From the NCBI GenBank assembly GCA_039589315.1, contig JBDHHQ010000013.1, forward strand, positions 128,001 through 192,000: DNA of 64,000 nt, in the 5' to 3' direction. The notes under the pieces were generated by a model. It saw nothing but the letters and a program-made list of their open reading frames with translations. It was not told the DNA's origin and ran no database searches. This DNA comes from Gemmatimonadota bacterium. GTDB lineage: Bacteria; Gemmatimonadota; Gemmatimonadetes; Longimicrobiales; Gaopeijiaceae. Below, piece by piece: positions 1 to 64,000 of the stretch (within the stretch, counting starts at the first letter, position 1; the number at the start of each line of letters is the position of its first letter). Position numbers and translations under genes: made by a program.

Positions 1-1162
1 GGATGGCCTGCTCGAGGAGCTCGTCCGACGTGGCGAAGCTGAGACGGACGAAGCGGTCGTCGCCGAAGGCCACTCCCGGGACCATGGCGACCCCTGTCTC
101 CTCCAGCATGCGCGTGCACCAGGCGGACGAATCGGCGCAATCCTCGTCGAAGAGCGAGTCGACTCGGAAGAACAAGTAGAACGCGCCTCGGGGCTCGACG
201 AACGGCAGGTCCGGTAGCGCCTGACGGAACAGACCCGTCACCAGGTCCCTACGCCGGCGAAAAGCGGCCGTCATCTCGGCGGCCGAGGCGAGGGCCCTCT
301 CCGGGTCGCCGTACGCGGTCAACGCCGCCATCTGAGAGGGGGCAGCCGCGTTGGACGTCATGTGGCTCTGCAGCGCGCTCATCTTGCCCGCCACTTCGGG
401 CGCGGTGTACGCATAGCCGATTCTCCAGCCGGTCATGGCCCAGCTCTTGGAGACACCGTCGATCAGGACGAAGTCGCCGAGGGCGTCGGCCGGCAGGCTC
501 AGGAGACCGGCCGCGGCGGACTCCTCCGCGCCGTAGTAGATGTGCCGGTAGATCTCGTCGGTAATCAGCCAGACTCCCCGGTCCCGAGACCAGCGAGCCA
601 CGGCCTCCAGCTCCGCCTTGCCGTAGACGGCCCCCGTAGGATTCGACGGCGACGAGAGGATCAGTCCCTTCGTCCGGTGGGTGGCGGCCCGATCCAGGTC
701 CTCCGGTGCCAAGAGAAACTCCCGCGACTCGGCACCGGCGACGAACACCGGCTCCGCCCGGGCGAGGGTCACGATCTGCGGGTAGCTCGTCCAATACGGC
801 GACCCGATGAGCACTTCGTCACCGGGCCCGAAGAGCGTGAAGGCCGCGTTGAACAGCGACTGCTTGGCGCCGTTGCCCACCACGATGCCGTCCGCCGTCA
901 CCGCGCGGCCGCTTTCGTGGGCCATGAACCCGGCGATGGCCTGACGAAGCGCCGGCATGCCTGGCGTGGGCGTGTACCGGGTCCGACCGTCACGGATCCC
1001 TCCCACCGCACCGTCGGAGATCCACGTGGGCGTGTCGAAGTCCGGCTCGCCGGCGCTGAGGTTGATGATGTCCCGTCCCTCCGCCGTCAGCTTCTTCGCG
1101 AGCGTGCTCACGGCGATGGTGGCGGACGGTTGCAGTCGGCTGATGTTCTCGCTGAAGCCCAT
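1..1162 (-). CDS. PLP-dependent class I/II aminotransferase (aspartate aminotransferase-like), 3' end runs off the window
   Basis: Read manually (not in ORF track): ATG at 1162, MGFSENISRLQPSATIAVSTLAKKL..LSAGEPDFDTP..YTPTPGMPALR..GAKQSLF..SPSNPTG..DEIY..SKSWAMTGWRIGY (PLP-lysine motif). Confidence 0.93.
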   Translation of the reverse strand, partial: MGFSENISRLQPSATIAVSTLAKKLTAEGRDIINLSAGEPDFDTPTWISDGAVGGIRDGRTRYTPTPGMPALRQAIAGFMAHESGRAVTADGIVVGNGAKQSLFNAAFTLFGPGDEVLIGSPYWTSYPQIVTLARAEPVFVAGAESREFLLAPEDLDRAATHRTKGLILSSPSNPTGAVYGKAELEAVARWSRDRGVWLITDEIYRHIYYGAEESAAAGLLSLPADALGDFVLIDGVSKSWAMTGWRIGYAYTAPEVAGKMSALQSHMTSNAAAPSQMAALTAYGDPERALASAAEMTAAFRRRRDLVTGLFRQALPDLPFVEPRGAFYLFFRVDSLFDEDCADSSAWCTRMLEETGVAMVPGVAFGDDRFVRLSFATSDELLEQAI

Positions 1163-1464
1163 GGCTACGGCTCTCTCGTCTCACGTCGGTCGGGGATGCG
1201 ACGCCGTCCTCCCTGTGGACCGCGCCCGCGGAAAGATCGGCGCCTCTCCCCGACCGATCAACCCGGAGTGCTCGGCGGGCCACCCGTCGCCGGCTCGCCG
1301 GCCGACTCGTTTGACCGACCCGGGCTGAAGTGCGCGATCGGTAGCGGCGAACCGTCGGATCGGCGAGCTTTCTTCCCTCCGGTCCTCCCGGCCGCCGAAC
1401 GGGCTCCAGGCTCGTGGTCGCCGGATGGCCCGTGCCTGTTCGTCCGGCCCTCGAGAGGAGCCGC

Positions 1465-3096
1465 ATGGAATCGTTCGAAGAGCTCGGCCTCGACGCCGCC
1501 CTGGTGGAGGCGCTCGCCGCCGAGGGGCTGGAGCGTCCGACCGCGTTCCAGCAGGCCGCCGTCCCCGTGATGCGACGGGGAAACAACCTGATCGGCCGAG
1601 CCGGCCCGGGGAGCGGGTGCGGGGTGGCCGTGGCGGCCGCCCTCCTGGCCCGGCTGGACCCGGAGGCTGACGCGACCCGTGCCCTGATCCTGGCCCCGAG
1701 CCGCGACGCAGCTCACCGCGGAGCCGAGGCGCTTGCGCGACTCGCGCTGAGCACGGGGCACCGCCTCGCGGCCCTCGGCTCACCATGGGCGCTGCCGGAG
1801 CGAGCAGCGATCCTCTTCGGCACGCCCGGTGATCTCCTCTCGGCCGTGCGGGCCTCCCGGATCAAGCTGGACGAGCTCGCCACGCTGGTCGTGGACGGCG
1901 CGGCCACAATGGTGGAGCTCGGCGAGCTGCCGGCGCTGGAGGCGCTCTTCGAGATCGTGCCAGCAGAGGCCCAACGAATCCTCCTGTCCCTCCCGTTCAC
2001 CGCCGAGGTGGAGGACCTGGCGGAGCGCCACGTGCGCAAGGCCGTTCACGTGCCGCCTCGTTCCGTGGGGGGCGCCGACCAGCGGGCGTCCGTCGACCGT
2101 GGTGGCCTCGGGTACAGGGTGGCGGGTGACGACCGTTCGGCGACGCTCCTAGATACCGTGGCCAGCGCGCTGGGCGACGATGTCCCTCACGTGCTCGTCT
2201 TCTTCTCGTCCGAGGATCGCGCTGCCGATCTGGGAGACTTCCTCACGCTCCACGGCTTCACTGCCGGGGCGCCGGGAGACACTGCCGTCCCCGTGTGGCT
2301 GGCCGTGGAGGAGCTCGAGGCACGGCAGATCCTCAAGGACTTCGGGGGCTTGGAAGAAGTGGCGACCGTGAGCTGCGACGTCCCGGGAGACCCCGACGCC
2401 CTCGACCGACGACACGGAATCGGCAGCGGCGGCACCGTCCTCCTCGTCCCCGCTGAGCTCCCCCACGTCCGTGACTGCGCCACGCGCGCCGGCTATAGGC
2501 TGACGCCCCAGCCCGAGGGAGGCCCGCCGCCGCGGATCACCTCCCGGCTTCAGCAGCTCAGGGACCGGGTCACCCGTGCCCTCCAGGAGAGCGACCTTTC
2601 CGGGGAGTTCCTCATCCTCGAGCCTCTGTTCGAAACCCACTCCCCGGCCGAGGTGGCTGCCGCCGTTCTCTCGCTGGCGCGTGACACGGCTCCCCCGGCC
2701 GACGTCACGGCCGGACGCGCCTCGGAGGGCCGGATCACCCCCAGGCCGGGCACGGCCTGGTCTCGTTTGTTCATCAGCGTGGGGTCCAGGGACGGGATCG
2801 GCCCCGGGGACCTGGTCGGCGCCATATCCGGTGAGGCCGGCGTCAAGGGCTCTCAGGTCGGGAAGATCGAGATCCGCGACACGTTCTCGCTCGTGGAAGT
2901 GGAGCAGGGCGTGGCGGAACGGGTGATCCAAGCCCTCAACGGAACGACGCTACGGGGGCGTAGCACCCGGGTGGACTACGACCGCGGGTCGAGGCCCGGT
3001 GGGCGAGGCGGCCCACCGCGGGGTAAGGCACGGGCCCCCCGCGGACGCAGCTCGGGGGGAGGAGGCCCGCGGGCCGGCGGTCGGCCCGGCGGCTGA
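1465..3096 (+). CDS. DEAD-box helicase-like protein (DeaD/CsdA architecture) with C-terminal DbpA RNA-binding domain; catalytic motifs degenerate
   Basis: GAGGAG RBS before ATG 1465; FEELGL..PTAFQ Q-motif; C-terminal RLFISVGSRDGIGPGDLVGAI..VGKIEIRDTFSLVEV (DbpA RBD); RG-rich tail. Confidence 0.85.
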   Translation: MESFEELGLDAALVEALAAEGLERPTAFQQAAVPVMRRGNNLIGRAGPGSGCGVAVAAALLARLDPEADATRALILAPSRDAAHRGAEALARLALSTGHRLAALGSPWALPERAAILFGTPGDLLSAVRASRIKLDELATLVVDGAATMVELGELPALEALFEIVPAEAQRILLSLPFTAEVEDLAERHVRKAVHVPPRSVGGADQRASVDRGGLGYRVAGDDRSATLLDTVASALGDDVPHVLVFFSSEDRAADLGDFLTLHGFTAGAPGDTAVPVWLAVEELEARQILKDFGGLEEVATVSCDVPGDPDALDRRHGIGSGGTVLLVPAELPHVRDCATRAGYRLTPQPEGGPPPRITSRLQQLRDRVTRALQESDLSGEFLILEPLFETHSPAEVAAAVLSLARDTAPPADVTAGRASEGRITPRPGTAWSRLFISVGSRDGIGPGDLVGAISGEAGVKGSQVGKIEIRDTFSLVEVEQGVAERVIQALNGTTLRGRSTRVDYDRGSRPGGRGGPPRGKARAPRGRSSGGGGPRAGGRPGG

Positions 3097-3236
3097 GCCC
3101 GGTACGCCGGGCGGTGAGCAGGCCTGCAGGGTCACGCCGGCACGGGCAGCTCGGTCTACGGGTCGACCCGCCACGGGATCGTCCGGCCTGAACGGCCGGG
3201 CCTGCCCTCCCCGCAGACCGATCGGCCGCAGGTGCC

Positions 3237-3521
3237 CTACCGCATGGACTCCTTCAGACCCTTCCCCGCGCGGAATGCCGGTGCCCGGGACGCCGCGATC
3301 TGTATCGCCTCACCCGTGCGAGGATTGCGGCCGGTACGAGCCTTGCGGTTCTTGCACTCGAACGTGCCGAACCCGGCGATCTGGACCCGCTCGCCGGTGT
3401 CCAACGCTGTGGAGATGAGGCCGCCGTGCGGGGCGAACAACTCATCGATGGCCGTGGCCGACGCCGCCTTGGTCATGCCGGTTCTGGCAGCGAGGGCATC
3501 GACGAGGTCGGACTTGTTCAT
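3237..3521 (-). CDS. hup: HU family DNA-binding protein
   Basis: MNKSDLVDALA..GERVQIAGFGTF..RKARTGRNPRTGEAIQIAASRAPAFRAGKGLK; GAGGAG RBS. Confidence 0.96.
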   Translation of the reverse strand: MNKSDLVDALAARTGMTKAASATAIDELFAPHGGLISTALDTGERVQIAGFGTFECKNRKARTGRNPRTGEAIQIAASRAPAFRAGKGLKESMR

Positions 3522-3690
3522 GGGCTGACTCCTCTCGAGGGTGTCGGGTGGGGCGGTGACGAGGAACCGGGTAGAGCCGAGTGCCTGCACCCCTGACGCC
3601 CCGCGACCTGGGGGAGCGCAGGAGGGCAGGAAACCTCCGAAAACCGTTGAAATACATGTGTTTTCGCAGGCTCGCACGAGGGTCCACTAC

Positions 3691-3719
3691 AGGGTACACC
3701 TGGCCCAGAGGGGAGTCAA
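3691..3719 (-). promoter_or_regulatory. Putative sigma70 promoter for the HU gene (TTGACT-N17-TACCCT)
   Basis: Minus strand -35 TTGACT (3719-3714), 17-nt spacer, -10 TACCCT (3696-3691); lies near an AT-richer patch about 170 nt upstream of the start codon. Confidence 0.5.
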
Positions 3720-3796
3720 TAGAAGAGTGGCCGAGAAGGCCCGTGCCACCTAGGTTCCCAGCGTCAACGGCCCCCGATCCACCCTGACCCGGCTCC

Positions 3797-4813
3797 ATGC
3801 GCACCTTCACCGTCCGGTTCGCCGCCGCGGCAGGCTACTTCGGTGCCTTGACGGTCATCGGAACCGTCGGATACCGGGTCATCGAGGAGTGGTCGCTCCT
3901 CGACGCCCTGTACATGACGGCCATCACCCTGACGTCCGTCGGGTACGAAGAGGTGCATCCCCTGTCGGAGGTTGGGCAGATTTTCACGATGTTCCTGCTC
4001 GTCGGGGGCATCACCGGCATCGGGATCTGGTTCGCGCTGATCACCGCCTTCATCGTCGAAATCGATCTGACGGATCTGCTGAGGCGTCGAAGGAACGAAA
4101 GGGAGCTCGTCAGAATGAATGACCACGTCGTCGTCTGCGGTGCAGGCCGCACCGGACGTCAGGTGATCGAGGAGCTCGTAGCCACGGGCCAGCCGTTCGT
4201 GGTGATCGAACGCGACCGACGCATCGTCGAGGAGCTGTACGAGGTGCTCCCTGAAGGCCTGGTGATCACGGGTGACGCCACGCTGGATCACAACCTGGAG
4301 GAGGCGAGAGTTGAAACGGCTCGTGCCCTGGTGGCGTCGCTGAGCGCCGATGCGGACAACCTGTTCGTCTGCCTCTCCGCCCGTCACCTCAGCCCCGACC
4401 TGATGATCGTCGCCAGGGCCCACGAAGAGCAGGCCATGGACAAGATGTTGCGGGCGGGCGCCGACCGGGTGGTCAGCCCGAACGTGAGCAGCGCCGTTCA
4501 GATGGCGTCGTTCATCGTGCGACCGTCGGTCATGTCCCTCCTGGACGTAATGACCCACTCGGGCGACCTGTCCCTGCGGCTCGAGCAGGCGGAGATCCCC
4601 TCGACCTCAACGCTGGCGGGACAGACGCTGCTGGATGCCGCGATTCCTCAACGGACCGGCCTGATCGTGATCGCGGTCGAGAAGGACACGGACGGCGAAC
4701 GGCGGTTCCTCTTCAATCCGGTGGCCTCGACCCGGCTGGATGCGGGGGACGAGCTGATCGTCCTCGGCGAGCCGGAGCAGGTCGATACGCTCCGCCGTTA
4801 CGTGGGGTCGTAG
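3797..4813 (+). CDS. Potassium channel protein: 2-TM pore plus RCK (TrkA-N/TrkA-C) domains
   Basis: LDALYMTAITLTSVGYEEV pore region; HVVVCGAGRTG Rossmann motif; GDAT; AGADRVVSP; TrkA-C FNP..LDAGDELIVLG. Confidence 0.92.
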   Translation: MRTFTVRFAAAAGYFGALTVIGTVGYRVIEEWSLLDALYMTAITLTSVGYEEVHPLSEVGQIFTMFLLVGGITGIGIWFALITAFIVEIDLTDLLRRRRNERELVRMNDHVVVCGAGRTGRQVIEELVATGQPFVVIERDRRIVEELYEVLPEGLVITGDATLDHNLEEARVETARALVASLSADADNLFVCLSARHLSPDLMIVARAHEEQAMDKMLRAGADRVVSPNVSSAVQMASFIVRPSVMSLLDVMTHSGDLSLRLEQAEIPSTSTLAGQTLLDAAIPQRTGLIVIAVEKDTDGERRFLFNPVASTRLDAGDELIVLGEPEQVDTLRRYVGS

Positions 4814-4922
4814 CATTCGTGCCGGTCCCTGCGCGTGCCGGCACCGTCTCGGTAGCCAACCGACCGGGGCGCCACCCTTCTGGCACGGGCGTCCCGCGCA
4901 CCTCGTCCCCCCCTCACATGCG

Positions 4923-4956
4923 AGTGGGGGGAGCCCGTCCCCGGGCTCCCCCCACT
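4923..4956. terminator. Perfect 15-bp stem hairpin between convergent genes; probable (bidirectional) terminator
   Basis: AGTGGGGGGAGCCCG-TCCC-CGGGCTCCCCCCACT followed by TCATTTC. Confidence 0.7.
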
Positions 4957-5011
4957 TCATTTCGCGCGACGGACCTTCCCTCTCAGGGTGTCCGTCTCGG
5001 CCACCGAGCGT

Positions 5012-5257
5012 TCAGCTCGCGCTTTCCTCGGCGCTCTTCCTCTTCAGCCATCTGATCGCCAGAACCACCAGCAGGACCACGAGGCCGATCTTGAGGCCCA
5101 GCAGCGCCCAACCCAGGACCATCGATCCGAGGGTGGCCAGCCACCCCATGAGGATGGCGGCGAGAGCGGCCCACAGGGGCGCAAGGAGGGTCGCCAGGAT
5201 CTTGAGCAGCGCCGCGCCGGTCAATCCAGCGACGAACAAGGTGCCGAAGGCTCTCAT
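5012..5257 (-). CDS. Small hydrophobic membrane protein, unknown function
   Basis: GGAGGAA RBS then ATG; MRAFGTLFVAGLTGAALLKILATLLAPLW..LLVVLAIRWLKRKSAEESAS, two to three TM segments and a basic tail. Confidence 0.7.
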   Translation of the reverse strand: MRAFGTLFVAGLTGAALLKILATLLAPLWAALAAILMGWLATLGSMVLGWALLGLKIGLVVLLVVLAIRWLKRKSAEESAS

Positions 5258-5427
5258 CGGGTTCCTCCCGCGGAACTCGTGAATCTTGCTGTGTCGTATC
5301 GAGCCCCGGAGGGGCCCGACGTTCATGCGTTAGACAACCGAAGTGGGCAAAAGCGTTGTAGCGGGCCCGTGTATCGGTGTTGCTCGCCGATCCCTACGGG
5401 GTCGGCCCAGGAGAGGTTTCAGGAAAG

Positions 5428-5643
5428 CTACTTGTAACGGTAGGTGACCCGGCCCCGGGTCAGGTCGTACGGGGACATCTCGACCTTCACCCGGTCGCCT
5501 TCCAGGACGCGGATGTAATGCTGCCGCATCTTGCCGGAGAGGTAGGCCAGGATCTCGTGCCCGTTCTCCAGCTCGACACGGAAGTTCGCATTGGGGAGCA
5601 CCTCGGTGACGGTGCCCTCGATCTCGATGGCGTCTTTTGCCAC
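5428..5643 (-). CDS. infA: Translation initiation factor IF-1
   Basis: [71 protein letters not shown]. Confidence 0.99.
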
Positions 5644-5763
5644 GTACTCTTCCTGCTCGCAGGGGTTGTCGGACTCCCCCGAGGATAGCGGAGAGGCACC
5701 CGTACCGCAACGATTTTCCGGTGGGTGGGCGGTGCGATCGAGAGAGTGATCGTGCCGGTCGAA

Positions 5764-8148
5764 TCAGAAGCGGAAACGGTAGCTGACCTTGGCGAACAGA
5801 CCGTCGGCCACCGCGTTGATGTCGCGGAACCGGAAGGCGTCCGTGTCCCTCATTTGGCGGGTGTATCCCACGTAGAAGACCGTCCCCGGAGACGGCTCGT
5901 AGCCGAGCAGCACGTCGCCGTAGAGGTCGTTGTCCGTGGCACCGTCCCGGGGATCACACTCGTCGTCCCCGCACAGGTACAGAGGCTCCCCCGACTCCGG
6001 GTCCCGGAGCTCGGCGGCCTCCTGACTGCCGTACTCCAGGATCGTCCTCAAGTACCATGCCTTGGTGAATTGGTATTGGATGCGCAGCCTGGGAATCGTG
6101 GCCGTGGAGTACCGCGACCCGTCGGACTGTCGGTTGAGCTGCAGGTAGCGAAGGCCCAGCTCCGCGCTCAGCGACCGTGTCGCGTAGACGGTGGCGCCGA
6201 TCTCACCCTGGAATGAATTCGCGGCCTCGACGGGCACGCGCAGCGCCCGATCGAAGATCGGCGTTTCCTTCCAGGTGAAGCCCATCCGGCCCCGCACGGC
6301 TCCGATCCCTCCCACGAACGAGAAGATGCGCAGCCCGTTCATGGCCTTGAACAGCGACTGATCCGGGTAGAACGGTCGGGCCTGGCCCTCGGGGTCGTCC
6401 GGGTCGCCCACGTAAAGGCCGTCGTACTTTTCGGCCGCATAGTCGAAAACCTCGCTGGTGCCGGTGATCCACACGGAGACGTTGCCCCGAAACGAGGTGC
6501 TGAAGCGGGCCTGGAGCTGGCCTTCCTTGAGCCCCCTCCCGCCCCAGAAGGCGTCGTGGTCCCAGTAGCCCTCGAGCTCGATCGTCGGGCCCCACCGCTC
6601 CAGCAGCGCTCCCGGCCGTCCCCACCAGTTGTAACGAACCTGTCCCTGCAGGCGGGTGTCCCCGATCCGTCGCAGGAAGCCGCTCGACGCCCGGAAGTCC
6701 GGGTGGGTGTCCTCCAGTCCCCCCCCGAAGCTCAGGTTCCGGCCCGACCGGTTGATCTTGGCCGTGAGCAGTCCGCCCGTGAGGGAGCTTCCCGGCGCGT
6801 CACCGGTGATGCTGCCCGCGCCCAGGAGGTCGAGCGTGTAGCGCCGCGCGAAGACCACGCGGGCATCGACGCCCCCCACCCGATTGTACAGGTCCCTCGA
6901 ACGGGTCCGGTCGGTGTAGATCAGGCCCACGTTGGAGGCGCGACCGAGGTCCCGCCTGGCCCGCACCAAGTTCACGAAGACGTTGCCCCCGGGATCGTCC
7001 GCGTCGGTGGCGGAGAGTCGATCGATGGCCCCCAGGTAGCCGATGTCGAAGCCACCCACCTTGCCCGTGAGCTTGGCCCCCCCCAGAGGGTCCACGATCG
7101 TCCGGGTGTAAACGAGCTGCTGGGGAAGGTTGAAGATCTCGGTCCCCTCGAGGAAGAAGGGCCGCTTCTCGGGGAAGAAGATCGCGAAGCGCTCGTTGAC
7201 GGCGATCTGGCCGGCGTCCGCTTCGACCTGGCTGAAGTCGGGATTGTAGGTGGCATCGAAGCGCAGGTCGGGCGTGACCCCGTAGGTGAAGTTCAGCCCG
7301 AAGGCGCCCTCGGCGTTCTCGTGAATGAACTCGCCGGTCTCCGAGTCCTCGACTCCCAGCCGCTTCCCTGTGAGCTCGGGGTTGATCTCCATGAACAGCC
7401 CGGGATTCAGATCCTGCAGCTCCAGGAGCTTGCCCGCCTGGGTGAGCTTGTTCGCCTGGTTGGCCGTGATGGGGGACCAGGACTCCTTGTAGCCGAAGCG
7501 CTGGATGTTCCGCACCACCTGAACACCCCACTCCTGCACGGGCTGGCGCCGGAAGCGGAGGCTCTTGAACGGGACGCGGACCTCGACGGCATAGCCCCAA
7601 TCCTCGAGCCGACCCGACGAGTCCCAGATGAAATCCGGGTTGTCGTCGATGGGGTCCCCGAATCCGCCGCGCCGGCTGCTCTTCCCCTCGATCCACAGGC
7701 CGTCGTGCTGGACGCCCAGAGGATTCACGGTGAAGACGTAGGCGCGTCGCTGATCGTCGAACGTGTCCAGGATGATCCGTACCCAGTCGTCGGACTCCGT
7801 CGCGTTGTCCCGCTGAGCCAGGGTCGCGCGAATCCTGCGCGGATCGGTATCGAAGGCCCGTATCCCGAAGTAGATGGCGTCGGCGGTGGCGAACACCATC
7901 ACCTCGGTTCGCTGCGAAGCGGGGGCGCCCTCCGAGGGATCGTACTGGGTGAATCCCTGCAGCACGGCGGCCTCGGCCCAAGCCTGCTCGTCCAGGATGC
8001 CGTTGATGTCCACGTCGGCCGTGAGGACCCTGGGCGTGGGCACGTCGGTCTCGCCCGCGGATCCGTCGTAGGCAGCCGACGGGGGATCTGGATCGCCGGG
8101 TCCCAGGAGGGAACCAGCCAGGAGCGAGATTGCGAAGACGAGCTTCAT
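5764..8148 (-). CDS. Exported CBM9-like/DUF5916 outer-membrane protein
   Basis: Signal peptide; INGILDEQAW; YVFTVNPLGVQHD; EVRVPFKSLRF; NPDFSQVEAD..VNERFAIFFPEKRPFFLEG; C-terminal KVSYRFRF barrel signature. Confidence 0.85.
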   Translation of the reverse strand: MKLVFAISLLAGSLLGPGDPDPPSAAYDGSAGETDVPTPRVLTADVDINGILDEQAWAEAAVLQGFTQYDPSEGAPASQRTEVMVFATADAIYFGIRAFDTDPRRIRATLAQRDNATESDDWVRIILDTFDDQRRAYVFTVNPLGVQHDGLWIEGKSSRRGGFGDPIDDNPDFIWDSSGRLEDWGYAVEVRVPFKSLRFRRQPVQEWGVQVVRNIQRFGYKESWSPITANQANKLTQAGKLLELQDLNPGLFMEINPELTGKRLGVEDSETGEFIHENAEGAFGLNFTYGVTPDLRFDATYNPDFSQVEADAGQIAVNERFAIFFPEKRPFFLEGTEIFNLPQQLVYTRTIVDPLGGAKLTGKVGGFDIGYLGAIDRLSATDADDPGGNVFVNLVRARRDLGRASNVGLIYTDRTRSRDLYNRVGGVDARVVFARRYTLDLLGAGSITGDAPGSSLTGGLLTAKINRSGRNLSFGGGLEDTHPDFRASSGFLRRIGDTRLQGQVRYNWWGRPGALLERWGPTIELEGYWDHDAFWGGRGLKEGQLQARFSTSFRGNVSVWITGTSEVFDYAAEKYDGLYVGDPDDPEGQARPFYPDQSLFKAMNGLRIFSFVGGIGAVRGRMGFTWKETPIFDRALRVPVEAANSFQGEIGATVYATRSLSAELGLRYLQLNRQSDGSRYSTATIPRLRIQYQFTKAWYLRTILEYGSQEAAELRDPESGEPLYLCGDDECDPRDGATDNDLYGDVLLGYEPSPGTVFYVGYTRQMRDTDAFRFRDINAVADGLFAKVSYRFRF

Positions 8149-8224
8149 GGCGTCATGCTTGGCCGAGGCCCGACGGGTCCGTGCGTCACGCCCCCGGCCA
8201 GCCTCCGCCTATGTTCCCCCCCGA

Positions 8225-8512
8225 GTGATCGGTCACAGCGCGTTGACGGCGAACTTCACCCCCGACGAGGAGCAGCGCATCGTCGCCGCTCTGACTCGCC
8301 GAGAGACACCCACGTGCCCGCGGTGTTCCGGCCACCTCGACGTGCAACGCGTGCCACCCCGTCCCGACGTTGCGTACGTTCGGGACCGGCTCTGGCTGGT
8401 GTGCGGAAGGTGTGGGCGAAGCGCCCTGGTGGACCGCCGCCGCCTCATCCCCGGTGACTCTACCGGGACCGACGGCCCTCCGGCACACGGGCCGTCCGAC
8501 GAGCCGCCATGA
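8225..8512 (+). CDS. Small zinc-ribbon protein (CxxC..CxxC), start uncertain
   Basis: PTCPRCSGHL..LWLVCGRCGRS; in-frame GTG 8225 or TTG 8243; fills the gap between divergent genes. Confidence 0.6.
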   Translation: MIGHSALTANFTPDEEQRIVAALTRRETPTCPRCSGHLDVQRVPPRPDVAYVRDRLWLVCGRCGRSALVDRRRLIPGDSTGTDGPPAHGPSDEPP

Positions 8513-8582
8513 GGGAGACACTCCTCCCTGCGGTTTTGCTGAGGATTGCCCCGGGCGCCCGTCGACCCGAGGTTGGCTGCCC

Positions 8583-9518
8583 ATGCTCAGAGCCCACGAC
8601 CCTCGGAATGCCCTGCTCGGCCGCGGGATGCTCGCCCTCCTGGTCGGGCTCCCCGCCCCCTCACCGCTCTCGGCTCAGGTAACCGCCCCGCTGGTTCTCC
8701 AGCTACCGGCTTCGACCGAAGCCCTCGGCCTCGGCAACGCGTTCCCCGTCTCGGGACGGGACGCCGATGCCGTCTTCTACAATCCGGGCGCCCTGGTGGC
8801 CGCACGGGGAATCGGGCTTGCGGGGCAGCGCTTCGGGCCGGGCAGCACGCTCCTGGGGGCGTCGGCCGCTCTTCCGTGGCTCGGCGGGGTGGTGGGGCTC
8901 GGGGTCCAATCGCTCGCGTACGACGCGGCTTCCGACAGCCTGCCTCCCACGGTCTCGGATCTCCTGAGCGACGGAGAGGTGGCGGTGGCCGAGCTGGCGG
9001 CTTCGCTGGGATACGCCCGGGAGCTGGGGCCCGTAAGTCTCGGGGTCGTGGGCAAGCTCCTCGAGGAGCGGCTGGGAGGGGGCCGGGCCTCGACATTCGC
9101 CGCCGACCTGGGTGCCACGGCCGAAGTCGCCTTCCTCACCCTGGGCCTGGCAATTCAGAATATCGGTTCTGATCTGACCTTCGACGGGGTCGAGCTGGCG
9201 ATGCCCGACCGCGTCACCCTGTCGGGCGCTTTCGAGCCCGAGTCCCTCGGGCCGTTGGACGTCCGAGCAGCTGCGGCGATCTCGCGACGGTCGGACGGCG
9301 AGATCATTCCGGCCGGGGGGCTTGACGTGCGCTATTGGCCCGTGCGGGGCCGGACCTTCATCGGGCGAGTGGGCGTCCAGCGCGTGCCCGATGGGCCCGC
9401 CCGGCCTCTGTCGTTCGGGCTGGCCTTCTGGGGAGACTCGTTCGCGGTGGAGTACGCGTTCCAGGCGTTCGACGGATCTCACGACACCCATCGGGCCGGA
9501 GTGCGCTGGCGCCAGTAG
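8583..9518 (+). CDS. PorV/PorQ (FadL-like) family outer-membrane beta-barrel protein
   Basis: Signal peptide; LPASTEALGLGNAF..DADAVFYNPGAL N-terminal motif; amphipathic strands; EYAFQ..HRAGVRW end. Confidence 0.7.
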   Translation: MLRAHDPRNALLGRGMLALLVGLPAPSPLSAQVTAPLVLQLPASTEALGLGNAFPVSGRDADAVFYNPGALVAARGIGLAGQRFGPGSTLLGASAALPWLGGVVGLGVQSLAYDAASDSLPPTVSDLLSDGEVAVAELAASLGYARELGPVSLGVVGKLLEERLGGGRASTFAADLGATAEVAFLTLGLAIQNIGSDLTFDGVELAMPDRVTLSGAFEPESLGPLDVRAAAAISRRSDGEIIPAGGLDVRYWPVRGRTFIGRVGVQRVPDGPARPLSFGLAFWGDSFAVEYAFQAFDGSHDTHRAGVRWRQ

Positions 9519-11507
9519 TCAGGTGGCCGGAACCTGGGCGGCCAGGAACGCAGGGTCCAGGCGACTGAAGCCGATATCGTCCACGACGATCTCGCCGGTT
9601 ACCGAGCGGTCGAACACAATGCGAACGTGCGTCAGCGCCGTCAGGTCCAGGCCGGGCGTGGTCCGGAGGAACTCGGCCGTAGGCACCGAGAAGCCCTGCA
9701 GAACCAACTCCCACGGCTCGTCGAAGCGGGCCCTCTCCTGATCGCCGCGGCGAAGGATGCGCATCTCGAGCGGCCGTCGCAGAGGTCCGTAGCGGCTCAA
9801 GGCCAGCCTGGCCGTGCGGCCTCCGGCGTCCCCCAGCTCCACGGTCACGTCGACCGGCTCTTTGGCGCCGCCGTCCGGCTCGGTCCAGTCGCCGGTCCCG
9901 TCCGCCTCGCGCTGCCGCTCCTGGTCCGCTCCACGCGAGGACCCCCTCGGGGACGGAATCCGGGGCGTGGCCGCCACCGACAGGTCCAGGGTCCACTCCG
10001 ACCCCACGCCCCACTCCCGCGCCAGCCCGGCGGGCAACGTAATCGTGAAGCTCCCCGGCTCCCCCAGCTCGTCGTCGGGACGGTCCTGCATCCTTCGGTT
10101 CCATCCCAACCACACCGCCTGGTTCTCCTGCGACGCCGACGTATTCGTCCGATTGCTGGACCGAAGCGCCAGCCGTCCTTCCCTCCAGGTCTCGAGCGAG
10201 TCCGCGGCGAGCGTGACCCCGACGGCCGATCCGGTCGTCACGTCGATGTCCTCCTCGAAGTCGGCCAGGGACCGGAAGGAGGCCGGCTGGAAACGGGTCA
10301 CGTACATGGTCTCCGGCAGCCAGCCGCCGATGACCCGGTGGTCCCGGAAGATGGGCAGATAGCGTTCATCCTCGTGGAGCGTCGCTTCCAGAAAAGCCGT
10401 GATGTAGATCCGAGCGAAATCGCGCTGCTCTTCGGGCTCGAGCAGCGCCCGCAGGTCCAGAATCCGCGAGCTGCGTGGACCGTTGTCGTGGGCTCCCCAG
10501 ACCTCGTTCCATTGGCCGTGGTTGGCTCGGTACACGTAGACGGACGCCTTGAACAGGTTTGAGCCCGGGTCGGTGTAGGATACCCGGTGCCATTGCCGCA
10601 GGCCGTGGAAGCTGGTGACATCGCCGTCGTGGGAACCGTGGAAGACCAGGTAGTTCACATCCTCCACCGGGACCCTGCGACCGGTGGGCAGGTACTGGCC
10701 GTCCACCGGGGCAATGGCCACGACCGCCCGGATCCCGAAGTCGAAGTCGAACTCCAGGCTGGCATCGTCCGGGTAGTGGCGTAGGCGATTGAAGGCCGCG
10801 GCGTGGCCGACGGCCTCCCCTCCCCGGGAGTGCCCCATGATGGCGATGCGATCCATGGCGACACGCCCATGGAAGGGATTGTCCGGATCTTCGTTGAATC
10901 CCCGCCACGCCTCCAGATGCTTGAGCAGCAGCCAGCCGCGGCCGTCGTTCTCCTCACGAACGCTGCCGTTGACGAAGTTCATGTCGATGGAGGCCAGGAT
11001 GAAGCCCCGGCTGGCGAGGAGCCGGCCCAGGTAGGCGTAGCCCGGGTCGGAGTAGTCCTTCATATCGTGGTTCCCGTGAACGATGAGAGCCAGGGGGAAA
11101 GGCCCCTCCCCCTTCGGATACCACACGCGGGCGTTCAACGGAAAGCTGTCCGGCGAGAAGCCCCAGTACCGGTTCCGCTCGTCTTCGTCGTAGCGGGTGA
11201 GATCCACCAGCTTGGAAGCGTCCACCGCGGGTGTCCGGAACGCCACCGAGTCCCGGAACTCGAGCCGGCGGCGGTCGGTGCCGGAGCCGTAGTAGAGGGC
11301 CCCCACTGCGTAGTGGCCCGAATCGGCCGGGTGAGGGACGTCCAGCACCTGGTGGGCCAGGACGTCCTGGTGATCGCTCTCGGTCAGGCGAAGCGCGCCC
11401 CGGCAGGCCCCCAACGCCACCGCGAACGCCGCCGCGCAGACAGCCAGGCCCCTCGCCTCGAGCCTTCCCGAGGTCCGGCGGCCGCGCCCGCGCACCGAGG
11501 ACGTCAC
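9519..11507 (-). CDS. Alpha/beta hydrolase lipoprotein (chlorophyllase/dienelactone hydrolase-like)
   Basis: Lipobox LGAC; PLALIVHGNH; GYAYLGRLLASRGF; nucleophile elbow GHSRGG; HGSHDGDV; ANHGQWN; start approximate. Confidence 0.8.
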   Translation of the reverse strand: MTSSVRGRGRRTSGRLEARGLAVCAAAFAVALGACRGALRLTESDHQDVLAHQVLDVPHPADSGHYAVGALYYGSGTDRRRLEFRDSVAFRTPAVDASKLVDLTRYDEDERNRYWGFSPDSFPLNARVWYPKGEGPFPLALIVHGNHDMKDYSDPGYAYLGRLLASRGFILASIDMNFVNGSVREENDGRGWLLLKHLEAWRGFNEDPDNPFHGRVAMDRIAIMGHSRGGEAVGHAAAFNRLRHYPDDASLEFDFDFGIRAVVAIAPVDGQYLPTGRRVPVEDVNYLVFHGSHDGDVTSFHGLRQWHRVSYTDPGSNLFKASVYVYRANHGQWNEVWGAHDNGPRSSRILDLRALLEPEEQRDFARIYITAFLEATLHEDERYLPIFRDHRVIGGWLPETMYVTRFQPASFRSLADFEEDIDVTTGSAVGVTLAADSLETWREGRLALRSSNRTNTSASQENQAVWLGWNRRMQDRPDDELGEPGSFTITLPAGLAREWGVGSEWTLDLSVAATPRIPSPRGSSRGADQERQREADGTGDWTEPDGGAKEPVDVTVELGDAGGRTARLALSRYGPLRRPLEMRILRRGDQERARFDEPWELVLQGFSVPTAEFLRTTPGLDLTALTHVRIVFDRSVTGEIVVDDIGFSRLDPAFLAAQVPAT

Positions 11508-11511
11508 TCTC

Positions 11512-12006
11512 CTATTCCGCGTCGCTCCGAGCACTGAGCTTCTCGTCCAGCATGAGAAGCACGGCGCTGTCATCGCCGATCATCTTCAGCTGCTCGATCA
11601 CCAGACCGGAGCTGGCCTCCTCCTCGACCTGCTCGTTGATGAACCACTGGAGCTGCATCTGCGTGGGGTAGTCAGCCTTCTCCATCGCAAGGGCGTACAG
11701 GTCGTTGATGGATCGAGTCACCTTGCGCTCATGCTCCAGGGCGGCCTCGAAGATCGAGAGGGGGGAGCCGAACGAGGATGGCGGCTGCCCGACGCCCTGC
11801 AACTCCACCGGCTCGCCACGCTCGAGCAAGTAGTCGAAGAGCCTCATGGCATGCACCAGCTCCTCCTGTGCCTGGAGACGCATCCAGTGTGCGAATCCCT
11901 CGAGGCTGTGGTTGCTAAAATGCGCGGACATGGCCAGGTAGAGGTAGGCAGCGGCGAGCTCGCTCTTGATCTGGTCGTTGATGGCTGCTCGGACCGAGGT
12001 GTCCAT
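11512..12006 (-). CDS. ftnA: Non-heme ferritin
   Basis: AINDQIKSELAAAYLYLAMS..QAQEELVHAMRLFDYL..EHERKVT..LQWFINEQVEEE ferroxidase residues. Confidence 0.93.
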   Translation of the reverse strand: MDTSVRAAINDQIKSELAAAYLYLAMSAHFSNHSLEGFAHWMRLQAQEELVHAMRLFDYLLERGEPVELQGVGQPPSSFGSPLSIFEAALEHERKVTRSINDLYALAMEKADYPTQMQLQWFINEQVEEEASSGLVIEQLKMIGDDSAVLLMLDEKLSARSDAE

Positions 12007-12123
12007 GTGGCTTTCTCCACGTCGAGATTGGGTTCCCTGGCTGGGACGGGTGGCCAATATACTGCCGATGGCCGGGCCAGGTAGTGTGAGACGGGATCGG
12101 GGATGGGGCCCCGCTTCCTGAAA

Positions 12124-12148
12124 GGAACCTTTCGGATGCGGCGACGTA
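12124..12148 (+). promoter_or_regulatory. Candidate ECF sigma promoter (GGAAC-N16-CGTA) upstream of the MoxR/VWA operon
   Basis: GGAAC CTTTCGGATGCGGCGA CGTA; resembles the ECF -35 AAC / -10 CGT consensus. Confidence 0.35.
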
Positions 12149-12251
12149 CCGGAAGATCCCACCCCGATTGCTGAAGACAGGCCAAGCCGGAGCTATCCGG
12201 CGACGGCTCCCTCGACAGAACGGTTCCCTTCGAGCGGGGAGTGAGAAACGG

Positions 12252-13088
12252 GTGCGATCCCTGAAGCCGTGGACGGTAGGCGTGGCGGTGCTCTGTGGCG
12301 TGGGCGTGGTGTCATCCACGCCTCCGGGCACCGGCGTGTCCCCAGCTTCCCACCCGCCCGCTGGGGGTAGCGCCACATTCCTCGGCGTGGAACCTGGTGC
12401 GGCCGCGCAGGGACCCGACGTGCCCCGCGAGTTCTACTTCTCCCGGGTCGCCTACACCGGGTACGGCCGAGGCTACTACGGCCGCGGCCGCTCGTGGTCG
12501 GTGGACTTTCCCAAGGCGGACCGGCAGTTCCTGGTCGTCCTGAAGCGTCTCGTCAATCTGGACATCTACGACATGGAGCACCCCGTGACCCTGGAAGACC
12601 CGGGGGTGCGGCGCTTTCCCTTCCTGTACGCTCTGGAGGTGGGCGGTATGGCCCTCACCCCGCCCGAGGTGCAGGGACTCCGGGATTACCTCCTGGCAGG
12701 CGGATTCCTGGTCATCGACGACTTCTGGGGAACCTGGGAGTGGGAGAACTTCGAGTCTGAGATTCGTCGTGTGCTACCGGAGTACCCGATCGTGGAGCTG
12801 GACCTGGAGCACCCGCTCTTCTCGTCCTTCTACGACATCGAGGAGATCCTCCAGGTCCCGGGCAGGGGCCGTGGCCGGCGCGGCGGCCCGACGTGGGAGA
12901 GAGACGGGTACGAGCCGCATGTGCGGGGCATCTACGACACCGAGGGTCGATTGATGGTCGTGATCAACTGGAACACGGACCTCGGCGACGCCTGGGAGTG
13001 GGCCGAGGATCCGTTCTACCCGCTACGGTATTCGACCTACGCCTACGAGATGGGCGTGAACCTGATCGTCTACGCGATGAGCCACTAG
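12252..13088 (+). CDS. DUF4159 domain protein (exported), copy 1
   Basis: FYFSRVAY..WSVDFPKADRQF..FPFLYALEVG..LRDYLLAGGFLVIDDFWG..HPLFSSFYDI..NTDLGDAWEW..GVNLIVYAMSH; start GTG 12252 (ORF open from 12168). Confidence 0.88.
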   Translation: MRSLKPWTVGVAVLCGVGVVSSTPPGTGVSPASHPPAGGSATFLGVEPGAAAQGPDVPREFYFSRVAYTGYGRGYYGRGRSWSVDFPKADRQFLVVLKRLVNLDIYDMEHPVTLEDPGVRRFPFLYALEVGGMALTPPEVQGLRDYLLAGGFLVIDDFWGTWEWENFESEIRRVLPEYPIVELDLEHPLFSSFYDIEEILQVPGRGRGRRGGPTWERDGYEPHVRGIYDTEGRLMVVINWNTDLGDAWEWAEDPFYPLRYSTYAYEMGVNLIVYAMSH

Positions 13089-13134
13089 CTGCACGCCGGC
13101 CGGCGCCCTCGCAGGGGGGTGCGACCCGGGCCGG

Positions 13135-15441
13135 ATGGGGGCGAAGAAGTTGTCGGAATCGGTGTTCGAGTTCCTCTTCAAGTACCGGCGCGTCCTGTTT
13201 GCCGAGGGCGAGCTCGGCTTTGCCACGCCCTGGCCCGTCGTTCTGCCGGTGACCGCGGGGCTCGTCGTGGCGGCCCTGGCCGTGGTCACGTACGCACGAG
13301 CCGGAGGGCGCACGACCGCGGCTGATCGGGTGGTCCTGGCGGCGCTTCGGGTTGCTGCCCTGGCCCTCATCGTGGTCCTGCTACTCCGGCCCGTTCTCGT
13401 GCTGACGTCCGTGGTCCCGCAACGCAACTTCCTGGCTGTGCTCGTAGACGACTCCCGCAGCATGGCCGTGGCCGACGTGGACGGAACGTCGCGAGGTCAA
13501 TTCGCCCGCGCGCAGCTCGATGCCGCGGAGGGCCCGCTTCTCCAGGCGTTGCAGGAACGCTTCGCCGTCCGCCTGTTCCGCTTCGCCGACTCGCCGGAGC
13601 GCATGGCCGACGTGACAGAGTTGAGCTTTCAGGGGAGCGGCACCCACCTGGCCCCTGCACTCACGCGGGCCTACGAGGACCTGGCAGGGGTCCCGCTCTC
13701 GGGTCTGGTCGTCGTCTCGGACGGAGCGGACACCTCCGAGGAGCCGTTGGCGGAGGCGCTGTTGCCCCTCCAGGCCGCCGGAGTGCCGGTCTTCACCGTG
13801 GGCCTGGGTGACGAGGCGCTCACCCCGGACGTTCAGCTCGGTAGAGTCGACACGCCTCCGGTCGCCCTCCTGGGCACGACGCTGGTCGTGGACGTGGTAC
13901 TCGAGGGCAGGGGGTTCGGTGGACAGACGGCGTCGGTCCTGGTCGAGGACGACAGCCGCCTTCTGGCGTCCAGGGAGGTGGAGCTGAGCGGCCGGGGCGA
14001 GCCGGTCCTGACGCAGCTGAGCTTCACGCTGGAAGAGGCCGGTCCGAGGAGGCTCCGGTTCAGCGTGCCGCCGCTGCCCGGGGAACGGGTCGAGCGGAAC
14101 AACGTGCGCGAGCTGCTCATCGACGTACGCGACCAGCGAGAGAAGATCCTCTACTTCGAGGGCGAGCCCCGCTTCGAGGTCAAGTTCATCCGCCGCGCGG
14201 TGGCGGAGGACGAGAACCTGCGCGTCGTGGTACTCCAGCGCACCGCCGAGAACAAGTTCCTGCGGCTGGACGTGGACGACGCCGAAGAGCTGGCCGGGGG
14301 TTTCCCGCGAACGCGAGAGGAGCTGTTCCGCTACAAGGGACTCATCCTCGGGAGCGTCGAAGCCAGCTTCTTCACCCACGATCAGCTCAACATGATCGCC
14401 GACTTCGTCAGCCAACGTGGTGGCGGGCTCCTGGCACTCGGCGGTCGCCGATCGTTCGGAGAGGGAGGCTACGCGGGCACCCCGGTGGCCGAGGTCCTTC
14501 CGGTCGTGGTGCCCGACGTGCCGGTGGGCCCGGCGTCGGAGTTCTTCGCGGAGCTACAGGTGGCGCCCACCCGGTCGGGACTCTCCCACGCGGTGACGCA
14601 GCTGGCCGAGGACGAGGACGCGGCCCGGAGCCGGTGGGCGGAGCTGCCCCCCCTGTCCACGCGGAACCGACTGGGCGAGTTGAAGCCGGGGGCTACCGCG
14701 CTTCTTCTCGGCCAGGTCGAGGACGGTCCGTCCGACCACCCCGTACTGGCCTTTCAGCGGTACGGCCGCGGCATGGCGCTGTCATTGGCGGTCCAGGACG
14801 TGTGGACCTGGCAGATGCACGCCAGCATCCCGCTGGAAGACATGACCCACGAAACGCTGTGGCGACAGCTGCTGCGTTGGGTCGTGGACGGCGTGCCCGA
14901 GATCGTCACCGTTACGGCCGACCCAGAGCGGATGGAGCCCGGGCGGCCGGTCACCATTACCGCCGAAGTCGCCGACTCGGGCTTCTTCGAGGTGAACGAC
15001 GGCACGGTTAGCGCCACGGTGACCCTGCCGTCAGGAGACACCCTGGGCCTTCCGCTGGATTGGACCGTCGAGCGGGACGGCGAATACAGCGCCACGTTCA
15101 CGGCACCCGAAGAGGGCCTGCACGAGGTGCGCGTCACGGCCAGCCGGGCCGGGCAGCACCTCGGGTCGGGGGACGCGTTCTTCGCGGCGGCCCCCTCCGA
15201 CGCCGAGTTCTTCGACGCCGGCATGCGGGCGCCCCTGCTACGCCGGGTGGCCGAAGACACGGGCGGGCGGTTCTACACGCCCGAGACGCTCGGCACGCTG
15301 CCGGAGGATATCACCTACACCGGCAGTGGCGTGACCCTGACCGAGGAGCGCGACCTCTGGGACATGCCCGCCGCTCTGATCCTCCTCGTCCTGCTGGTGG
15401 CGGCCGAGTGGACCTACCGCCGTGCCCGGGGCCTCGCGTGA
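13135..15441 (+). CDS. Membrane protein with VWA-like MIDAS and GATase1-like domain (MoxR operon component)
   Basis: N-terminal TM helices; VLVDDSRSM (DxSxS); VVSDG; ILYFEGEPRFEVKFIRR; GGGLLALGGRRSF; C-terminal TM AAEWTYRRARGL. Confidence 0.82.
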   Translation: MGAKKLSESVFEFLFKYRRVLFAEGELGFATPWPVVLPVTAGLVVAALAVVTYARAGGRTTAADRVVLAALRVAALALIVVLLLRPVLVLTSVVPQRNFLAVLVDDSRSMAVADVDGTSRGQFARAQLDAAEGPLLQALQERFAVRLFRFADSPERMADVTELSFQGSGTHLAPALTRAYEDLAGVPLSGLVVVSDGADTSEEPLAEALLPLQAAGVPVFTVGLGDEALTPDVQLGRVDTPPVALLGTTLVVDVVLEGRGFGGQTASVLVEDDSRLLASREVELSGRGEPVLTQLSFTLEEAGPRRLRFSVPPLPGERVERNNVRELLIDVRDQREKILYFEGEPRFEVKFIRRAVAEDENLRVVVLQRTAENKFLRLDVDDAEELAGGFPRTREELFRYKGLILGSVEASFFTHDQLNMIADFVSQRGGGLLALGGRRSFGEGGYAGTPVAEVLPVVVPDVPVGPASEFFAELQVAPTRSGLSHAVTQLAEDEDAARSRWAELPPLSTRNRLGELKPGATALLLGQVEDGPSDHPVLAFQRYGRGMALSLAVQDVWTWQMHASIPLEDMTHETLWRQLLRWVVDGVPEIVTVTADPERMEPGRPVTITAEVADSGFFEVNDGTVSATVTLPSGDTLGLPLDWTVERDGEYSATFTAPEEGLHEVRVTASRAGQHLGSGDAFFAAAPSDAEFFDAGMRAPLLRRVAEDTGGRFYTPETLGTLPEDITYTGSGVTLTEERDLWDMPAALILLVLLVAAEWTYRRARGLA

Positions 15442-16430
15442 GGCGCCTCGCCCTGGCTGCTGCCCTGCTGCTGGTGAGCGTCCCCGTCCACGCGCAGCAG
15501 ACCCACCTGCTGGTGGTGGTGGGACTCGGCGGTGACGACGCCTACCGGGAACGCTTTCATGGTTGGGCCAGCCGCCTGGTGGACGCAGCCACCGGACGGT
15601 ACGGCGTGCCGGCCGACAACGTCCGGTACCTGGGCGAGAAGCCGGAGCTGGACCCGGAGCGCATCGCGGATCGGTCCACGCGCGACAACATCGAGGCGGC
15701 CGTCCGGGACGTGGCTCGGCGGGCCGGGCCCGCCGACGGCGTCATCATCGTCCTCATCGGGCACGGGACGGCGCGGGGTGAGGAGGCGCGCTTCAATCTG
15801 CCGGGACCGGACATGGCGCCCGCGGAGTTCGTGCCGCTCCTCGACGACATCTCGGCGCAGAAAGTGGCCTTCGTCAACACCGCCTCGGCCAGTGGAGCGT
15901 TCCTCGAGCCGCTCGCGGCCCCGGACCGGACCGTGATCACCGCCACGGGGACCGCCCGGGAGCAGAACGAGACCGTCTTCGGGGGCTACTTCGTCGAGGC
16001 GTTCGACGGAGAGGACGCCGACCTGGACAAGAACGGCCGCGTATCGATACTCGAGGCGTTTCAGTACGCCAGCCAGGAGGTCGAGCGGTACTACGAGGAC
16101 GAAGGACTCCTCATGACGGAGCACGCTCGGCTGGTGGACGACTGGCAGGGCATCGGCGAGCCGGAAGCGATCACGGAGGGCGCCGAAGTCCGCGTCGCGC
16201 GCTCCTTCTTCCTTACGGGCCAGGCAGGCACCGGTGCCACCACCGCCGCCGTCACGCCGGAGCTGGCCGCCCTCTACCAGCGGCGCGACAGCCTCGAGAC
16301 CCGGGTGCGCGAGCTCCGCGCCGTCGAGGAAAGCCTGGAGCCCGACGAGTACGAGCGGCGCCTCGAAGACCTGCTCGTGGAGATGGGGCTGGTAAGCCGC
16401 CAGATCCGCGAGCTCGAGGGTCGGCCGTGA
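15438..16430 (+). CDS. Exported caspase/C13-fold-like protein with C-terminal coiled coil
   Basis: GTG overlaps upstream TGA; signal peptide ..VHA-Q; VIIVLIGHG; FVNTASASG; ADLDKNGRVSILEAFQYA. Confidence 0.72.
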   Translation: MRRLALAAALLLVSVPVHAQQTHLLVVVGLGGDDAYRERFHGWASRLVDAATGRYGVPADNVRYLGEKPELDPERIADRSTRDNIEAAVRDVARRAGPADGVIIVLIGHGTARGEEARFNLPGPDMAPAEFVPLLDDISAQKVAFVNTASASGAFLEPLAAPDRTVITATGTAREQNETVFGGYFVEAFDGEDADLDKNGRVSILEAFQYASQEVERYYEDEGLLMTEHARLVDDWQGIGEPEAITEGAEVRVARSFFLTGQAGTGATTAAVTPELAALYQRRDSLETRVRELRAVEESLEPDEYERRLEDLLVEMGLVSRQIRELEGRP

Positions 16431-19090
16431 GCGCCCGCCGAGTGGTCACGGGATCGGGTCGGGTGGGGCGGTTCTGCCTCGCCGCTGTGCTGGTAACTGC
16501 CGCCTGCGACACGGCCGGAGCGGCCCAGGCCCCCGACGATGCCGCAGAAGCCTTCCGGTCGGGAGAATACGCCCAGGCCATCTCGGCCTACCGGAGCCTG
16601 GTCCGTTCGGACGCCGCTCCGCCGGGCCATCACATCGGCCTCGTGCGCGCGCTGATGGCCGTAGGCCGCTACGAAGACGCCGAGGACGCTGCCCGGGACG
16701 GTGTGGGGCGACACGGCGCGGAGCTGCAGGGAACGCTGGGCCGCGCGCTCGACCGACAGGGCAAGACGCACGCAGCCGAAGCGGCGTTCACGGCCGCCAT
16801 CGAGGGTGGAGCCACGGACGCCAATGTGGCACGGCTCGACCGGGCCCTCCTGGATTTCCGGCGAGGCAGGCACGACGAGGCCATGGCGGAGTTCGACGCC
16901 TTCATCGACCTGTACAACGACGGCCTCGCCCGTAGCTCCGAGGACCTCACCGCCGTGGCGACCGCAGTCCGCCACCTCGGTGCGGACGATCCCGACCTGT
17001 TCCGCGACGCGCTGCGGGCGTACGACGAAGCGGTGGCCGCGGATCCCTGGAACCACGAGGCCCGGATCCTGACCGGAGAGCTGTTTCTCGAGAAGTACAA
17101 CGGCCCGGACGCGGGGGCCGCCTTCAGGGATGTCCTGACCGTCAACCCGAGCCATCCGGACGCCCTGGTGGGCCTGGCCCGTCTGCTACGGTTCGACGGT
17201 GAGTCCGGGGTGCGAGAGGCATTGGAGCAAGCCCTCCAGGTGAACCCTGGCCACGTCCCTGGCCGCGTGTTCCTGGCGAGCCTGCACCTGAGCGCCGAGC
17301 GCTACGACCAGGCCCAGGAGGAGGCGGAGCGAGCCCTCGAGGTGAACCCGGCGTCGCTGGAGGCCCGCTCGGTGCTCGCGGCCGCCCACTACCTGTCAGG
17401 CGATACCCCCCGGTTCGAGGACGTACGCCGCGAGACGTTCGAGTTGAACCCGCGGTACGCCGAGCTGCTCAATACGGTGGCGGATCTGGCGGTGGATCAG
17501 AGGCGGTACGCCCAGGCCGTGGAGCTGGCCCGGGAGGCCGTGAGCATGGACCCCCAGTCGTGGCGAGGCCTGGGCATCCTGGGCATCAACCTGCTGCGCC
17601 TCGGCCGCGTTGACGAGTCAAGGGAAGCCCTGGAGAAGGCCTTCGCCGGAGATCCGTTCAACGTCTGGTACAAGAACACCCTGGATCTGCTGGACACGTA
17701 CGACCGGTACGTGACGGTGGAGACCGAGCACTTCGCGATCTTCATGCGCGACGACGAGGCGGACCTGTTGGAGCCGTACGCCACGTCGGTGGCCGAGGAG
17801 GCCTACGCCAGGCTCGTGGCGCGCTACGGCTACGAACCGCCCACCCCGGTGCGACTGGAGCTGTACCCGAGCCACGCGGATTTCTCGGTGCGGACGGCCG
17901 GACTCGCCGGCATCGGCATTCTCGGGGTGAGCTTCGGGAGCGTCCTGGCCATGGACTCCCCCTCGGCCCGAGGGATCGGAGAGTTCAACTGGGGCTCGAC
18001 GCTGTGGCACGAGCTCGCGCACGCCTTCCACCTCGGCATGACCGAGCACCGCGTCCCGCGTTGGTTCTCCGAAGGACTGGCGGTCCGGGAGCAACGGCTC
18101 GCCCGGGTGGGGTGGGGCCACCAACCCGACGTGGCGTTCCTCCGAGCCTACGACGAGGGGCGCCTCCATCCCGTGAGCACCCTGAACGACGGATTCGTCC
18201 GGCCGAGCTATCCACAGCAGGTCGTGTTCTCGTACTATCAGGCGTCCCTGGTCTTCGAGATGATCGAGGCGGAGAGCGGCTTCGAGGCCGTGCTCGCGAT
18301 GCTTCGTGGATATCGGGACGGTCGCCAGACCGAGGCGCTGGTGGCGGAGGTCCTCGGCATGAGCATGGACGCCCTGGACGAGCGCTTCGACGCGTTCATG
18401 CAGCAGCGCTTCGGAGAGACCCTCTCCGCCGTACGTCCCCGGGACCTGGGGCCCGATCCGTCACGGGAGCGTCTGGAGCGTCATCTGGCGGACGACCCCA
18501 CCGACTTCACGGCCCACATGATCCTGGCCCGGCTCCTCGTGGGCGAGGGCGCCCCGGAGGCGGCGATTCCCCATCTGGAGGCGGCCCGGGAGCTCTTCCC
18601 CGCGCTCGGCGCTCCCGACGGACCGTCGTGGCAGCTCGGGAACATCCGGGAGGAGCTGGGAGACCTGGACCGGGCGGCCGACGAGTTCCGACAGGCGGCC
18701 CTCCGGAACGAGGGCCACTACGCGGCTGGGCTGGAGGAGGCCCGCCTGCGCCGGGAGCTGGGAGACCTGGACGGCGCCGTTGAGGCGCTGGACCGGGCCA
18801 TCCTGGTCCATCCATACGAGATCGAGGTCCACGAGGACCTGGCCGGAATGCTCGCAGAGACGGGCCAGTGGGAGCGCGCCGTCCGTGAGCGGAAAGCCGT
18901 CGTCGCGCTCGACCCGACGGACCGGGCCGCGGCTCTGTATCAGTTGGCCCGTGCTCACCACATGGCGGGCCACACCGACGAGGCCCGCCGGCAGGTCCTG
19001 GAAGCCCTCGAGGTGGCCCCCAGCTACGACGAGGCCCTGGAGCTCCTGCTGGAGATCCGGGCCGGTGCCGGCCCGAGGGGGAAGTCGTGA
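16427..19090 (+). CDS. TPR-repeat lipoprotein with central gluzincin (peptidase MA-like) domain
   Basis: Lipobox TAAC; many TPR-like helices; TLWHELAHAFH (HExxH) and downstream PRWFSEGLA. Confidence 0.85.
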   Translation: MSARRVVTGSGRVGRFCLAAVLVTAACDTAGAAQAPDDAAEAFRSGEYAQAISAYRSLVRSDAAPPGHHIGLVRALMAVGRYEDAEDAARDGVGRHGAELQGTLGRALDRQGKTHAAEAAFTAAIEGGATDANVARLDRALLDFRRGRHDEAMAEFDAFIDLYNDGLARSSEDLTAVATAVRHLGADDPDLFRDALRAYDEAVAADPWNHEARILTGELFLEKYNGPDAGAAFRDVLTVNPSHPDALVGLARLLRFDGESGVREALEQALQVNPGHVPGRVFLASLHLSAERYDQAQEEAERALEVNPASLEARSVLAAAHYLSGDTPRFEDVRRETFELNPRYAELLNTVADLAVDQRRYAQAVELAREAVSMDPQSWRGLGILGINLLRLGRVDESREALEKAFAGDPFNVWYKNTLDLLDTYDRYVTVETEHFAIFMRDDEADLLEPYATSVAEEAYARLVARYGYEPPTPVRLELYPSHADFSVRTAGLAGIGILGVSFGSVLAMDSPSARGIGEFNWGSTLWHELAHAFHLGMTEHRVPRWFSEGLAVREQRLARVGWGHQPDVAFLRAYDEGRLHPVSTLNDGFVRPSYPQQVVFSYYQASLVFEMIEAESGFEAVLAMLRGYRDGRQTEALVAEVLGMSMDALDERFDAFMQQRFGETLSAVRPRDLGPDPSRERLERHLADDPTDFTAHMILARLLVGEGAPEAAIPHLEAARELFPALGAPDGPSWQLGNIREELGDLDRAADEFRQAALRNEGHYAAGLEEARLRRELGDLDGAVEALDRAILVHPYEIEVHEDLAGMLAETGQWERAVRERKAVVALDPTDRAAALYQLARAHHMAGHTDEARRQVLEALEVAPSYDEALELLLEIRAGAGPRGKS

Positions 19091-19938
19091 GGGCCGGGCG
19101 TCTGCTGAGCGGCTTCGTTGTCGCCCTCGCGGCCGTCCCGGTCGCCACCATGCTGCGGTCGACGGGCGAGGTCCGGTCGCCAGGGCAGGCCGGGGCCGTC
19201 GCTCCCGCCAATACGTTGGCGTTCCGTGGTCTGGGAGATTGGAGCGACGGTGCGGCCCCACTGACCCAGATCCCCCATTACCCGTACGACGGCCGCTTCA
19301 CCTTCGTGCGAATCCGGTACTCGTCGGGCATGCAGCGCGGCTTTGGGCGAGGTCGGGGTCCGCTGTGGGCCCACGACTACCCGGTAGGCGAGATCAACTT
19401 CCTGAAGATTCTGACGGAGACCACCAACCTCGAAGCCGTGATGGAGGGGGGGAACGTCTTCAGCCTGGACGATCCGGAGCTGACCCGGTACCCCATCGCC
19501 TACCTGGTCGAGGTGGGCGCCTGGGCACCCAGCCCTGCCGAGGTCGAAGGCCTCAGGAACTTCCTCCTCAAGGGCGGCTTCCTGATCATCGACGATTTCC
19601 GGGGCGACTGGGAGCTCTACAACTTCCAGGAGCATATGCGTCGCGTGCTCCCTGGACACCAGATGGCCCAGCTCGACGTCTCGCATCCCATCTTCAACTC
19701 GTTCTTCCACATCGAGTCCCTGGACCTGGCCCCGCCCACCTTCCAGGGCTATCGGCCGGCGTACCTCGGCATTTTCGAGGAGAACGACCCCGAGAAGCGC
19801 CTCATGGTCATGATCAACTTCAACAACGACATCGGAGAGTACTGGGAGTACTCGGACCTGGGTTGGTACCCCATCGACCTCTCCAACGAGGCGTACAAGC
19901 TGGGGGTGAACTACATGATCTATGCCTTCACCCATTGA
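19087..19938 (+). CDS. DUF4159 domain protein (exported), copy 2
   Basis: FTFVRIRY..WAHDYP..YPIAYLVEVG..LRNFLLKGGFLIIDDF..HPIFNSFF..NNDIGEYWEY..GVNYMIYAFTH; clear paralog of 12252..13088. Confidence 0.88.
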   Translation: MRAGRLLSGFVVALAAVPVATMLRSTGEVRSPGQAGAVAPANTLAFRGLGDWSDGAAPLTQIPHYPYDGRFTFVRIRYSSGMQRGFGRGRGPLWAHDYPVGEINFLKILTETTNLEAVMEGGNVFSLDDPELTRYPIAYLVEVGAWAPSPAEVEGLRNFLLKGGFLIIDDFRGDWELYNFQEHMRRVLPGHQMAQLDVSHPIFNSFFHIESLDLAPPTFQGYRPAYLGIFEENDPEKRLMVMINFNNDIGEYWEYSDLGWYPIDLSNEAYKLGVNYMIYAFTH

Positions 19939-20082
19939 CGCGGGTGTGCGATCAGAATGTGAATTCTACTTATTGCCGTCGGAACCCGGACGAGCCCCGC
20001 TTGCGCCGGTAGGAAGCGCGAGATCGGGGCAGCATGAGCCAACAACTCTGCGTAAGCGGACTCTTCCATAGGAGCGTGAGAC

Positions 20083-21150
20083 GTGGCGTGGATCGAGGAT
20101 CCTTCACCGCAGCCGGGGCAGGACGGGTCGGACCAGGCCCTCGAGACTCCGGACGACATCGACCTGGCGGACCGGATGAAGGCCGGCCGGGAGCAGATCA
20201 TCACGGAGCTCCGGAAGCTCATCATCGGGCAGGAGGAGGTCATCGAGCAGGTCCTGCTCAGCTTGTTCGTGGGAGGTAACAGTCTCCTGGTGGGCGTACC
20301 GGGACTCGCGAAGACCCTGCTCATCCATACGATGGCCCGAGTCCTCGACCTGGAATTCTCCCGCATCCAGTTCACGCCGGACCTGATGCCCTCCGACATC
20401 ACCGGCACGGACATCATCCAGGAGGACCCCACTACCGGCCGCCGGGAGCTGGTCTTCCAGCAGGGACCGGTGTTCGCGAACATCGTCCTGGCTGACGAGA
20501 TCAACCGCACGCCGCCGAAGACCCAGGCTGCCCTCCTGGAGGCGATGCAGGAGCACCGCGTCACCGTCCAGGGCACCACGTACGAGCTCCCGGAGCCCTT
20601 CCACGTCTTCGCCACCCAGAATCCCATCGAGCTCGAGGGCACGTATCCCCTGCCCGAGGCACAGCTCGATCGCTTCATGTTCGAAATCGTCATCGAGCAC
20701 CTGTCCGAGGAGGAGGAGCTGGAGGTCGTCCGTACGACCACGGGCATCCTCGACCCCCGGTTCGGGCACGCGGTCACGGGTCCGGACCTGATGGCGTTCC
20801 AGCAGCTCGTGCGGCGCGTGCCGGTCAGCGAGGCCATCCTGCGGTATGCCGTGGCCTTGGCCCGGACCACCCGTCCGGGATCGAACGGCTCGACGCCCGA
20901 GTTCGTCGAGAAATGGGTGGCGTACGGCGCCAGCGTCCGGGCGGCCCAATACCTGATCCTGGGCGCGAAGGCCCGGGCCCTTACGCGCGGCCGGTATCAC
21001 GTGAGCTTCGATGACGTCCGGGCCCTGGCCCATCCGGTCTTGCGTCACCGCATACTGACGAACTTCCACGCCGAGTCGGAAGGCGTGACGACGGGAGACA
21101 TGGTGGATCAACTCCTCGAAGCCGTTCCCGTGCCGGCGTCGGGGATGTAG
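20083..21150 (+). CDS. moxR: MoxR family AAA+ ATPase
   Basis: GVPGLAKT Walker A; RIQFTPDLMPSDITG; LADEINRTPPKTQAALLEAMQE; ATQNPIELEGTYPLPEAQLDRF. Confidence 0.96.
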   Translation: MAWIEDPSPQPGQDGSDQALETPDDIDLADRMKAGREQIITELRKLIIGQEEVIEQVLLSLFVGGNSLLVGVPGLAKTLLIHTMARVLDLEFSRIQFTPDLMPSDITGTDIIQEDPTTGRRELVFQQGPVFANIVLADEINRTPPKTQAALLEAMQEHRVTVQGTTYELPEPFHVFATQNPIELEGTYPLPEAQLDRFMFEIVIEHLSEEEELEVVRTTTGILDPRFGHAVTGPDLMAFQQLVRRVPVSEAILRYAVALARTTRPGSNGSTPEFVEKWVAYGASVRAAQYLILGAKARALTRGRYHVSFDDVRALAHPVLRHRILTNFHAESEGVTTGDMVDQLLEAVPVPASGM

Positions 21151-21155
21151 CTCCG

Positions 21156-22076
21156 ATGGTCCCTCGACAGCAGCAGCGCACGCTGGCGCCGGCGTCCCGC
21201 TTCCTCGAGCCCGCGATCCTGGCACGGATCGACAACCTCGAGCTGCTGGCGCGGACGGTGGTCGACGGGTTTCTCCACGGCCTCCACCAGTCCCCCTACC
21301 TCGGGCTGTCCCTGGATTTCGCCGAGCACCGTGCGTACCAGCCCGGTGACGACATCCGACTCATCGACTGGCGTCTCTTCGCCCGCACGGACCGGCATTT
21401 CATCAAGCAATTCGAGGCGGAGACCAACGCCAATTTCGTTGTCATTCTAGATATCTCCCGTTCCATGAGCTACGGGAGCCAGGAGATCAGCAAGCTCGAC
21501 TACGCCAGATATCTGGCGGCTTGTCTCGCCTACTTCTCGCGCAGCCAGGGAGATCGCGTCGGCATCGTCACCTTCGACAATGAGATTGGTGAATACGTGC
21601 CGCCGTCACTCCGCCACCTCGACGTCCTTCTACACACGCTGGCCCGGGCCCAGGCCGGAGCCCCGGGCAGCCTCGCGCCCCTGCGGCGCATCGGGGAGAC
21701 CCTGAACCGACGGGGCATCCTGGTGGTCATCTCGGACCTCTATGAGGAGCCGGAGCGCGTGCTCCGGGCCATGAACGACCTGCGGCACCGGGGCCACGAC
21801 GTGTTGGTCTTCCACGTGATGGACCCGGCGGAACTGACCTTTCCCTTCGACAAGTCTTCGAGCTTCCAGGATCTGGAGACCGGCGAGGAGATCCCCGTCG
21901 TTCCGGACAAGCTTCGGGATGAGTATCGCTCCCTGATCCGCGGTCACATCGAGGGGCTCGAGCGCATGTTCACGGCCAATCGTATGGACTACGCCCTGCT
22001 GGACACCTCCGAGCCCCTCGACCACGCGTTGTTCAGATACCTGGCCACGCGGCAGCGGATGAGCAGGACACGCTGA
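21156..22076 (+). CDS. DUF58 domain protein (VWA-like)
   Basis: GLHQSPYLGLSLDFAEHRAYQPGDDIRLIDWRLFART; LDISRSM; VISDLY. Confidence 0.93.
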   Translation: MVPRQQQRTLAPASRFLEPAILARIDNLELLARTVVDGFLHGLHQSPYLGLSLDFAEHRAYQPGDDIRLIDWRLFARTDRHFIKQFEAETNANFVVILDISRSMSYGSQEISKLDYARYLAACLAYFSRSQGDRVGIVTFDNEIGEYVPPSLRHLDVLLHTLARAQAGAPGSLAPLRRIGETLNRRGILVVISDLYEEPERVLRAMNDLRHRGHDVLVFHVMDPAELTFPFDKSSSFQDLETGEEIPVVPDKLRDEYRSLIRGHIEGLERMFTANRMDYALLDTSEPLDHALFRYLATRQRMSRTR

Positions 22077-24199
22077 TGGGTCTCCAATTCCTCGTTCCGG
22101 CGTTTCTCGTAGGGCTCGCTGTCCTTGCCGTACCGGTCATCCTCCACCTCACCCGGCGACAGCGCAGCCGCGTGGTCGAGTTCCCGTCGCTCATGTTCCT
22201 CGAGCGCATCCCCTACCGCTCCATGCGGCGGCGGAAGATCCGGCACTGGCTCCTCCTGCTCGTACGGGCCAGCGCCCTCGTCCTGTTGGTGGCGGCCTTC
22301 GCTCGGCCCCTGTTCACGGGCGTCGACCTGGCGGCAGGGACGGTCCTCGGCCCCAGGGAGGTCGTGATCCTGCTGGACCGCTCGTACAGCATGTCCCACG
22401 GCGATCGCTGGGACGCCGCCACCGCCGCGGCCGCGGACGTGGTGACCGGCCTGCAGCCCATCGACCGAGCCAGCTTGATCTTCTTCGACGAGGGTGCTCA
22501 GGCGGCCACGCGGTCCGTCTCCGAGCCCGGGCGGCTCACCCGGGCCCTGGCCGAGGTCCGGGTGGGCTCCATGGGGACCCGGTACGGGCCTGCGCTCAAG
22601 CTGGCCGAGAGCATCCTCGCGGATTCGGACCTGCCGAACCAGGAGCTCTTCATCATCTCGGACTTCCAGCGAGCCGGTTGGAGCGGGGAGACCGACGTCC
22701 GGCTCCTCGCCAATGTCCGCGTCACGCCCGTTCCAGTGGGTGGCGCGGATGGCGATCCGGTCCCCGAGAATGTGACCGTCGCCGACCTGGAGCTACGCCG
22801 GGATCTGTTCAGCGGCCGGGAGCGGGTCACGGCCGCGGCGCGGCTCACCCGGGTGGGCGGCCAGGAACCGCGAGACGTCGAGGTGACGCTGTGGGTGGAT
22901 GGACGAGTACTCGAGGCGGCCGTGGCCACGCTCGACCGCGATGGAGCGGCGGGCGTCACCTTCGAGCCGTTCACCTTGCCCGGACCCTTCACCAGGGGCG
23001 AGGTGACGATCGAGGCGGACGCGCTGACGCCCGACGACGCCAGGAGGTTCGCCATCTCGCCCGGACGGGCCCGTTCGGTCCTGGTCGTGCGTGGCCCCTC
23101 TGCCGGCGGCCGGAGCACCCTCTACCTCGAGCGGGCGCTGGGCATCTCCCGAGGAGCCGGGTACCGGGTGGACGTGCGGGGCTCGGGCGCCCTGACCGCA
23201 GATCTGACCCAACGGAGCGTCGTGGTCCTGTCGGACACACCGCTCAGCGGACCCGCCGCGGACAACCTCCGCGGCTTTCTGGAGGCCGGCGGCGGCGCGC
23301 TGGTGGTGCTGGGAGAGTCCAGCCGGGTCGCCGCGGCGGCGGCGGGGCTGCTGCCCGCCACGGTGGGAGCCCCAGTGGATCGGCTGGAGGCCGGCCGGCT
23401 CGGGTACGTGGACTACAGCCACCCGGTCCTGGAGACCTTCGCGGGGCCCGATGGCGGCGACTTTTCCCGCGCCCGGTTCTATCGATACCGGGCGGTGACG
23501 CCGGTGGACAGCGCCCGCGTCCTGGCCCGCTACGACGACGGCCAGCCCGCCATGATCGAGGGAAAGGTCGGCCAGGGGCGCGTCATCGTCTGGTCGTCGT
23601 CCACGGACAACTTCTGGAACGACCTGGTCCTCCAGCCCCTCTTTCTACCGCTGCTCCATCAGACCGTGGCCTACCTGACCGGGCACGGCCCTGTCCCCGA
23701 GGCCTACGTGGCCGGCGACGTGCTGGATCTCGGGAACCCGGAGGCCCTGGGGCTACGGCCGACCGACGAGCTACCGACGGGCGCGCGCGTCGAGGACGAG
23801 CGCGTGGCGCTGACTCCGACCGGGCAGACGGTGACGATCGAGCCGGGCACCCGGGCGCTGCTGGATCTTCCGGAGCACGGGTTCTACCAGGTTCGTGCCC
23901 CTGGCTCCGAGGAGCCCAGGCCCGTTACCGTGGCGGTGAACGTGGACATCACGGAATCCGACCTGCGGGCCATGGACCCGGAGGAGCTGGTCCTGGCCCT
24001 CCAGGCGGCTCCGGTTACGGACGACGAGGGGCAGGTGGCTGGTGAGGCGGGTGTCGTGAGGGCTGAGGACCTGGAACGGCGGCAAGGATTCTGGCGCTTC
24101 CTTCTGATAGGGGCGTTCGTGCTTCTCGTTGTAGAGACCGTGATGTCGAACCGCCTTTCCCGGGGAAGGGCGTCAGAGGCGGGAGGTGTCCGTGCGTAG
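22076..24199 (+). CDS. BatA N-terminal domain plus VWA membrane protein
   Basis: FLVPAFLVGLAVLAVPVILHL..FPSLMFL..LLLLVR..AFARP; LLDRSYSM MIDAS; ISDFQ; C-terminal TM. Confidence 0.88.
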   Translation: MGLQFLVPAFLVGLAVLAVPVILHLTRRQRSRVVEFPSLMFLERIPYRSMRRRKIRHWLLLLVRASALVLLVAAFARPLFTGVDLAAGTVLGPREVVILLDRSYSMSHGDRWDAATAAAADVVTGLQPIDRASLIFFDEGAQAATRSVSEPGRLTRALAEVRVGSMGTRYGPALKLAESILADSDLPNQELFIISDFQRAGWSGETDVRLLANVRVTPVPVGGADGDPVPENVTVADLELRRDLFSGRERVTAAARLTRVGGQEPRDVEVTLWVDGRVLEAAVATLDRDGAAGVTFEPFTLPGPFTRGEVTIEADALTPDDARRFAISPGRARSVLVVRGPSAGGRSTLYLERALGISRGAGYRVDVRGSGALTADLTQRSVVVLSDTPLSGPAADNLRGFLEAGGGALVVLGESSRVAAAAAGLLPATVGAPVDRLEAGRLGYVDYSHPVLETFAGPDGGDFSRARFYRYRAVTPVDSARVLARYDDGQPAMIEGKVGQGRVIVWSSSTDNFWNDLVLQPLFLPLLHQTVAYLTGHGPVPEAYVAGDVLDLGNPEALGLRPTDELPTGARVEDERVALTPTGQTVTIEPGTRALLDLPEHGFYQVRAPGSEEPRPVTVAVNVDITESDLRAMDPEELVLALQAAPVTDDEGQVAGEAGVVRAEDLERRQGFWRFLLIGAFVLLVVETVMSNRLSRGRASEAGGVRA

Positions 24200-24200
24200 A

Positions 24201-27200
24201 ATGAACAGGAACGGCCACGCCCAGGTGCTGCGCGTGATTCGGCAGGTACGCCGGCGCTGGCGTCTGCGGGTCGCGCTGAGAGGCCTCGCGGTCGTGCTGG
24301 GGTTGGGGTTCGTGGCATTCGCCGCCTCGGCCCTGGGCATGGACTTCTTCCGTTTCACGCCCCGAGCCGTGACGGGCTTTCGGGTCCTCGCCTACGTGGC
24401 GCTCGTGGCGCTGGCCGTCTGGTTCCTCGTTCGCCCGCTGCTGCGCCGGGTCACCGACCAGCAGGTCGCCCTCTACCTCGAAGAGCACGAGCCCACGTTG
24501 GAGGCGGCCCTCCTGAGCGCCCTCGAGCTGGGCGACGGAGGGAACGCCGGGCACCCGTCGCCCGAGCTGTTGGGCCGGATGGTCCAACAAGCGGTGGACC
24601 GCTGTCGCGCCGTGGAGTACGGCCGGAGGGTCGAAGCCCACGGGCTTCAGCGGTCCACCGGCGTCCTCGCGGGCCTGGTGGCGCTGGTGGCGCTGGTCGT
24701 CGCGTTCGGCCCGGCTCCGCTGCGGAACGGCGTCTCCGCCCTGCTCTTCCCGGTACGGGACGCCGCGGCGGTGAACCCCTACTCCATCATCGTGCTTCCC
24801 GGCGACACCACCGTGGCACGGAACTCGGATCAGGCGGTGCTGGCCGAGCTGCACGGCTTCGAGTCGCCGGACGTGGCGCTGGTGACGAGGAGCACGGCCG
24901 ACAACACCTTCCGGCGGCTGTCCATGCTGCCCGCCGACTCGGGGCGGTTCGAGATCCTGCTCCTCGACGTGGCCGACGAGACGGAGTACTACGTGGAGTC
25001 CTCCGGCGTCCGCTCGGAGACGTTCACGATCGAGGTCGCGGACCTGCCCTACGTCGACGAGCTGAAGCTGGTCTACCACTTCCCGGCCTACACCGGTCTG
25101 GAGCCGCGAACCGTCGAAAACGGCGGCGACATCGCCGCTCTGGCCGGCACGCGGGTCGAGCTGCACGCGAAGCCGACGATCTCCACGCCTGCGGGTGTCC
25201 TCTGGGTGGACGAGGCGTCCCAGGAGCTCGAGCGGCAGGAGGACGGCAGCTTCGCCGGTCAGATCGTCGTGCGCCAGGACGGGTACTACCGCATCGAGCT
25301 CGCGGGGCCCAACGGGGACCCCGTGCCGGCGTCGCCCCAGTACACCATCGACGTACTGACCGACCAACCGCCCGCGATCTCCTTCAACACGCCGGGTCGC
25401 GACATCCAGGCGAGCCCCATCGACGAGGTCCTGGTGGAGGCTCGGGCAGACGACGACTTCGGCGTCGGGTCCCTGGACCTGATCTACTCGGTGAACGGTG
25501 AGCCCGAGGATACGGTGAACCTCTACCGGAAGAGCGGCGCCGGGCTCGCTGAGGTCGTGGCCACGCACACGTTCTTCCTCGAGGAGTGGGAGCTCGAGCC
25601 AGGAGACGTGATCTCGTACTACGCCACCGTGCGGGACAACAACGGCGGCAACGGCGAGGTGATCACCAGCGACCTCTACTTCATACAGGCTCGTCCCTTC
25701 GGGCGGGACTACCGGCAGGCCGACCAGGCAGGTGGGCCGCCGCAGGGGGGCGGCGGCGCGGCCCTGGAGGGGGCCCTGTCCGAGCTCCAGCGCCAGGTCA
25801 TCGCGGCCACCTTCAACCTGATTCGGGACCGCGAGTCCTACGACGAGGAATCGTTCCGCGAGAACCTCGTGAGCGTCGGCCTGGCCCAGGGCCGCTTGCG
25901 CGAGCAGGTCGAAACCCTGGCCCGGCGCATGGCGAACCGAGGCATCTTCGAGACCGACCCGCGCATGCGGGACATCGGCGAAGCCCTCCCGTTGGCCGCC
26001 GAGGCCATGAAGGAGGCCGAGGACCGTCTTGAAGAGCAGGCCCCGAAAGAGGCCCTTGGGCCAGAGCAGCGAGCCCTCCAGCTCGTGCTCAAAGCAGAGG
26101 AGACGTTCGAGCGAACGGTGGGAGAGGGCCAACAGGGCGGTGGTGGCGGTGGCGGCGCCCAGGCCGAGGAGCTGGCCGACCTGTTCGAGCTCGAGCTCGA
26201 CAAGCTGAAGAACCAGTACGAGACGGTTCAGCGCGGCCAGCAACAGCAGCAGGACAATCAGCTCGACGAGACGCTGGAGCGGCTGAAGGAGCTGGCCCGC
26301 CGCCAGCAGCAGGAGGCGGAGCGCCAACGCCGGCGGGCTGCCGCGGGCCAGCAGGGTGGAGGCGGCGGGGGTGACAGCCAACGCGCCCTGGCGGACGAGA
26401 CGGAGGAAGCGGCGCGCCAACTGGAGCGCTTGGCCCGGGAGACCCAGTCCCAGGACCTCATGGACGCGTCCCGAAGGCTCCAGGAGGCGGCCGACGCCAT
26501 GCGCCGGTCGGCCGGGTCCCAGGGCAACGCCTCCACCGCCGAGGCCACCTCGGCCCTGGACCGGCTGGAGGACGCCCAAAGGAGGCTCGAGGAGCAGCGC
26601 GACGCCCGGCTCCGGCGAGACGTTGCGGACGCCCGGCAGCGAGCCGAGGAGCTCGCCCGAGAGCAGGAACGGATGCGAGAGGACGTGGCGGACCTTCAGA
26701 GGGGCGGCTTCGGCGGCGTCCAGCAGCTCGAGCGCCTGATGGAGCGAAAGGACGCCATGTTCGAGGAGGTGGCGGATCTGGAGAGGCAGCTCGACCGAGC
26801 CGCCGCCGAGGCGCTCCGGGAAGATCAGCGGGAGGCGGCCGGCAAGATCCAGGAGGCGGCCGGCGGAATCCGCGACGACAAGCTGAAGGAGAAGATCCGG
26901 TTCTCCAAGGGCGTCGCCCAAGAGCGGGACGCCACCTATGCCGATGCCTTCGAGGAGCAGATCGCGCGGGACATCGAGCGTCTGGGTCAGCGTCTCGAAG
27001 ACGCGGAGGGGGCCATCGGCTCGGGACCCCGGGACCGCATGGCCGAGGCCCTGGACCGGACCCGCGAGCTGGTCCGGGGAATGGAGTCCATGGAGGAACG
27101 GCTCCGTCAGGGCGCGGGACAGCAGGGCGAGGAGCGTGGCCAGGCGGGACAGGATGGCCAACAGCCGGACGGGCAGCCGGGGGAAGGCCAACAGGGCCAA

Positions 27201-27809
27201 GGCCAACCAGGCGAAGGCCAACAGGGTGAGCGCCAGCAGGGCGAGGGCCAACAGGGCGGCGAGCAGGCCGGCGGCCAGCGGCGCCTGGAAGGCAGCGACC
27301 AGGCTGGCGGACGCCAAGGACGGGGCGGACAGCAGGCTCAGGGACAGCCCACGGGCGATCCCTCGGGCGGTCAGCCCGATCAGACCGGCGGGCGCCCCGA
27401 CGGCGGCGGCCCCCCGCCGCCGGGCGGTGGGTTTGGCGGTGACCGGCGAGCGGAGCTCTCACCCGATCAGGTCCGACAGTTCCGACGGGAAGCGGGCCGA
27501 AGGGAACAGGAGGCCCGGGAGCTCCGCAACCTGCTGCAGGAAGAGGGCCGAGAGGTCCAGGACCTCGATGACGTGATCGACTCCCTGGAGGCATTGCAAC
27601 GGACGCGTGTGTACGGCGATCCCGTGGAGCTGGCCCGCCTCCAGGACGAAGTGATCGAGGGTCTGCGCCGCTTCGAGTTCGCGCTGCGCCGTGAGCTGAC
27701 CGTTGACGGCGACCGGGTATTCCTCGGCGGGTCGGACGAAGTGCCCCCCGCCTATCGCGACCTCGTGGAGGAGTACTACCGGGCGCTGTCCCGGGATCCG
27801 GGCCGGTAG
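24201..27809 (+). CDS. DUF4175-like membrane-anchored protein with Ig-like region and long coiled coil
   Basis: Three N-terminal TM helices; FPAYTGL; ARADDDFGV; long Q/E/R/L heptad region; C-terminal VPPAYRDLVEEYYRALS; ATG 24201 (ORF open from 24186). Confidence 0.82.
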   Translation: MNRNGHAQVLRVIRQVRRRWRLRVALRGLAVVLGLGFVAFAASALGMDFFRFTPRAVTGFRVLAYVALVALAVWFLVRPLLRRVTDQQVALYLEEHEPTLEAALLSALELGDGGNAGHPSPELLGRMVQQAVDRCRAVEYGRRVEAHGLQRSTGVLAGLVALVALVVAFGPAPLRNGVSALLFPVRDAAAVNPYSIIVLPGDTTVARNSDQAVLAELHGFESPDVALVTRSTADNTFRRLSMLPADSGRFEILLLDVADETEYYVESSGVRSETFTIEVADLPYVDELKLVYHFPAYTGLEPRTVENGGDIAALAGTRVELHAKPTISTPAGVLWVDEASQELERQEDGSFAGQIVVRQDGYYRIELAGPNGDPVPASPQYTIDVLTDQPPAISFNTPGRDIQASPIDEVLVEARADDDFGVGSLDLIYSVNGEPEDTVNLYRKSGAGLAEVVATHTFFLEEWELEPGDVISYYATVRDNNGGNGEVITSDLYFIQARPFGRDYRQADQAGGPPQGGGGAALEGALSELQRQVIAATFNLIRDRESYDEESFRENLVSVGLAQGRLREQVETLARRMANRGIFETDPRMRDIGEALPLAAEAMKEAEDRLEEQAPKEALGPEQRALQLVLKAEETFERTVGEGQQGGGGGGGAQAEELADLFELELDKLKNQYETVQRGQQQQQDNQLDETLERLKELARRQQQEAERQRRRAAAGQQGGGGGGDSQRALADETEEAARQLERLARETQSQDLMDASRRLQEAADAMRRSAGSQGNASTAEATSALDRLEDAQRRLEEQRDARLRRDVADARQRAEELAREQERMREDVADLQRGGFGGVQQLERLMERKDAMFEEVADLERQLDRAAAEALREDQREAAGKIQEAAGGIRDDKLKEKIRFSKGVAQERDATYADAFEEQIARDIERLGQRLEDAEGAIGSGPRDRMAEALDRTRELVRGMESMEERLRQGAGQQGEERGQAGQDGQQPDGQPGEGQQGQGQPGEGQQGERQQGEGQQGGEQAGGQRRLEGSDQAGGRQGRGGQQAQGQPTGDPSGGQPDQTGGRPDGGGPPPPGGGFGGDRRAELSPDQVRQFRREAGRREQEARELRNLLQEEGREVQDLDDVIDSLEALQRTRVYGDPVELARLQDEVIEGLRRFEFALRRELTVDGDRVFLGGSDEVPPAYRDLVEEYYRALSRDPGR
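27111..27280 (+). repeat. Low-complexity Gly/Gln pentapeptide repeats (about 15-nt units) within the DUF4175-like gene
   Basis: GQPGE-GQQGQ-GQPGE-GQQGE-RQQGE-GQQGG; recurring ggccaacagggc. Confidence 0.75.
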
Positions 27810-27940
27810 CCGCGCCGGCGCCATCGCGCCGCGGGGGCCGGCCCGGCCCAAGGGCTGATCAGGCTTAGCTTTCGGCCTGTTCCGGCCGACGACCAGGGAG
27901 GAGGGTTTCCCGACCATCACTCCGTCCTGGTCCGTTCTCC

Positions 27941-30900
27941 ATGTGGAACATCCTCGGGGCACGGGGTCGCGCGCTCCTGTGCGTACCCGCCGTGATCGCC
28001 CTAGGCTCGTGTGACACCACCCAACCTGACGTCGGCACAGTGGCAGGGTCCGTCACCGTCGAGGGCTCGCCCCTGGTGGGAATCGAGATCCGGCTCGTCG
28101 GGGCCACCAGCGTGTCTCAGACCACTGATGAGGCGGGCGGCTATCGTTTCGAGGCGGCCAGCGGCAACTATGTGGTAGAGATGGCGACCCACCCGGCGGA
28201 CGCGTCCTTCGTCGAGACATCGCGCACGCTGACGATCTCCCGCGGGCAGGTGGAGACGCTCGTCTTCACTGGCTCCTGGATCCGGACGTCGGCCATCGGC
28301 GGGCACGTCTCCACGGATCTCGCCCCGCTGGAGGGCCTTTGGGTGATCGCGTCCGGGCCGAGCACCGCTGAGGCCCTGACGGACGGGGAGGGGCACTATT
28401 CGCTCACCGGACTGCGCGCGGGAGCCTACGAGGTCACCCTCGACGGCTATGACCCCGAGCGTTACGCGTTCCCGTCGGCGAGCGCCGAGGTCTCTCCGGG
28501 GATTGACGAGACGGTTTCGGTGGACTTCGTCGGGGTCGTCAGACCTCCCCTCGCTCCGGTCGGCGTGACCGCGGCGAGCGACGGTCCGTACGAAGTCGCC
28601 GTGAGCTGGCAGGACGTCAGCTCGTACGAGACCGAGTACAGAGTGGAGAGACGCCAGGGCGAAGCTGCCTGGGAGGTGCACCTGGTGGTGGGTGCCGACG
28701 CAGACGGGATGTCGGACGAAAACCTCATTCCGGGAACCTGGTATGCGTACCGAGTGCGGGCGTGCAACGAGGTCGGCTGTTCGGAGTCCGCCGAGGAGGC
28801 GCAGGCGCGCACGGACCAGATACCCCCCGCGCCACCGACGTCTCTGCGAGCCGCTTCGGTCGATGCCAACACGGTAGACCTCTCCTGGGGGGATCGGAGC
28901 TTCAACGAGGTCGGCTTCCACGTGTTCCGCCTGGACCCCGGCGAGACGACGTGGGCCGAGGTGGCGGTCACCCGGGCGGCGGCGACGGCCTACACCGACA
29001 CCGGCCTCACGCCGGACTCGGAGTACGGCTACCGTGTTCGATCCTGCAACGAGGTCGGTTGCTCGACGTTCACGAGCGACGCCGCTGCGGCCACTCCTCC
29101 TCTTCCCCCGGCGGCCCCCTCGGGACTCGCGGCTGTCGCGGTGGGATCGAGCCAGATCGACCTGGTATGGCACGACGGAAGTGAGAATGAAGACGGCTTT
29201 CGGCTCGACCGACGTCAGGATGGACAGTCCGCCTGGACCGACGCGGCCCAGGTCGGAGCCGATGTCACGGGCTACGTCGACCAGGGCCTGGTGCCCGGGA
29301 CCGCGTACAGCTACCGGCTCAGAGCCTGCAACCTCGGCGGCTGTTCGGCATACACCGCTGAAGCCGGCGCCGAAACCGACCAGATCCCACCCCCTGCGCC
29401 GGCCGACCTGGCCGCCACCGCCACGGGTGAGGACCGCATCGCCCTGACGTGGACCTTCCACGGACCCAACGCCGAGGACGTCCGTGTCGAGCGGCGTGTC
29501 GAGGCCGAGACGGACTGGGTCGAGGTGGCCGTGAAAAAACCGACGGCCACGAGCCACGTGGATCGGGGGCTCGAGGTGGGAACCACCTACGAGTATCGGC
29601 TGCGCGCCTGCAACGACGTCGGCTGCTCGGCGCATTCACCGGCCGCTTCCGCCACCACGCAGGCGCCTCCCGGGGACAACCTGTCCATCGCGGCGGTGCA
29701 CCTGACCCAGGCGGTTCAAACCCTCGACGGGTCCGTCCCGCTGATCGACGACCGGGACGGCCTCCTGCGGGTCTTCGTGACGGCGAGCGCCGCCAACACG
29801 CACCAGCCCGAGGTCCGCGTGCGCCTCTATCTGGGAGCCTCCCTCGTCGAGACGCACACCCTGCCGGCTCCGTCCACGTCGGTTCCCACCAGCGCCGACC
29901 CGGGGTCTCTGGACGCGTCGTGGAATCTGACCGTGCCCGGGTACCTGGTCGCTCCCGGCCTCGCCGTGCGGGTCGACGTGGACCCCGACGACCGGGTGCC
30001 GGAGACGAACGAGGCCGACAACGCCTATCCGTCCTCCGGCACGCGCTCGTTCGACGTGCGCGAGCCGCCTCCCTTCGGCATCGTCTTCGTGCCCGTGCGC
30101 CAGAGCGTCAACGGCCTGGAGGGCGAGCCCGGCGACGGCTCGGCTTTCCTCACGCTCGCCAGCAGGCTGTTTCCCGTCAGCGGCTACAACGTGCAGGTGC
30201 GGACCACGTACGTGACCGACGCCGCCGAGCTCCAGTCCGACGACGGCAACGACGCGTGGGCCGCCGTCCTCGGCGAGATGCTCGCGCTCCGGGCCGCCGA
30301 CGGCTCGAGCGCCCACTACTACGGGGTGGTGAAAGTGGGCTACTCCGGCGGGGTCGCCGGCATGGGCTACGTGGGGGCGCCGGCAGCGGTCGGGTGGGAC
30401 AAGCAAGGAAGCTCCGGGATCGCCGCCCACGAGCTGGGTCACAACCTCGGCCGTAGACACGCGCCGTGCGGCGGCGCAGGCAACCCAGATCCGTCCTATC
30501 CGTACTCCGGCGGCTCCATCGGCGCCGTCGGGTACGACCCCGGGTCGGGCGCGTTGCGGTCGCCAGCCACGTACAAGGACCTCATGGGGTACTGCAATCC
30601 CGATTGGATCAGCGACTACACGTACGCGGGAATCCTCGGGTTCCTGGAGCGGAGCGGCGCGCCCCCCGCATCGCCGATTCGCGAGGCTTCCGGCCCGGGC
30701 CTCCTGATCTGGGGACGCATCGGCGCATCCGGCGCCGTCCTGGAGCCCGCCTTCGAGGTCGAGGCGCCCCCTCTGCTCCCCACTCGATCCGGACCCTACC
30801 GGGTTCGAGGACTGGACGACCAGGGCCGGGAGCTCTTCTCGGTTCCGTTCCAGGGAGCGGAGCTACCCGCCGAGGCCGGCGGCGGACACCACTTCGCAAT

Positions 30901-31225
30901 GGTGTTGCCGCTCGACCGGTTCGACCGAGACGCACTGAGGACCGTTCAGCTGGATGGACGCTCCGTCCAGGTGGCCAGAACCGTGCCGACGGCCGGTGGG
31001 CCGGGGCTCGACCAGCTCTCCGCCGGGTCCACCGCTGCGGGCGAGACCACGCTCAGATGGAACGCAGAGCGGTTCCCCATGGCGCTGGTGCGGGACGCGA
31101 CTACGGGCCGGATCGTCTCATTCGCCCGAGGTGGCGAGGTGCGTCTGCCGGCCGTCGGCCCCGATCTGGAGGTATCCTTCTCGAACGGCGTACGGTCCCA
31201 CGCGCGCCGGCTGCGGGTCCGCTAG
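27941..31225 (+). CDS. Lipoprotein: two prealbumin/Cna-like domains, four FN3 domains, and a metzincin (M66-like) metallopeptidase
   Basis: Lipobox LGSC; four YxYR(V/L)R(A/S)CNxxGCS modules; AHELGHNLGRRH (HExxHxxGxxH); Met-turn DLMGYC. Confidence 0.85.
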   Translation: MWNILGARGRALLCVPAVIALGSCDTTQPDVGTVAGSVTVEGSPLVGIEIRLVGATSVSQTTDEAGGYRFEAASGNYVVEMATHPADASFVETSRTLTISRGQVETLVFTGSWIRTSAIGGHVSTDLAPLEGLWVIASGPSTAEALTDGEGHYSLTGLRAGAYEVTLDGYDPERYAFPSASAEVSPGIDETVSVDFVGVVRPPLAPVGVTAASDGPYEVAVSWQDVSSYETEYRVERRQGEAAWEVHLVVGADADGMSDENLIPGTWYAYRVRACNEVGCSESAEEAQARTDQIPPAPPTSLRAASVDANTVDLSWGDRSFNEVGFHVFRLDPGETTWAEVAVTRAAATAYTDTGLTPDSEYGYRVRSCNEVGCSTFTSDAAAATPPLPPAAPSGLAAVAVGSSQIDLVWHDGSENEDGFRLDRRQDGQSAWTDAAQVGADVTGYVDQGLVPGTAYSYRLRACNLGGCSAYTAEAGAETDQIPPPAPADLAATATGEDRIALTWTFHGPNAEDVRVERRVEAETDWVEVAVKKPTATSHVDRGLEVGTTYEYRLRACNDVGCSAHSPAASATTQAPPGDNLSIAAVHLTQAVQTLDGSVPLIDDRDGLLRVFVTASAANTHQPEVRVRLYLGASLVETHTLPAPSTSVPTSADPGSLDASWNLTVPGYLVAPGLAVRVDVDPDDRVPETNEADNAYPSSGTRSFDVREPPPFGIVFVPVRQSVNGLEGEPGDGSAFLTLASRLFPVSGYNVQVRTTYVTDAAELQSDDGNDAWAAVLGEMLALRAADGSSAHYYGVVKVGYSGGVAGMGYVGAPAAVGWDKQGSSGIAAHELGHNLGRRHAPCGGAGNPDPSYPYSGGSIGAVGYDPGSGALRSPATYKDLMGYCNPDWISDYTYAGILGFLERSGAPPASPIREASGPGLLIWGRIGASGAVLEPAFEVEAPPLLPTRSGPYRVRGLDDQGRELFSVPFQGAELPAEAGGGHHFAMVLPLDRFDRDALRTVQLDGRSVQVARTVPTAGGPGLDQLSAGSTAAGETTLRWNAERFPMALVRDATTGRIVSFARGGEVRLPAVGPDLEVSFSNGVRSHARRLRVR

Positions 31226-31282
31226 CCCGGGTCCGACATCGCCCGAGAGTGGCGCGGCACCACCGGGAAGACCCGGTGCCGG

Positions 31283-32815
31283 CTAACCCTGGGCGGTGGG
31301 ATCCGGACCCGGCCGGCCGAGCTCGGCCTCGACGGCTTCACGGATGGGATCCACCGACGTTCCGAATCCGTACACCCGGCCGACTTCCCGCAGCTCTCGA
31401 TCCAGGATCACCGTGTACGGCAGGCCCCGGTAGCCGTACCGCTCCTTCAGCTTTCCGCCACCGCGGGCGTTGGGATACCCCACGCCCCCGATCTCCCGCA
31501 GGAAGTCCCTGCCCTCGCCCGCTACGACGTCCTCGTTCAGGCCGATGACCGAGACCTCGGAAGGGTCCAGGCCGCGGGCCCACGCATCCAGCGCGGGCAT
31601 CTCCCGACGGCATGGCCCGCACCAGCTGGCCCAGAAGTTGATCACCACCACCTTGCCCCGGTGATCCGCCAGGCGCAGGACGCCTTCTCCGTCCAGGCTC
31701 GGCAGATCGAACGGCGCGAAGGCCACCCGGTCCGGCGCAGCCGTCCGGGACAGCACCTCACTGGGCTCCAGGCTGTAGACGTGGCCCGAAGGAGACGCGA
31801 AGATCGCCGCACCGGGCTCCACCGCACCCGTTCGCAACAGCTCCCCCGTGGGCTCGAACACCAGCAGCACGTCCGCCCGGCCCAGAGCGGGCTCCGAGGC
31901 TGCCAGCACGTAGATCAAACCATCCGGACCTACCACGACCCCGTACTGGACGATCTCGAACTCCGGCGTGACTTGCCCCTCCACTGCCTTCAGGCGCGGC
32001 ACGGCCGGTGGCGTCAGGGGAAGCCAGCTACTCCGCCATGTCGGGTCCCCGTCGGCGTCGAACCGGTGAAGCTCGGGCCGCAGTGCCGAGGCGTACAACA
32101 CGGTCCCGCCGTCCCCGATGGTGGCCCAACCGGCGTTGGCCAGGTGGCCCAGGAATGGCGTTGGTGGAGTCGCCACGCGCCCCACTGGTCTCGGCTGATC
32201 ACCGTCGTGTAGCCAGAGCAACGGATCTCGCTTTCGCACCGGGCCCATGTTGAACTCCAGCACGGTGCGGGTGGCGACGCCCAGGCCATGGGCCCCGGCG
32301 GTCACCGGGCCGGGGAGCCCCGATTCCGTCCAATGGTCCGGCAGGCCGTTCAGGAAGACGAGCGCGGAGCCGTCGGGCTCGACGGCCGACACGCTGCCAT
32401 CCGCCCCGACCACCACGAATGCGGGCCGTGCCAGGTGCCGACCGTCTTCCGGCGCTCCCTGGAGGATTCCGCTGACGTAGCCCCGGTCGTCCAGGAGCAG
32501 AACCCGGCCCCCCTGCGTGTCCGGCCAGGCGGAGCCGCCGTCCCTCAGACCGGCAGCCGCTCGACCGTCCATGAACAGCAGGCGCGCCGGGGTCTCCGGC
32601 GCCTGTCGGTAGATGCGCAGTCGCTCCGCTGCGGAGCGGTTGGTCACGACCGTCGTCCCGTCCCGCTGCCCGACCTCGGGCGGCGTGAACGCCTCGGCCG
32701 CGTCCGCCACGGGGCCCGGCCCGCCGTCGGAGCACGCCGCCAGGAGCAGCAGCGCGAGAAGGCCGGGGCCGAAGCCCCAGCCTTCCCGGTTCGGTCTGAG
32801 TGACCGGATCATCAT
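31283..32815 (-). CDS. Lipoprotein: N-terminal beta-propeller-like region fused to TlpA/ResA thioredoxin
   Basis: Lipobox [13 protein letters not shown] and SPSGHVYSL blade motifs; [30 protein letters not shown]. Confidence 0.82.
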
Positions 32816-32822
32816 CTTCCGC

Positions 32823-33209
32823 CTACATTTCCACGCTCTCGATGATAATCGTGTGCATGCCGCCACGCTCGATGGCCTTGCCCTTGACGGTCACCGCGTG
32901 CTCGGCGTGGGGCCTGAGCCGCTCGTTGTCGCCGGCGCCGGGCATGGCCTGGCTGACAGGCAGGTACAGGGTGCCGTCCTCGGCCATCAGGCCGAGCGGC
33001 ACACCGCGATCGGCGCACACCTGGGCGCACTCGCGGTGCATGTCCCCCTCCAGGCCGTACACGACCTTGCAGGACAAGTCCACGACGTGGGCCGTGAACT
33101 CCACGTCCTCGCCCTCTGCCATCTCGGGCATCATGTCCTGGGCTGAGGCGGGAACGGCGCTCAGGGCCACGAAGGCCAGCGCCAGGAAGCTCAGTGAGAG
33201 TTTCCGCAT
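32823..33209 (-). CDS. Small exported protein with DxxC..HxxCAxxC motif (putative OB-like metal-binding protein)
   Basis: GGAGGTGA RBS; signal peptide ..[43 protein letters not shown]. Confidence 0.75.
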
Positions 33210-33330
33210 TGGATCACCTCCAACGACTCGTGATGAAGTCCGGCGCCGAGCCTCGTGCCCGGGCGCCAAAGTCAGGTCACCGGCGCGTTGCGCCACTTCG
33301 TGCGCGGTCCCGCTGCCTGATTGCGACCTG

Positions 33331-33996
33331 CTACCGCGGGCCATGGCCCCCATGAGAACCGGGATCGACCAACCCGTCGGAGGCGGTCGTTCCGGAGTGA
33401 TCTCCGGGTGACGCATGGTGCCGGTGCTCGTCCTCGCTACCGGCATCCGACGGCTCGTCCCCCCCGGGGTTCCGGTGATCGTGCTGGGGGCCCGCTTCAG
33501 TGGATGGAGCTCCACCGTGGTGCTCATGGCCCGTGGATCCCTCCGGTGCCGCTACGTCCAACTCGAACACGGCCGCGTCCGCACCGTAGTCGAGGTTCAC
33601 GTAAAGCTCCCAGAGGCCCTCCATGGGGATGTCCACCACTGCCCGGTAGTGGGCTACGCTCGACGCCTCGGTCTCGTAGCGCACGATGCCATGCATGGGC
33701 ATCTCGGGTGAGACCAGGTCCAGCGACAGTGGCAAAACGTCTGGGGGGGCTTCGCCGAGGGCGATCTCGAGCCGGACCGGACCGGGCCGGAGGGGAAGAG
33801 GATCCGCGGAGACGCTGACCTCGACGCCCGAGGTGGACGCCGCCGTCCACGCGTCCCCGCTTGCCAAGTCGGGGGCCGGGGCCTGGTCTCCCTCGGACAG
33901 AACCTCGTCCGCTACCCCCGATGTACATGCCACGCCCACGAGGACCAGCACGGCCCCGGTCATCAGCTTCGAGTTCGTTCGCCCGGTCTTGTTCAT
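33331..33996 (-). CDS. YtkA/FixH-like lipoprotein with His-rich C-terminal tail
   Basis: Lipobox GVAC; LDLVSPEMPMHG and YRAVVDIPMEGLWEL resemble the YtkA-like Ig fold; tail GHEHH/QHDH/EHRHH/SHGGH. Confidence 0.7.
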   Translation of the reverse strand: MNKTGRTNSKLMTGAVLVLVGVACTSGVADEVLSEGDQAPAPDLASGDAWTAASTSGVEVSVSADPLPLRPGPVRLEIALGEAPPDVLPLSLDLVSPEMPMHGIVRYETEASSVAHYRAVVDIPMEGLWELYVNLDYGADAAVFELDVAAPEGSTGHEHHGGAPSTEAGPQHDHRNPGGDEPSDAGSEDEHRHHASPGDHSGTTASDGLVDPGSHGGHGPR

Positions 33997-34254
33997 GCCC
34001 CCCTAATGCCGGCACCCCGAGGGGGGTTCCCACCAAAGGCGGCCAGACCTGTGATGACGGGTTCAGGCAGGTCCCGGGGCTGGTTTTGACGGCGGGCCCA
34101 GGCAGATCTTCAGGGCGAGCAGGAGAGACCAAGTCGGCCGGCGGGAGAGTCCAGGATGGCGGGGAAGAGATCCCGGGGGCCCGGGGGATCTCGGGCGGGT
34201 CGGCGCAAGGACGTCCCGACAGCGAGCCTGGGGACCGCCGGGCCAGCGCTCGGC

Positions 34255-35304
34255 TCAGCGGTCGTGGGAGTCGTCCGCATACACCCTGTCGGGGTCGAGC
34301 ACGACCCGATAGCGAACGAGTGCGCCCACGGGAGGTGCTGGGTGGGGCGCGCGAACCTCCAGCGTGCCCGCCGGCGTGCCGATGGCCGCGACGGCGCCGG
34401 CCGACCCGTGGGTCACGGCGGTCACCACGCCGGAGTAGGGGCCCTCATCGACCGCGATCACGCCCGACAGGCCCAGCACGGCCACCGCGCCACCGGCGCG
34501 CACCCGGACGGGTAACGGAAGGCGCCCGAGAGCGCAGTTGAACGAGCCGGCCTCCACGTGACCCGTCACCTCGTTCCCGAGACCCAGAAAGCGGGCGACC
34601 CGAAGAGACCCCGGCCGACTGAAGAGCTCGTCGGGACCTGCGACCTGCACGAAGCGGCCGTCGATCAACACGGCGATGCGGTCCCCGAGCCGGCCGGCCT
34701 CCTCCAGGTCGTGCGTGACCAGGACGATGGCCGGCCGGTACGCCTGCCGCGTCGCCCTGATGCTCTCGCGGACCTCGCCGCGGAGCGACGGATCGAGCGA
34801 GGAGAGCGGCTCGTCGAGAAGGAGCAGCGCGGGTCGGGCCACGACCGCCCGGGCCAGGGCGACGCGGTGGAGCTGGCCCCCGCTGAGGGTGCCGGGCCTC
34901 CGGCCCTCCATGCCGGACAGTCGCACGGCCGCCAACGCCTGCAGCACCCGCGGCAAACGGTCGTGGTGCGGGACGCCCCGCACCCGAAGCGGGAAGGCCA
35001 CGTTCTCTCCGACGGTCATGTGGGGGAACAGCACGGGAGACTGGTGGAGGTAGACGGCATTCCTTCGCTCGGTGGGCTCGCCCGTCACGTCGCGCCCGTC
35101 GATCTCCACCGTTCCCGCCTGGACTGGGGCCAGGCCGGCCAAGGCCCGAAGCAGCGTGGACTTGCCCGCCCCGGAGGTTCCCACGACCACCAGGAGCTCC
35201 TCCGCGACCACGTTGAACGAGATGTCCTGCAAGCCGGCCTCGGCGCCGAAGTCCGCTCGGAGTCGGTCCACCGTCAGGACCGCGGCCGCCTCTCCCGGGC
35301 TCAC
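34255..35304 (-). CDS. ABC transporter ATP-binding protein (YnjD/PotA-like)
   Basis: GTSGAGKST; LSGGQ; LLLDEPLSSLD; VTHD; GTG overlaps the permease stop. Confidence 0.93.
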   Translation of the reverse strand: MSPGEAAAVLTVDRLRADFGAEAGLQDISFNVVAEELLVVVGTSGAGKSTLLRALAGLAPVQAGTVEIDGRDVTGEPTERRNAVYLHQSPVLFPHMTVGENVAFPLRVRGVPHHDRLPRVLQALAAVRLSGMEGRRPGTLSGGQLHRVALARAVVARPALLLLDEPLSSLDPSLRGEVRESIRATRQAYRPAIVLVTHDLEEAGRLGDRIAVLIDGRFVQVAGPDELFSRPGSLRVARFLGLGNEVTGHVEAGSFNCALGRLPLPVRVRAGGAVAVLGLSGVIAVDEGPYSGVVTAVTHGSAGAVAAIGTPAGTLEVRAPHPAPPVGALVRYRVVLDPDRVYADDSHDR

Positions 35305-36158
35305 AGCGCCAGGGCCTGGGTCCGCCGAATGGCCAGGCCCACGAGACCCAGAGCCAGGATTCCAGGGAGGGTGAGAAGGACGGCCCCGGTGGCCGCCAGT
35401 GCGTCCTGTCCGGCGCTCATGTAGGAGAAGACCTCCAGCGGTAATGTCGGAACGGCGCCCTGACCGACCAGCACCGTCAGCGGGACCTGGGCCCAGGAGA
35501 CCAGGAAGCCCAGCAGGAACGCCTCCATCAGGGGCCGACGCAGGAGGGGTAGCGTGATCCGCGCGAGGACCTGGACCCGTGTCGCGCCCAGCGTCCGGGC
35601 GCATTCTTCCACGCTGTCGTCGAACGCGGTGAAGATCCCCAGGAAGAAGAGGGCCGTGTAGCCCGTGGCGGGGATCAGGTGCGCCAGCAGCACCCCCACG
35701 AGGGTGCCGCCCAGTCCGAAGGCCAGAAAGGAGAACTGGAGACCCACCGCGAGGGCCACGGGCGGTGCCGCCACCGGGAGAAAAGCCGCCCCTGCTCCGA
35801 GGGCCCGGCGCCAACCCCGGAGTCGGGCCAGGGCGCGGCCGACGGGCATGCCTAGCGCGGCGGAACCCACACCCGTGGAGACGGCCAGGACGACGCTCGT
35901 CGCGCTGGCTCTCGCGAGTCGGCCCGCGGCACGGAACACCTCGCGCCACGCCTCCATCGTGAGCTCCGTCGGGAGCAGATCCGGATAGAACCACCCGCGA
36001 CTCACCGACCCCATGGCCAGCAGCGCCAGGGGCCCGACCGCCGACAGGGTCAGGCCCACGATCAGGATACCGCGCATCGCCGCCAGGAGCGGATTCGCCA
36101 GCACCAGCGGTTGCGAGGGGCCCGAGGTCGCCCGTCCCGGGCTGGCCGCGGCCCTCAC
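35301..36158 (-). CDS. ABC transporter permease (YnjC C-terminal-half-like)
   Basis: WFYPDLLP; EECARTLGA EAA loop; multiple TM helices. Confidence 0.9.
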   Translation of the reverse strand: MRAAASPGRATSGPSQPLVLANPLLAAMRGILIVGLTLSAVGPLALLAMGSVSRGWFYPDLLPTELTMEAWREVFRAAGRLARASATSVVLAVSTGVGSAALGMPVGRALARLRGWRRALGAGAAFLPVAAPPVALAVGLQFSFLAFGLGGTLVGVLLAHLIPATGYTALFFLGIFTAFDDSVEECARTLGATRVQVLARITLPLLRRPLMEAFLLGFLVSWAQVPLTVLVGQGAVPTLPLEVFSYMSAGQDALAATGAVLLTLPGILALGLVGLAIRRTQALAL

Positions 36159-37045
36159 GAGTGCCCCTCGGGCCCGCGAGCCCGCACCGCCTCGTGAGCC
36201 ACCACGGCCAGGGCCGCCAACCCCACGCCCAGGAGCACGAGTACGTAGGCGTCGCCCCGCTGCGCCAGGGCGCTGGCCGTGTACCGCTCCATCGTGAGCA
36301 ACGGCAGCGCCAGGGGGTCGGACGGCGCCATGAGCGCCGTCGCCTCATACGTTCCGGCGACGAACGCGAACACGGCGACGACACCGGGGAGCATTCCCCT
36401 CAGGAGCAGGGGCAAGGTGACCCACCGCAGCACGTCCAGGCGTCGGGCGCCGAGGCTCCGGGCGGCCTCCTCGAGGGCCGGGCCCCGGGCGGCGAGGACG
36501 GAGAAGGCCACCAACCCCAGAAACGGGAGCTCCTTCCACGTGAGTGTCAGGATCAGTCCCCAGCCGGCCGTATCGTACACGAGCGCTGGCATGTCTCCCG
36601 GCGAAGCGATCCAGCCCAGAGCGTGGGCGCCCCGGGCGAGGAGGCCGCTCTGGCCCAGAACCAGCACGCCGCCCACGGCAGCCGCGATATGGGGGATGGG
36701 CAGCGGCAGGATGGTCAGCGCCCGGGCCCAACGGTCGCCGCGCCCCCAGCCCCGGAACGAGACCGCCACGACCACGGCCCCGGTGGTCGCGAGGAAGGTC
36801 GACGCCGCCGCGACCCAGAGCGACCATCCAGCCCCCGCCCAAACCGCGCCCTCCGAGAGCACCCTCCAGACCCGTGACGCTCCGGCGGACCCGGCACCGG
36901 GCCCTACGAACCCGACGGCGCCGGCGGCGGCGTAGGCCACGCCGACCAGGACCGGGGCGGCGACTGCCAGGGCCGCCAGCAGGCCCCACGTGGCTTCGCG
37001 CCCGGCAGGCACTCCGCGGCGGCGTCCCTCGGGCGACTCGCTCAT
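36155..37045 (-). CDS. ABC transporter permease (YnjC N-terminal-half-like)
   Basis: LPIPHIAAAVG; QSGLLAR; WKELPF; EEAARSLGA EAA loop. Confidence 0.9.
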   Translation of the reverse strand: MSESPEGRRRGVPAGREATWGLLAALAVAAPVLVGVAYAAAGAVGFVGPGAGSAGASRVWRVLSEGAVWAGAGWSLWVAAASTFLATTGAVVVAVSFRGWGRGDRWARALTILPLPIPHIAAAVGGVLVLGQSGLLARGAHALGWIASPGDMPALVYDTAGWGLILTLTWKELPFLGLVAFSVLAARGPALEEAARSLGARRLDVLRWVTLPLLLRGMLPGVVAVFAFVAGTYEATALMAPSDPLALPLLTMERYTASALAQRGDAYVLVLLGVGLAALAVVAHEAVRARGPEGHS

Positions 37046-38289
37046 CTACCCACGGGCCGGATCCGCCGCCGCCAGTCCTCCGCGAGCCGTTCATGGTATT
37101 CGGGCGCGACCTCGGGGAGGGCGTAGCGCTGGAGCGAGTCCGCGGGGAGCGCCCTGGGGTCCTGCTCGAGAGCCTGGAAGCGGCGGCGCCATGGCTCGGG
37201 GAGGCGGGCCGGGTCCAACACCGTTCCGTCGCCCCAGACCCCCGGCTCGGCCTTCTCGAGCTGCGCCTCGGGCGACAAGAGGAAGTCGGCCACCACCATG
37301 GCGCCCTGGGGATTGGGGGCGTTGAAGGGAATCCCCAAGTAGTGGGCATTGGCGATCGTACCCTCCCTGAGCAGCAGTGGGCGCGCCGTCTCCGGAAACA
37401 GCCCTTGCCGGACCTTCGTGGTCACCTCGTTGTGGTTGTTGGACATCGTGAAATCCACCTCGCCGTTCGCGAACAGGCGGTGCAGCTCGGCCACGCCACC
37501 CGGGTAGGCCCTTCCCCCGCGCCAGAAGCTGTCCCGGCGGGCCTCGAGCCACTCCAGGGTACGGTCCCGTCCCCGCAGGTACGCCACGTCGTCGAAGCCG
37601 CCCTCGAACGCCTCGACACCCCCGGACAGCGCGTACATGAGGATCTTGAGAAACGTGACGCCGGTGAACGACTGGTCGTGGCTGAAGCGCCCCGGGTGCT
37701 CGTCGATCCACTGCGCCAGCTCCGCCACCGTGCCAGGAGGATCCGGCGTGCGCGCCTCGTCGTAGATCAGCGCGAACTGGACGCGTCCCCACGGTGACTC
37801 GAATCCCTCGGGATCCTGCTCGAAGTCGCGCATGACGATGGCGGAGGCGCTGTCCACATAGGCCGCCGCCGGAATCCTCTCAGCCCACGGACCCCACAGC
37901 AGCCCCTCCTGACGGAGATTGTGGAAGGTCTCTCCGTTGATCCACACCAGATCGGCCCGGCCACGCGCCCCCGCCTCCCGCTCGACCACCAGTTGATTCA
38001 CCACCTCGGGGCCCCGCCCGTCCACGACCCTCAGTCTCAGGTCGTAACGCTCCTCGAGCCTCGGCGCCACCCAGTTCTCCACGTAGGTGTTGATGGCGGG
38101 GTCGCCCCGCCACATCCGCCATGTCACCTCGCTTCCGCGGGCAGCGGCGACGATCTCGGGCCAGGGCAGCGACGCCACCTCTCCGGGGGCGGGCGGAGTG
38201 TCGTCGCGGCAAGCCGTGAGGGTCGTCAGCGCCGCGATCAGCAGAAGCACCCGAGCGCAGATCCCGTTGGCGCCGTCAGGCTGTCGCAT
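37042..38289 (-). CDS. ynjB: ABC transporter substrate-binding lipoprotein, YnjB family
   Basis: Lipobox LTAC; WRGDPAINTY, DLVWINGETF, ESPWGRVQF, FTGVTFLK, GTIANAHYLGIPFNA, VVADFLLSPEAQLEKAEPGVWGDGTVLD match motifs I recall from YnjB. Confidence 0.82.
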   Translation of the reverse strand: MRQPDGANGICARVLLLIAALTTLTACRDDTPPAPGEVASLPWPEIVAAARGSEVTWRMWRGDPAINTYVENWVAPRLEERYDLRLRVVDGRGPEVVNQLVVEREAGARGRADLVWINGETFHNLRQEGLLWGPWAERIPAAAYVDSASAIVMRDFEQDPEGFESPWGRVQFALIYDEARTPDPPGTVAELAQWIDEHPGRFSHDQSFTGVTFLKILMYALSGGVEAFEGGFDDVAYLRGRDRTLEWLEARRDSFWRGGRAYPGGVAELHRLFANGEVDFTMSNNHNEVTTKVRQGLFPETARPLLLREGTIANAHYLGIPFNAPNPQGAMVVADFLLSPEAQLEKAEPGVWGDGTVLDPARLPEPWRRRFQALEQDPRALPADSLQRYALPEVAPEYHERLAEDWRRRIRPVGR

Positions 38290-38455
38290 GGCCCGTCGAT
38301 TGGGGTGGCCGGCCCGGCCCGAGGCGGAGAAGGCAGGAAGGTCCCTCCATCGCCCGAGGCCGGGGGGGGCAGGGCCGGCCCACGCTACTGCCGCGAGGGT
38401 GCGGTGGGCGGATCCACTGGTCCCCTCGAGCCTGGTCATCGCCCGCGGGGGGCGT

Positions 38456-41290
38456 TCAGAACGCGTACCGCACCGAAAGCTGGACCTGACGCGGAGGCGC
38501 CGCTGTCGTGTAGGCGATGGGGTCACCGGGCCGCCCGACCTGGGTCCTGGGCCCACCTCCGGGTATCCCGTTGGCGAAGCCCGTGTAGTTGGTCGCATCG
38601 AAGACGTTGAAGACGTCCGCTCGGAGCTCGAGCAGTGTCTCCCCGAGAAAGAGACGATAGGCCCCGGTGAGGTTGAGGAGAAAGGCCTGGGGAAGGCGCT
38701 CCTCGTTACGCGCCACGCCCGAGAACCGATCGTGGTTGCCCACGAAGCCGTTGCCGAAGATCGGACCCGATCCGTCCAGATCCCGGAAATGGGCGACCCG
38801 GTTGATTGGCGTCCCGGTCTGGAAGTCGGCAATGCCACCCAGTGTGACGTTGGGGGTCGGGCTCCAGAGCCCACGAACGGTCACATGGTGTCGGCGGTCG
38901 TTGATGGCGTGGGCCCACTCGTCGTCGAACTCGTTGCCTTCGAAGGCCTGGAAGTTGATGTCCTCCGTATCGGTCTTCGTGCTGGACAAGATCCAGTTCG
39001 CCTCGAGCGTCACCTCGTCGGCCACCCGGCCTCGCGCCATGACGTAGAGCCCCAGGTACCGGGCCCGGCCGCCGGAATCGGTGGTCGTCAGGCGCCGGAA
39101 GCCGCCCGGCTCGGGGGTGACGGGTCGGTACTGGTCCCCGAACTCGGCTGGGCGATCCACGGTGTCGGCCGGCGTGAGCCGACGCTGGATGGCGTTAAGG
39201 TCCAATGAGCGTGGGAGGTTCCAGGTTTCGGACCAGACGCCATCCACCGCCACGGCCCATGTGTCGCCGAGCTGTCGCTGGAAGCCCGCGGTGGCCTGGC
39301 TCGACATGGGCTGCTCGAGGCCGTTGGCGAACATGACGCGCATCTCCCGAGGCGGAAGCTCGTCTTGCAGGCCTTCGAGATCCTCGGCCGTCGGCCCCTG
39401 CAGGAAGGGTGGCGGCGGGAAGACCTTTCCCTCGAAGGTCACCACCGCATTCCCGTCTGGGCCGAACTGGACCGCGTCGGAGTACACGGCGTACGGGAAC
39501 TTCCCCGCGTAGAGTCCCCATCCTCCCCTCAGCACCGTGTTCGGGGTGGCGTACCAGTTGGCCGAGACCCTGGGCTGGAAGTTGTCGAGGTCGGGGCGGC
39601 TCTGGCCTCGGGACGTGATGTCGTCGTAGTCCCACCGGACGCCGCCCTGGATCGTCAGAGACGGAGACACCCGCCAGACGTCCTCCACGAACGCGCCCAC
39701 CAACGTCTGGGTCAGGTCTACCTGCTGGGGGTTCGCATCGATGGTGTAGCTCGACACCCGGACGTCCACGGGGATGTCGGTGATCGACAGGAATTCGCCC
39801 GACGCTTCGATGTTGCCCTCGTTCACCACCGTGTAGGCCCCCGTGGGGTTGGTGGACGACCCTGTGAGCTCGAACCCCGAGGACACGACGTCGGCACCCA
39901 GCCGGAGCGTGTGATCCCGACCGATGCGACTCTCCAGCACGTCCTTGAGCTGTAGCTGCACCTCGGTCTCGTCGAAGATGAAGTTGCTCGATCCCACCAC
40001 CGCCTCCACCGTCGTCTCGTCCTGCGCCACGACGGTGGTCTGCGGCGTCTGGAAGTCGCTGGCCGACGGTGGAAAGAACCAGCGGAAGGTGCCCAGCTGC
40101 ACCGACAGCTCGTTGCCTGCCCTCCCGGCACGGAAGGCGGATCGGTGGGTGAGGCTGGTCAGGCTGCCGATCCGCCGGGTGGTGATGTCGGCCTCCGGCA
40201 CCACCACGCCCGACCCCTGACCCTCGCGGCTCACGTCACTCAGAGCGAAGCGAAGCGTGGTGGCCTGGGACTCGCTCCAGATCTGGTCCACGCGCAGGAA
40301 TGCCTTCCAGGTCCGACGCAGCTCCGTCCCCAGGAACTGGGTGCGGGCCGTTGACCCGATCCGATCCTCCTTCTCGTCGCCGAATTCCAGCGCCGCGAAC
40401 AGGTAGGTGCGATCCCTGACCAAGGGCCCACTGATGGCACCGCCCAGCTGCGTTCGCTCGAAGCCCTCGGGATCGGTCCCGGCCGGTGCGAACTCGGGCT
40501 CCGAGTCCAGCGGAATGCCGGGACGGCGGAATAGGAATGCCTCGCCCGACCACCGCTCTCCCCCCGCGAGCGTCTCCACGTTCACGACGCCGTTGGAGCT
40601 GCGTCCGTAGGCCGGGCGATACGAGTTGGCCATGAGTGCGAGGCGTCGCATCCCGGCCAGTGGGATGTCCACGCGCGGCCCACCGAGGAACCCTTCGTTG
40701 TTGTCCAGACCGTCGACCAGGTACTGGGTGTAGAGAGAGTTGGCCCCGTTCACGGTCAGGACCGGGGCGTCTCCGAAGAATCCGGTGGACTGGGAGACAC
40801 CGGGGAGGTTGTAGGCCAGCGCCCACGGGTTCCGTGAATCCGTGGGAAGCCCCGCCAGCTCCGTCTCTTCCAGTGTACCGCCCGTCGCGGCGTCCTCGGT
40901 GTTCAGCAGTGGCCGCTCCCGACGGCCCGTCACCGTCACCGCATCCAGCGTGTAGAGCTTCGCCAGCGTGACCGCCATCTCCTGTCGCTGACCGGCAACC
41001 TGAGGCGGCACGGCAGCCTCCTCGGGGAGGAACCCCGGCGCGCTGAAGGTGACGACACCGCCTTCCCCGGCGGGAACCACCAACACGAACCGGCCGGAGC
41101 CGTCGGTGATCGTCTCGTGGGCGCCCGGATCGAACGCGACGCGCACACCTTCGAGCGCGATTCCGACCTGGGTGCGCACTAGACCGACCAGCTGGGCGCG
41201 GTCCTGTGCCTGCAACACCGCAGGCCATGACAGGGCCATTCCTACCGACAGGGCAGCGACGACTCGGCGGCGTGACATCGGGGTCGGCAT
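38456..41290 (-). CDS. TonB-dependent receptor (Oar-like, N-terminal carboxypeptidase-regulatory-like domain)
   Basis: Signal peptide; TDGSGRF; LDAVTVTG TonB box; YLVDGLDNN; YGRSSNGVVNV; GVRWDYD; PRQVQLSVRYAF C-terminus. Confidence 0.92.
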   Translation of the reverse strand: MPTPMSRRRVVAALSVGMALSWPAVLQAQDRAQLVGLVRTQVGIALEGVRVAFDPGAHETITDGSGRFVLVVPAGEGGVVTFSAPGFLPEEAAVPPQVAGQRQEMAVTLAKLYTLDAVTVTGRRERPLLNTEDAATGGTLEETELAGLPTDSRNPWALAYNLPGVSQSTGFFGDAPVLTVNGANSLYTQYLVDGLDNNEGFLGGPRVDIPLAGMRRLALMANSYRPAYGRSSNGVVNVETLAGGERWSGEAFLFRRPGIPLDSEPEFAPAGTDPEGFERTQLGGAISGPLVRDRTYLFAALEFGDEKEDRIGSTARTQFLGTELRRTWKAFLRVDQIWSESQATTLRFALSDVSREGQGSGVVVPEADITTRRIGSLTSLTHRSAFRAGRAGNELSVQLGTFRWFFPPSASDFQTPQTTVVAQDETTVEAVVGSSNFIFDETEVQLQLKDVLESRIGRDHTLRLGADVVSSGFELTGSSTNPTGAYTVVNEGNIEASGEFLSITDIPVDVRVSSYTIDANPQQVDLTQTLVGAFVEDVWRVSPSLTIQGGVRWDYDDITSRGQSRPDLDNFQPRVSANWYATPNTVLRGGWGLYAGKFPYAVYSDAVQFGPDGNAVVTFEGKVFPPPPFLQGPTAEDLEGLQDELPPREMRVMFANGLEQPMSSQATAGFQRQLGDTWAVAVDGVWSETWNLPRSLDLNAIQRRLTPADTVDRPAEFGDQYRPVTPEPGGFRRLTTTDSGGRARYLGLYVMARGRVADEVTLEANWILSSTKTDTEDINFQAFEGNEFDDEWAHAINDRRHHVTVRGLWSPTPNVTLGGIADFQTGTPINRVAHFRDLDGSGPIFGNGFVGNHDRFSGVARNEERLPQAFLLNLTGAYRLFLGETLLELRADVFNVFDATNYTGFANGIPGGGPRTQVGRPGDPIAYTTAAPPRQVQLSVRYAF

Positions 41291-41448
41291 GCTCCGGGAG
41301 ATAGCGGCGGGTCTTCGGCATCACAATGCCCGCTCTCGGCCTCCCGGTTCCCGACCGCGCCCGAAGCGAGGGTCGTTGCGACGCCTGGCGCGGTTGAGGA
41401 TGTTCGAGCCATGTCACGGACTCCTTCGACCGTGGGACGGCAGCGGCG

Positions 41449-42750
41449 ATGACGGCCCTGGCTGGCCTTGACGTGGGCACGACCGCGGTGAAAGCCGCCG
41501 TGTTCGACGGGGACGGGCGCGTGCTGCGATCGGCACGGCGGCTACTTCCCCGCCTCGAGATCCGTGGGCCGCGGGCGTGGCAAGACCTCGATGGGGTCAT
41601 CGCGGCCGTGGAGGCGGCTCTCGAGGACGTCCGCCGCCAGGGACCGATCGATCGCGTGTGCCTGGCGACCCAGCGCGACACGGTCGTTCTGGTCGACGAT
41701 GCCGGCGCTGCGCTCACCCCGCTGGTGTCGTGGCGCGACCGGCGTGATCTGGTCCACGGCTCCCTCTGGGACGCTTTTGCCGAAGAGGGAGACGTGCTTC
41801 GCGGGGCGGGGAGCGTCCGCTCTCTCGCCTCCCACCTGACCTCGCGGTGGGTCGGGCGGGCGGTAGAGGCAGCGGGCACTGTGCCTCGCCACCTGTGGGG
41901 ATCGGCGCTCGATCGAGTTCGGGCCGTCGGACCGCTTGCCCTGGCGCACCCCGAAGTGGTTCCCGTGGGAAGCGCGGTGGGTGCGGTGACCGGCTCGGTG
42001 CTGCACGTGTGCGGTGGCGACAAGAACTGCGAGCTACTGGGAAGCGGGGTGACGTCGGCCGGAAAGGGGGCGCTCTCCCTGGGATCCGCCATCGGCCTGG
42101 GAATGCTGGCTGATGGTTCGACGGACCCACCGGCCGGCGTGGTGCTCACCCACGCTTCGATTCCTGGGCGCTGGAACGTGGAGACCGGCCTGGCCGGCGG
42201 CCTGGAGGGTGAGCGGTTCCTACGGGACCTGGCTCCTGTGCTCCCACCGCTCGCAAGTCAATTCGTCCTTGCGGGGATGATCGCCCCGTACTTCGCTGGG
42301 GCCCTCGACGCACCTGAGGCACTCCCGCTCTGCGACGGTATCGGCGACTCGACCCCTCCCGAAGTCGTGCACCAGGCCTGGACTCAGGGGGTGCTGTGCG
42401 AGCTGCGCCGTCTTCGCCCAGCGCTCGAGACCGCGGCCGGGAGCCCACTCGAGGACCTCGTCGTCACAGGCGGGCGGGCGGCGGACGCCGCCTGGGTTCA
42501 GTTGGCAGCCGACGCGCTGCAGCTCCCCACCCGACCGCTGGCGGATCCATGGGCGGGCGCCCGTGGCGCCGTCGCGGCCGCCCTGACGGCGGAACCCCCA
42601 GAGCGGTCGGAAGCATTCCTTCGACGTGGGGCCGCGCTGGCCGAACCCTGTCGTCCCGACCCCCGACGTGCCGATGATGTGGCCCGCTACTACGATCGGT
42701 GGATGGCCCTGAGCGACGTAGCCCGCAGTCGGAGCGGACAGCACCCATGA
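41449..42750 (+). CDS. FGGY family carbohydrate kinase (compact, divergent)
   Basis: GLDVGTTAVKAAVFD; TQRDTVVLVD..PLVSWRDRR; GGDKNC; LSLGSA; VVTGGRA. Confidence 0.85.
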   Translation: MTALAGLDVGTTAVKAAVFDGDGRVLRSARRLLPRLEIRGPRAWQDLDGVIAAVEAALEDVRRQGPIDRVCLATQRDTVVLVDDAGAALTPLVSWRDRRDLVHGSLWDAFAEEGDVLRGAGSVRSLASHLTSRWVGRAVEAAGTVPRHLWGSALDRVRAVGPLALAHPEVVPVGSAVGAVTGSVLHVCGGDKNCELLGSGVTSAGKGALSLGSAIGLGMLADGSTDPPAGVVLTHASIPGRWNVETGLAGGLEGERFLRDLAPVLPPLASQFVLAGMIAPYFAGALDAPEALPLCDGIGDSTPPEVVHQAWTQGVLCELRRLRPALETAAGSPLEDLVVTGGRAADAAWVQLAADALQLPTRPLADPWAGARGAVAAALTAEPPERSEAFLRRGAALAEPCRPDPRRADDVARYYDRWMALSDVARSRSGQHP

Positions 42751-43628
42751 AGCCGGTTCAGATCACGCGTCGCCCCCATGATCCCCTCGACGATCCGCCG
42801 GGCGCCCCACGACTACCCGAGATCCTGTTGTACCCGGGCAACCGCTGCAATCGGGATTGTCACTTCTGTTGCGTCGACGGGAGCCCCGGCGGCTCCTTCG
42901 CTCCGTTCGCCCTGGACGCGCCGGAGCGGCTCGTGCAGTTGATACAGCCGGGAGCTCGAATCAAGCTCTACGGCGGAGAGCCCACCCTGCATCACCGGTA
43001 CTTCACCGGCTTCATCCGCGACCTTCGGCGCCTGGGATATGTCGGGCGCCTGACGGTGTTCAGCAACGGCGTCCAGTCGCAGCGGCTCATTCATATGTTG
43101 GAGGCCGACCCACCCGCCGATCACCACCGCGGCACCGACGCGTACCTGAACCACTACGTCTGGCATGGAGACGGCGTCGAGCCGATACCACCCGGTCGTC
43201 GGGCCGAGCTGCAAGCCTGGGGCACCGCCAACCCCGGCCGGCTCTGGCTGGGGCACGAGGACGTGCTCCAGGTGGGAGGCGCGGCCCGTCACACGTCCGA
43301 CGACGTCGCTGGTCGGCCCGACTTTCGAGGGCGGTGCGCTCGTTGTCACCCCACCATGAAGAGCGACGGACGGATCCACGCGTGCGCCTTCGCGGTTGAG
43401 GTGGAGGCGGCCCAGTACGATCTCGGTACGATCGCGCAGTCGCCCTGGCAGCTGCGAGCCCGTCGCCAGCGCTTCCTCAGGTGGGTCGACGAGGTCTTGG
43501 AGCCTGCGGCCGCGGACCGCGAAGAGCACCCGTGCGTAACCTGCCTCCGGTGGGCGCGGGCGGAGACCGAAGGCGGGACCGCACGAACGCTCCCGGTGCT
43601 CCGACCGGAGCTGGTGCCAGCTCCTTAG
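42747..43628 (+). CDS. Radical SAM protein with C-terminal Cys cluster (SPASM/twitch-like)
   Basis: CNRDCHFC (CxxxCxxC); YGGEPTL; FSNG; C-terminal CARC..DGRIHAC..LGTI..CVTC; ATGA overlap with kinase stop. Confidence 0.88.
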   Translation: MKPVQITRRPHDPLDDPPGAPRLPEILLYPGNRCNRDCHFCCVDGSPGGSFAPFALDAPERLVQLIQPGARIKLYGGEPTLHHRYFTGFIRDLRRLGYVGRLTVFSNGVQSQRLIHMLEADPPADHHRGTDAYLNHYVWHGDGVEPIPPGRRAELQAWGTANPGRLWLGHEDVLQVGGAARHTSDDVAGRPDFRGRCARCHPTMKSDGRIHACAFAVEVEAAQYDLGTIAQSPWQLRARRQRFLRWVDEVLEPAAADREEHPCVTCLRWARAETEGGTARTLPVLRPELVPAP

Positions 43629-43731
43629 ACGGCGCGTCGGACCCACGTGTGCCGAGGCCCTGACCCTCGCCGCCTCGCCGCGCTGGTTGGGGGCCTACCA
43701 CTCCCGCGAGCTGCCGCGTCGCGAGGCTACA

Positions 43732-44343
43732 CTAGAGGTAGCGTACCGCCCAGACAATCCTCTGGAGCGTGCTCAGCCCCACGAGGAGGGCCAGCACCGT
43801 GAACAACGGGATCAGCCGGTCCGGAAAGAGCAGGAACAGGCCGTAGAACACCATGGTCTCGGTACCTCCGACGATCCCGGCCGGCATGGAGACGGTTGTC
43901 TGCTCGGCCCGCTCCCGCGCGCCCCGGTTCCGCTTCTCCAGGATGGCCGAGAGCACCGTCCAGCTCGCCGCGTTCACGTAGAACGTGGCCAGCATGACGG
44001 CCAGGGTCAGGTACAGCAGCTCGGACGCGGGCCGGGAGAGCACCAGGCCCAGCGGCACCAGCGCGTACACGAGGAAATCCAACACCAGGTCCAGGTAGCC
44101 GCCCAGGTCACTCTGTGTCCCGTGGACTCGGGCGGTCACGCCATCCAACCCGTCGAGGAACCGGTTCCCCACCCAAGCGAGCAGAGCCCAGCCATAGGCC
44201 TGTCGGAGGCACAGGACGAAGACCGCGCCCCCCAGCATCAGGGCGAGGAGCGTGATGAGGTGGGGATGCACGCCGGGCCCCAGCGCCCTGGCGGCCGGGG
44301 CGAGCAGACGGTCCTTGAAACCGCGCAGAGCGTCGTCCAGCAT
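43732..44343 (-). CDS. ynjF: CDP-alcohol phosphatidyltransferase family protein, YnjF-like
   Basis: [30 protein letters not shown] (DxxDGxxAR..GxxxDxxxD); MLD start, [11 protein letters not shown] and GTET recall YnjF. Confidence 0.85.
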
Positions 44344-44473
44344 GCTACGGACCAGCTCCTCCGTTGAGGCACTCCTTTACACTACCGTTTGCGGGCACCC
44401 GGCGCATAGGCCGGGGTACGCGCGACCGGCAGTCCGGCTGCCGTCCCCGCCGGCAACACCACAGAGGAGCACC

Positions 44474-46156
44474 ATGAGCGATCCGCGCTTCATCTACGTG
44501 ATGAAAGGGCTCGGCAAGATCGTTCCGCCGAAGCGGAAGATCCTCGAGAACATCTGGCTTTCCTTCTTCCCGGGCGCGAAGATCGGCGTCGTGGGCGCCA
44601 ACGGCTCGGGCAAGAGCTCGCTCCTCCGCATCATGGCAGGCGAGGACACCGACTTCATGGGCGAGGCGTGGGCGGCCAAGGGCACCGGCGTCGGATATCT
44701 GCCCCAGGAGCCCCAACTCGACCCCGAGCTCGATGTCCAGGGGAACGTGGAGCTCGCCGTCCAGGAGACGCGGGACCTTCTCCGGCGCTACGACGAGATC
44801 AACGCCGCCTTCGCCGAGCCCATGTCCGACGGGGAGATGCAGTCGCTCATCGACCGACAGGCCAAGGTCCAGGACGCCATCGACGCCGCGAACGCCTGGG
44901 ACCTGGATCGCAAGATCGAGATCGCCATGGACGCGCTCCGGTTGCCGCCGCCGGACGCCGACGTCAGCACGCTCTCCGGCGGCGAGCGGCGGCGGGTCGC
45001 GCTCTGCAGGGTGCTGCTCGAGGAGCCGGACATGCTGCTCCTGGACGAGCCCACGAACCACCTGGACGCCGAATCGGTGGCTTGGCTCGAGCGTCACCTG
45101 GCAGAGTTCCCCGGGACCATCGTGGCCGTGACCCACGACCGCTACTTCCTGGACAACGTGGCCCAGTGGATCCTCGAGCTGGACCGGGGAAAGGGGATCC
45201 CCTGGGAGGGCAATTACTCCTCGTGGCTCGAGCAGAAGGAGACGCGTCTCTCCCGGGAAGAGAAGGAAGGCTCTGCCAGGCGGCGCACCCTCGAGCGCGA
45301 GCTCGAGTGGATCCGGATGACGCCCAAGGGCCGACACGCCAAGGGGAAGGCCCGCATCAACGCCTACGAGGAGCTCCTCGCGCAGGATGAGCGGGAAAAG
45401 GTCGGAACAGTGGAGATCCTGATTCCGGCGGGCCCCCGATTGGGCAGGGACGTCATCGAGTTCGAGCACGTGTCCAAGGGCTACGGAGACGTCCAGCTCA
45501 TCGACGACCTGTCGTTCACCGTTCCCACGGCGGCCATCGTGGGCGTGATAGGCGCGAACGGCGCCGGGAAGACCACGCTCTTCCGGATGATCACGGAACA
45601 GGAAGGACCCGACAGCGGCACCATCCGCCTGGGCTCCACCGTCCAGCTTGCCTACGTGGATCAGAGCCGGGACGCCCTGGACGGTGACAAGACCGTCTGG
45701 GAGGAGGTCTCGGGCGGACTCGACCAGATCACCCTGGGCAGAGCCGAGGTGAGCTCACGGGCGTACTTGTCGTGGTTCAACTTCCGGGGCACCGATCAGC
45801 AGAAGAAGGTCGGCGTGCTGTCCGGAGGGGAACGGAACCGGGTGCACCTGGCCAAGCTGATCAAGACCGGAGCCAACGTGATCCTCCTGGACGAGCCGTC
45901 CAACGACCTGGACGTGGACACGCTGCGCGCCCTGGAAGACGCGCTGTTGGACTTTGCCGGCTGCGTCCTGGTCGTGTCACATGACCGCTGGTTCCTGGAC
46001 CGGATCGCCACGCACATCCTTGCCTTCGAAGGCGAGAGCCAGGTCCGCTGGTTCGAGGGCAACTACCACGAGTACGAAGCCGACCGGCGGCGCCGCTTGG
46101 GCGCAGAGGCGGAGCAGCCCCACCGGATCCGCTACAAGAAGCTGGTGCGGGGCTGA
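44474..46156 (+). CDS. ettA: Energy-dependent translational throttle protein EttA (ABC-F)
   Basis: [44 protein letters not shown]; two ABC domains; [22 protein letters not shown] end. Confidence 0.96.
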
Positions 46157-46327
46157 GGGTCCCTGACTCCGGCCCCGGCGCCGTGACGATGTGGAGCGCC
46201 CACGACCCACCGGCACCCGCCCCGTCCATGGGTCGGGGATGATCCGGGACACCGCCCGCCCGGCGACCGGTCCCCCCACGGAAACCGGCGCCGGGCCCCT
46301 CGTGGCGGGAGGGATCGCGCTGGGCTG

Positions 46328-46768
46328 TTACGCCTGACGACTGAGCAGGTCGCGGATCTCGGTCAGCAGCTTCTCCTCGGCCGACGGCTCGGGCGCGGCC
46401 GGCGGCGCCTCCTCGGCTGCTTCCTCCTCGCGCTTCATCTTGTTGAAGCTCCGGACCACCATGAACACGGCGAACGCCACGATCAGGAACGAGATCAACG
46501 CGTTGATGAAGACCCCGTAGTTGATGGTGACGGCCCCGGCCTCCTGCGCCGCCGCCAGGGTCGCATACGGCCCAGCGGGGTCGCCGGCGGACAGAGTGAT
46601 GAACAGGTCGGCGAAGTCTACGCCCCCCATCATCAGGCCGATGGGAGGCATGATGACGTCGTTCACGAGCGACGAGATGATGGTCCCGAACGCCGCTCCG
46701 ATGATGATGCCGACGGCCATGTCCAGCATGTTGCCCTTGACCGCGAACTCCTTGAACTCCTTGAGCAT
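46328..46768 (-). CDS. mscL: Large-conductance mechanosensitive channel
   Basis: [62 protein letters not shown]. Confidence 0.97.
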
Positions 46769-47052
46769 TCCTCCTCCTTCTGACCCGGGATCTGTTCCAC
46801 GGCCGCCCCACCACCAGACCTCGATTGTCCTGACCGGTCTTCCTACCCGCAAGTCACATTGGGGGCCCAGCCTCCGTCATCGCCAGAGCTACCTGGGCGG
46901 GAGCGCGCTGCAGCCGCCCGGCCGGCGGAGTTCGCCGGTGGCCGGCCTCGATTGCCGGGCCTGCAAGGATCCCGGTGCGTGGGTCCCGGGTAGGGCATCT
47001 CGGTGACCACGGGGTCACCGCTCGATTCTGCAACCTCAACCGGTGGAAGCCA

Positions 47053-47466
47053 ATGCGTTGTTCGGCTCGCGTGTTCGGTCTCGGCAGCCTCGCGATCGTC
47101 GTGGGATCCGTCTCCGGCGTGGTGGCGGCCTCGGAGACGGGTCTGCACCTGGCTCTGGAGAAGTCGTCTCCGGCCGAGGATGCAGTCCTCGACAGCGCGC
47201 CAACAGAGATCCGCCTGTTCTTTTCCCAGGAGCCACAGGCCGCAGGGACCTCTCTGCGCCTCATGGCCGCCGACTCGACCCGCGTCTCCACCGGCGACCC
47301 AGAGCCCTCGGCGGACGACACCGCGGTCTTCTCGGCTCCAGTGACCGGCGCGATGCCCGACGGGTCGTACACGGTCGTCTGGCGCGCGATGGCGAAGGAC
47401 GGACACGTGGTTCGAGGCGAGTTCTCCTTCACGCTCGTTGCGGCCGACGGCGCCCCGGACCGCTGA
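47053..47466 (+). CDS. copC: Copper resistance protein CopC
   Basis: HLALEKSSPAEDAVL..APTEIRLFFSQ..YTVVWRAMAKDGHVVRGEFSF. Confidence 0.9.
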   Translation: MRCSARVFGLGSLAIVVGSVSGVVAASETGLHLALEKSSPAEDAVLDSAPTEIRLFFSQEPQAAGTSLRLMAADSTRVSTGDPEPSADDTAVFSAPVTGAMPDGSYTVVWRAMAKDGHVVRGEFSFTLVAADGAPDR

Positions 47467-47522
47467 CCGGCGCCGGGCCGATGGCGCGTCATCCCGGCGC
47501 CTCCTCTCTGCGGGCTTGAGGC

Positions 47523-48455
47523 GTGGCCACGGACTCCCCTCTGGCACTGATCGGCCGGTGGCTCCTCTTCTCGGGCACCCTTGCCTGGGTCGGAGCCGGG
47601 ACCGTCCGGTGGGGACTGCTCCCCGTGTGGTCCCGCGGCGCTGGATCCCCCGAGCCCCTTCGGGGCGCGCTGACCCGTGGGGCGGCTCGCGCCGGCGTCC
47701 TGGGCGGCCTCTTCCTGCTGGCCGGAGTCGTGTCCCGGCTGCAGACGCAGGTCGCCGACTTCGTCGACCCCTTCGACCCCGCCGGCCCTCAGGTCCGCCT
47801 GCTACTGACGGCCACCCTGTGGGGCAAGGTGTGGATCACGCAGGCCCTGCTCACCGCGGTCGGCCTGGTGGCCTTTGTGGCCGTGTTGGCGGGGCGGGGA
47901 AGGGTCGGGTGGGGTGCGGCTGGTGTGGCCGCCGTGGGGGTGGGTGCGATGCCGGCCCTCTCGGGGCACGCCGTCGGCAGCGAGAGCCTCACTACGCTCG
48001 CCGTGCTGGCCGACGTGCTTCACGTGCTGGCGGCGGGCGCCTGGATCGGGGGGCTGCTCGTCGTGGTAGCCGCGGTGGCATCCGGCCGAGCTTGGCGTGC
48101 GGACCCCGCCGGTCGAGCTCAGGTAGCCCGGCTGATCGGCCTGTTCTCGCCCATGGCGCTGGCGGCCGCGGCAGCGATCGTGGTCACCGGCCTGTTCGCC
48201 ACCTGGCTCCACCTGTCCAGCGTGGAGGCCTTCCTGGGCACGGGGTACGGACTCGCCGTCCGCCGGAAGCTCATGCTCGTGGCCCTCGTGTTGGGGGCGG
48301 GCGCCTACAACTGGCGGCGCGTGAAGCCCAGGCTCGCGGACCCCGGGGGGCCCGACCGGTTGCTGCGGTCGGCGATCCTGGAGCTGATCCTGGCGGGGCT
48401 AGTGCTGCTGGCCACTTCGGTGCTGGTGGTGACTCCGCCTGCCATGGACATGTGA
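47523..48455 (+). CDS. copD: Copper resistance membrane protein CopD
   Basis: LSGHA; DVLHVLAAGAWIGGL; FSPMA; TGYG..RKL; LGAYNW; lies after copC. Confidence 0.88.
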   Translation: MATDSPLALIGRWLLFSGTLAWVGAGTVRWGLLPVWSRGAGSPEPLRGALTRGAARAGVLGGLFLLAGVVSRLQTQVADFVDPFDPAGPQVRLLLTATLWGKVWITQALLTAVGLVAFVAVLAGRGRVGWGAAGVAAVGVGAMPALSGHAVGSESLTTLAVLADVLHVLAAGAWIGGLLVVVAAVASGRAWRADPAGRAQVARLIGLFSPMALAAAAAIVVTGLFATWLHLSSVEAFLGTGYGLAVRRKLMLVALVLGAGAYNWRRVKPRLADPGGPDRLLRSAILELILAGLVLLATSVLVVTPPAMDM

Positions 48456-48549
48456 CGGGCCCCGCAGACGCGTTCGACGACAGGGACCGAGGGACAGATC
48501 GGGCGTCGGGGCCTGGGACCGATTGTCCGGGCGGACGCCCGGGTGGGCC

Positions 48550-49872
48550 TCAGGGGCTCCCGCCGGGCAGCACCACGTCGATCCAGACCATGCGGTGGTC
48601 GGACGCTGCCTCCGCCAACGCGGCCCCTTCCGCGTCCTCGTCCGGGTCCGGCCAGAACACTCCCCCACCCGACACCGTCAGGTCGCTGCTGGGGAGCAGG
48701 TAGTCGACGCGGACGCCGCCCAGAAACGAGGCGGTGGCGCGCTCCGGGTAGTCGGGCGCACCGGGCGCTCGGCCCTGCAGCCCCCCTCGGCTCCGGGTGA
48801 TGTCCCCGGGATCCTGGATGCGCGGATGATCGAGAAGCTGGGCAATGGCCGGTAGGCCGTCGTAACGGGACTCGGTCGCGCCGGGCTGGGCGTTCAGGTC
48901 TCCGGCGATGATGAACGGGGCGTCGCCGCTGAAGCCACCGCTGCGTCCCTGGTCGTCGTATAGTCCGTCGGAGCCCTCCAGGTACAACGTCCAGAAGCGG
49001 ATCTCGTCGAAGTTGCGACGGCCGTTCCGGTCCTCGTCGCCGTCGAATACCGGAGGCGTCGGGTGACTCGCCCAGATGTGCAGGACCTGGCCGTCGTCGA
49101 TGACGATGGGAAGATCCCAGTGGGACTTGGACGACAGCGGGAGAAGAGCCTCCACCTCGGCGCTGTAGAAGTCCGGCGGCATGTGGTGGCCGGGCAGATC
49201 CCGCCACAGGAACGAGCGGAAAGTCCTGCTGCCCGCGCCGTCCATGGGATACCGTGACAGCACTACCATGGCGTACTGCCCGCGGTAGGTCCCGAATCCC
49301 CAGGCGTCCTCCCCGTATTCCCGGCTTCCCTGGTCCGCCTCGGTAGCCACCTTGCCGTCTCCGTTCAGGTCGAGGCCGGAGAGGACGCCGGTGTTGTTGG
49401 GCGCGATGAGCACGTACGGATAGTCGAGGGGCGCCTCGCCGGTCTTCAGGTAGAAGTCGGCGAAGCGGTGCGCATACGCGCTGAGTCCCCGGACCCCCTG
49501 TTCCCAATAGTGATCCAGCTCGTTGAGCACGAGCACGTCGGGGCGGATGCGCTGGATGATGGTGGCGGCGGCACGGGCCTGAGGGTGGGTGCCAGCGCCC
49601 GTCTCGTCGCGCTGGAAGATCTTCTCGCGGTCGAGCTCCTGGATGTTGAACGTCGCGACGCGCACGAAGTCCCGCTCGGGCCAGGGCGGAATGGCTGGCT
49701 CCGCGGCCTCTCGATCGGCCGCGCCCACCTCCTCCGACCTGTCGGCCGGCGCACATGCGGCGATCAGGGCCAGCGCGAGAGCGACCGCGCCGGCGTGGAG
49801 CGTCGCGCGCTGCCGCGCTCTCCCTACCACCGGCCCGGGTGCGCCGTGAGCCCCCCCAGGGCTTCCCCTCAT
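48550..49872 (-). CDS. Endonuclease/exonuclease/phosphatase family lipoprotein
   Basis: Lipobox IAAC; VATFNI; LNELD; SSKSHWD; SHPTPPVFDG; AGDLNA; RVDYLLP; SDHRMVW. Confidence 0.88.
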   Translation of the reverse strand: MRGSPGGAHGAPGPVVGRARQRATLHAGAVALALALIAACAPADRSEEVGAADREAAEPAIPPWPERDFVRVATFNIQELDREKIFQRDETGAGTHPQARAAATIIQRIRPDVLVLNELDHYWEQGVRGLSAYAHRFADFYLKTGEAPLDYPYVLIAPNNTGVLSGLDLNGDGKVATEADQGSREYGEDAWGFGTYRGQYAMVVLSRYPMDGAGSRTFRSFLWRDLPGHHMPPDFYSAEVEALLPLSSKSHWDLPIVIDDGQVLHIWASHPTPPVFDGDEDRNGRRNFDEIRFWTLYLEGSDGLYDDQGRSGGFSGDAPFIIAGDLNAQPGATESRYDGLPAIAQLLDHPRIQDPGDITRSRGGLQGRAPGAPDYPERATASFLGGVRVDYLLPSSDLTVSGGGVFWPDPDEDAEGAALAEAASDHRMVWIDVVLPGGSP

Positions 49873-49942
49873 TTGCGCGTTCCCCTCGACCGTTGTTGGT
49901 TTCCCCTCTCCCCTCCCACCCACATCCGCAGGGAAGACAACC

Positions 49943-51511
49943 ATGAGGCTATCCCCCGGATTCAATGACCGCCAGCCGAGTCCGCCCCGGCGCGGCGACT
50001 CCGAAGAGCCCCGGCAGCCCACGGCAGGTCGGGGGCCGTGGGTGCCGGGAGCGAAGGGCTTCGCGGCGGCGGGAGCGATCGCCCTCTGCCTGGTGTCGTC
50101 GTGTGGTCCCGCCGAGGCGCCCCGATCGGACGACGCGGCCGGGGCGGACGAGGCGCCGCCCTATGCGCCGGAGGGCACGCCCGTGGAGTTGGGACTGGCG
50201 GGGTGGGCCAAGGTCCTGTGCTCCGCCGTGTTCGTGTCGGGCAGGGATCCGGACGAGGCCTTCGTCAACAGCGGCTTCTTCTTCATGGAACCGTCGGACC
50301 GGCCCCTGGTGAGCGGCCGCGTCATCGACCGCGATTCGGGTTCGGTCACGCTCACGTGGGCCGACTCCATCAGCCGGACGGCTCGGTTCCACGGCGACCA
50401 GGGCTGCGTCATCGACACCGAGGCGGGCATCGCCTTCACCCCCGTTCCGGTCGCCAGCACGCTCCCCGATCCGGCCACCCAGGATTGGCCCATGGGGGAC
50501 CGGGTGCCGGAAGCGCCCTTCCCCGCCGACGTGGACGGACAGCAGCTCGCCGCAGCGGTGCAGACGGCGTTTGCCGACACCGCCAGCCTCACGGCCGCGT
50601 TCCTGGTGGTCCACAGGGGCCGGATCCTGGCCGAGCGGTACATGCCCGGCATCGGCCGGGACACCCAGCTCGAGAGCTGGTCCATGGGCAAGAGCCTCAC
50701 CGCTACGCTCGTGGGCATCCTGATACGGGAGGGTCACTTCGGCCTCGCCGATCCGGCTCCGGTGCCCGAGTGGCGGGAGGGCCCCGACGACCCCCGCGCC
50801 GCCATCCGGATCGCCGACCTGCTCCAGATGTCCAGCGGGCTGCGCTTCATCGCGCCCCGGGACCCGGACTACACACCGGACAAGGGGTACCCGGACCACA
50901 TGTACATCTACACGGGCGCCATCGACGCCTTCCACCACTCCGTGACTCGTCCGCTCCAGTTTCCTCCGGCCACGGAGGGGCGGTATCGCAACTCCGATCC
51001 CCTGACTCTGGGCTACGTCGTACGCCGGACCGTGGAGAGTCTGGGCGAGGAGTATCACACCTGGCCGCAGCGGGCGCTCTTCGATCGCATCGGTATCCGC
51101 CGCCAGGTGCTGGAACCGGATCCCTTCGGGAATTTCCTGCTCACGGGCTACGACTACGGCACCGCTCGGAACTGGGCACGGCTGGGGCTGCTCTACCTCC
51201 AGGACGGCGTCTGGCAGGGCGAGCGGGTCCTTCCGGAGGGCTTCGTCGACTTCGTGAGCACCCCCGCGCCCGCCTGGACCGTGCCGGTGTACGGCGGTCT
51301 GTTCTGGATCAACGGCACCGGGGAGTGGAACCTGCCCCGCGACGCCTACTTCATGGCTGGGGGCGGCGGTCAGAGGACCTTCGTGGTTCCAAGCCGCGAT
51401 CTGGTTGTCGTTCGCCTGGGGCACTTCCGCGGCAGCGGGCCCGGGATGCGGGCGTTGAACCAGGCACTCGGTCTGCTGATGGAGGCGGTCCCGGAGGTCC
51501 GGGGGCGGTAG
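49943..51511 (+). CDS. Serine hydrolase, beta-lactamase/AmpC-like family (probable lipoprotein)
   Basis: SWSMGKS (SxxK); LLQMSSGL; YRN; ARNWARLGLLYL; GGGGQ. Confidence 0.88.
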   Translation: MRLSPGFNDRQPSPPRRGDSEEPRQPTAGRGPWVPGAKGFAAAGAIALCLVSSCGPAEAPRSDDAAGADEAPPYAPEGTPVELGLAGWAKVLCSAVFVSGRDPDEAFVNSGFFFMEPSDRPLVSGRVIDRDSGSVTLTWADSISRTARFHGDQGCVIDTEAGIAFTPVPVASTLPDPATQDWPMGDRVPEAPFPADVDGQQLAAAVQTAFADTASLTAAFLVVHRGRILAERYMPGIGRDTQLESWSMGKSLTATLVGILIREGHFGLADPAPVPEWREGPDDPRAAIRIADLLQMSSGLRFIAPRDPDYTPDKGYPDHMYIYTGAIDAFHHSVTRPLQFPPATEGRYRNSDPLTLGYVVRRTVESLGEEYHTWPQRALFDRIGIRRQVLEPDPFGNFLLTGYDYGTARNWARLGLLYLQDGVWQGERVLPEGFVDFVSTPAPAWTVPVYGGLFWINGTGEWNLPRDAYFMAGGGGQRTFVVPSRDLVVVRLGHFRGSGPGMRALNQALGLLMEAVPEVRGR

Positions 51512-51630
51512 CGGCCCACCAACCGGGCCACCGGCCCTTCGGGCGCCGAATCCAGACCGTCCCAACAAGAGACCCCGATGCGGCATCCAAAAGGTCGGCA
51601 AGCCCCTCCCGACCTGTAGAGGATGTCGAG

Positions 51631-52782
51631 ATGAGACCGTCGCCCACCGCTCTCGCCGCTGCCGTGCTGTCGGCCGTTGTGTCCGCCGCGTCCCTCCCCG
51701 CCCAGACCGTCGAGGGGACCTGGGAGGGCCGTTTCCGTGTGGGCGCGGATCCCGTCGCCCGAATCCAGCTCACGGCCGACTGGGACGGCGAGGACGGGAC
51801 CTACAACACCACCGTGCGACTCTCGGAGGCCGAGCAGCGATCCCTCGCCAGTGAGGCACTCGCCAGTGCTCCCGGCGCCTTCTTCCGGGAGATCAGGCGT
51901 GAAGCGGGGACGATCCGGCTGGAGGGCCGGATCCGGGACGGAAAAGGCGTGGGCATGTTCGAGTTCGAGCCCGATGCGTCATTCCCGGGTCGCATGGCCG
52001 ACCTCGGGTACGGAGGCATGGACGAAGAGGAGGTGTTCTCGGCCGCCGTGCACGACGTCGGGCCCCGGTGGGCCCAACAGCTCGCTGGGGTGGGATTCGG
52101 CCGCGTCGACCTGGACGACCTGTTCGCCACGGCCATTTTCGACGTGGACCCCGACTTCCTGCGGGAGATGGCTTCTGTCGGCCTGGATCGGCTGGAGCTC
52201 GAGGACTACGTCGCCCTCCGGGTCCACCGGATCGACGCGGCGTACGTGCGAGAAGCTCGCTCGCTGGGCTTCGGCGATCTGGATCACGAGGACGTCGTGG
52301 CCATGCGCATCCACGGCGTGGACGGCGAGTCCATGCAGGACCTCGCCGACCTCGGCTTCGAGCTCACTCGCCTGGACGACGCCCTGGCCTTCCGGATTCA
52401 CGGGATCGACGGCGCCTTCGTGGAGGACGCCCGAGGCTTGGATCTGGGCAGCCTCTCCGCGGATGACCTGGTGGCGATGAAGATCCACGGCGTGGGCCGG
52501 ACGACCCTCGAGGACGCCGAGGCCATGGGATTCGGCGCTGTGGACCTGGACGATCTCCTGAGTATGAAGATCCACGGCGTGAGCCGGCGCTTCGTCCAGG
52601 GCATGGCCGATGTCGGCCACGCTCCGGACGACCTGGACCAGGCTCTCTCGTTCCGCATCCACGCCGTGACGCCGGACTTCGTGAGGGAGCTGGAGGATCT
52701 GGGGTATCAGGACCTCACCAGCGAGGATCTGGTCTCCATTCGCATCCACGGCATGGACCGGATCCTGCGCAAGCGGAGGTAG
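51631..52782 (+). CDS. Exported protein with nine tandem 29-aa repeats
   Basis: Signal peptide ..SLPA-Q; REAGTIRLEG N-domain; repeats of consensus GFxxLxxDDLVAMRIHGVxxxFVxxLxxL. Confidence 0.82.
   Translation: MRPSPTALAAAVLSAVVSAASLPAQTVEGTWEGRFRVGADPVARIQLTADWDGEDGTYNTTVRLSEAEQRSLASEALASAPGAFFREIRREAGTIRLEGRIRDGKGVGMFEFEPDASFPGRMADLGYGGMDEEEVFSAAVHDVGPRWAQQLAGVGFGRVDLDDLFATAIFDVDPDFLREMASVGLDRLELEDYVALRVHRIDAAYVREARSLGFGDLDHEDVVAMRIHGVDGESMQDLADLGFELTRLDDALAFRIHGIDGAFVEDARGLDLGSLSADDLVAMKIHGVGRTTLEDAEAMGFGAVDLDDLLSMKIHGVSRRFVQGMADVGHAPDDLDQALSFRIHAVTPDFVRELEDLGYQDLTSEDLVSIRIHGMDRILRKRR
52006..52779 (+). repeat. Nine degenerate 87-bp (29-codon) tandem repeats, the last truncated to 26 codons
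   Basis: Units begin GYGGM, GFGRV, GLDRL, GFGDL, GFELT, DLGSL, GFGAV, GHAPD, GYQDL at exact 29-aa spacing. Confidence 0.85.
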
Positions 52783-53111
52783 CGGCGGGCGGTGCGACCG
52801 GGCGGTGAGAGCTTCGGCGGGGCGACCGGGCGGACAGACACGAATCAGGGGCACTGCGGGCAGTAGGCGGATCGAGCCAGGAGGCACGCTTCACACCGGC
52901 TGATCGGCTGCTTTGCCAGGGGAAGGTTTACGCAGCCCACGCCCACGCCCGTCAGCACCCCTGACTGTTGAACACGCGGGAGCGCGAAAGAGATCCCCTC
53001 CGCTGGACCACGTTGCCGTTTCGAGTCTATGGTTGGCCGTTCTGGCGAGCCCGGGGCCGGCGACTTCCCGCCCTGGAGCTTCGCCGCGCCATTGTTCCTC
53101 GGAGGACCCGC

Positions 53112-55103
53112 ATGCGGGGTACGGCGCCGCTGTTCGTCGTGTTCGCCTTTGCTGCATTTTCCCCGGCCGGGGCGCAGTCTCCCTCGTCCGAGGCTCCACA
53201 TGGGGACCGCCGCGTTCGCTCGATCCGCATCGAGCCGGAGCCCCTCACCGTGCAAATGGGCGATACCATCCGCTTCACGGGGGTCACCGTAGACGAGAGC
53301 GGAGCCGAGGTGGCCGACGCGGTCTGGGGCGCCACCGACGGGACCGTCTTCGAGATCCAGCCGGTCGAGGGCGATGGCGCCGATCCAGCGTTCGAGCTGT
53401 GGGGCACGGACGTGGGCGAGTCACCGATGATGCTGTTCATCGCGGCCCCCACGCAGGACGGGAGCCCCCGGTGGCGCCGCGTCGGCAGCGTGACCGTGAC
53501 AGTGCGCGACTACCCGGTCGCCGCCCTGGCCCTCGATCCGCTGCCCTTCGCGCCCTACGCCGGCAGCTCCTTCGCCCTCTCGGGAAGGGTGGTCAACGCC
53601 GTCGGACGAGAGCATGCGGAGGCCCGGATCACGTGGTCCGCCACACCGCCGGACGTGGCCACCGTCGACCTGGCGGGGCGCCTTCACGTACAGGCGCCGG
53701 GATCCTTCGAGTTGGTGGCACGCGCGGACACGGTGGAGGCCACGCTGGCTGTGCAGGCGCTCCCCAACCCGGTGACGCGACTGGAGCTCCCGGACCCGCC
53801 GTCCCGGATTCGCACCGGTGACGTGAGCCGTCTGACGGCCACCGCTCTGGCGTCTGACGGCCGCCGCGTGGCCGACGTGGCCGTCACCTACCAGGTGGAA
53901 TCCACCGACCTGGCGGCGGCCGGCGCCTGGATCGGACCGGACGGCACCTTCGTGGCCGAGAGGCCCGGCAGGTACGGCATCTCCGCCACGACCGGCGAGG
54001 CTACTGCGCGCGTCGAGTTGGAGGCGTTTCCCCGGGACGTGGAACAAGTGACCACATTCGTCGCCCACGTGCCCACCGTACGGGCCACCGATGTGTGGGT
54101 GTTCGAGGGTCTGGACGGCCGGGACTACGCCTACATCGGCACGCTCACGGCAGCCACCATGTACGCCATCGACGTGACCGACCCAGCCGCTCCCGTGATG
54201 ACCGACTCGGTCACGGCGGACGGTCGACGCGTCAACGACGTGAAGATCAACGACGACCGCACTCTGGCCATCATCACCAGCGAGAACGCTTCGAACCGAC
54301 GGAACGGCATCACCCTTCTGGACATCAGCGACCCGGCGCACCCTTCGGTCCTTTCCCACTACACCGACGGCCTCACCGGCGGTGTGCACAATGTCTGGTT
54401 CGTCGGGGACCTGGTATACGCCGTCAACGATGGTACCCTGGACGTTCACGTCATCGACGTGTCCGATCCCACCGCTCCCACGGAGGTCGGTCGTTGGGGA
54501 CTCGACCGGCCCGGCCGCTACCTCCACGACGTGAGCGTCATCGACGGCCTGGCCTACCTGTCCTACTGGAACGACGGCGTGGTCATCCTGGACGTAGGCG
54601 CCGGGATCCGGGGTGGAACCCCCGTTCAGCCGGTCTTCGTGTCGTCTTACAAATACCGCTACGAGATCAACGGCGCCCAGTACGGAAACACCCATCACGC
54701 CATCCGTTACGGAGACTACCTGTTTCTCGGTGACGAGATCTTCGGGTGCCCGGGGTGCACGGGACCCCGAGGCTACGTGCACGTCGTCGACGTGCGTGAA
54801 ATCGAACGGCCCCGGGAAGTCGCGTTCTACCGCGTGCCCGAAGCGGGCAGCCACAACCTCTGGGTCGAGGACGGCCGGCTCTATGTGGCCTACTACCAGG
54901 GCGGACTCAGGGTCGTGGACGTGTCGGGAGAGCTGCGGGGCGACCTGCGCGCGCAGGGCCGGGAGATCGCGTCCTTCGAGACCAGCGGGACCGGCGGTAC
55001 CATGTCCTGGGGGCCCCAACCGTTCAAGGGCCACGTCTTCGTGTCGGACATGAACTCGGGGCTGTGGATCGTGAAGCTCGAGCCCGAGCAGGTGGTCCCC
55101 TGA
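53112..55103 (+). CDS. Exported protein: Ig-like (BIG2) domains plus LVIVD-repeat beta-propeller
   Basis: Signal peptide ..AGA-Q; ITWSATPPDVATVD; repeats AIDVTDP, LLDISDP, VIDVSDP, VVDVRE, GLRVVDVS; SDMNSGLWIV. Confidence 0.82.
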   Translation: MRGTAPLFVVFAFAAFSPAGAQSPSSEAPHGDRRVRSIRIEPEPLTVQMGDTIRFTGVTVDESGAEVADAVWGATDGTVFEIQPVEGDGADPAFELWGTDVGESPMMLFIAAPTQDGSPRWRRVGSVTVTVRDYPVAALALDPLPFAPYAGSSFALSGRVVNAVGREHAEARITWSATPPDVATVDLAGRLHVQAPGSFELVARADTVEATLAVQALPNPVTRLELPDPPSRIRTGDVSRLTATALASDGRRVADVAVTYQVESTDLAAAGAWIGPDGTFVAERPGRYGISATTGEATARVELEAFPRDVEQVTTFVAHVPTVRATDVWVFEGLDGRDYAYIGTLTAATMYAIDVTDPAAPVMTDSVTADGRRVNDVKINDDRTLAIITSENASNRRNGITLLDISDPAHPSVLSHYTDGLTGGVHNVWFVGDLVYAVNDGTLDVHVIDVSDPTAPTEVGRWGLDRPGRYLHDVSVIDGLAYLSYWNDGVVILDVGAGIRGGTPVQPVFVSSYKYRYEINGAQYGNTHHAIRYGDYLFLGDEIFGCPGCTGPRGYVHVVDVREIERPREVAFYRVPEAGSHNLWVEDGRLYVAYYQGGLRVVDVSGELRGDLRAQGREIASFETSGTGGTMSWGPQPFKGHVFVSDMNSGLWIVKLEPEQVVP

Positions 55104-55187
55104 GGTCGCCGGTCCCACGGCGTGCGCCCGGTGGAATGGCCGGTATCGGCGGGATGATCTCACGGTCTTCCAAGGACCGGTGCTGCG

Positions 55188-58100
55188 CTAGCTCGCCCCT
55201 GCGCCCTCGAGCTCGGCCACGGTGCTCTGGACCCGGTCGAGGTCCCGCTGCATGGTGTCCATCTCCTCCCGGAGTTGGTCATAGCGCCCGTGCGCGTCCC
55301 GCCCGGGCTTCTGATCGGCCGTGGTGAGCATGCTGTAGAGGTACTCGATCTGCCGCGTGAGCATGCGCGGTGAATAGCTCGCGCCCTCGGTGACCATGGC
55401 CGTGCGAAGGCGCGTCAACTCCTCCCGAGCCTCCGCCGCGCTGCCGCCGGACGCGCCATCGAGACGCTCGAGGGCTCGCTCGATGGTGGCCTGGGCGTCA
55501 TATGCCTCGCTCAGCATGTCCCGGGTCTGGAGCGCCAGCGCCAACTGCTCCTCGAGGTCGGCCTGGGTGACCCCGTCCTTCGCCACCCGGGGATCGATCG
55601 TGACGGCGAGATCCGCCGTGCGGGTTTGCCCACCGACGCTCAGGCGCACCTGATACGCGCCCGGGAGGGCCATCGGACCGGCGCGTTGCTCACCGTCTGC
55701 GTCCTGCGGCCCAGGGTGCCGAAGGTTCCAGTAGAACCGATGTGTGCCGGCCGTCGACGCCACCCGGGGCTCACCCTGGACGCCCTGCCACGGCGCCCGC
55801 ATGCCCTGCCCCTCGGTCACCTCCTGGCCGGTACCCTCCGAGGAGAAGGAGCGAACCACGCTCCCGTGGCCGTCCACGATCTCTAGCGTCACCTCGCCCG
55901 TCTGGTCGGACGCCAGGTGGTAGTCGATCATGGCCGGCAGCGTGTGTCCCCCACCGAACTGTCCGGCCGCCATCATGGGATACTGGGGATCCGCCGGAGA
56001 TGGGCCGTCGCGCATCCCGTCGGTGCTGAAGCGCGTCCGATGCAGGGACCGCGGCTCGAAGAGGTGGTCGCCACCCGAGGCCATGACCTCGTCGAGCTGA
56101 TGGAGACGGGTCACGTCGTCCATGATCCAGAACGACCGGCCCATGGTGGAAAGCACCAGATCACCCTGGACCACCTTGATGTCGGTGATCGGGGTGACCG
56201 GCAGGTTCTGCTGGAACGGCTGCCAGCTCATGCCGTCGTCGAACGACACGAACATGCCGAACTCGGTGCCGAGGTAGAGCAGGCCCGCACGGTCGGTGTC
56301 CTCCCGGATCGCCCGGGTGGGAAAGTCGGCGGGTACGCCGTTGGCGCCCGTGGTCAGCCGGGTCCAGGTGGCGCCGTAGTCATCGGTCCGGTAGGCGTAC
56401 GGCTCCCAGTCGCCCAGGAGGTACCGGTACCCGGCGAAGTAAGCCTTGCCTGGCGTGTGCGGGGACACGTCTATGGTCTGGATGCGACCCTCGGGCGGCA
56501 TGTCGGGAGGCGTGATCTCCGTCCAGCTCTGGCCGCCGTCCCGGGTCACGTGCAGCGGCCCGTCGTTGGCACCGGTGTAGATCACACCAGGCTCGATGGG
56601 CGACTCCTCGATGGCGTAGAGGACGCTGTAGTGCTCCTCACCGGTGATGTCCCGGGTGATGGGCCTGCCGCTGTAGACCTGCCGCTCCGGCCGGAACGCC
56701 GTCAGGTCCGGGCTGATGCGCTCCCAGGTCTGGCCGCCGTCGGTGGTCGCGTGCACGAACTGGGATCCGTGGTACACCCTGGACGGGTCGTGCGGTGAGA
56801 CCTCGATGGGCACGACCCGCTGAAATCGGTATGGCAGGTCCTTGGGGTTGGCGCCGTACATGTCCACCGCGCCCACGTAGTACTGTTGCTCCATGCCGGT
56901 GATGTGGCTGTAGCGGCCGAAGCGGCCCTTGCAGTTGGAGAAGACGACGTCGGGGTTGCCGGGCTGGGGAACCGCCGGTCCGGTCTCACAACCGCCGATG
57001 GCCTTCCAGGCACCCTGCCAACCGGCCGGGGACCCGTCCTCAGGCGGCATGCTGGGGACCATGATCGTGGTGTTGTCCTGCTGACCGGCGTACAGCCAGT
57101 AGGGGTACCGGTCGTCTACGTCGATCTGGTACAGCTCGGCGGTGGGCTGGTTCAGCTGGCTCGACCAGGTGTGACCCCCGTCGAGCGTGACGTTGGCACC
57201 GCCGTCGTTGGACTGGATGAAGAGCTCGGGATTGTCCGGGTTGATCCACATGTCGTGGTTGTCGCCGTGGGGCGTCGACACACGGTTCCAGCTCCTCCCG
57301 CCGTCGTTGGACCTGTAGAAGCGCTCGTTGTTGACGTAGACGGTGCTCGCGTCCGTGGGGTCGGCGTCGACATTGGTATAGTAGAACGGACGATTCATGA
57401 TGCCCGCCTCGGTGCTCACGAGCTCCCACGTCTCGCCCCGGTCTCCCGACCGGTAGAGGCCTTCCTCCTCATCGATGGCCTCGACGAGGGCGTAGACGAT
57501 ATTCGGGTTGGCCGGCGTGACGGCCAGGTCGATCTTGCCGATCAGCCCTGCCGGCAGACCGGTCGTCTTCTTCTCCCACGAGTCGCCATAGTCGGTGGAC
57601 TTGTAGATTCCCCCGACGCCATCGGCACCCGAGATGATTGACCACGGCTTCCGTTCCGCGCGCCACATTGCGGCGATGACGGTGGACGGGTCGTCTGGAA
57701 CGAGCTCCAGGTCCACCGCCCCCACGCTGTCCGCCACGAAGAGGACCCGCTCCCAGTTCACGCCCCCGTCCCGGCTCCGGTAGACGCCCCGGCGCTCCGA
57801 CGGACCGAACGCGTGGCCGATGGCGGCGACATATACGGTATTGGGATCTCGGGGATCGATCTCGACCGCCCCGATCTGCCCCACGTCCTCCAGCCCCACG
57901 TGGCTCCACGACTGTCCGGAGTCGGTGGATTTGTACACGCCCTTGCCGGTGATCACGTTGCTGCGGATTCCGTCCGATCCGGTGCCGACGTACACCGTGG
58001 TAGGGTCGGAGCGGGCCACCCGAATGGCCCCGATGGAACCGGTGGCGAAGTAGCCGTCCGAGATGTTCTGCCAGGTCGCACCGTAGTTGGTCGTCTTCCA

Positions 58101-58340
58101 GACCCCACCGCCGGTCGCCCCCATGTAGAAGGTGCCCGGGTGGCTGCGGTGGCCGGCGACGGTGGTGACGCGCCCACCCCGGGAGGGTCCCACGTTCCGG
58201 TACGCGAGCCCATCGAACATGGACGAATCGACGGTCTGGGCCCGGATCTCGGACACCATGACGAGGACTGCCAGGGCGCAAGCGCCCATGACGGCTACGA
58301 GCCGACGAAGTCGGCGTACGTACAAGGAGGATCGAGACAT
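55188..58340 (-). CDS. VPS10/BNR (Asp-box) repeat glycosyl hydrolase-like exported protein
   Basis: YRNVGPSRGGRV; repeated SxDxGxxW Asp-boxes (KSTDSGQSW, RSRDGGVNW, RSNDGGRSW); PHGDNHDMWINP; STMGRSFWIMDD. Confidence 0.88.
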   Translation of the reverse strand: MSRSSLYVRRLRRLVAVMGACALAVLVMVSEIRAQTVDSSMFDGLAYRNVGPSRGGRVTTVAGHRSHPGTFYMGATGGGVWKTTNYGATWQNISDGYFATGSIGAIRVARSDPTTVYVGTGSDGIRSNVITGKGVYKSTDSGQSWSHVGLEDVGQIGAVEIDPRDPNTVYVAAIGHAFGPSERRGVYRSRDGGVNWERVLFVADSVGAVDLELVPDDPSTVIAAMWRAERKPWSIISGADGVGGIYKSTDYGDSWEKKTTGLPAGLIGKIDLAVTPANPNIVYALVEAIDEEEGLYRSGDRGETWELVSTEAGIMNRPFYYTNVDADPTDASTVYVNNERFYRSNDGGRSWNRVSTPHGDNHDMWINPDNPELFIQSNDGGANVTLDGGHTWSSQLNQPTAELYQIDVDDRYPYWLYAGQQDNTTIMVPSMPPEDGSPAGWQGAWKAIGGCETGPAVPQPGNPDVVFSNCKGRFGRYSHITGMEQQYYVGAVDMYGANPKDLPYRFQRVVPIEVSPHDPSRVYHGSQFVHATTDGGQTWERISPDLTAFRPERQVYSGRPITRDITGEEHYSVLYAIEESPIEPGVIYTGANDGPLHVTRDGGQSWTEITPPDMPPEGRIQTIDVSPHTPGKAYFAGYRYLLGDWEPYAYRTDDYGATWTRLTTGANGVPADFPTRAIREDTDRAGLLYLGTEFGMFVSFDDGMSWQPFQQNLPVTPITDIKVVQGDLVLSTMGRSFWIMDDVTRLHQLDEVMASGGDHLFEPRSLHRTRFSTDGMRDGPSPADPQYPMMAAGQFGGGHTLPAMIDYHLASDQTGEVTLEIVDGHGSVVRSFSSEGTGQEVTEGQGMRAPWQGVQGEPRVASTAGTHRFYWNLRHPGPQDADGEQRAGPMALPGAYQVRLSVGGQTRTADLAVTIDPRVAKDGVTQADLEEQLALALQTRDMLSEAYDAQATIERALERLDGASGGSAAEAREELTRLRTAMVTEGASYSPRMLTRQIEYLYSMLTTADQKPGRDAHGRYDQLREEMDTMQRDLDRVQSTVAELEGAGAS

Positions 58341-58499
58341 CGCTGCAACTCCGAGTGTCGGGTGCGACGAGCCCAACGGCGCCCGCCCGCCCTGACCTGC
58401 ATGTGTGAGCCACTGAGATTCGCCATCTGGCTGGCCACGGGCAAGCTTCTCGGGGTCGAGGCCCGGCACGGCCTTCCCGTGAGACCTGGAAGTAGTCGG

Positions 58500-59261
58500 T
58501 CAGGCGCCCAAGCTGGCCGCCTCGTCGGCGATGTGTTTGCGCAGGAGGTCGGTCAGCCGACCCGGTGCGCCACGGCCGTGACCGAGGCAGTCCCGGGCCG
58601 TGATCACGGCATCCGGGTCGAACTGCTCGACCGCCCCGGCGCGCTGGTAGAACCTGTTGACCGCCGCCGTGGCCGGGGCCATGTCGGCCTCGACGAAGAG
58701 GACCATGTGGGCGACGACGTTGCCGCCCGGGCGATGCGTCGGCGCCAGCCCCCCCCGCCAACGTTGGGACGTGCCCGCGATCTTCCTGCCCTGCGCCACC
58801 AGGTTGAAGCGTCCGTCGCAAAAAGACCCGGGCACCTCGCCGTATTCGACCGCCACGCCCAGGGTCGCCAACGCCTGCCGAACCGGCCCGCACAGGGCCT
58901 CATAGACGGCCTCCAGCGCATGGGCGGCCAGACCCCCCTGGCCGAGGAGCAGGGAAGCCTGGAGGATGCCCGGCCCGTGTGGCACCGCCGTCCCCCCGCT
59001 GTCTCGGGCGACGACGGGCCAGCCCTCCGCGCCGGCCGCCTTTGCCGCTGCCTCGGCCCCGGGCAACCTGGCCTCCCGGGCCGTGATCACCAGGGTCCGC
59101 TCGTTCTCCCAGATGCGGTACGTGGGCGCACGACTGCCGGCGCCGATCTCGCGGGCCCAGCCGAAGTCACGCTCGACAGCGGCGGCCGCGTCCATGGGCG
59201 CCCGGTCGTCGAGGACCTGGAGGTCCCGGAGCGCTGTCCCGAGCTCTGGTGGGTGTCCCAT
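58500..59261 (-). CDS. Lipoate-protein ligase family catalytic domain (LipL-like)
   Basis: RDSGGTAVPHGPG; GSFCDGRFNL..GRKIAGTSQRW; no LplA C-terminal domain. Confidence 0.8.
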   Translation of the reverse strand: MGHPPELGTALRDLQVLDDRAPMDAAAAVERDFGWAREIGAGSRAPTYRIWENERTLVITAREARLPGAEAAAKAAGAEGWPVVARDSGGTAVPHGPGILQASLLLGQGGLAAHALEAVYEALCGPVRQALATLGVAVEYGEVPGSFCDGRFNLVAQGRKIAGTSQRWRGGLAPTHRPGGNVVAHMVLFVEADMAPATAAVNRFYQRAGAVEQFDPDAVITARDCLGHGRGAPGRLTDLLRKHIADEAASLGA

Positions 59262-59371
59262 GTTCGAATTCGCCGCGGAGTGGAGGACGCCGGGCCTACC
59301 CCTGGTGTGCTACACCGGTTTCCCGGTATTTCTGTCGCCGCCGATCGGAGCCCGCTACACAGGTTCTAGCC

Positions 59372-60574
59372 ATGCCCCACGTCTTCGCCTACGAATCGGA
59401 CCCCTACCAGAGGGAGATCTCCGTCCGCCTGCTCGAGACGGGGACCGGAGACGAAGGTCCCTACGCGGTCGTGAATGACACCGTGCTCTATCCAGGCGGA
59501 GGAGGACAACCGAGGGACCGGGGCACCCTGGCGGGCGTCGGGGTGGCGGCCATCTCTCCCGAGGACGGGGTCGTGCGTCTCGCCCTGGAGCGGCCGGTCA
59601 CCGGTGACGCGGCGGATCTGGTGGTGGACTGGAGGCTGCGGTACGACCGGATGCAGCAGCACACGGCCCAGCATCTACTGACCGCCGTCGCGGCGGATGA
59701 ATATTGCTGGGATACGACTTCGTTCCACCTCGGCGAGGAGGTCTGTGACATCGAGCTGGACACGTCATCCATCTCCCGCCATGACCTGAGCCGTCTCCAG
59801 AGCGCGGTCGCGGACCGGGTCCGCGCGGCGCTTCCGGTCCGTGCCCGCCGGGTGCCCATGGACGAGTACCGGAAGATGACGGTGCGCACCCGCGGCCTGC
59901 CCGAGGGCTTTCGGGGCGAGGTGCGCCTCGTGGAGATCGAGGGCTTGGACCTGACGACGTGCGGAGGAACGCATGTCGACCGCACGTCCGAGTTGGAGAC
60001 CATCTGTCTGCTGGGCACCGAGTCCGTGCGGGGCGGCAGTCGCACGCGGCTTCGCTGGCTGGCCGGGCGCCGCGTGCGCGAGCGTCTCCTCCGGCACGAG
60101 GACCGCAGCCGCGATCTCCGACAGGCGCTGGGCGTCGGCGACGATGAGCTCGCACAGGCCGTTCTGTCTGGTGGTGAGCGCCTCAAAGCCGCCGACCGGA
60201 GGATACGGCACCTGGAGTCCGCCCTGGCCGGCGAGGTCGCGGCCCGGCTGGTCCGCGGAACGGACCAACTCGTCCACGCCGACTTCGACGACGTGGAACC
60301 GAGCTTCGTCCAGGCCGTAGCCCGCACGTTCGCTGCCAGCGAAGTGAGCAAGGTGGCGCTGCTGACGAGCCGGGGGCCCAAAGGGCCGTTCTTCGTAGTC
60401 GCTGGCGGCGGCGCCCTCGGGGGAGACGTGCAGGCCGTGGGCGCCTGCGTCGCCGAAGCCCTGGGTGGCCGTGGTGGCGGCTCCGGGAGCTTCTTTCAGG
60501 GCAAGGCCGTGTCCCTGGACCGGCTCGGAGAGGCCATACAGACCGCCGCGGCGAAGCTGGCAGAGCGGCCGTGA
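59372..60574 (+). CDS. Alanyl-tRNA editing protein AlaX with DHHA1 domain
   Basis: TVLYPGGGGQPRDRG; MQQHTAQHLL (HxxxH); CGGTHV; GGRGGGS..FQG. Confidence 0.9.
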   Translation: MPHVFAYESDPYQREISVRLLETGTGDEGPYAVVNDTVLYPGGGGQPRDRGTLAGVGVAAISPEDGVVRLALERPVTGDAADLVVDWRLRYDRMQQHTAQHLLTAVAADEYCWDTTSFHLGEEVCDIELDTSSISRHDLSRLQSAVADRVRAALPVRARRVPMDEYRKMTVRTRGLPEGFRGEVRLVEIEGLDLTTCGGTHVDRTSELETICLLGTESVRGGSRTRLRWLAGRRVRERLLRHEDRSRDLRQALGVGDDELAQAVLSGGERLKAADRRIRHLESALAGEVAARLVRGTDQLVHADFDDVEPSFVQAVARTFAASEVSKVALLTSRGPKGPFFVVAGGGALGGDVQAVGACVAEALGGRGGGSGSFFQGKAVSLDRLGEAIQTAAAKLAERP

Positions 60575-61161
60575 GCCAGCTCTCTGCCGTCACGGGCCTC
60601 GCGGTCGCGAGCTTCGTGTCGACGAGCCTGGACAACTTCACACTGCTGCTGGGGTTCTTCGCCGACGACGAGTACCCCAAGCGCCAGGTCGCCGGCGGCT
60701 ACGCGCTATCAGTCGTTCTGGTGCTGCTCCTGGCGTGGGGGGCTTCCGCCGCCGTCGAGATGGTGCCGCCTGGGTACCTGGGCTACCTGGGCGTCGTCCC
60801 CCTGGGTCTCGGGCTGGTCGGCCTCTACCGGCTGCTCCGCCACGCGGGCCCGGCTGCTGTCGCCCAACCCCAGCGGGGCAAGGGCTTCTTCCCTGTGTTG
60901 CTCGTCATGCTGGCGAACAGCGGTGATTCGTTCAGCGTGTACGTCTCCGTCTTCGCCGACACTGCGGAGCGGCTCGAGGTCCCCATCCTCACCGTCGTGG
61001 TGACGTGCGCCCTGCTCGCCGCCGCCGCGGCCCGCTGGCTCGTCACCCGCAGAAGCCTCGGACAGCCCATTCAACGCATCGCCAGGCTCGTGCTGCCGTT
61101 CCTGCTCATCGCGATCGGCGCCTACATCCTCATCGATACGGGGACGGACGCGCTTCCCTAG
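60571..61161 (+). CDS. Cadmium resistance transporter CadD family (LysE superfamily)
   Basis: FVSTSLDNFTLLLGFF; LGYLGVVPLGLGL; ANSGDSFSVYVSVF; LPFLLIAIGAYIL. Confidence 0.82.
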   Translation: MSQLSAVTGLAVASFVSTSLDNFTLLLGFFADDEYPKRQVAGGYALSVVLVLLLAWGASAAVEMVPPGYLGYLGVVPLGLGLVGLYRLLRHAGPAAVAQPQRGKGFFPVLLVMLANSGDSFSVYVSVFADTAERLEVPILTVVVTCALLAAAAARWLVTRRSLGQPIQRIARLVLPFLLIAIGAYILIDTGTDALP

Positions 61162-61315
61162 AGCGCCACTTCACGCGGTCCGATCCGTCCTGGGCGCAAC
61201 ACCGTGCCACGCGGAATCCCGCGCGGCGTCTCAGGGGTGCGGTGAGTCCAGGCTGAAGTCCCCGGACGAGGCGAGATCGCTCACGGGCCGCGGCTTCGAC
61301 CGGACGGGTCCCAGC

Positions 61316-62506
61316 TCACTGGACTGCTGGAAAGACGTACCGTCTCAGCATGTCCATGGCCTGGTTCGACAGCACGCTGTCGTTGCCGCCGGTGAAGACG
61401 GCGACCAGGTCGAAGTCCGGATAGACGAAGATCCACTGACCGCCGCGACCGGACGCGGCCACGACGTCGAAGACCTCGTTGGAGAGGTCGAACGGGTGCT
61501 CGTGCCGGGGCAGCCGGATCCTCCACCACTGATAGCCGTACCCGGCTCCGGGCGCCCGGGCGCTGGTGGACTCACGCACCCACGACTCCGAGACGATGCG
61601 CTGGCCGTTCCAGATCCCTCCGTTCAGAACCAGAAGCCCGATTCTCGCCGCGTCGCGGGGGCGTAGCGCCAGGCCGCCTCCGGTCTGGACGGTGCCGTCC
61701 GGATAGCGCCACCACGCATAGTCCGAGATACCCAGAGGACCGAAGAGGAATCGCTCGGCAAACTCGTCCGCCCTGAGACCGCTCGCACGGTGGATGACCT
61801 CGCCGAGGGTGATGGAAAGGCCGCTGTTATAACGAAAATGTCGGCCCGGCTCGTTCACTGCCGGCAGCCCCAACGTGAACGCCACGGGGTCCCCGGACCG
61901 ATGCAGCTGCACGTGGCTGTTTCGCGAATCCGAGTAGGGGTGGGTGTGCTCGTCCCATTCGAGTCCCGCCGTCATCGTGAGAAAGTGCTCCAGCGTGAGC
62001 GCGTCCTTGCGCGCGTCGGCGAAGAACGCGGCGTGCTCGGGGAAGAACACGGAGATCCTCTGGTCCACGTCCTCGACGAGCCCCTGATCCTTGGCGATGC
62101 CGAAGAGCAGGGAGTTCACGCTCTTGGTCACCGAGTGGAGGTCGTGGAGATCGTCACGACCCCACTCCACGAAGCGATCGCCGGTGGTTGTCCGGCCCGA
62201 GGCGTACTCCTCGAGCACCAACCGGCCCCCACGGACCAGCAGCACGCCGTGGATGTTCACATAGCTCCCATCGCGGATGCGCTCCACGAGCTCTACCAGG
62301 GGCTCTTCCCGAACGCCGACGGCGTTCAGGTGGGCGGTGGCCCAGCCGTCTCCCGCCTCGGGCGGCACCTGGTACGTGTAGGACGGTGCCGGGCGCGTGG
62401 GGGCGTCGTCACAGGCCACCCCAGCGATCAGAATGAGCGACGGAAGCAGCCAAGTCCGGAAGCAGCGGAAGACTCGACCGAGGGCTGCGCGGGGCCGGGC
62501 GCTCAC
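61316..62506 (-). CDS. Serine hydrolase, beta-lactamase/AmpC-like family lipoprotein
   Basis: Lipobox GVAC; HSVTKS (SxxK); LTMTAGL; FRYNSG; YGYQWW; SGRGGQ. Confidence 0.9.
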   Translation of the reverse strand: MSARPRAALGRVFRCFRTWLLPSLILIAGVACDDAPTRPAPSYTYQVPPEAGDGWATAHLNAVGVREEPLVELVERIRDGSYVNIHGVLLVRGGRLVLEEYASGRTTTGDRFVEWGRDDLHDLHSVTKSVNSLLFGIAKDQGLVEDVDQRISVFFPEHAAFFADARKDALTLEHFLTMTAGLEWDEHTHPYSDSRNSHVQLHRSGDPVAFTLGLPAVNEPGRHFRYNSGLSITLGEVIHRASGLRADEFAERFLFGPLGISDYAWWRYPDGTVQTGGGLALRPRDAARIGLLVLNGGIWNGQRIVSESWVRESTSARAPGAGYGYQWWRIRLPRHEHPFDLSNEVFDVVAASGRGGQWIFVYPDFDLVAVFTGGNDSVLSNQAMDMLRRYVFPAVQ

Positions 62507-63156
62507 TCCGTACCTCCGAGCGGCACGACATAGCCGACCGTCAGGTAGAGCGCGCGGTTCCTGGCCGCCCCCGGGGGCGTCGTCTCACGATTGATGTTTG
62601 TGAGCCCGCTGTTTGCCCACAGATCGACGACGACGCACCCGGGGCCGGCCCCGAAGCCCATGCCAGCGCCCAGGGCCAGACCGAAGTCCACGGTCGCTCG
62701 CTGCAGCCCCGCCAGGACGTCGTCGCACTGCACTGACCCCACACCTGGCACACGGCGTGACTCGCAGCCGACCTCGAAGCTCGCCACCGGACCGGCGAAC
62801 AATCGGGGCGCAAGAGCGACGGGAAAATCGATCTGGAGGAAGAGAGGGACCTCGAGGTAGGCGAGCTTCACCTGCTCGTCGTCGCTGTCGAATCCCTTCT
62901 GCGTGAATGCTAGACCACTGCGAATCGCGGTCGCGCTACCCACTCGGGTGAGCACGATGGCGGCGAGGTGAATGCCGGGAGTGGCCTTGGCCAAGGCGTC
63001 GGCCGTCGGGTTCTCGAATGACACCCGCGCGGCGTTGAGGCCCCCCGCCAGCCCGGCGGCCCAGCGCTGCCCGATCAGCGGTGAAACCATCGCGAGCCAC
63101 ATCACCCCCGCCAGAAGCGGGGGCCCACGTCTCGAGAGCATCACCCAAGACCGCAT
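62503..63156 (-). CDS. Outer-membrane beta-barrel (porin family, OMP_b-brl-like)
   Basis: Signal peptide; GLAGGLN; FTQKG; LAYLEVPL; FAGP; DFGLALGAG; LYLTVGYVVPL; start approximate. Confidence 0.75.
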   Translation of the reverse strand: MRSWVMLSRRGPPLLAGVMWLAMVSPLIGQRWAAGLAGGLNAARVSFENPTADALAKATPGIHLAAIVLTRVGSATAIRSGLAFTQKGFDSDDEQVKLAYLEVPLFLQIDFPVALAPRLFAGPVASFEVGCESRRVPGVGSVQCDDVLAGLQRATVDFGLALGAGMGFGAGPGCVVVDLWANSGLTNINRETTPPGAARNRALYLTVGYVVPLGGTE

Positions 63157-63477
63157 CCGTACAACCTCCAGGATGTCCTCGCGGTCACCCGACGCGCCTT
63201 CCTCTGGAACATACCCCCGGTAGCAGCCGGTCCCCGTCGGGCAAACCGCTCGAACGGGTGTGGTGGAGCCTCCGATCGACAGACGAGCCAGCTCCCCGAC
63301 CGCGGGGCCTCCGGGGGGAGAGGACGGTCCCGCGGGGCCAGCCCTTCCTCGGGCGGCGGCCAGCGGTCCCGCCAAAGCCCCTCCATCCGGGCGGACAGCC
63401 CACCGGTGACGTCGTCGTTGTCCGTGACCGGGGCTCGCCCTACCATGGGTCACGAGGCAACGACAGGAGCGGTGCGC

Positions 63478-64000
63478 GTGACCGAGACAGACCCCTCGAC
63501 CGACGGTCTCAGCCGACCCGGTGGGGGCACCACAGCGGGAGGTCTCCCCGAGCCCGTGACGGCTCCGGCCGAGTCGGAGCATCGTCCACACTGGTCCCGA
63601 CGGGACTTCATCAAGGGCGTGATCGCCTCCGGCGTCGCCGTCTCCGCAACGTCGTACTTCACCTCGGCCTGCACCCGCCCCCCTCCCGCCGTGGCCGGCG
63701 GGGTGGAGCGCCTCATCTCCCTCACCGTGAACGGCCAGACCCGACGGGTCGACGTGCTCCCCAACGAGACCCTGGTGATGACGCTGCGCTACAAGCTCGG
63801 CCTCACCGGCACGAAGCTGGGGTGCGACCGGGGTGAGTGCGGGGCCTGCACGGTCATGATCGACGACGTCGCCCACTACGCCTGCTCGCTACTGACCCAT
63901 CGTGTGCGCGGTCGCCGGATCACCACGGTGGAGGGTCTGGAGGGGCAGGGCGGCGAGCTCCACCCGGTTCAACAGGCCTTCATCGACGAGCTCGGACCGC
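63478..64000 (+). CDS. Tat-signal (2Fe-2S)-binding subunit of xanthine dehydrogenase/aldehyde oxidoreductase family (PaoA/CoxS-like), runs off window
   Basis: Read manually: SRRDFIKG; LTVNG; LRYKLGLTGTKLGCDRGECGACTV..YAC..ITTVEGL..LHPVQQAFID; alternative start ATG 63445. Confidence 0.92.
   Translation, partial: MTETDPSTDGLSRPGGGTTAGGLPEPVTAPAESEHRPHWSRRDFIKGVIASGVAVSATSYFTSACTRPPPAVAGGVERLISLTVNGQTRRVDVLPNETLVMTLRYKLGLTGTKLGCDRGECGACTVMIDDVAHYACSLLTHRVRGRRITTVEGLEGQGGELHPVQQAFIDELGP

Follow-up and report, generated by a model that had tools for sequence, protein, structure and literature searches.

A YnjBCD–YnjF locus with an outer-membrane receptor and a reversed kinase–radical SAM cassette in a Gemmatimonadota bacterium

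Genes and layout of the locus

The window, that is the whole stretch of 64,000 nucleotides that was analysed, contains at positions 34255..44343 eight contiguous and intact open reading frames, and profile searches confirmed every family label which the initial annotation had given them. Its description of eight contiguous genes holds; they are not one operon, however, and fall into three orientation blocks. The receptor, substrate-binding protein, permease and ATPase genes lie on the minus strand; the kinase and radical SAM genes form a two-gene cassette on the plus strand, reversed between ynjF and the TonB receptor gene, being tail-to-tail with the former (gap of 103 bp) and head-to-head with the latter (gap of 158 bp); and ynjF is again on the minus strand. 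As remarked in that annotation, no YnjA or rhodanese YnjE homologue is found in the window; rhodanese genes are present on other contigs of the same genome, outside the locus, as are split AhpD-like pairs (contigs C29 and C74) and a group of DedA, FAD-oxidoreductase, DUF547 and TIGR04282 genes (contig C30). An Rfam scan of the window gave 0 matches and thus no riboswitch clue, a sigma-70 promoter scan gave 0 sites, terminator-like sites amounted to 3 against 2.9 expected, and no convincing repeat was found at the cassette junctions.

The import genes are clearly of the YnjBCD type, as inferred from adjacent YnjC-like permease domains and an ATPase in one unit. The substrate-binding lipoprotein (37042..38289, minus strand, 415 aa) belongs to the YnjB family (NF008633/PRK11622, 396 bits against a cut-off of 203) and has 35% identity to E. 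coli YnjB over 345 aa. It carries a lipobox-like Cys27 and no cysteine thereafter, so that the mature protein cannot bind As(III) through thiols, and conservation in 55 sequences evidences many conserved Trp and Phe residues. Grouping with characterised binders of polyamines or thiamine, a possibility raised at the outset, is not observed: the PotD model scores 15.7 against 582 bits, no thiamine-binder model matches, and the PDB holds no sequence match. ESM Atlas searches with this protein and with the radical SAM enzyme matched generically named clusters only. In the literature, YnjB appears as a homologue of a polyamine-binding protein in a table of PMC9397018, passages of PMC9207381 and PMC13131330 give YnjBCD as uncharacterised, and the E. 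coli ynj operon is described as FNR-activated in a part of PMC3688515; the portions of the literature searched name no YnjB ligand. The importer genes overlap, and the two permeases (both minus strand, PF00528) resemble the halves of E. coli YnjC, that at 36155..37045 the N-terminal one (28% to residues 60-237) and that at 35301..36158 the C-terminal one (30% to residues 368-492). The PotA/YnjD-like ATPase (34255..35304, minus strand, 349 aa; PF00005, E 1e-33) has 35% identity to YnjD over 186 aa, its start being placed from the 4-base overlap with the stop of the upstream permease. The TonB-dependent-type outer-membrane receptor (38456..41290, minus strand, 944 aa) was assigned from PF25183, PF00593, PF07715 and PF13620, with PF25183 and PF00593 matched and the plug-domain match just under its cut-off. 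The YnjF-type CDP-alcohol phosphotransferase (43732..44343, minus strand, 203 aa; PF01066) is similar to E. coli YnjF along its full length (34% over 204 aa, E 7e-17), in agreement with the annotated assignment, and residues 64-89 hold what we take to be the complete CDP-alcohol phosphotransferase signature.

The first cassette gene (41449..42750, plus strand) encodes a divergent and shortened FGGY-fold kinase of 433 aa, in which both PF00370 (FGGY_N) and PF02782 (FGGY_C) score above cut-off and residues D8 and D191 are invariant among 16 aligned sequences. A search for kinase fusions found only one, in an unrelated 1473-aa multidomain protein. The second gene (42747..43628, plus strand) encodes a radical SAM enzyme whose PF04055 score (27.5 bits) is just below the cut-off of 29.5, and whose membership in the superfamily is established by the invariant CxxxCxxC motif (C34, C38 and C41), the invariant GGEP motif (G76-G77-E78-P79) and a partial barrel. 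Five further conserved cysteines (C197, C200, C213, C263 and C266) are putative ligands of a second cluster of the Twitch/SPASM kind. The predicted structure (pLDDT 89) has as nearest folds in VIA-align EpeE (Z 15.5), anSME (13.5), BtrN (12.0) and SpeY (11.7), all at 14-19% identity, and no SPASM Pfam match was obtained. Judged from its sequence, the enzyme defines an unnamed seven-cysteine family, in which DUF547 is the only recurring fusion partner (19 proteins scanned). The GC3 of the kinase (0.77) and radical SAM (0.80) genes compares with 0.85-0.91 in the flanking genes and corresponds to percentiles of 0.2% and 3% among 470 genes, which are biased because the gene caller rewards GC3.

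Neighbourhoods of the importer and radical SAM families

Within the phylum Gemmatimonadota the receptor appears as a dedicated partner of YnjB, its orthologues (43-64%) adjoining YnjB in 18 of the 19 YnjB loci. A YnjF orthologue stands beside the importer in 14 of these, an FAD oxidoreductase in 11 and a DedA gene in 8, and neither the kinase nor the radical SAM gene occurs in any of the 19 other YnjB loci. The receptor–YnjBCD–YnjF core is thus conserved in the phylum, always without the cassette. A comparable arrangement is found in Pseudoalteromonas, where receptor, FAD oxidoreductase, DUF547, YnjBCD and CDP-alcohol transferase genes follow in a single run.

A search of 400 other genomes of the phylum returned no member of the radical SAM family, and no relative was detected in plasmids at E 1e-10. 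We have analysed 160 loci of the family, taking the neighbour counts from tblastn and HMM searches, since the composition-based gene caller is rough and misses some genes and raw-ORF clustering is swamped by shadow frames. A YnjB importer adjoins the radical SAM gene in 29 loci, spread over three tree clades. Where a kinase gene immediately precedes the radical SAM gene, its product has one of three unrelated folds: FGGY in 4 loci, the APH/choline-kinase type in 19, and the PEP-dikinase type, the last as a split PEP-utiliser/PPDK_N phosphotransferase in L073 and L077. The locus closest to ours, L085, has receptor, binding protein, permeases, ATPase, kinase and radical SAM genes all co-directional, L086 has ATPase, kinase and radical SAM genes, and the L005 genome has receptor, YnjB and permease genes on a separate contig. 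In some loci the importer is swapped, for PhnS-like binding proteins in L006 and for a PhnD/PhnE phosphonate type with an O/P porin in L083. These associations bear out the proposed link between import, phosphorylation and radical modification, the survey having found that kinase and radical SAM genes do co-occur with YnjB importers; as far as gene neighbourhoods tell, the position of the cassette beside an importer is no accident. A DUF547 gene neighbours the radical SAM gene in most loci (104 of the 160), which have no importer or kinase match nearby, and YnjB was absent from all four genomes with such loci that were tested. TIGR04282/04283 glycosyltransferases lie near it in 20 loci of several clades.

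A YnjF orthologue was found in none of the 160 loci, many of which are short, so that the genomes concerned may have YnjF in another place. Two CDP-alcohol transferase HMM matches were discarded as PssA-like genes following a psd-like gene, and a radical SAM gene after a YnjB importer in Chondrinema belongs to a different family (pairwise E 0.056). As YnjF is missing from these loci, it seems that a single cargo meets either of two fates, the kinase–radical SAM route or YnjF, and does not pass through both in line.

A possible two-layer explanation and the putative cargo

It is quite likely that the genes of the locus share one substrate. The links to receptor, radical SAM enzyme, kinase and importer narrow it to a small compound that bears a hydroxyl group and would repay its import, and we tentatively favour, while conceding that it may well be wrong, an explanation in two layers with an arsenosugar as cargo. 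In the core, the receptor would carry a scarce, small and polar compound through the outer membrane, YnjB with the two permeases and the ATPase would move it into the cytoplasm, and YnjF would add a phosphatidyl (or other CDP-activated) group to a free hydroxyl, yielding a lipid head group. The cassette, which sits in reversed orientation between ynjF and the receptor gene, would add a second fate for the same cargo: the kinase would trap it by forming a phosphate ester, and the radical SAM enzyme, probably with a second Fe-S cluster, would oxidise or cleave the phosphorylated compound. Both this order, with the kinase acting before the radical SAM enzyme, and the two-branch logic that sets YnjF against the cassette are what we infer from the gene neighbourhoods. 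The most likely cargo would be an organoarsenic sugar begun by ArsM and ArsS (a dimethylarsinoyl-riboside or its glycerol glycoside) and scavenged from the surroundings; on this view YnjF would build a phospholipid with an arsenosugar head group, and the sugar would be recycled or remodelled through the cassette.

Guilt by association only makes such a cargo, phosphorylated and radically processed or else phosphatidylated by YnjF, possible though not probable. The initial guess of an organo-arsenic compound gains indirect support from ArsS, ArsM-like, ArsN2 and TIGR04282/04283 genes near relatives of the radical SAM enzyme, whereas no arsenic-specific gene is found in the window or beside the 19 YnjB loci of the phylum. 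L006 has ArsS (421 bits against 300), an ArsM-like methyltransferase (212 against 263) and ArsN2 (149.8 against 125), and ArsN2 recurs in L077 (126.4 against 125) and L073 (122.5); in all, ArsS adjoins the radical SAM gene in 1 of the 160 loci and ArsN2 in 3, in two separate clades. Of 8 ArsR-family regulators encoded in front of the cyanobacterial operons, 7 have a C-terminal Cys-Cys pair, a pattern described for AfArsR/SpArsR in a part of PMC11868830; their best PDB matches are NmtR and HlyU, an arsenic-responsive ArsR ranking 7th, and the L085 regulator is without the pair. In the host genome a TIGR04283 gene adjoins a radical SAM gene fused to an ArsM-like domain. TIGR04283 occurs in 1 of the 19 YnjB genomes against 5.9 expected (family-stratified P 0.048), a weak signal that organisms either make or take the compound, and ArsS occurs in none of them, which is not significant (P 0.38), the genomes being kin. 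As a control, neither ArsS nor TIGR04283 scores over cut-off in E. coli, which does possess YnjBCD. ArsS was sought in 5 other carriers of the radical SAM gene and not found. Three candidates were set aside: a GAPDH gene beside YnjF/YnjB in Aliiroseovarius is not of the ArsJ-associated type (265 against 450 bits), an 'ArsC' match in L045 is a nitrogenase-associated protein, and the radical SAM enzyme is no plain replacement of ArsS, as the two coexist in L006 and in all 5 cyanobacterial genomes that were tested. That TIGR04282/04283 serve 'arsenosugar biosynthesis' is stated in the label which NCBIfam gives them, and no paper testing it was found in the literature searched.

The main rival keeps the same architecture and replaces arsenic by sulfur or selenium (a thio- or seleno-sugar or similar), the arsenic genes being fellow travellers in thiol/metalloid islands. 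We consider it rather unlikely, in spite of E. coli ynjE being a sulfurtransferase within the ynj cluster and of rhodanese and AhpD-like matches in 30 and 28 of the 160 radical SAM loci, respectively, the latter fitting a selenoprotein family model below cut-off. Rhodanese genes occur in L073 and L083, SoxY/SoxZ genes lie upstream in L085 with look-alike genes in L201, three rhodaneses precede YnjB in Ilyobacter, and a SelD-associated oxidoreductase-like gene (287 against 310 bits) precedes it on one plasmid. However, the rhodanese and AhpD loci are almost all within one clade, and ArsS, the ArsM-like enzyme and the twice-recurring ArsN2 are of arsenic type.

Unlikely too, and slightly more so, is a rare but otherwise ordinary compound, be it a polyol, an aminocyclitol, a nucleoside-derived sugar or a phosphonate, on which, once phosphorylated, the radical SAM enzyme would act as a BtrN/SpeY-like dehydrogenase and which YnjF would turn into an unusual phospholipid or solute. 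The fold matches to BtrN and to SpeY, titled 'Twitch Radical SAM Dehydrogenase', would agree with this, but their identity is low and peptide-modifying enzymes score equally high. It would also be in line with the conserved aromatic residues of the binding protein, the phosphonate-type importers of L083 and L006, and the best-scoring family models for the YnjF-type protein, which are inositol-type synthases, all far below cut-off; the repeated DUF547, TIGR04282/04283, ArsS and ArsN2 neighbours are left unexplained.

We regard as improbable a linear route, in which the cargo passes from the kinase to the radical SAM enzyme and its product is then coupled to a CDP donor by YnjF, as proposed in the initial annotation. 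All three genes are adjacent in the host genome, but this hand-over to YnjF is not supported: no YnjF orthologue was found in the 160 loci, 14 of the 19 importers of the phylum have YnjF without kinase or radical SAM gene, and the 400 other genomes of the phylum gave no member of the radical SAM family. That the pair came to this place by chance or misassembly, unrelated to the importer, is very improbable. Its reversed orientation, low GC3 and absence from 400 phylum genomes would fit, but L085 and L086 already largely refute it, and the L005 genome also speaks against it, as do links to YnjB that arose independently of these in two more clades.

In E. coli K-12 the roles of YnjBCD and YnjF have long been a puzzle, and both occur across many phyla. 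Here they are linked with a receptor of their own in the outer membrane and with a radical SAM family, as yet without a name, that is paired with kinases of three unrelated folds and with importers of three or more types. Should the arsenic explanation be true, the locus would supply the uptake, lipid-forming and turnover steps for arsenosugars, which are not described in the literature searched, a scope that excluded most subscription papers. It is doubtful that YnjBCD, the laboratory E. coli copy included, imports arsenosugars, that YnjF makes phospholipids from them and that the cassette is a dedicated route which breaks them down or remodels them by radical chemistry at or near the C–As bond; were it so, bacteria would trade arsenosugars as a nutrient or as building material for membranes, with makers (ArsM/ArsS/TIGR04282/04283) on one side and takers on the other.

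Comparison with known systems

With ydjXYZ-ynjABCD, ynjE and ynjF of E. coli K-12 (COG4134-4136) the locus has in common the YnjB family, permeases corresponding to the YnjC halves and the YnjF orthologue. It differs in the permease being split into two genes, in a longer ATPase, in the dedicated receptor and added cassette, and in the absence of YnjA (AhpD-like), YnjE (rhodanese) and YdjXYZ, DedA and AhpD-like partners occurring instead in the loci of relatives and elsewhere in the host genome. The ArsM/ArsS arsenosugar set (TIGR04167, TIGR04282, TIGR04283, DUF547, DedA and FAD oxidoreductase) comprises neighbours common to the radical SAM family and to YnjB importers. ArsS and our enzyme are both radical SAM proteins with extra C-terminal cysteines; however, the latter has no TIGR04167 match (the best score in the host genome, 74 against 300 bits, comes from another gene), a pairwise E of only 0.019 and no DUF3641, and its context is import and phosphorylation, not methylation. 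With the Twitch/SPASM enzymes EpeE, anSME, BtrN and SpeY it shares a partial barrel and a C-terminal cysteine-rich extension, whereas sequence matches are confined to the SAM-cluster region. The kinase, in a predicted structure with pLDDT 91, keeps the fold (TM ~0.8 to the xylulose, glycerol and gluconate kinases XylB, GlpK and GntK), the phosphate-1 Asp and the catalytic Asp position of FGGY kinases. Nevertheless, it has 14-20% identity to the solved ones, is ~50 residues shorter, scores far below every equivalog cut-off (XylB, 64 against 380) and bears a motif of its own, in which the Cys three positions beyond the catalytic Asp is conserved.

Gene identities and strand layout

All eight open reading frames of the initial annotation (window 34255..44343) are present and intact, and Pfam and NCBIfam models bear out their families: ABC ATPase, two permeases, YnjB substrate-binding protein, TonB-type receptor, FGGY kinase, radical SAM enzyme (rSAM) and CDP-alcohol phosphotransferase. 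The binding protein scores 396 bits against NF008633 (cut-off 203), which places it in the YnjB family, and comparison with E. coli K-12 proteins from the annotated record is in agreement, the binding protein being 35% identical to YnjB and the transferase 34% to YnjF; the two permeases match the two halves of E. coli YnjC at 28–30%. The minus-strand order is receptor, binding protein, permease, permease and ATPase, with ynjF separately on the same strand, and the kinase (41449–42750) precedes the rSAM (42747–43628) on the plus strand with a 4-base overlap. By strand layout, the eight genes constitute more than one operon.

The housekeeping genes ettA (above the TIGR03719 cut-off) and mscL (44474–46768) flank the locus, outside it. 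Two exported-looking proteins without Pfam match, one with a His-rich tail and the other with a CxxC..H..C pattern, are encoded upstream of a TlpA-like thioredoxin fusion (31283–33996, minus strand); together with CopC/CopD at 46975–48455, they suggest that metal-handling genes surround the locus. A long co-directional plus-strand run (13135–27809) encodes glutamine-amidotransferase-like, TPR/peptidase MA, DUF4159 and DUF4175-like proteins, interspersed with genes which, by resemblance, we take to be MoxR- and DUF58-like.

The receptor–YnjBCD–YnjF core in other genomes

A YnjB match occurs in 19 of 400 other sampled Gemmatimonadota genomes. Within up to ~10 kb on each side, the orthologous receptor is found in 18 of the 19 loci, as are the permeases and ATPase, and YnjF in 14; further neighbours are an FAD-dependent disulfide oxidoreductase (11/19), DedA (8/19), AhpD-like genes (3/19) and DUF547 (1/19). 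Over the same span, tblastn and HMM searches detected neither the kinase nor the rSAM in any of the 19. YnjF is co-directional in 14/14 cases, lying after the ATPase in 11 and directly before the receptor in three, two of which belong to the window's own family. For this reason the window is best read as a ynjF–receptor–ABC layout in which the kinase–rSAM cassette would have been inserted backwards between ynjF and the receptor. The GC3 of the cassette genes is 0.77 and 0.80, against 0.85–0.91 in the flanks.

Outside the phylum, the binding protein has matches in 76 plasmid records; the eight examined carry a CDP-alcohol transferase beside the importer (4), an upstream FAD oxidoreductase (4) and a TonB receptor (2). 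Pseudoalteromonas has a single run of receptor–oxidoreductase–DUF547–YnjBCD–transferase. From plasmid and phylum loci it therefore follows that receptor, YnjBCD and YnjF form a widespread variant, not special to the window's genome.

An IncC plasmid (L224:5692-11081) carries a DedA/FAD-oxidoreductase fusion, a SelD-associated-like oxidoreductase, YnjB and one permease, in a run truncated by IS26 beside a resistance region, and YnjB matches of near-identical score recur on several enterobacterial plasmids. A Chondrinema litorale plasmid (L221:4990-13440) has a DUF2064–TonB receptor–YnjBCD–radical SAM operon, whose enzyme was rejected as a member of the window's family, being a second, unrelated rSAM family in the same slot.

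The kinase–rSAM cassette and its neighbourhoods

The rSAM family was found in none of the 400 other phylum genomes, and the kinase subfamily in one of 300 order-level genomes, all other matches being generic FGGY kinases (≤230 bits). A word search returned 33 rSAM homologues besides the enzyme itself, and a profile search with E values no higher than 1e-30 gave 30 clusters; among NCBIfam entries the enzyme fits no specific family model. Beside CxxxCxxC, residues C197, C200, C213, C263 and C266 are kept in >95% of 157 sequences. The folds nearest to its predicted model (pLDDT 89) are the Twitch/SPASM enzymes EpeE (Z 15.5), anSME (13.5), the dehydrogenase BtrN (12.0) and SpeY (11.7), which at 14–19% identity do not indicate the substrate. 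Identification as ArsS was rejected on family-model search and pairwise comparison. The kinase is predicted to adopt the FGGY fold (pLDDT 91, TM about 0.8), and by alignment keeps both catalytic aspartates.

We compared 160 rSAM loci, many short and many kin, drawn from genomes (best 80 of 184) and metagenomes (best 80 of at least 107). The proposed association was upheld in part: the rSAM adjoins YnjB in 29 of the 160, and it extends neither to the 19 phylum importers nor to YnjF, an orthologue of which occurs in 0/160. The YnjB-adjoining loci fall in three separate clades (the window's, a cyanobacterial one, and L139/L143/L155, with a receptor lying upstream in their sister L148). Among the matches listed, an FGGY kinase lies directly upstream of the rSAM in four of the five closest loci (51–58% identity). 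L085 is a co-directional unit of ArsR-family regulator–receptor–binding protein–permeases–ATPase–kinase–rSAM, L086 reads ATPase–kinase–rSAM, and in the genome of L005 receptor–YnjB–permeases are on a different contig; the fifth, L006, contains ArsS, an ArsM-like methyltransferase, the rSAM, PhnS-like binding proteins with metallophosphoesterases and ABC genes, with ArsN2 further on. The cyanobacterial operon is headed by an APH/choline-kinase-type gene (19 loci); in L083 a gene of this type immediately precedes the rSAM, behind a phosphonate-type importer. L073 (2916–11241) and L077 (1430–9762) read rhodanese–ABC importer–split PEP-utiliser/PPDK_N phosphotransferase–rSAM–ArsN2, the split pair being rifamycin-phosphotransferase/PEP-synthase-like. 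That the same position is taken by kinases of three unrelated folds is the strongest evidence for an rSAM substrate that is imported and phosphorylated.

This reading is less general because in 104 of the 160 loci (within L007–L164) DUF547 is fused or adjacent to the rSAM, without YnjB, which is absent from the whole genome in four such carriers; ArsS was not found in the DUF547–rSAM genomes tested. These 104 loci offer a lead on DUF547 function. DUF547-linked loci occur in Binatia, Thermoanaerobaculia/Multivorans and others, with no importer nearby, and in L033 (10918–12465) and ~20 kin loci a conserved ~510-aa protein, without Pfam or NCBIfam match, directly follows the fusion. TIGR04282/04283 lie near the rSAM in 20/160.

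Candidate cargo and relation to known systems

We propose that one imported cargo has two fates, both present in the window. YnjF would act on the cargo as imported, because most importers are accompanied by YnjF but lack the cassette; the kinase and rSAM may phosphorylate the cargo and convert it radically, a separate fate since other importers have the cassette without YnjF. By association alone, the cargo is tentatively an arsenosugar-type compound, to which we give somewhat less than an even chance. In AsSugPL lipids a phosphatidyl group is attached to the glycerol arsenosugar, which makes them the kind of product to be expected from a CDP-alcohol transferase. Glycerol and phosphate arsenosugars and AsSugPL are named in PMC10456119; arsenosugar synthesis involves radical SAM adenosylation of arsenic, and arsenosugars occur in cyanobacteria (PMC12159101). 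AfArsR and SpArsR detect As(III) or MAs(III) through C-terminal Cys-Cys sites (PMC11868830). A possibly comparable pair is present in 7/8 cyanobacterial ArsR-family regulators and absent from that of L085; in a PDB comparison the top matches were NmtR and HlyU, with an arsenic-responsive ArsR in seventh place. The definition of arsN2 came from genes of ars operons (PMC6465285).

In the window's genome no ArsS exceeds the cut-off, and at G000:C31:13328-16542 (L219) a TIGR04283 glycosyltransferase is followed by an 825-aa fusion of rSAM/SPASM-like and ArsM-like methyltransferase domains (the latter PRK11873, 241 vs 263 bits), which might substitute for ArsS plus ArsM. A second run (L220, G000:C30:14621-18194) encodes an FAD disulfide oxidoreductase, a DedA–DUF547 fusion (501 aa) and TIGR04282, a set of genes also seen alongside the YnjB importers of related genomes. 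Across the phylum sample, ArsS occurs in 29/400 genomes and TIGR04283 in 124/400 (the unpublished G212 among them). Of the 19 YnjB genomes, none has ArsS (expected 1.4; P 0.38 pooled, 0.49 family-stratified) and one has TIGR04283 (expected 5.9; P 0.010 and 0.048), values that kinship overstates. A pattern in which genomes either make or take the compound fits only weakly, and the window's genome is an exception.

A cargo carrying sulfur or selenium, the main rival, is rather unlikely, and so is a plain polyol, cyclitol or phosphonate. The linear route first put forward, in which the kinase and rSAM products end through YnjF, is improbable, as the 160 rSAM loci compared lack YnjF and most importers have YnjF without the cassette. 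That the cassette stands beside the importer by chance is very improbable.

Our literature search found no paper pairing any two of DUF547, DUF2064, TVP38, DUF3641, TIGR04282 and TIGR04283. The E. coli ynj operon is activated by FNR (PMC3688515), and the YnjBCD family is still given as uncharacterised in PMC9207381 and PMC13131330; a selenoprotein preprint (10.1101/2022.07.06.499078) and PMC13077682 contributed nothing further. The locus is a real, coherent and uncharacterised variant of an orphan system already known; it brings in an rSAM family that has no name and offers a cargo hypothesis open to test.
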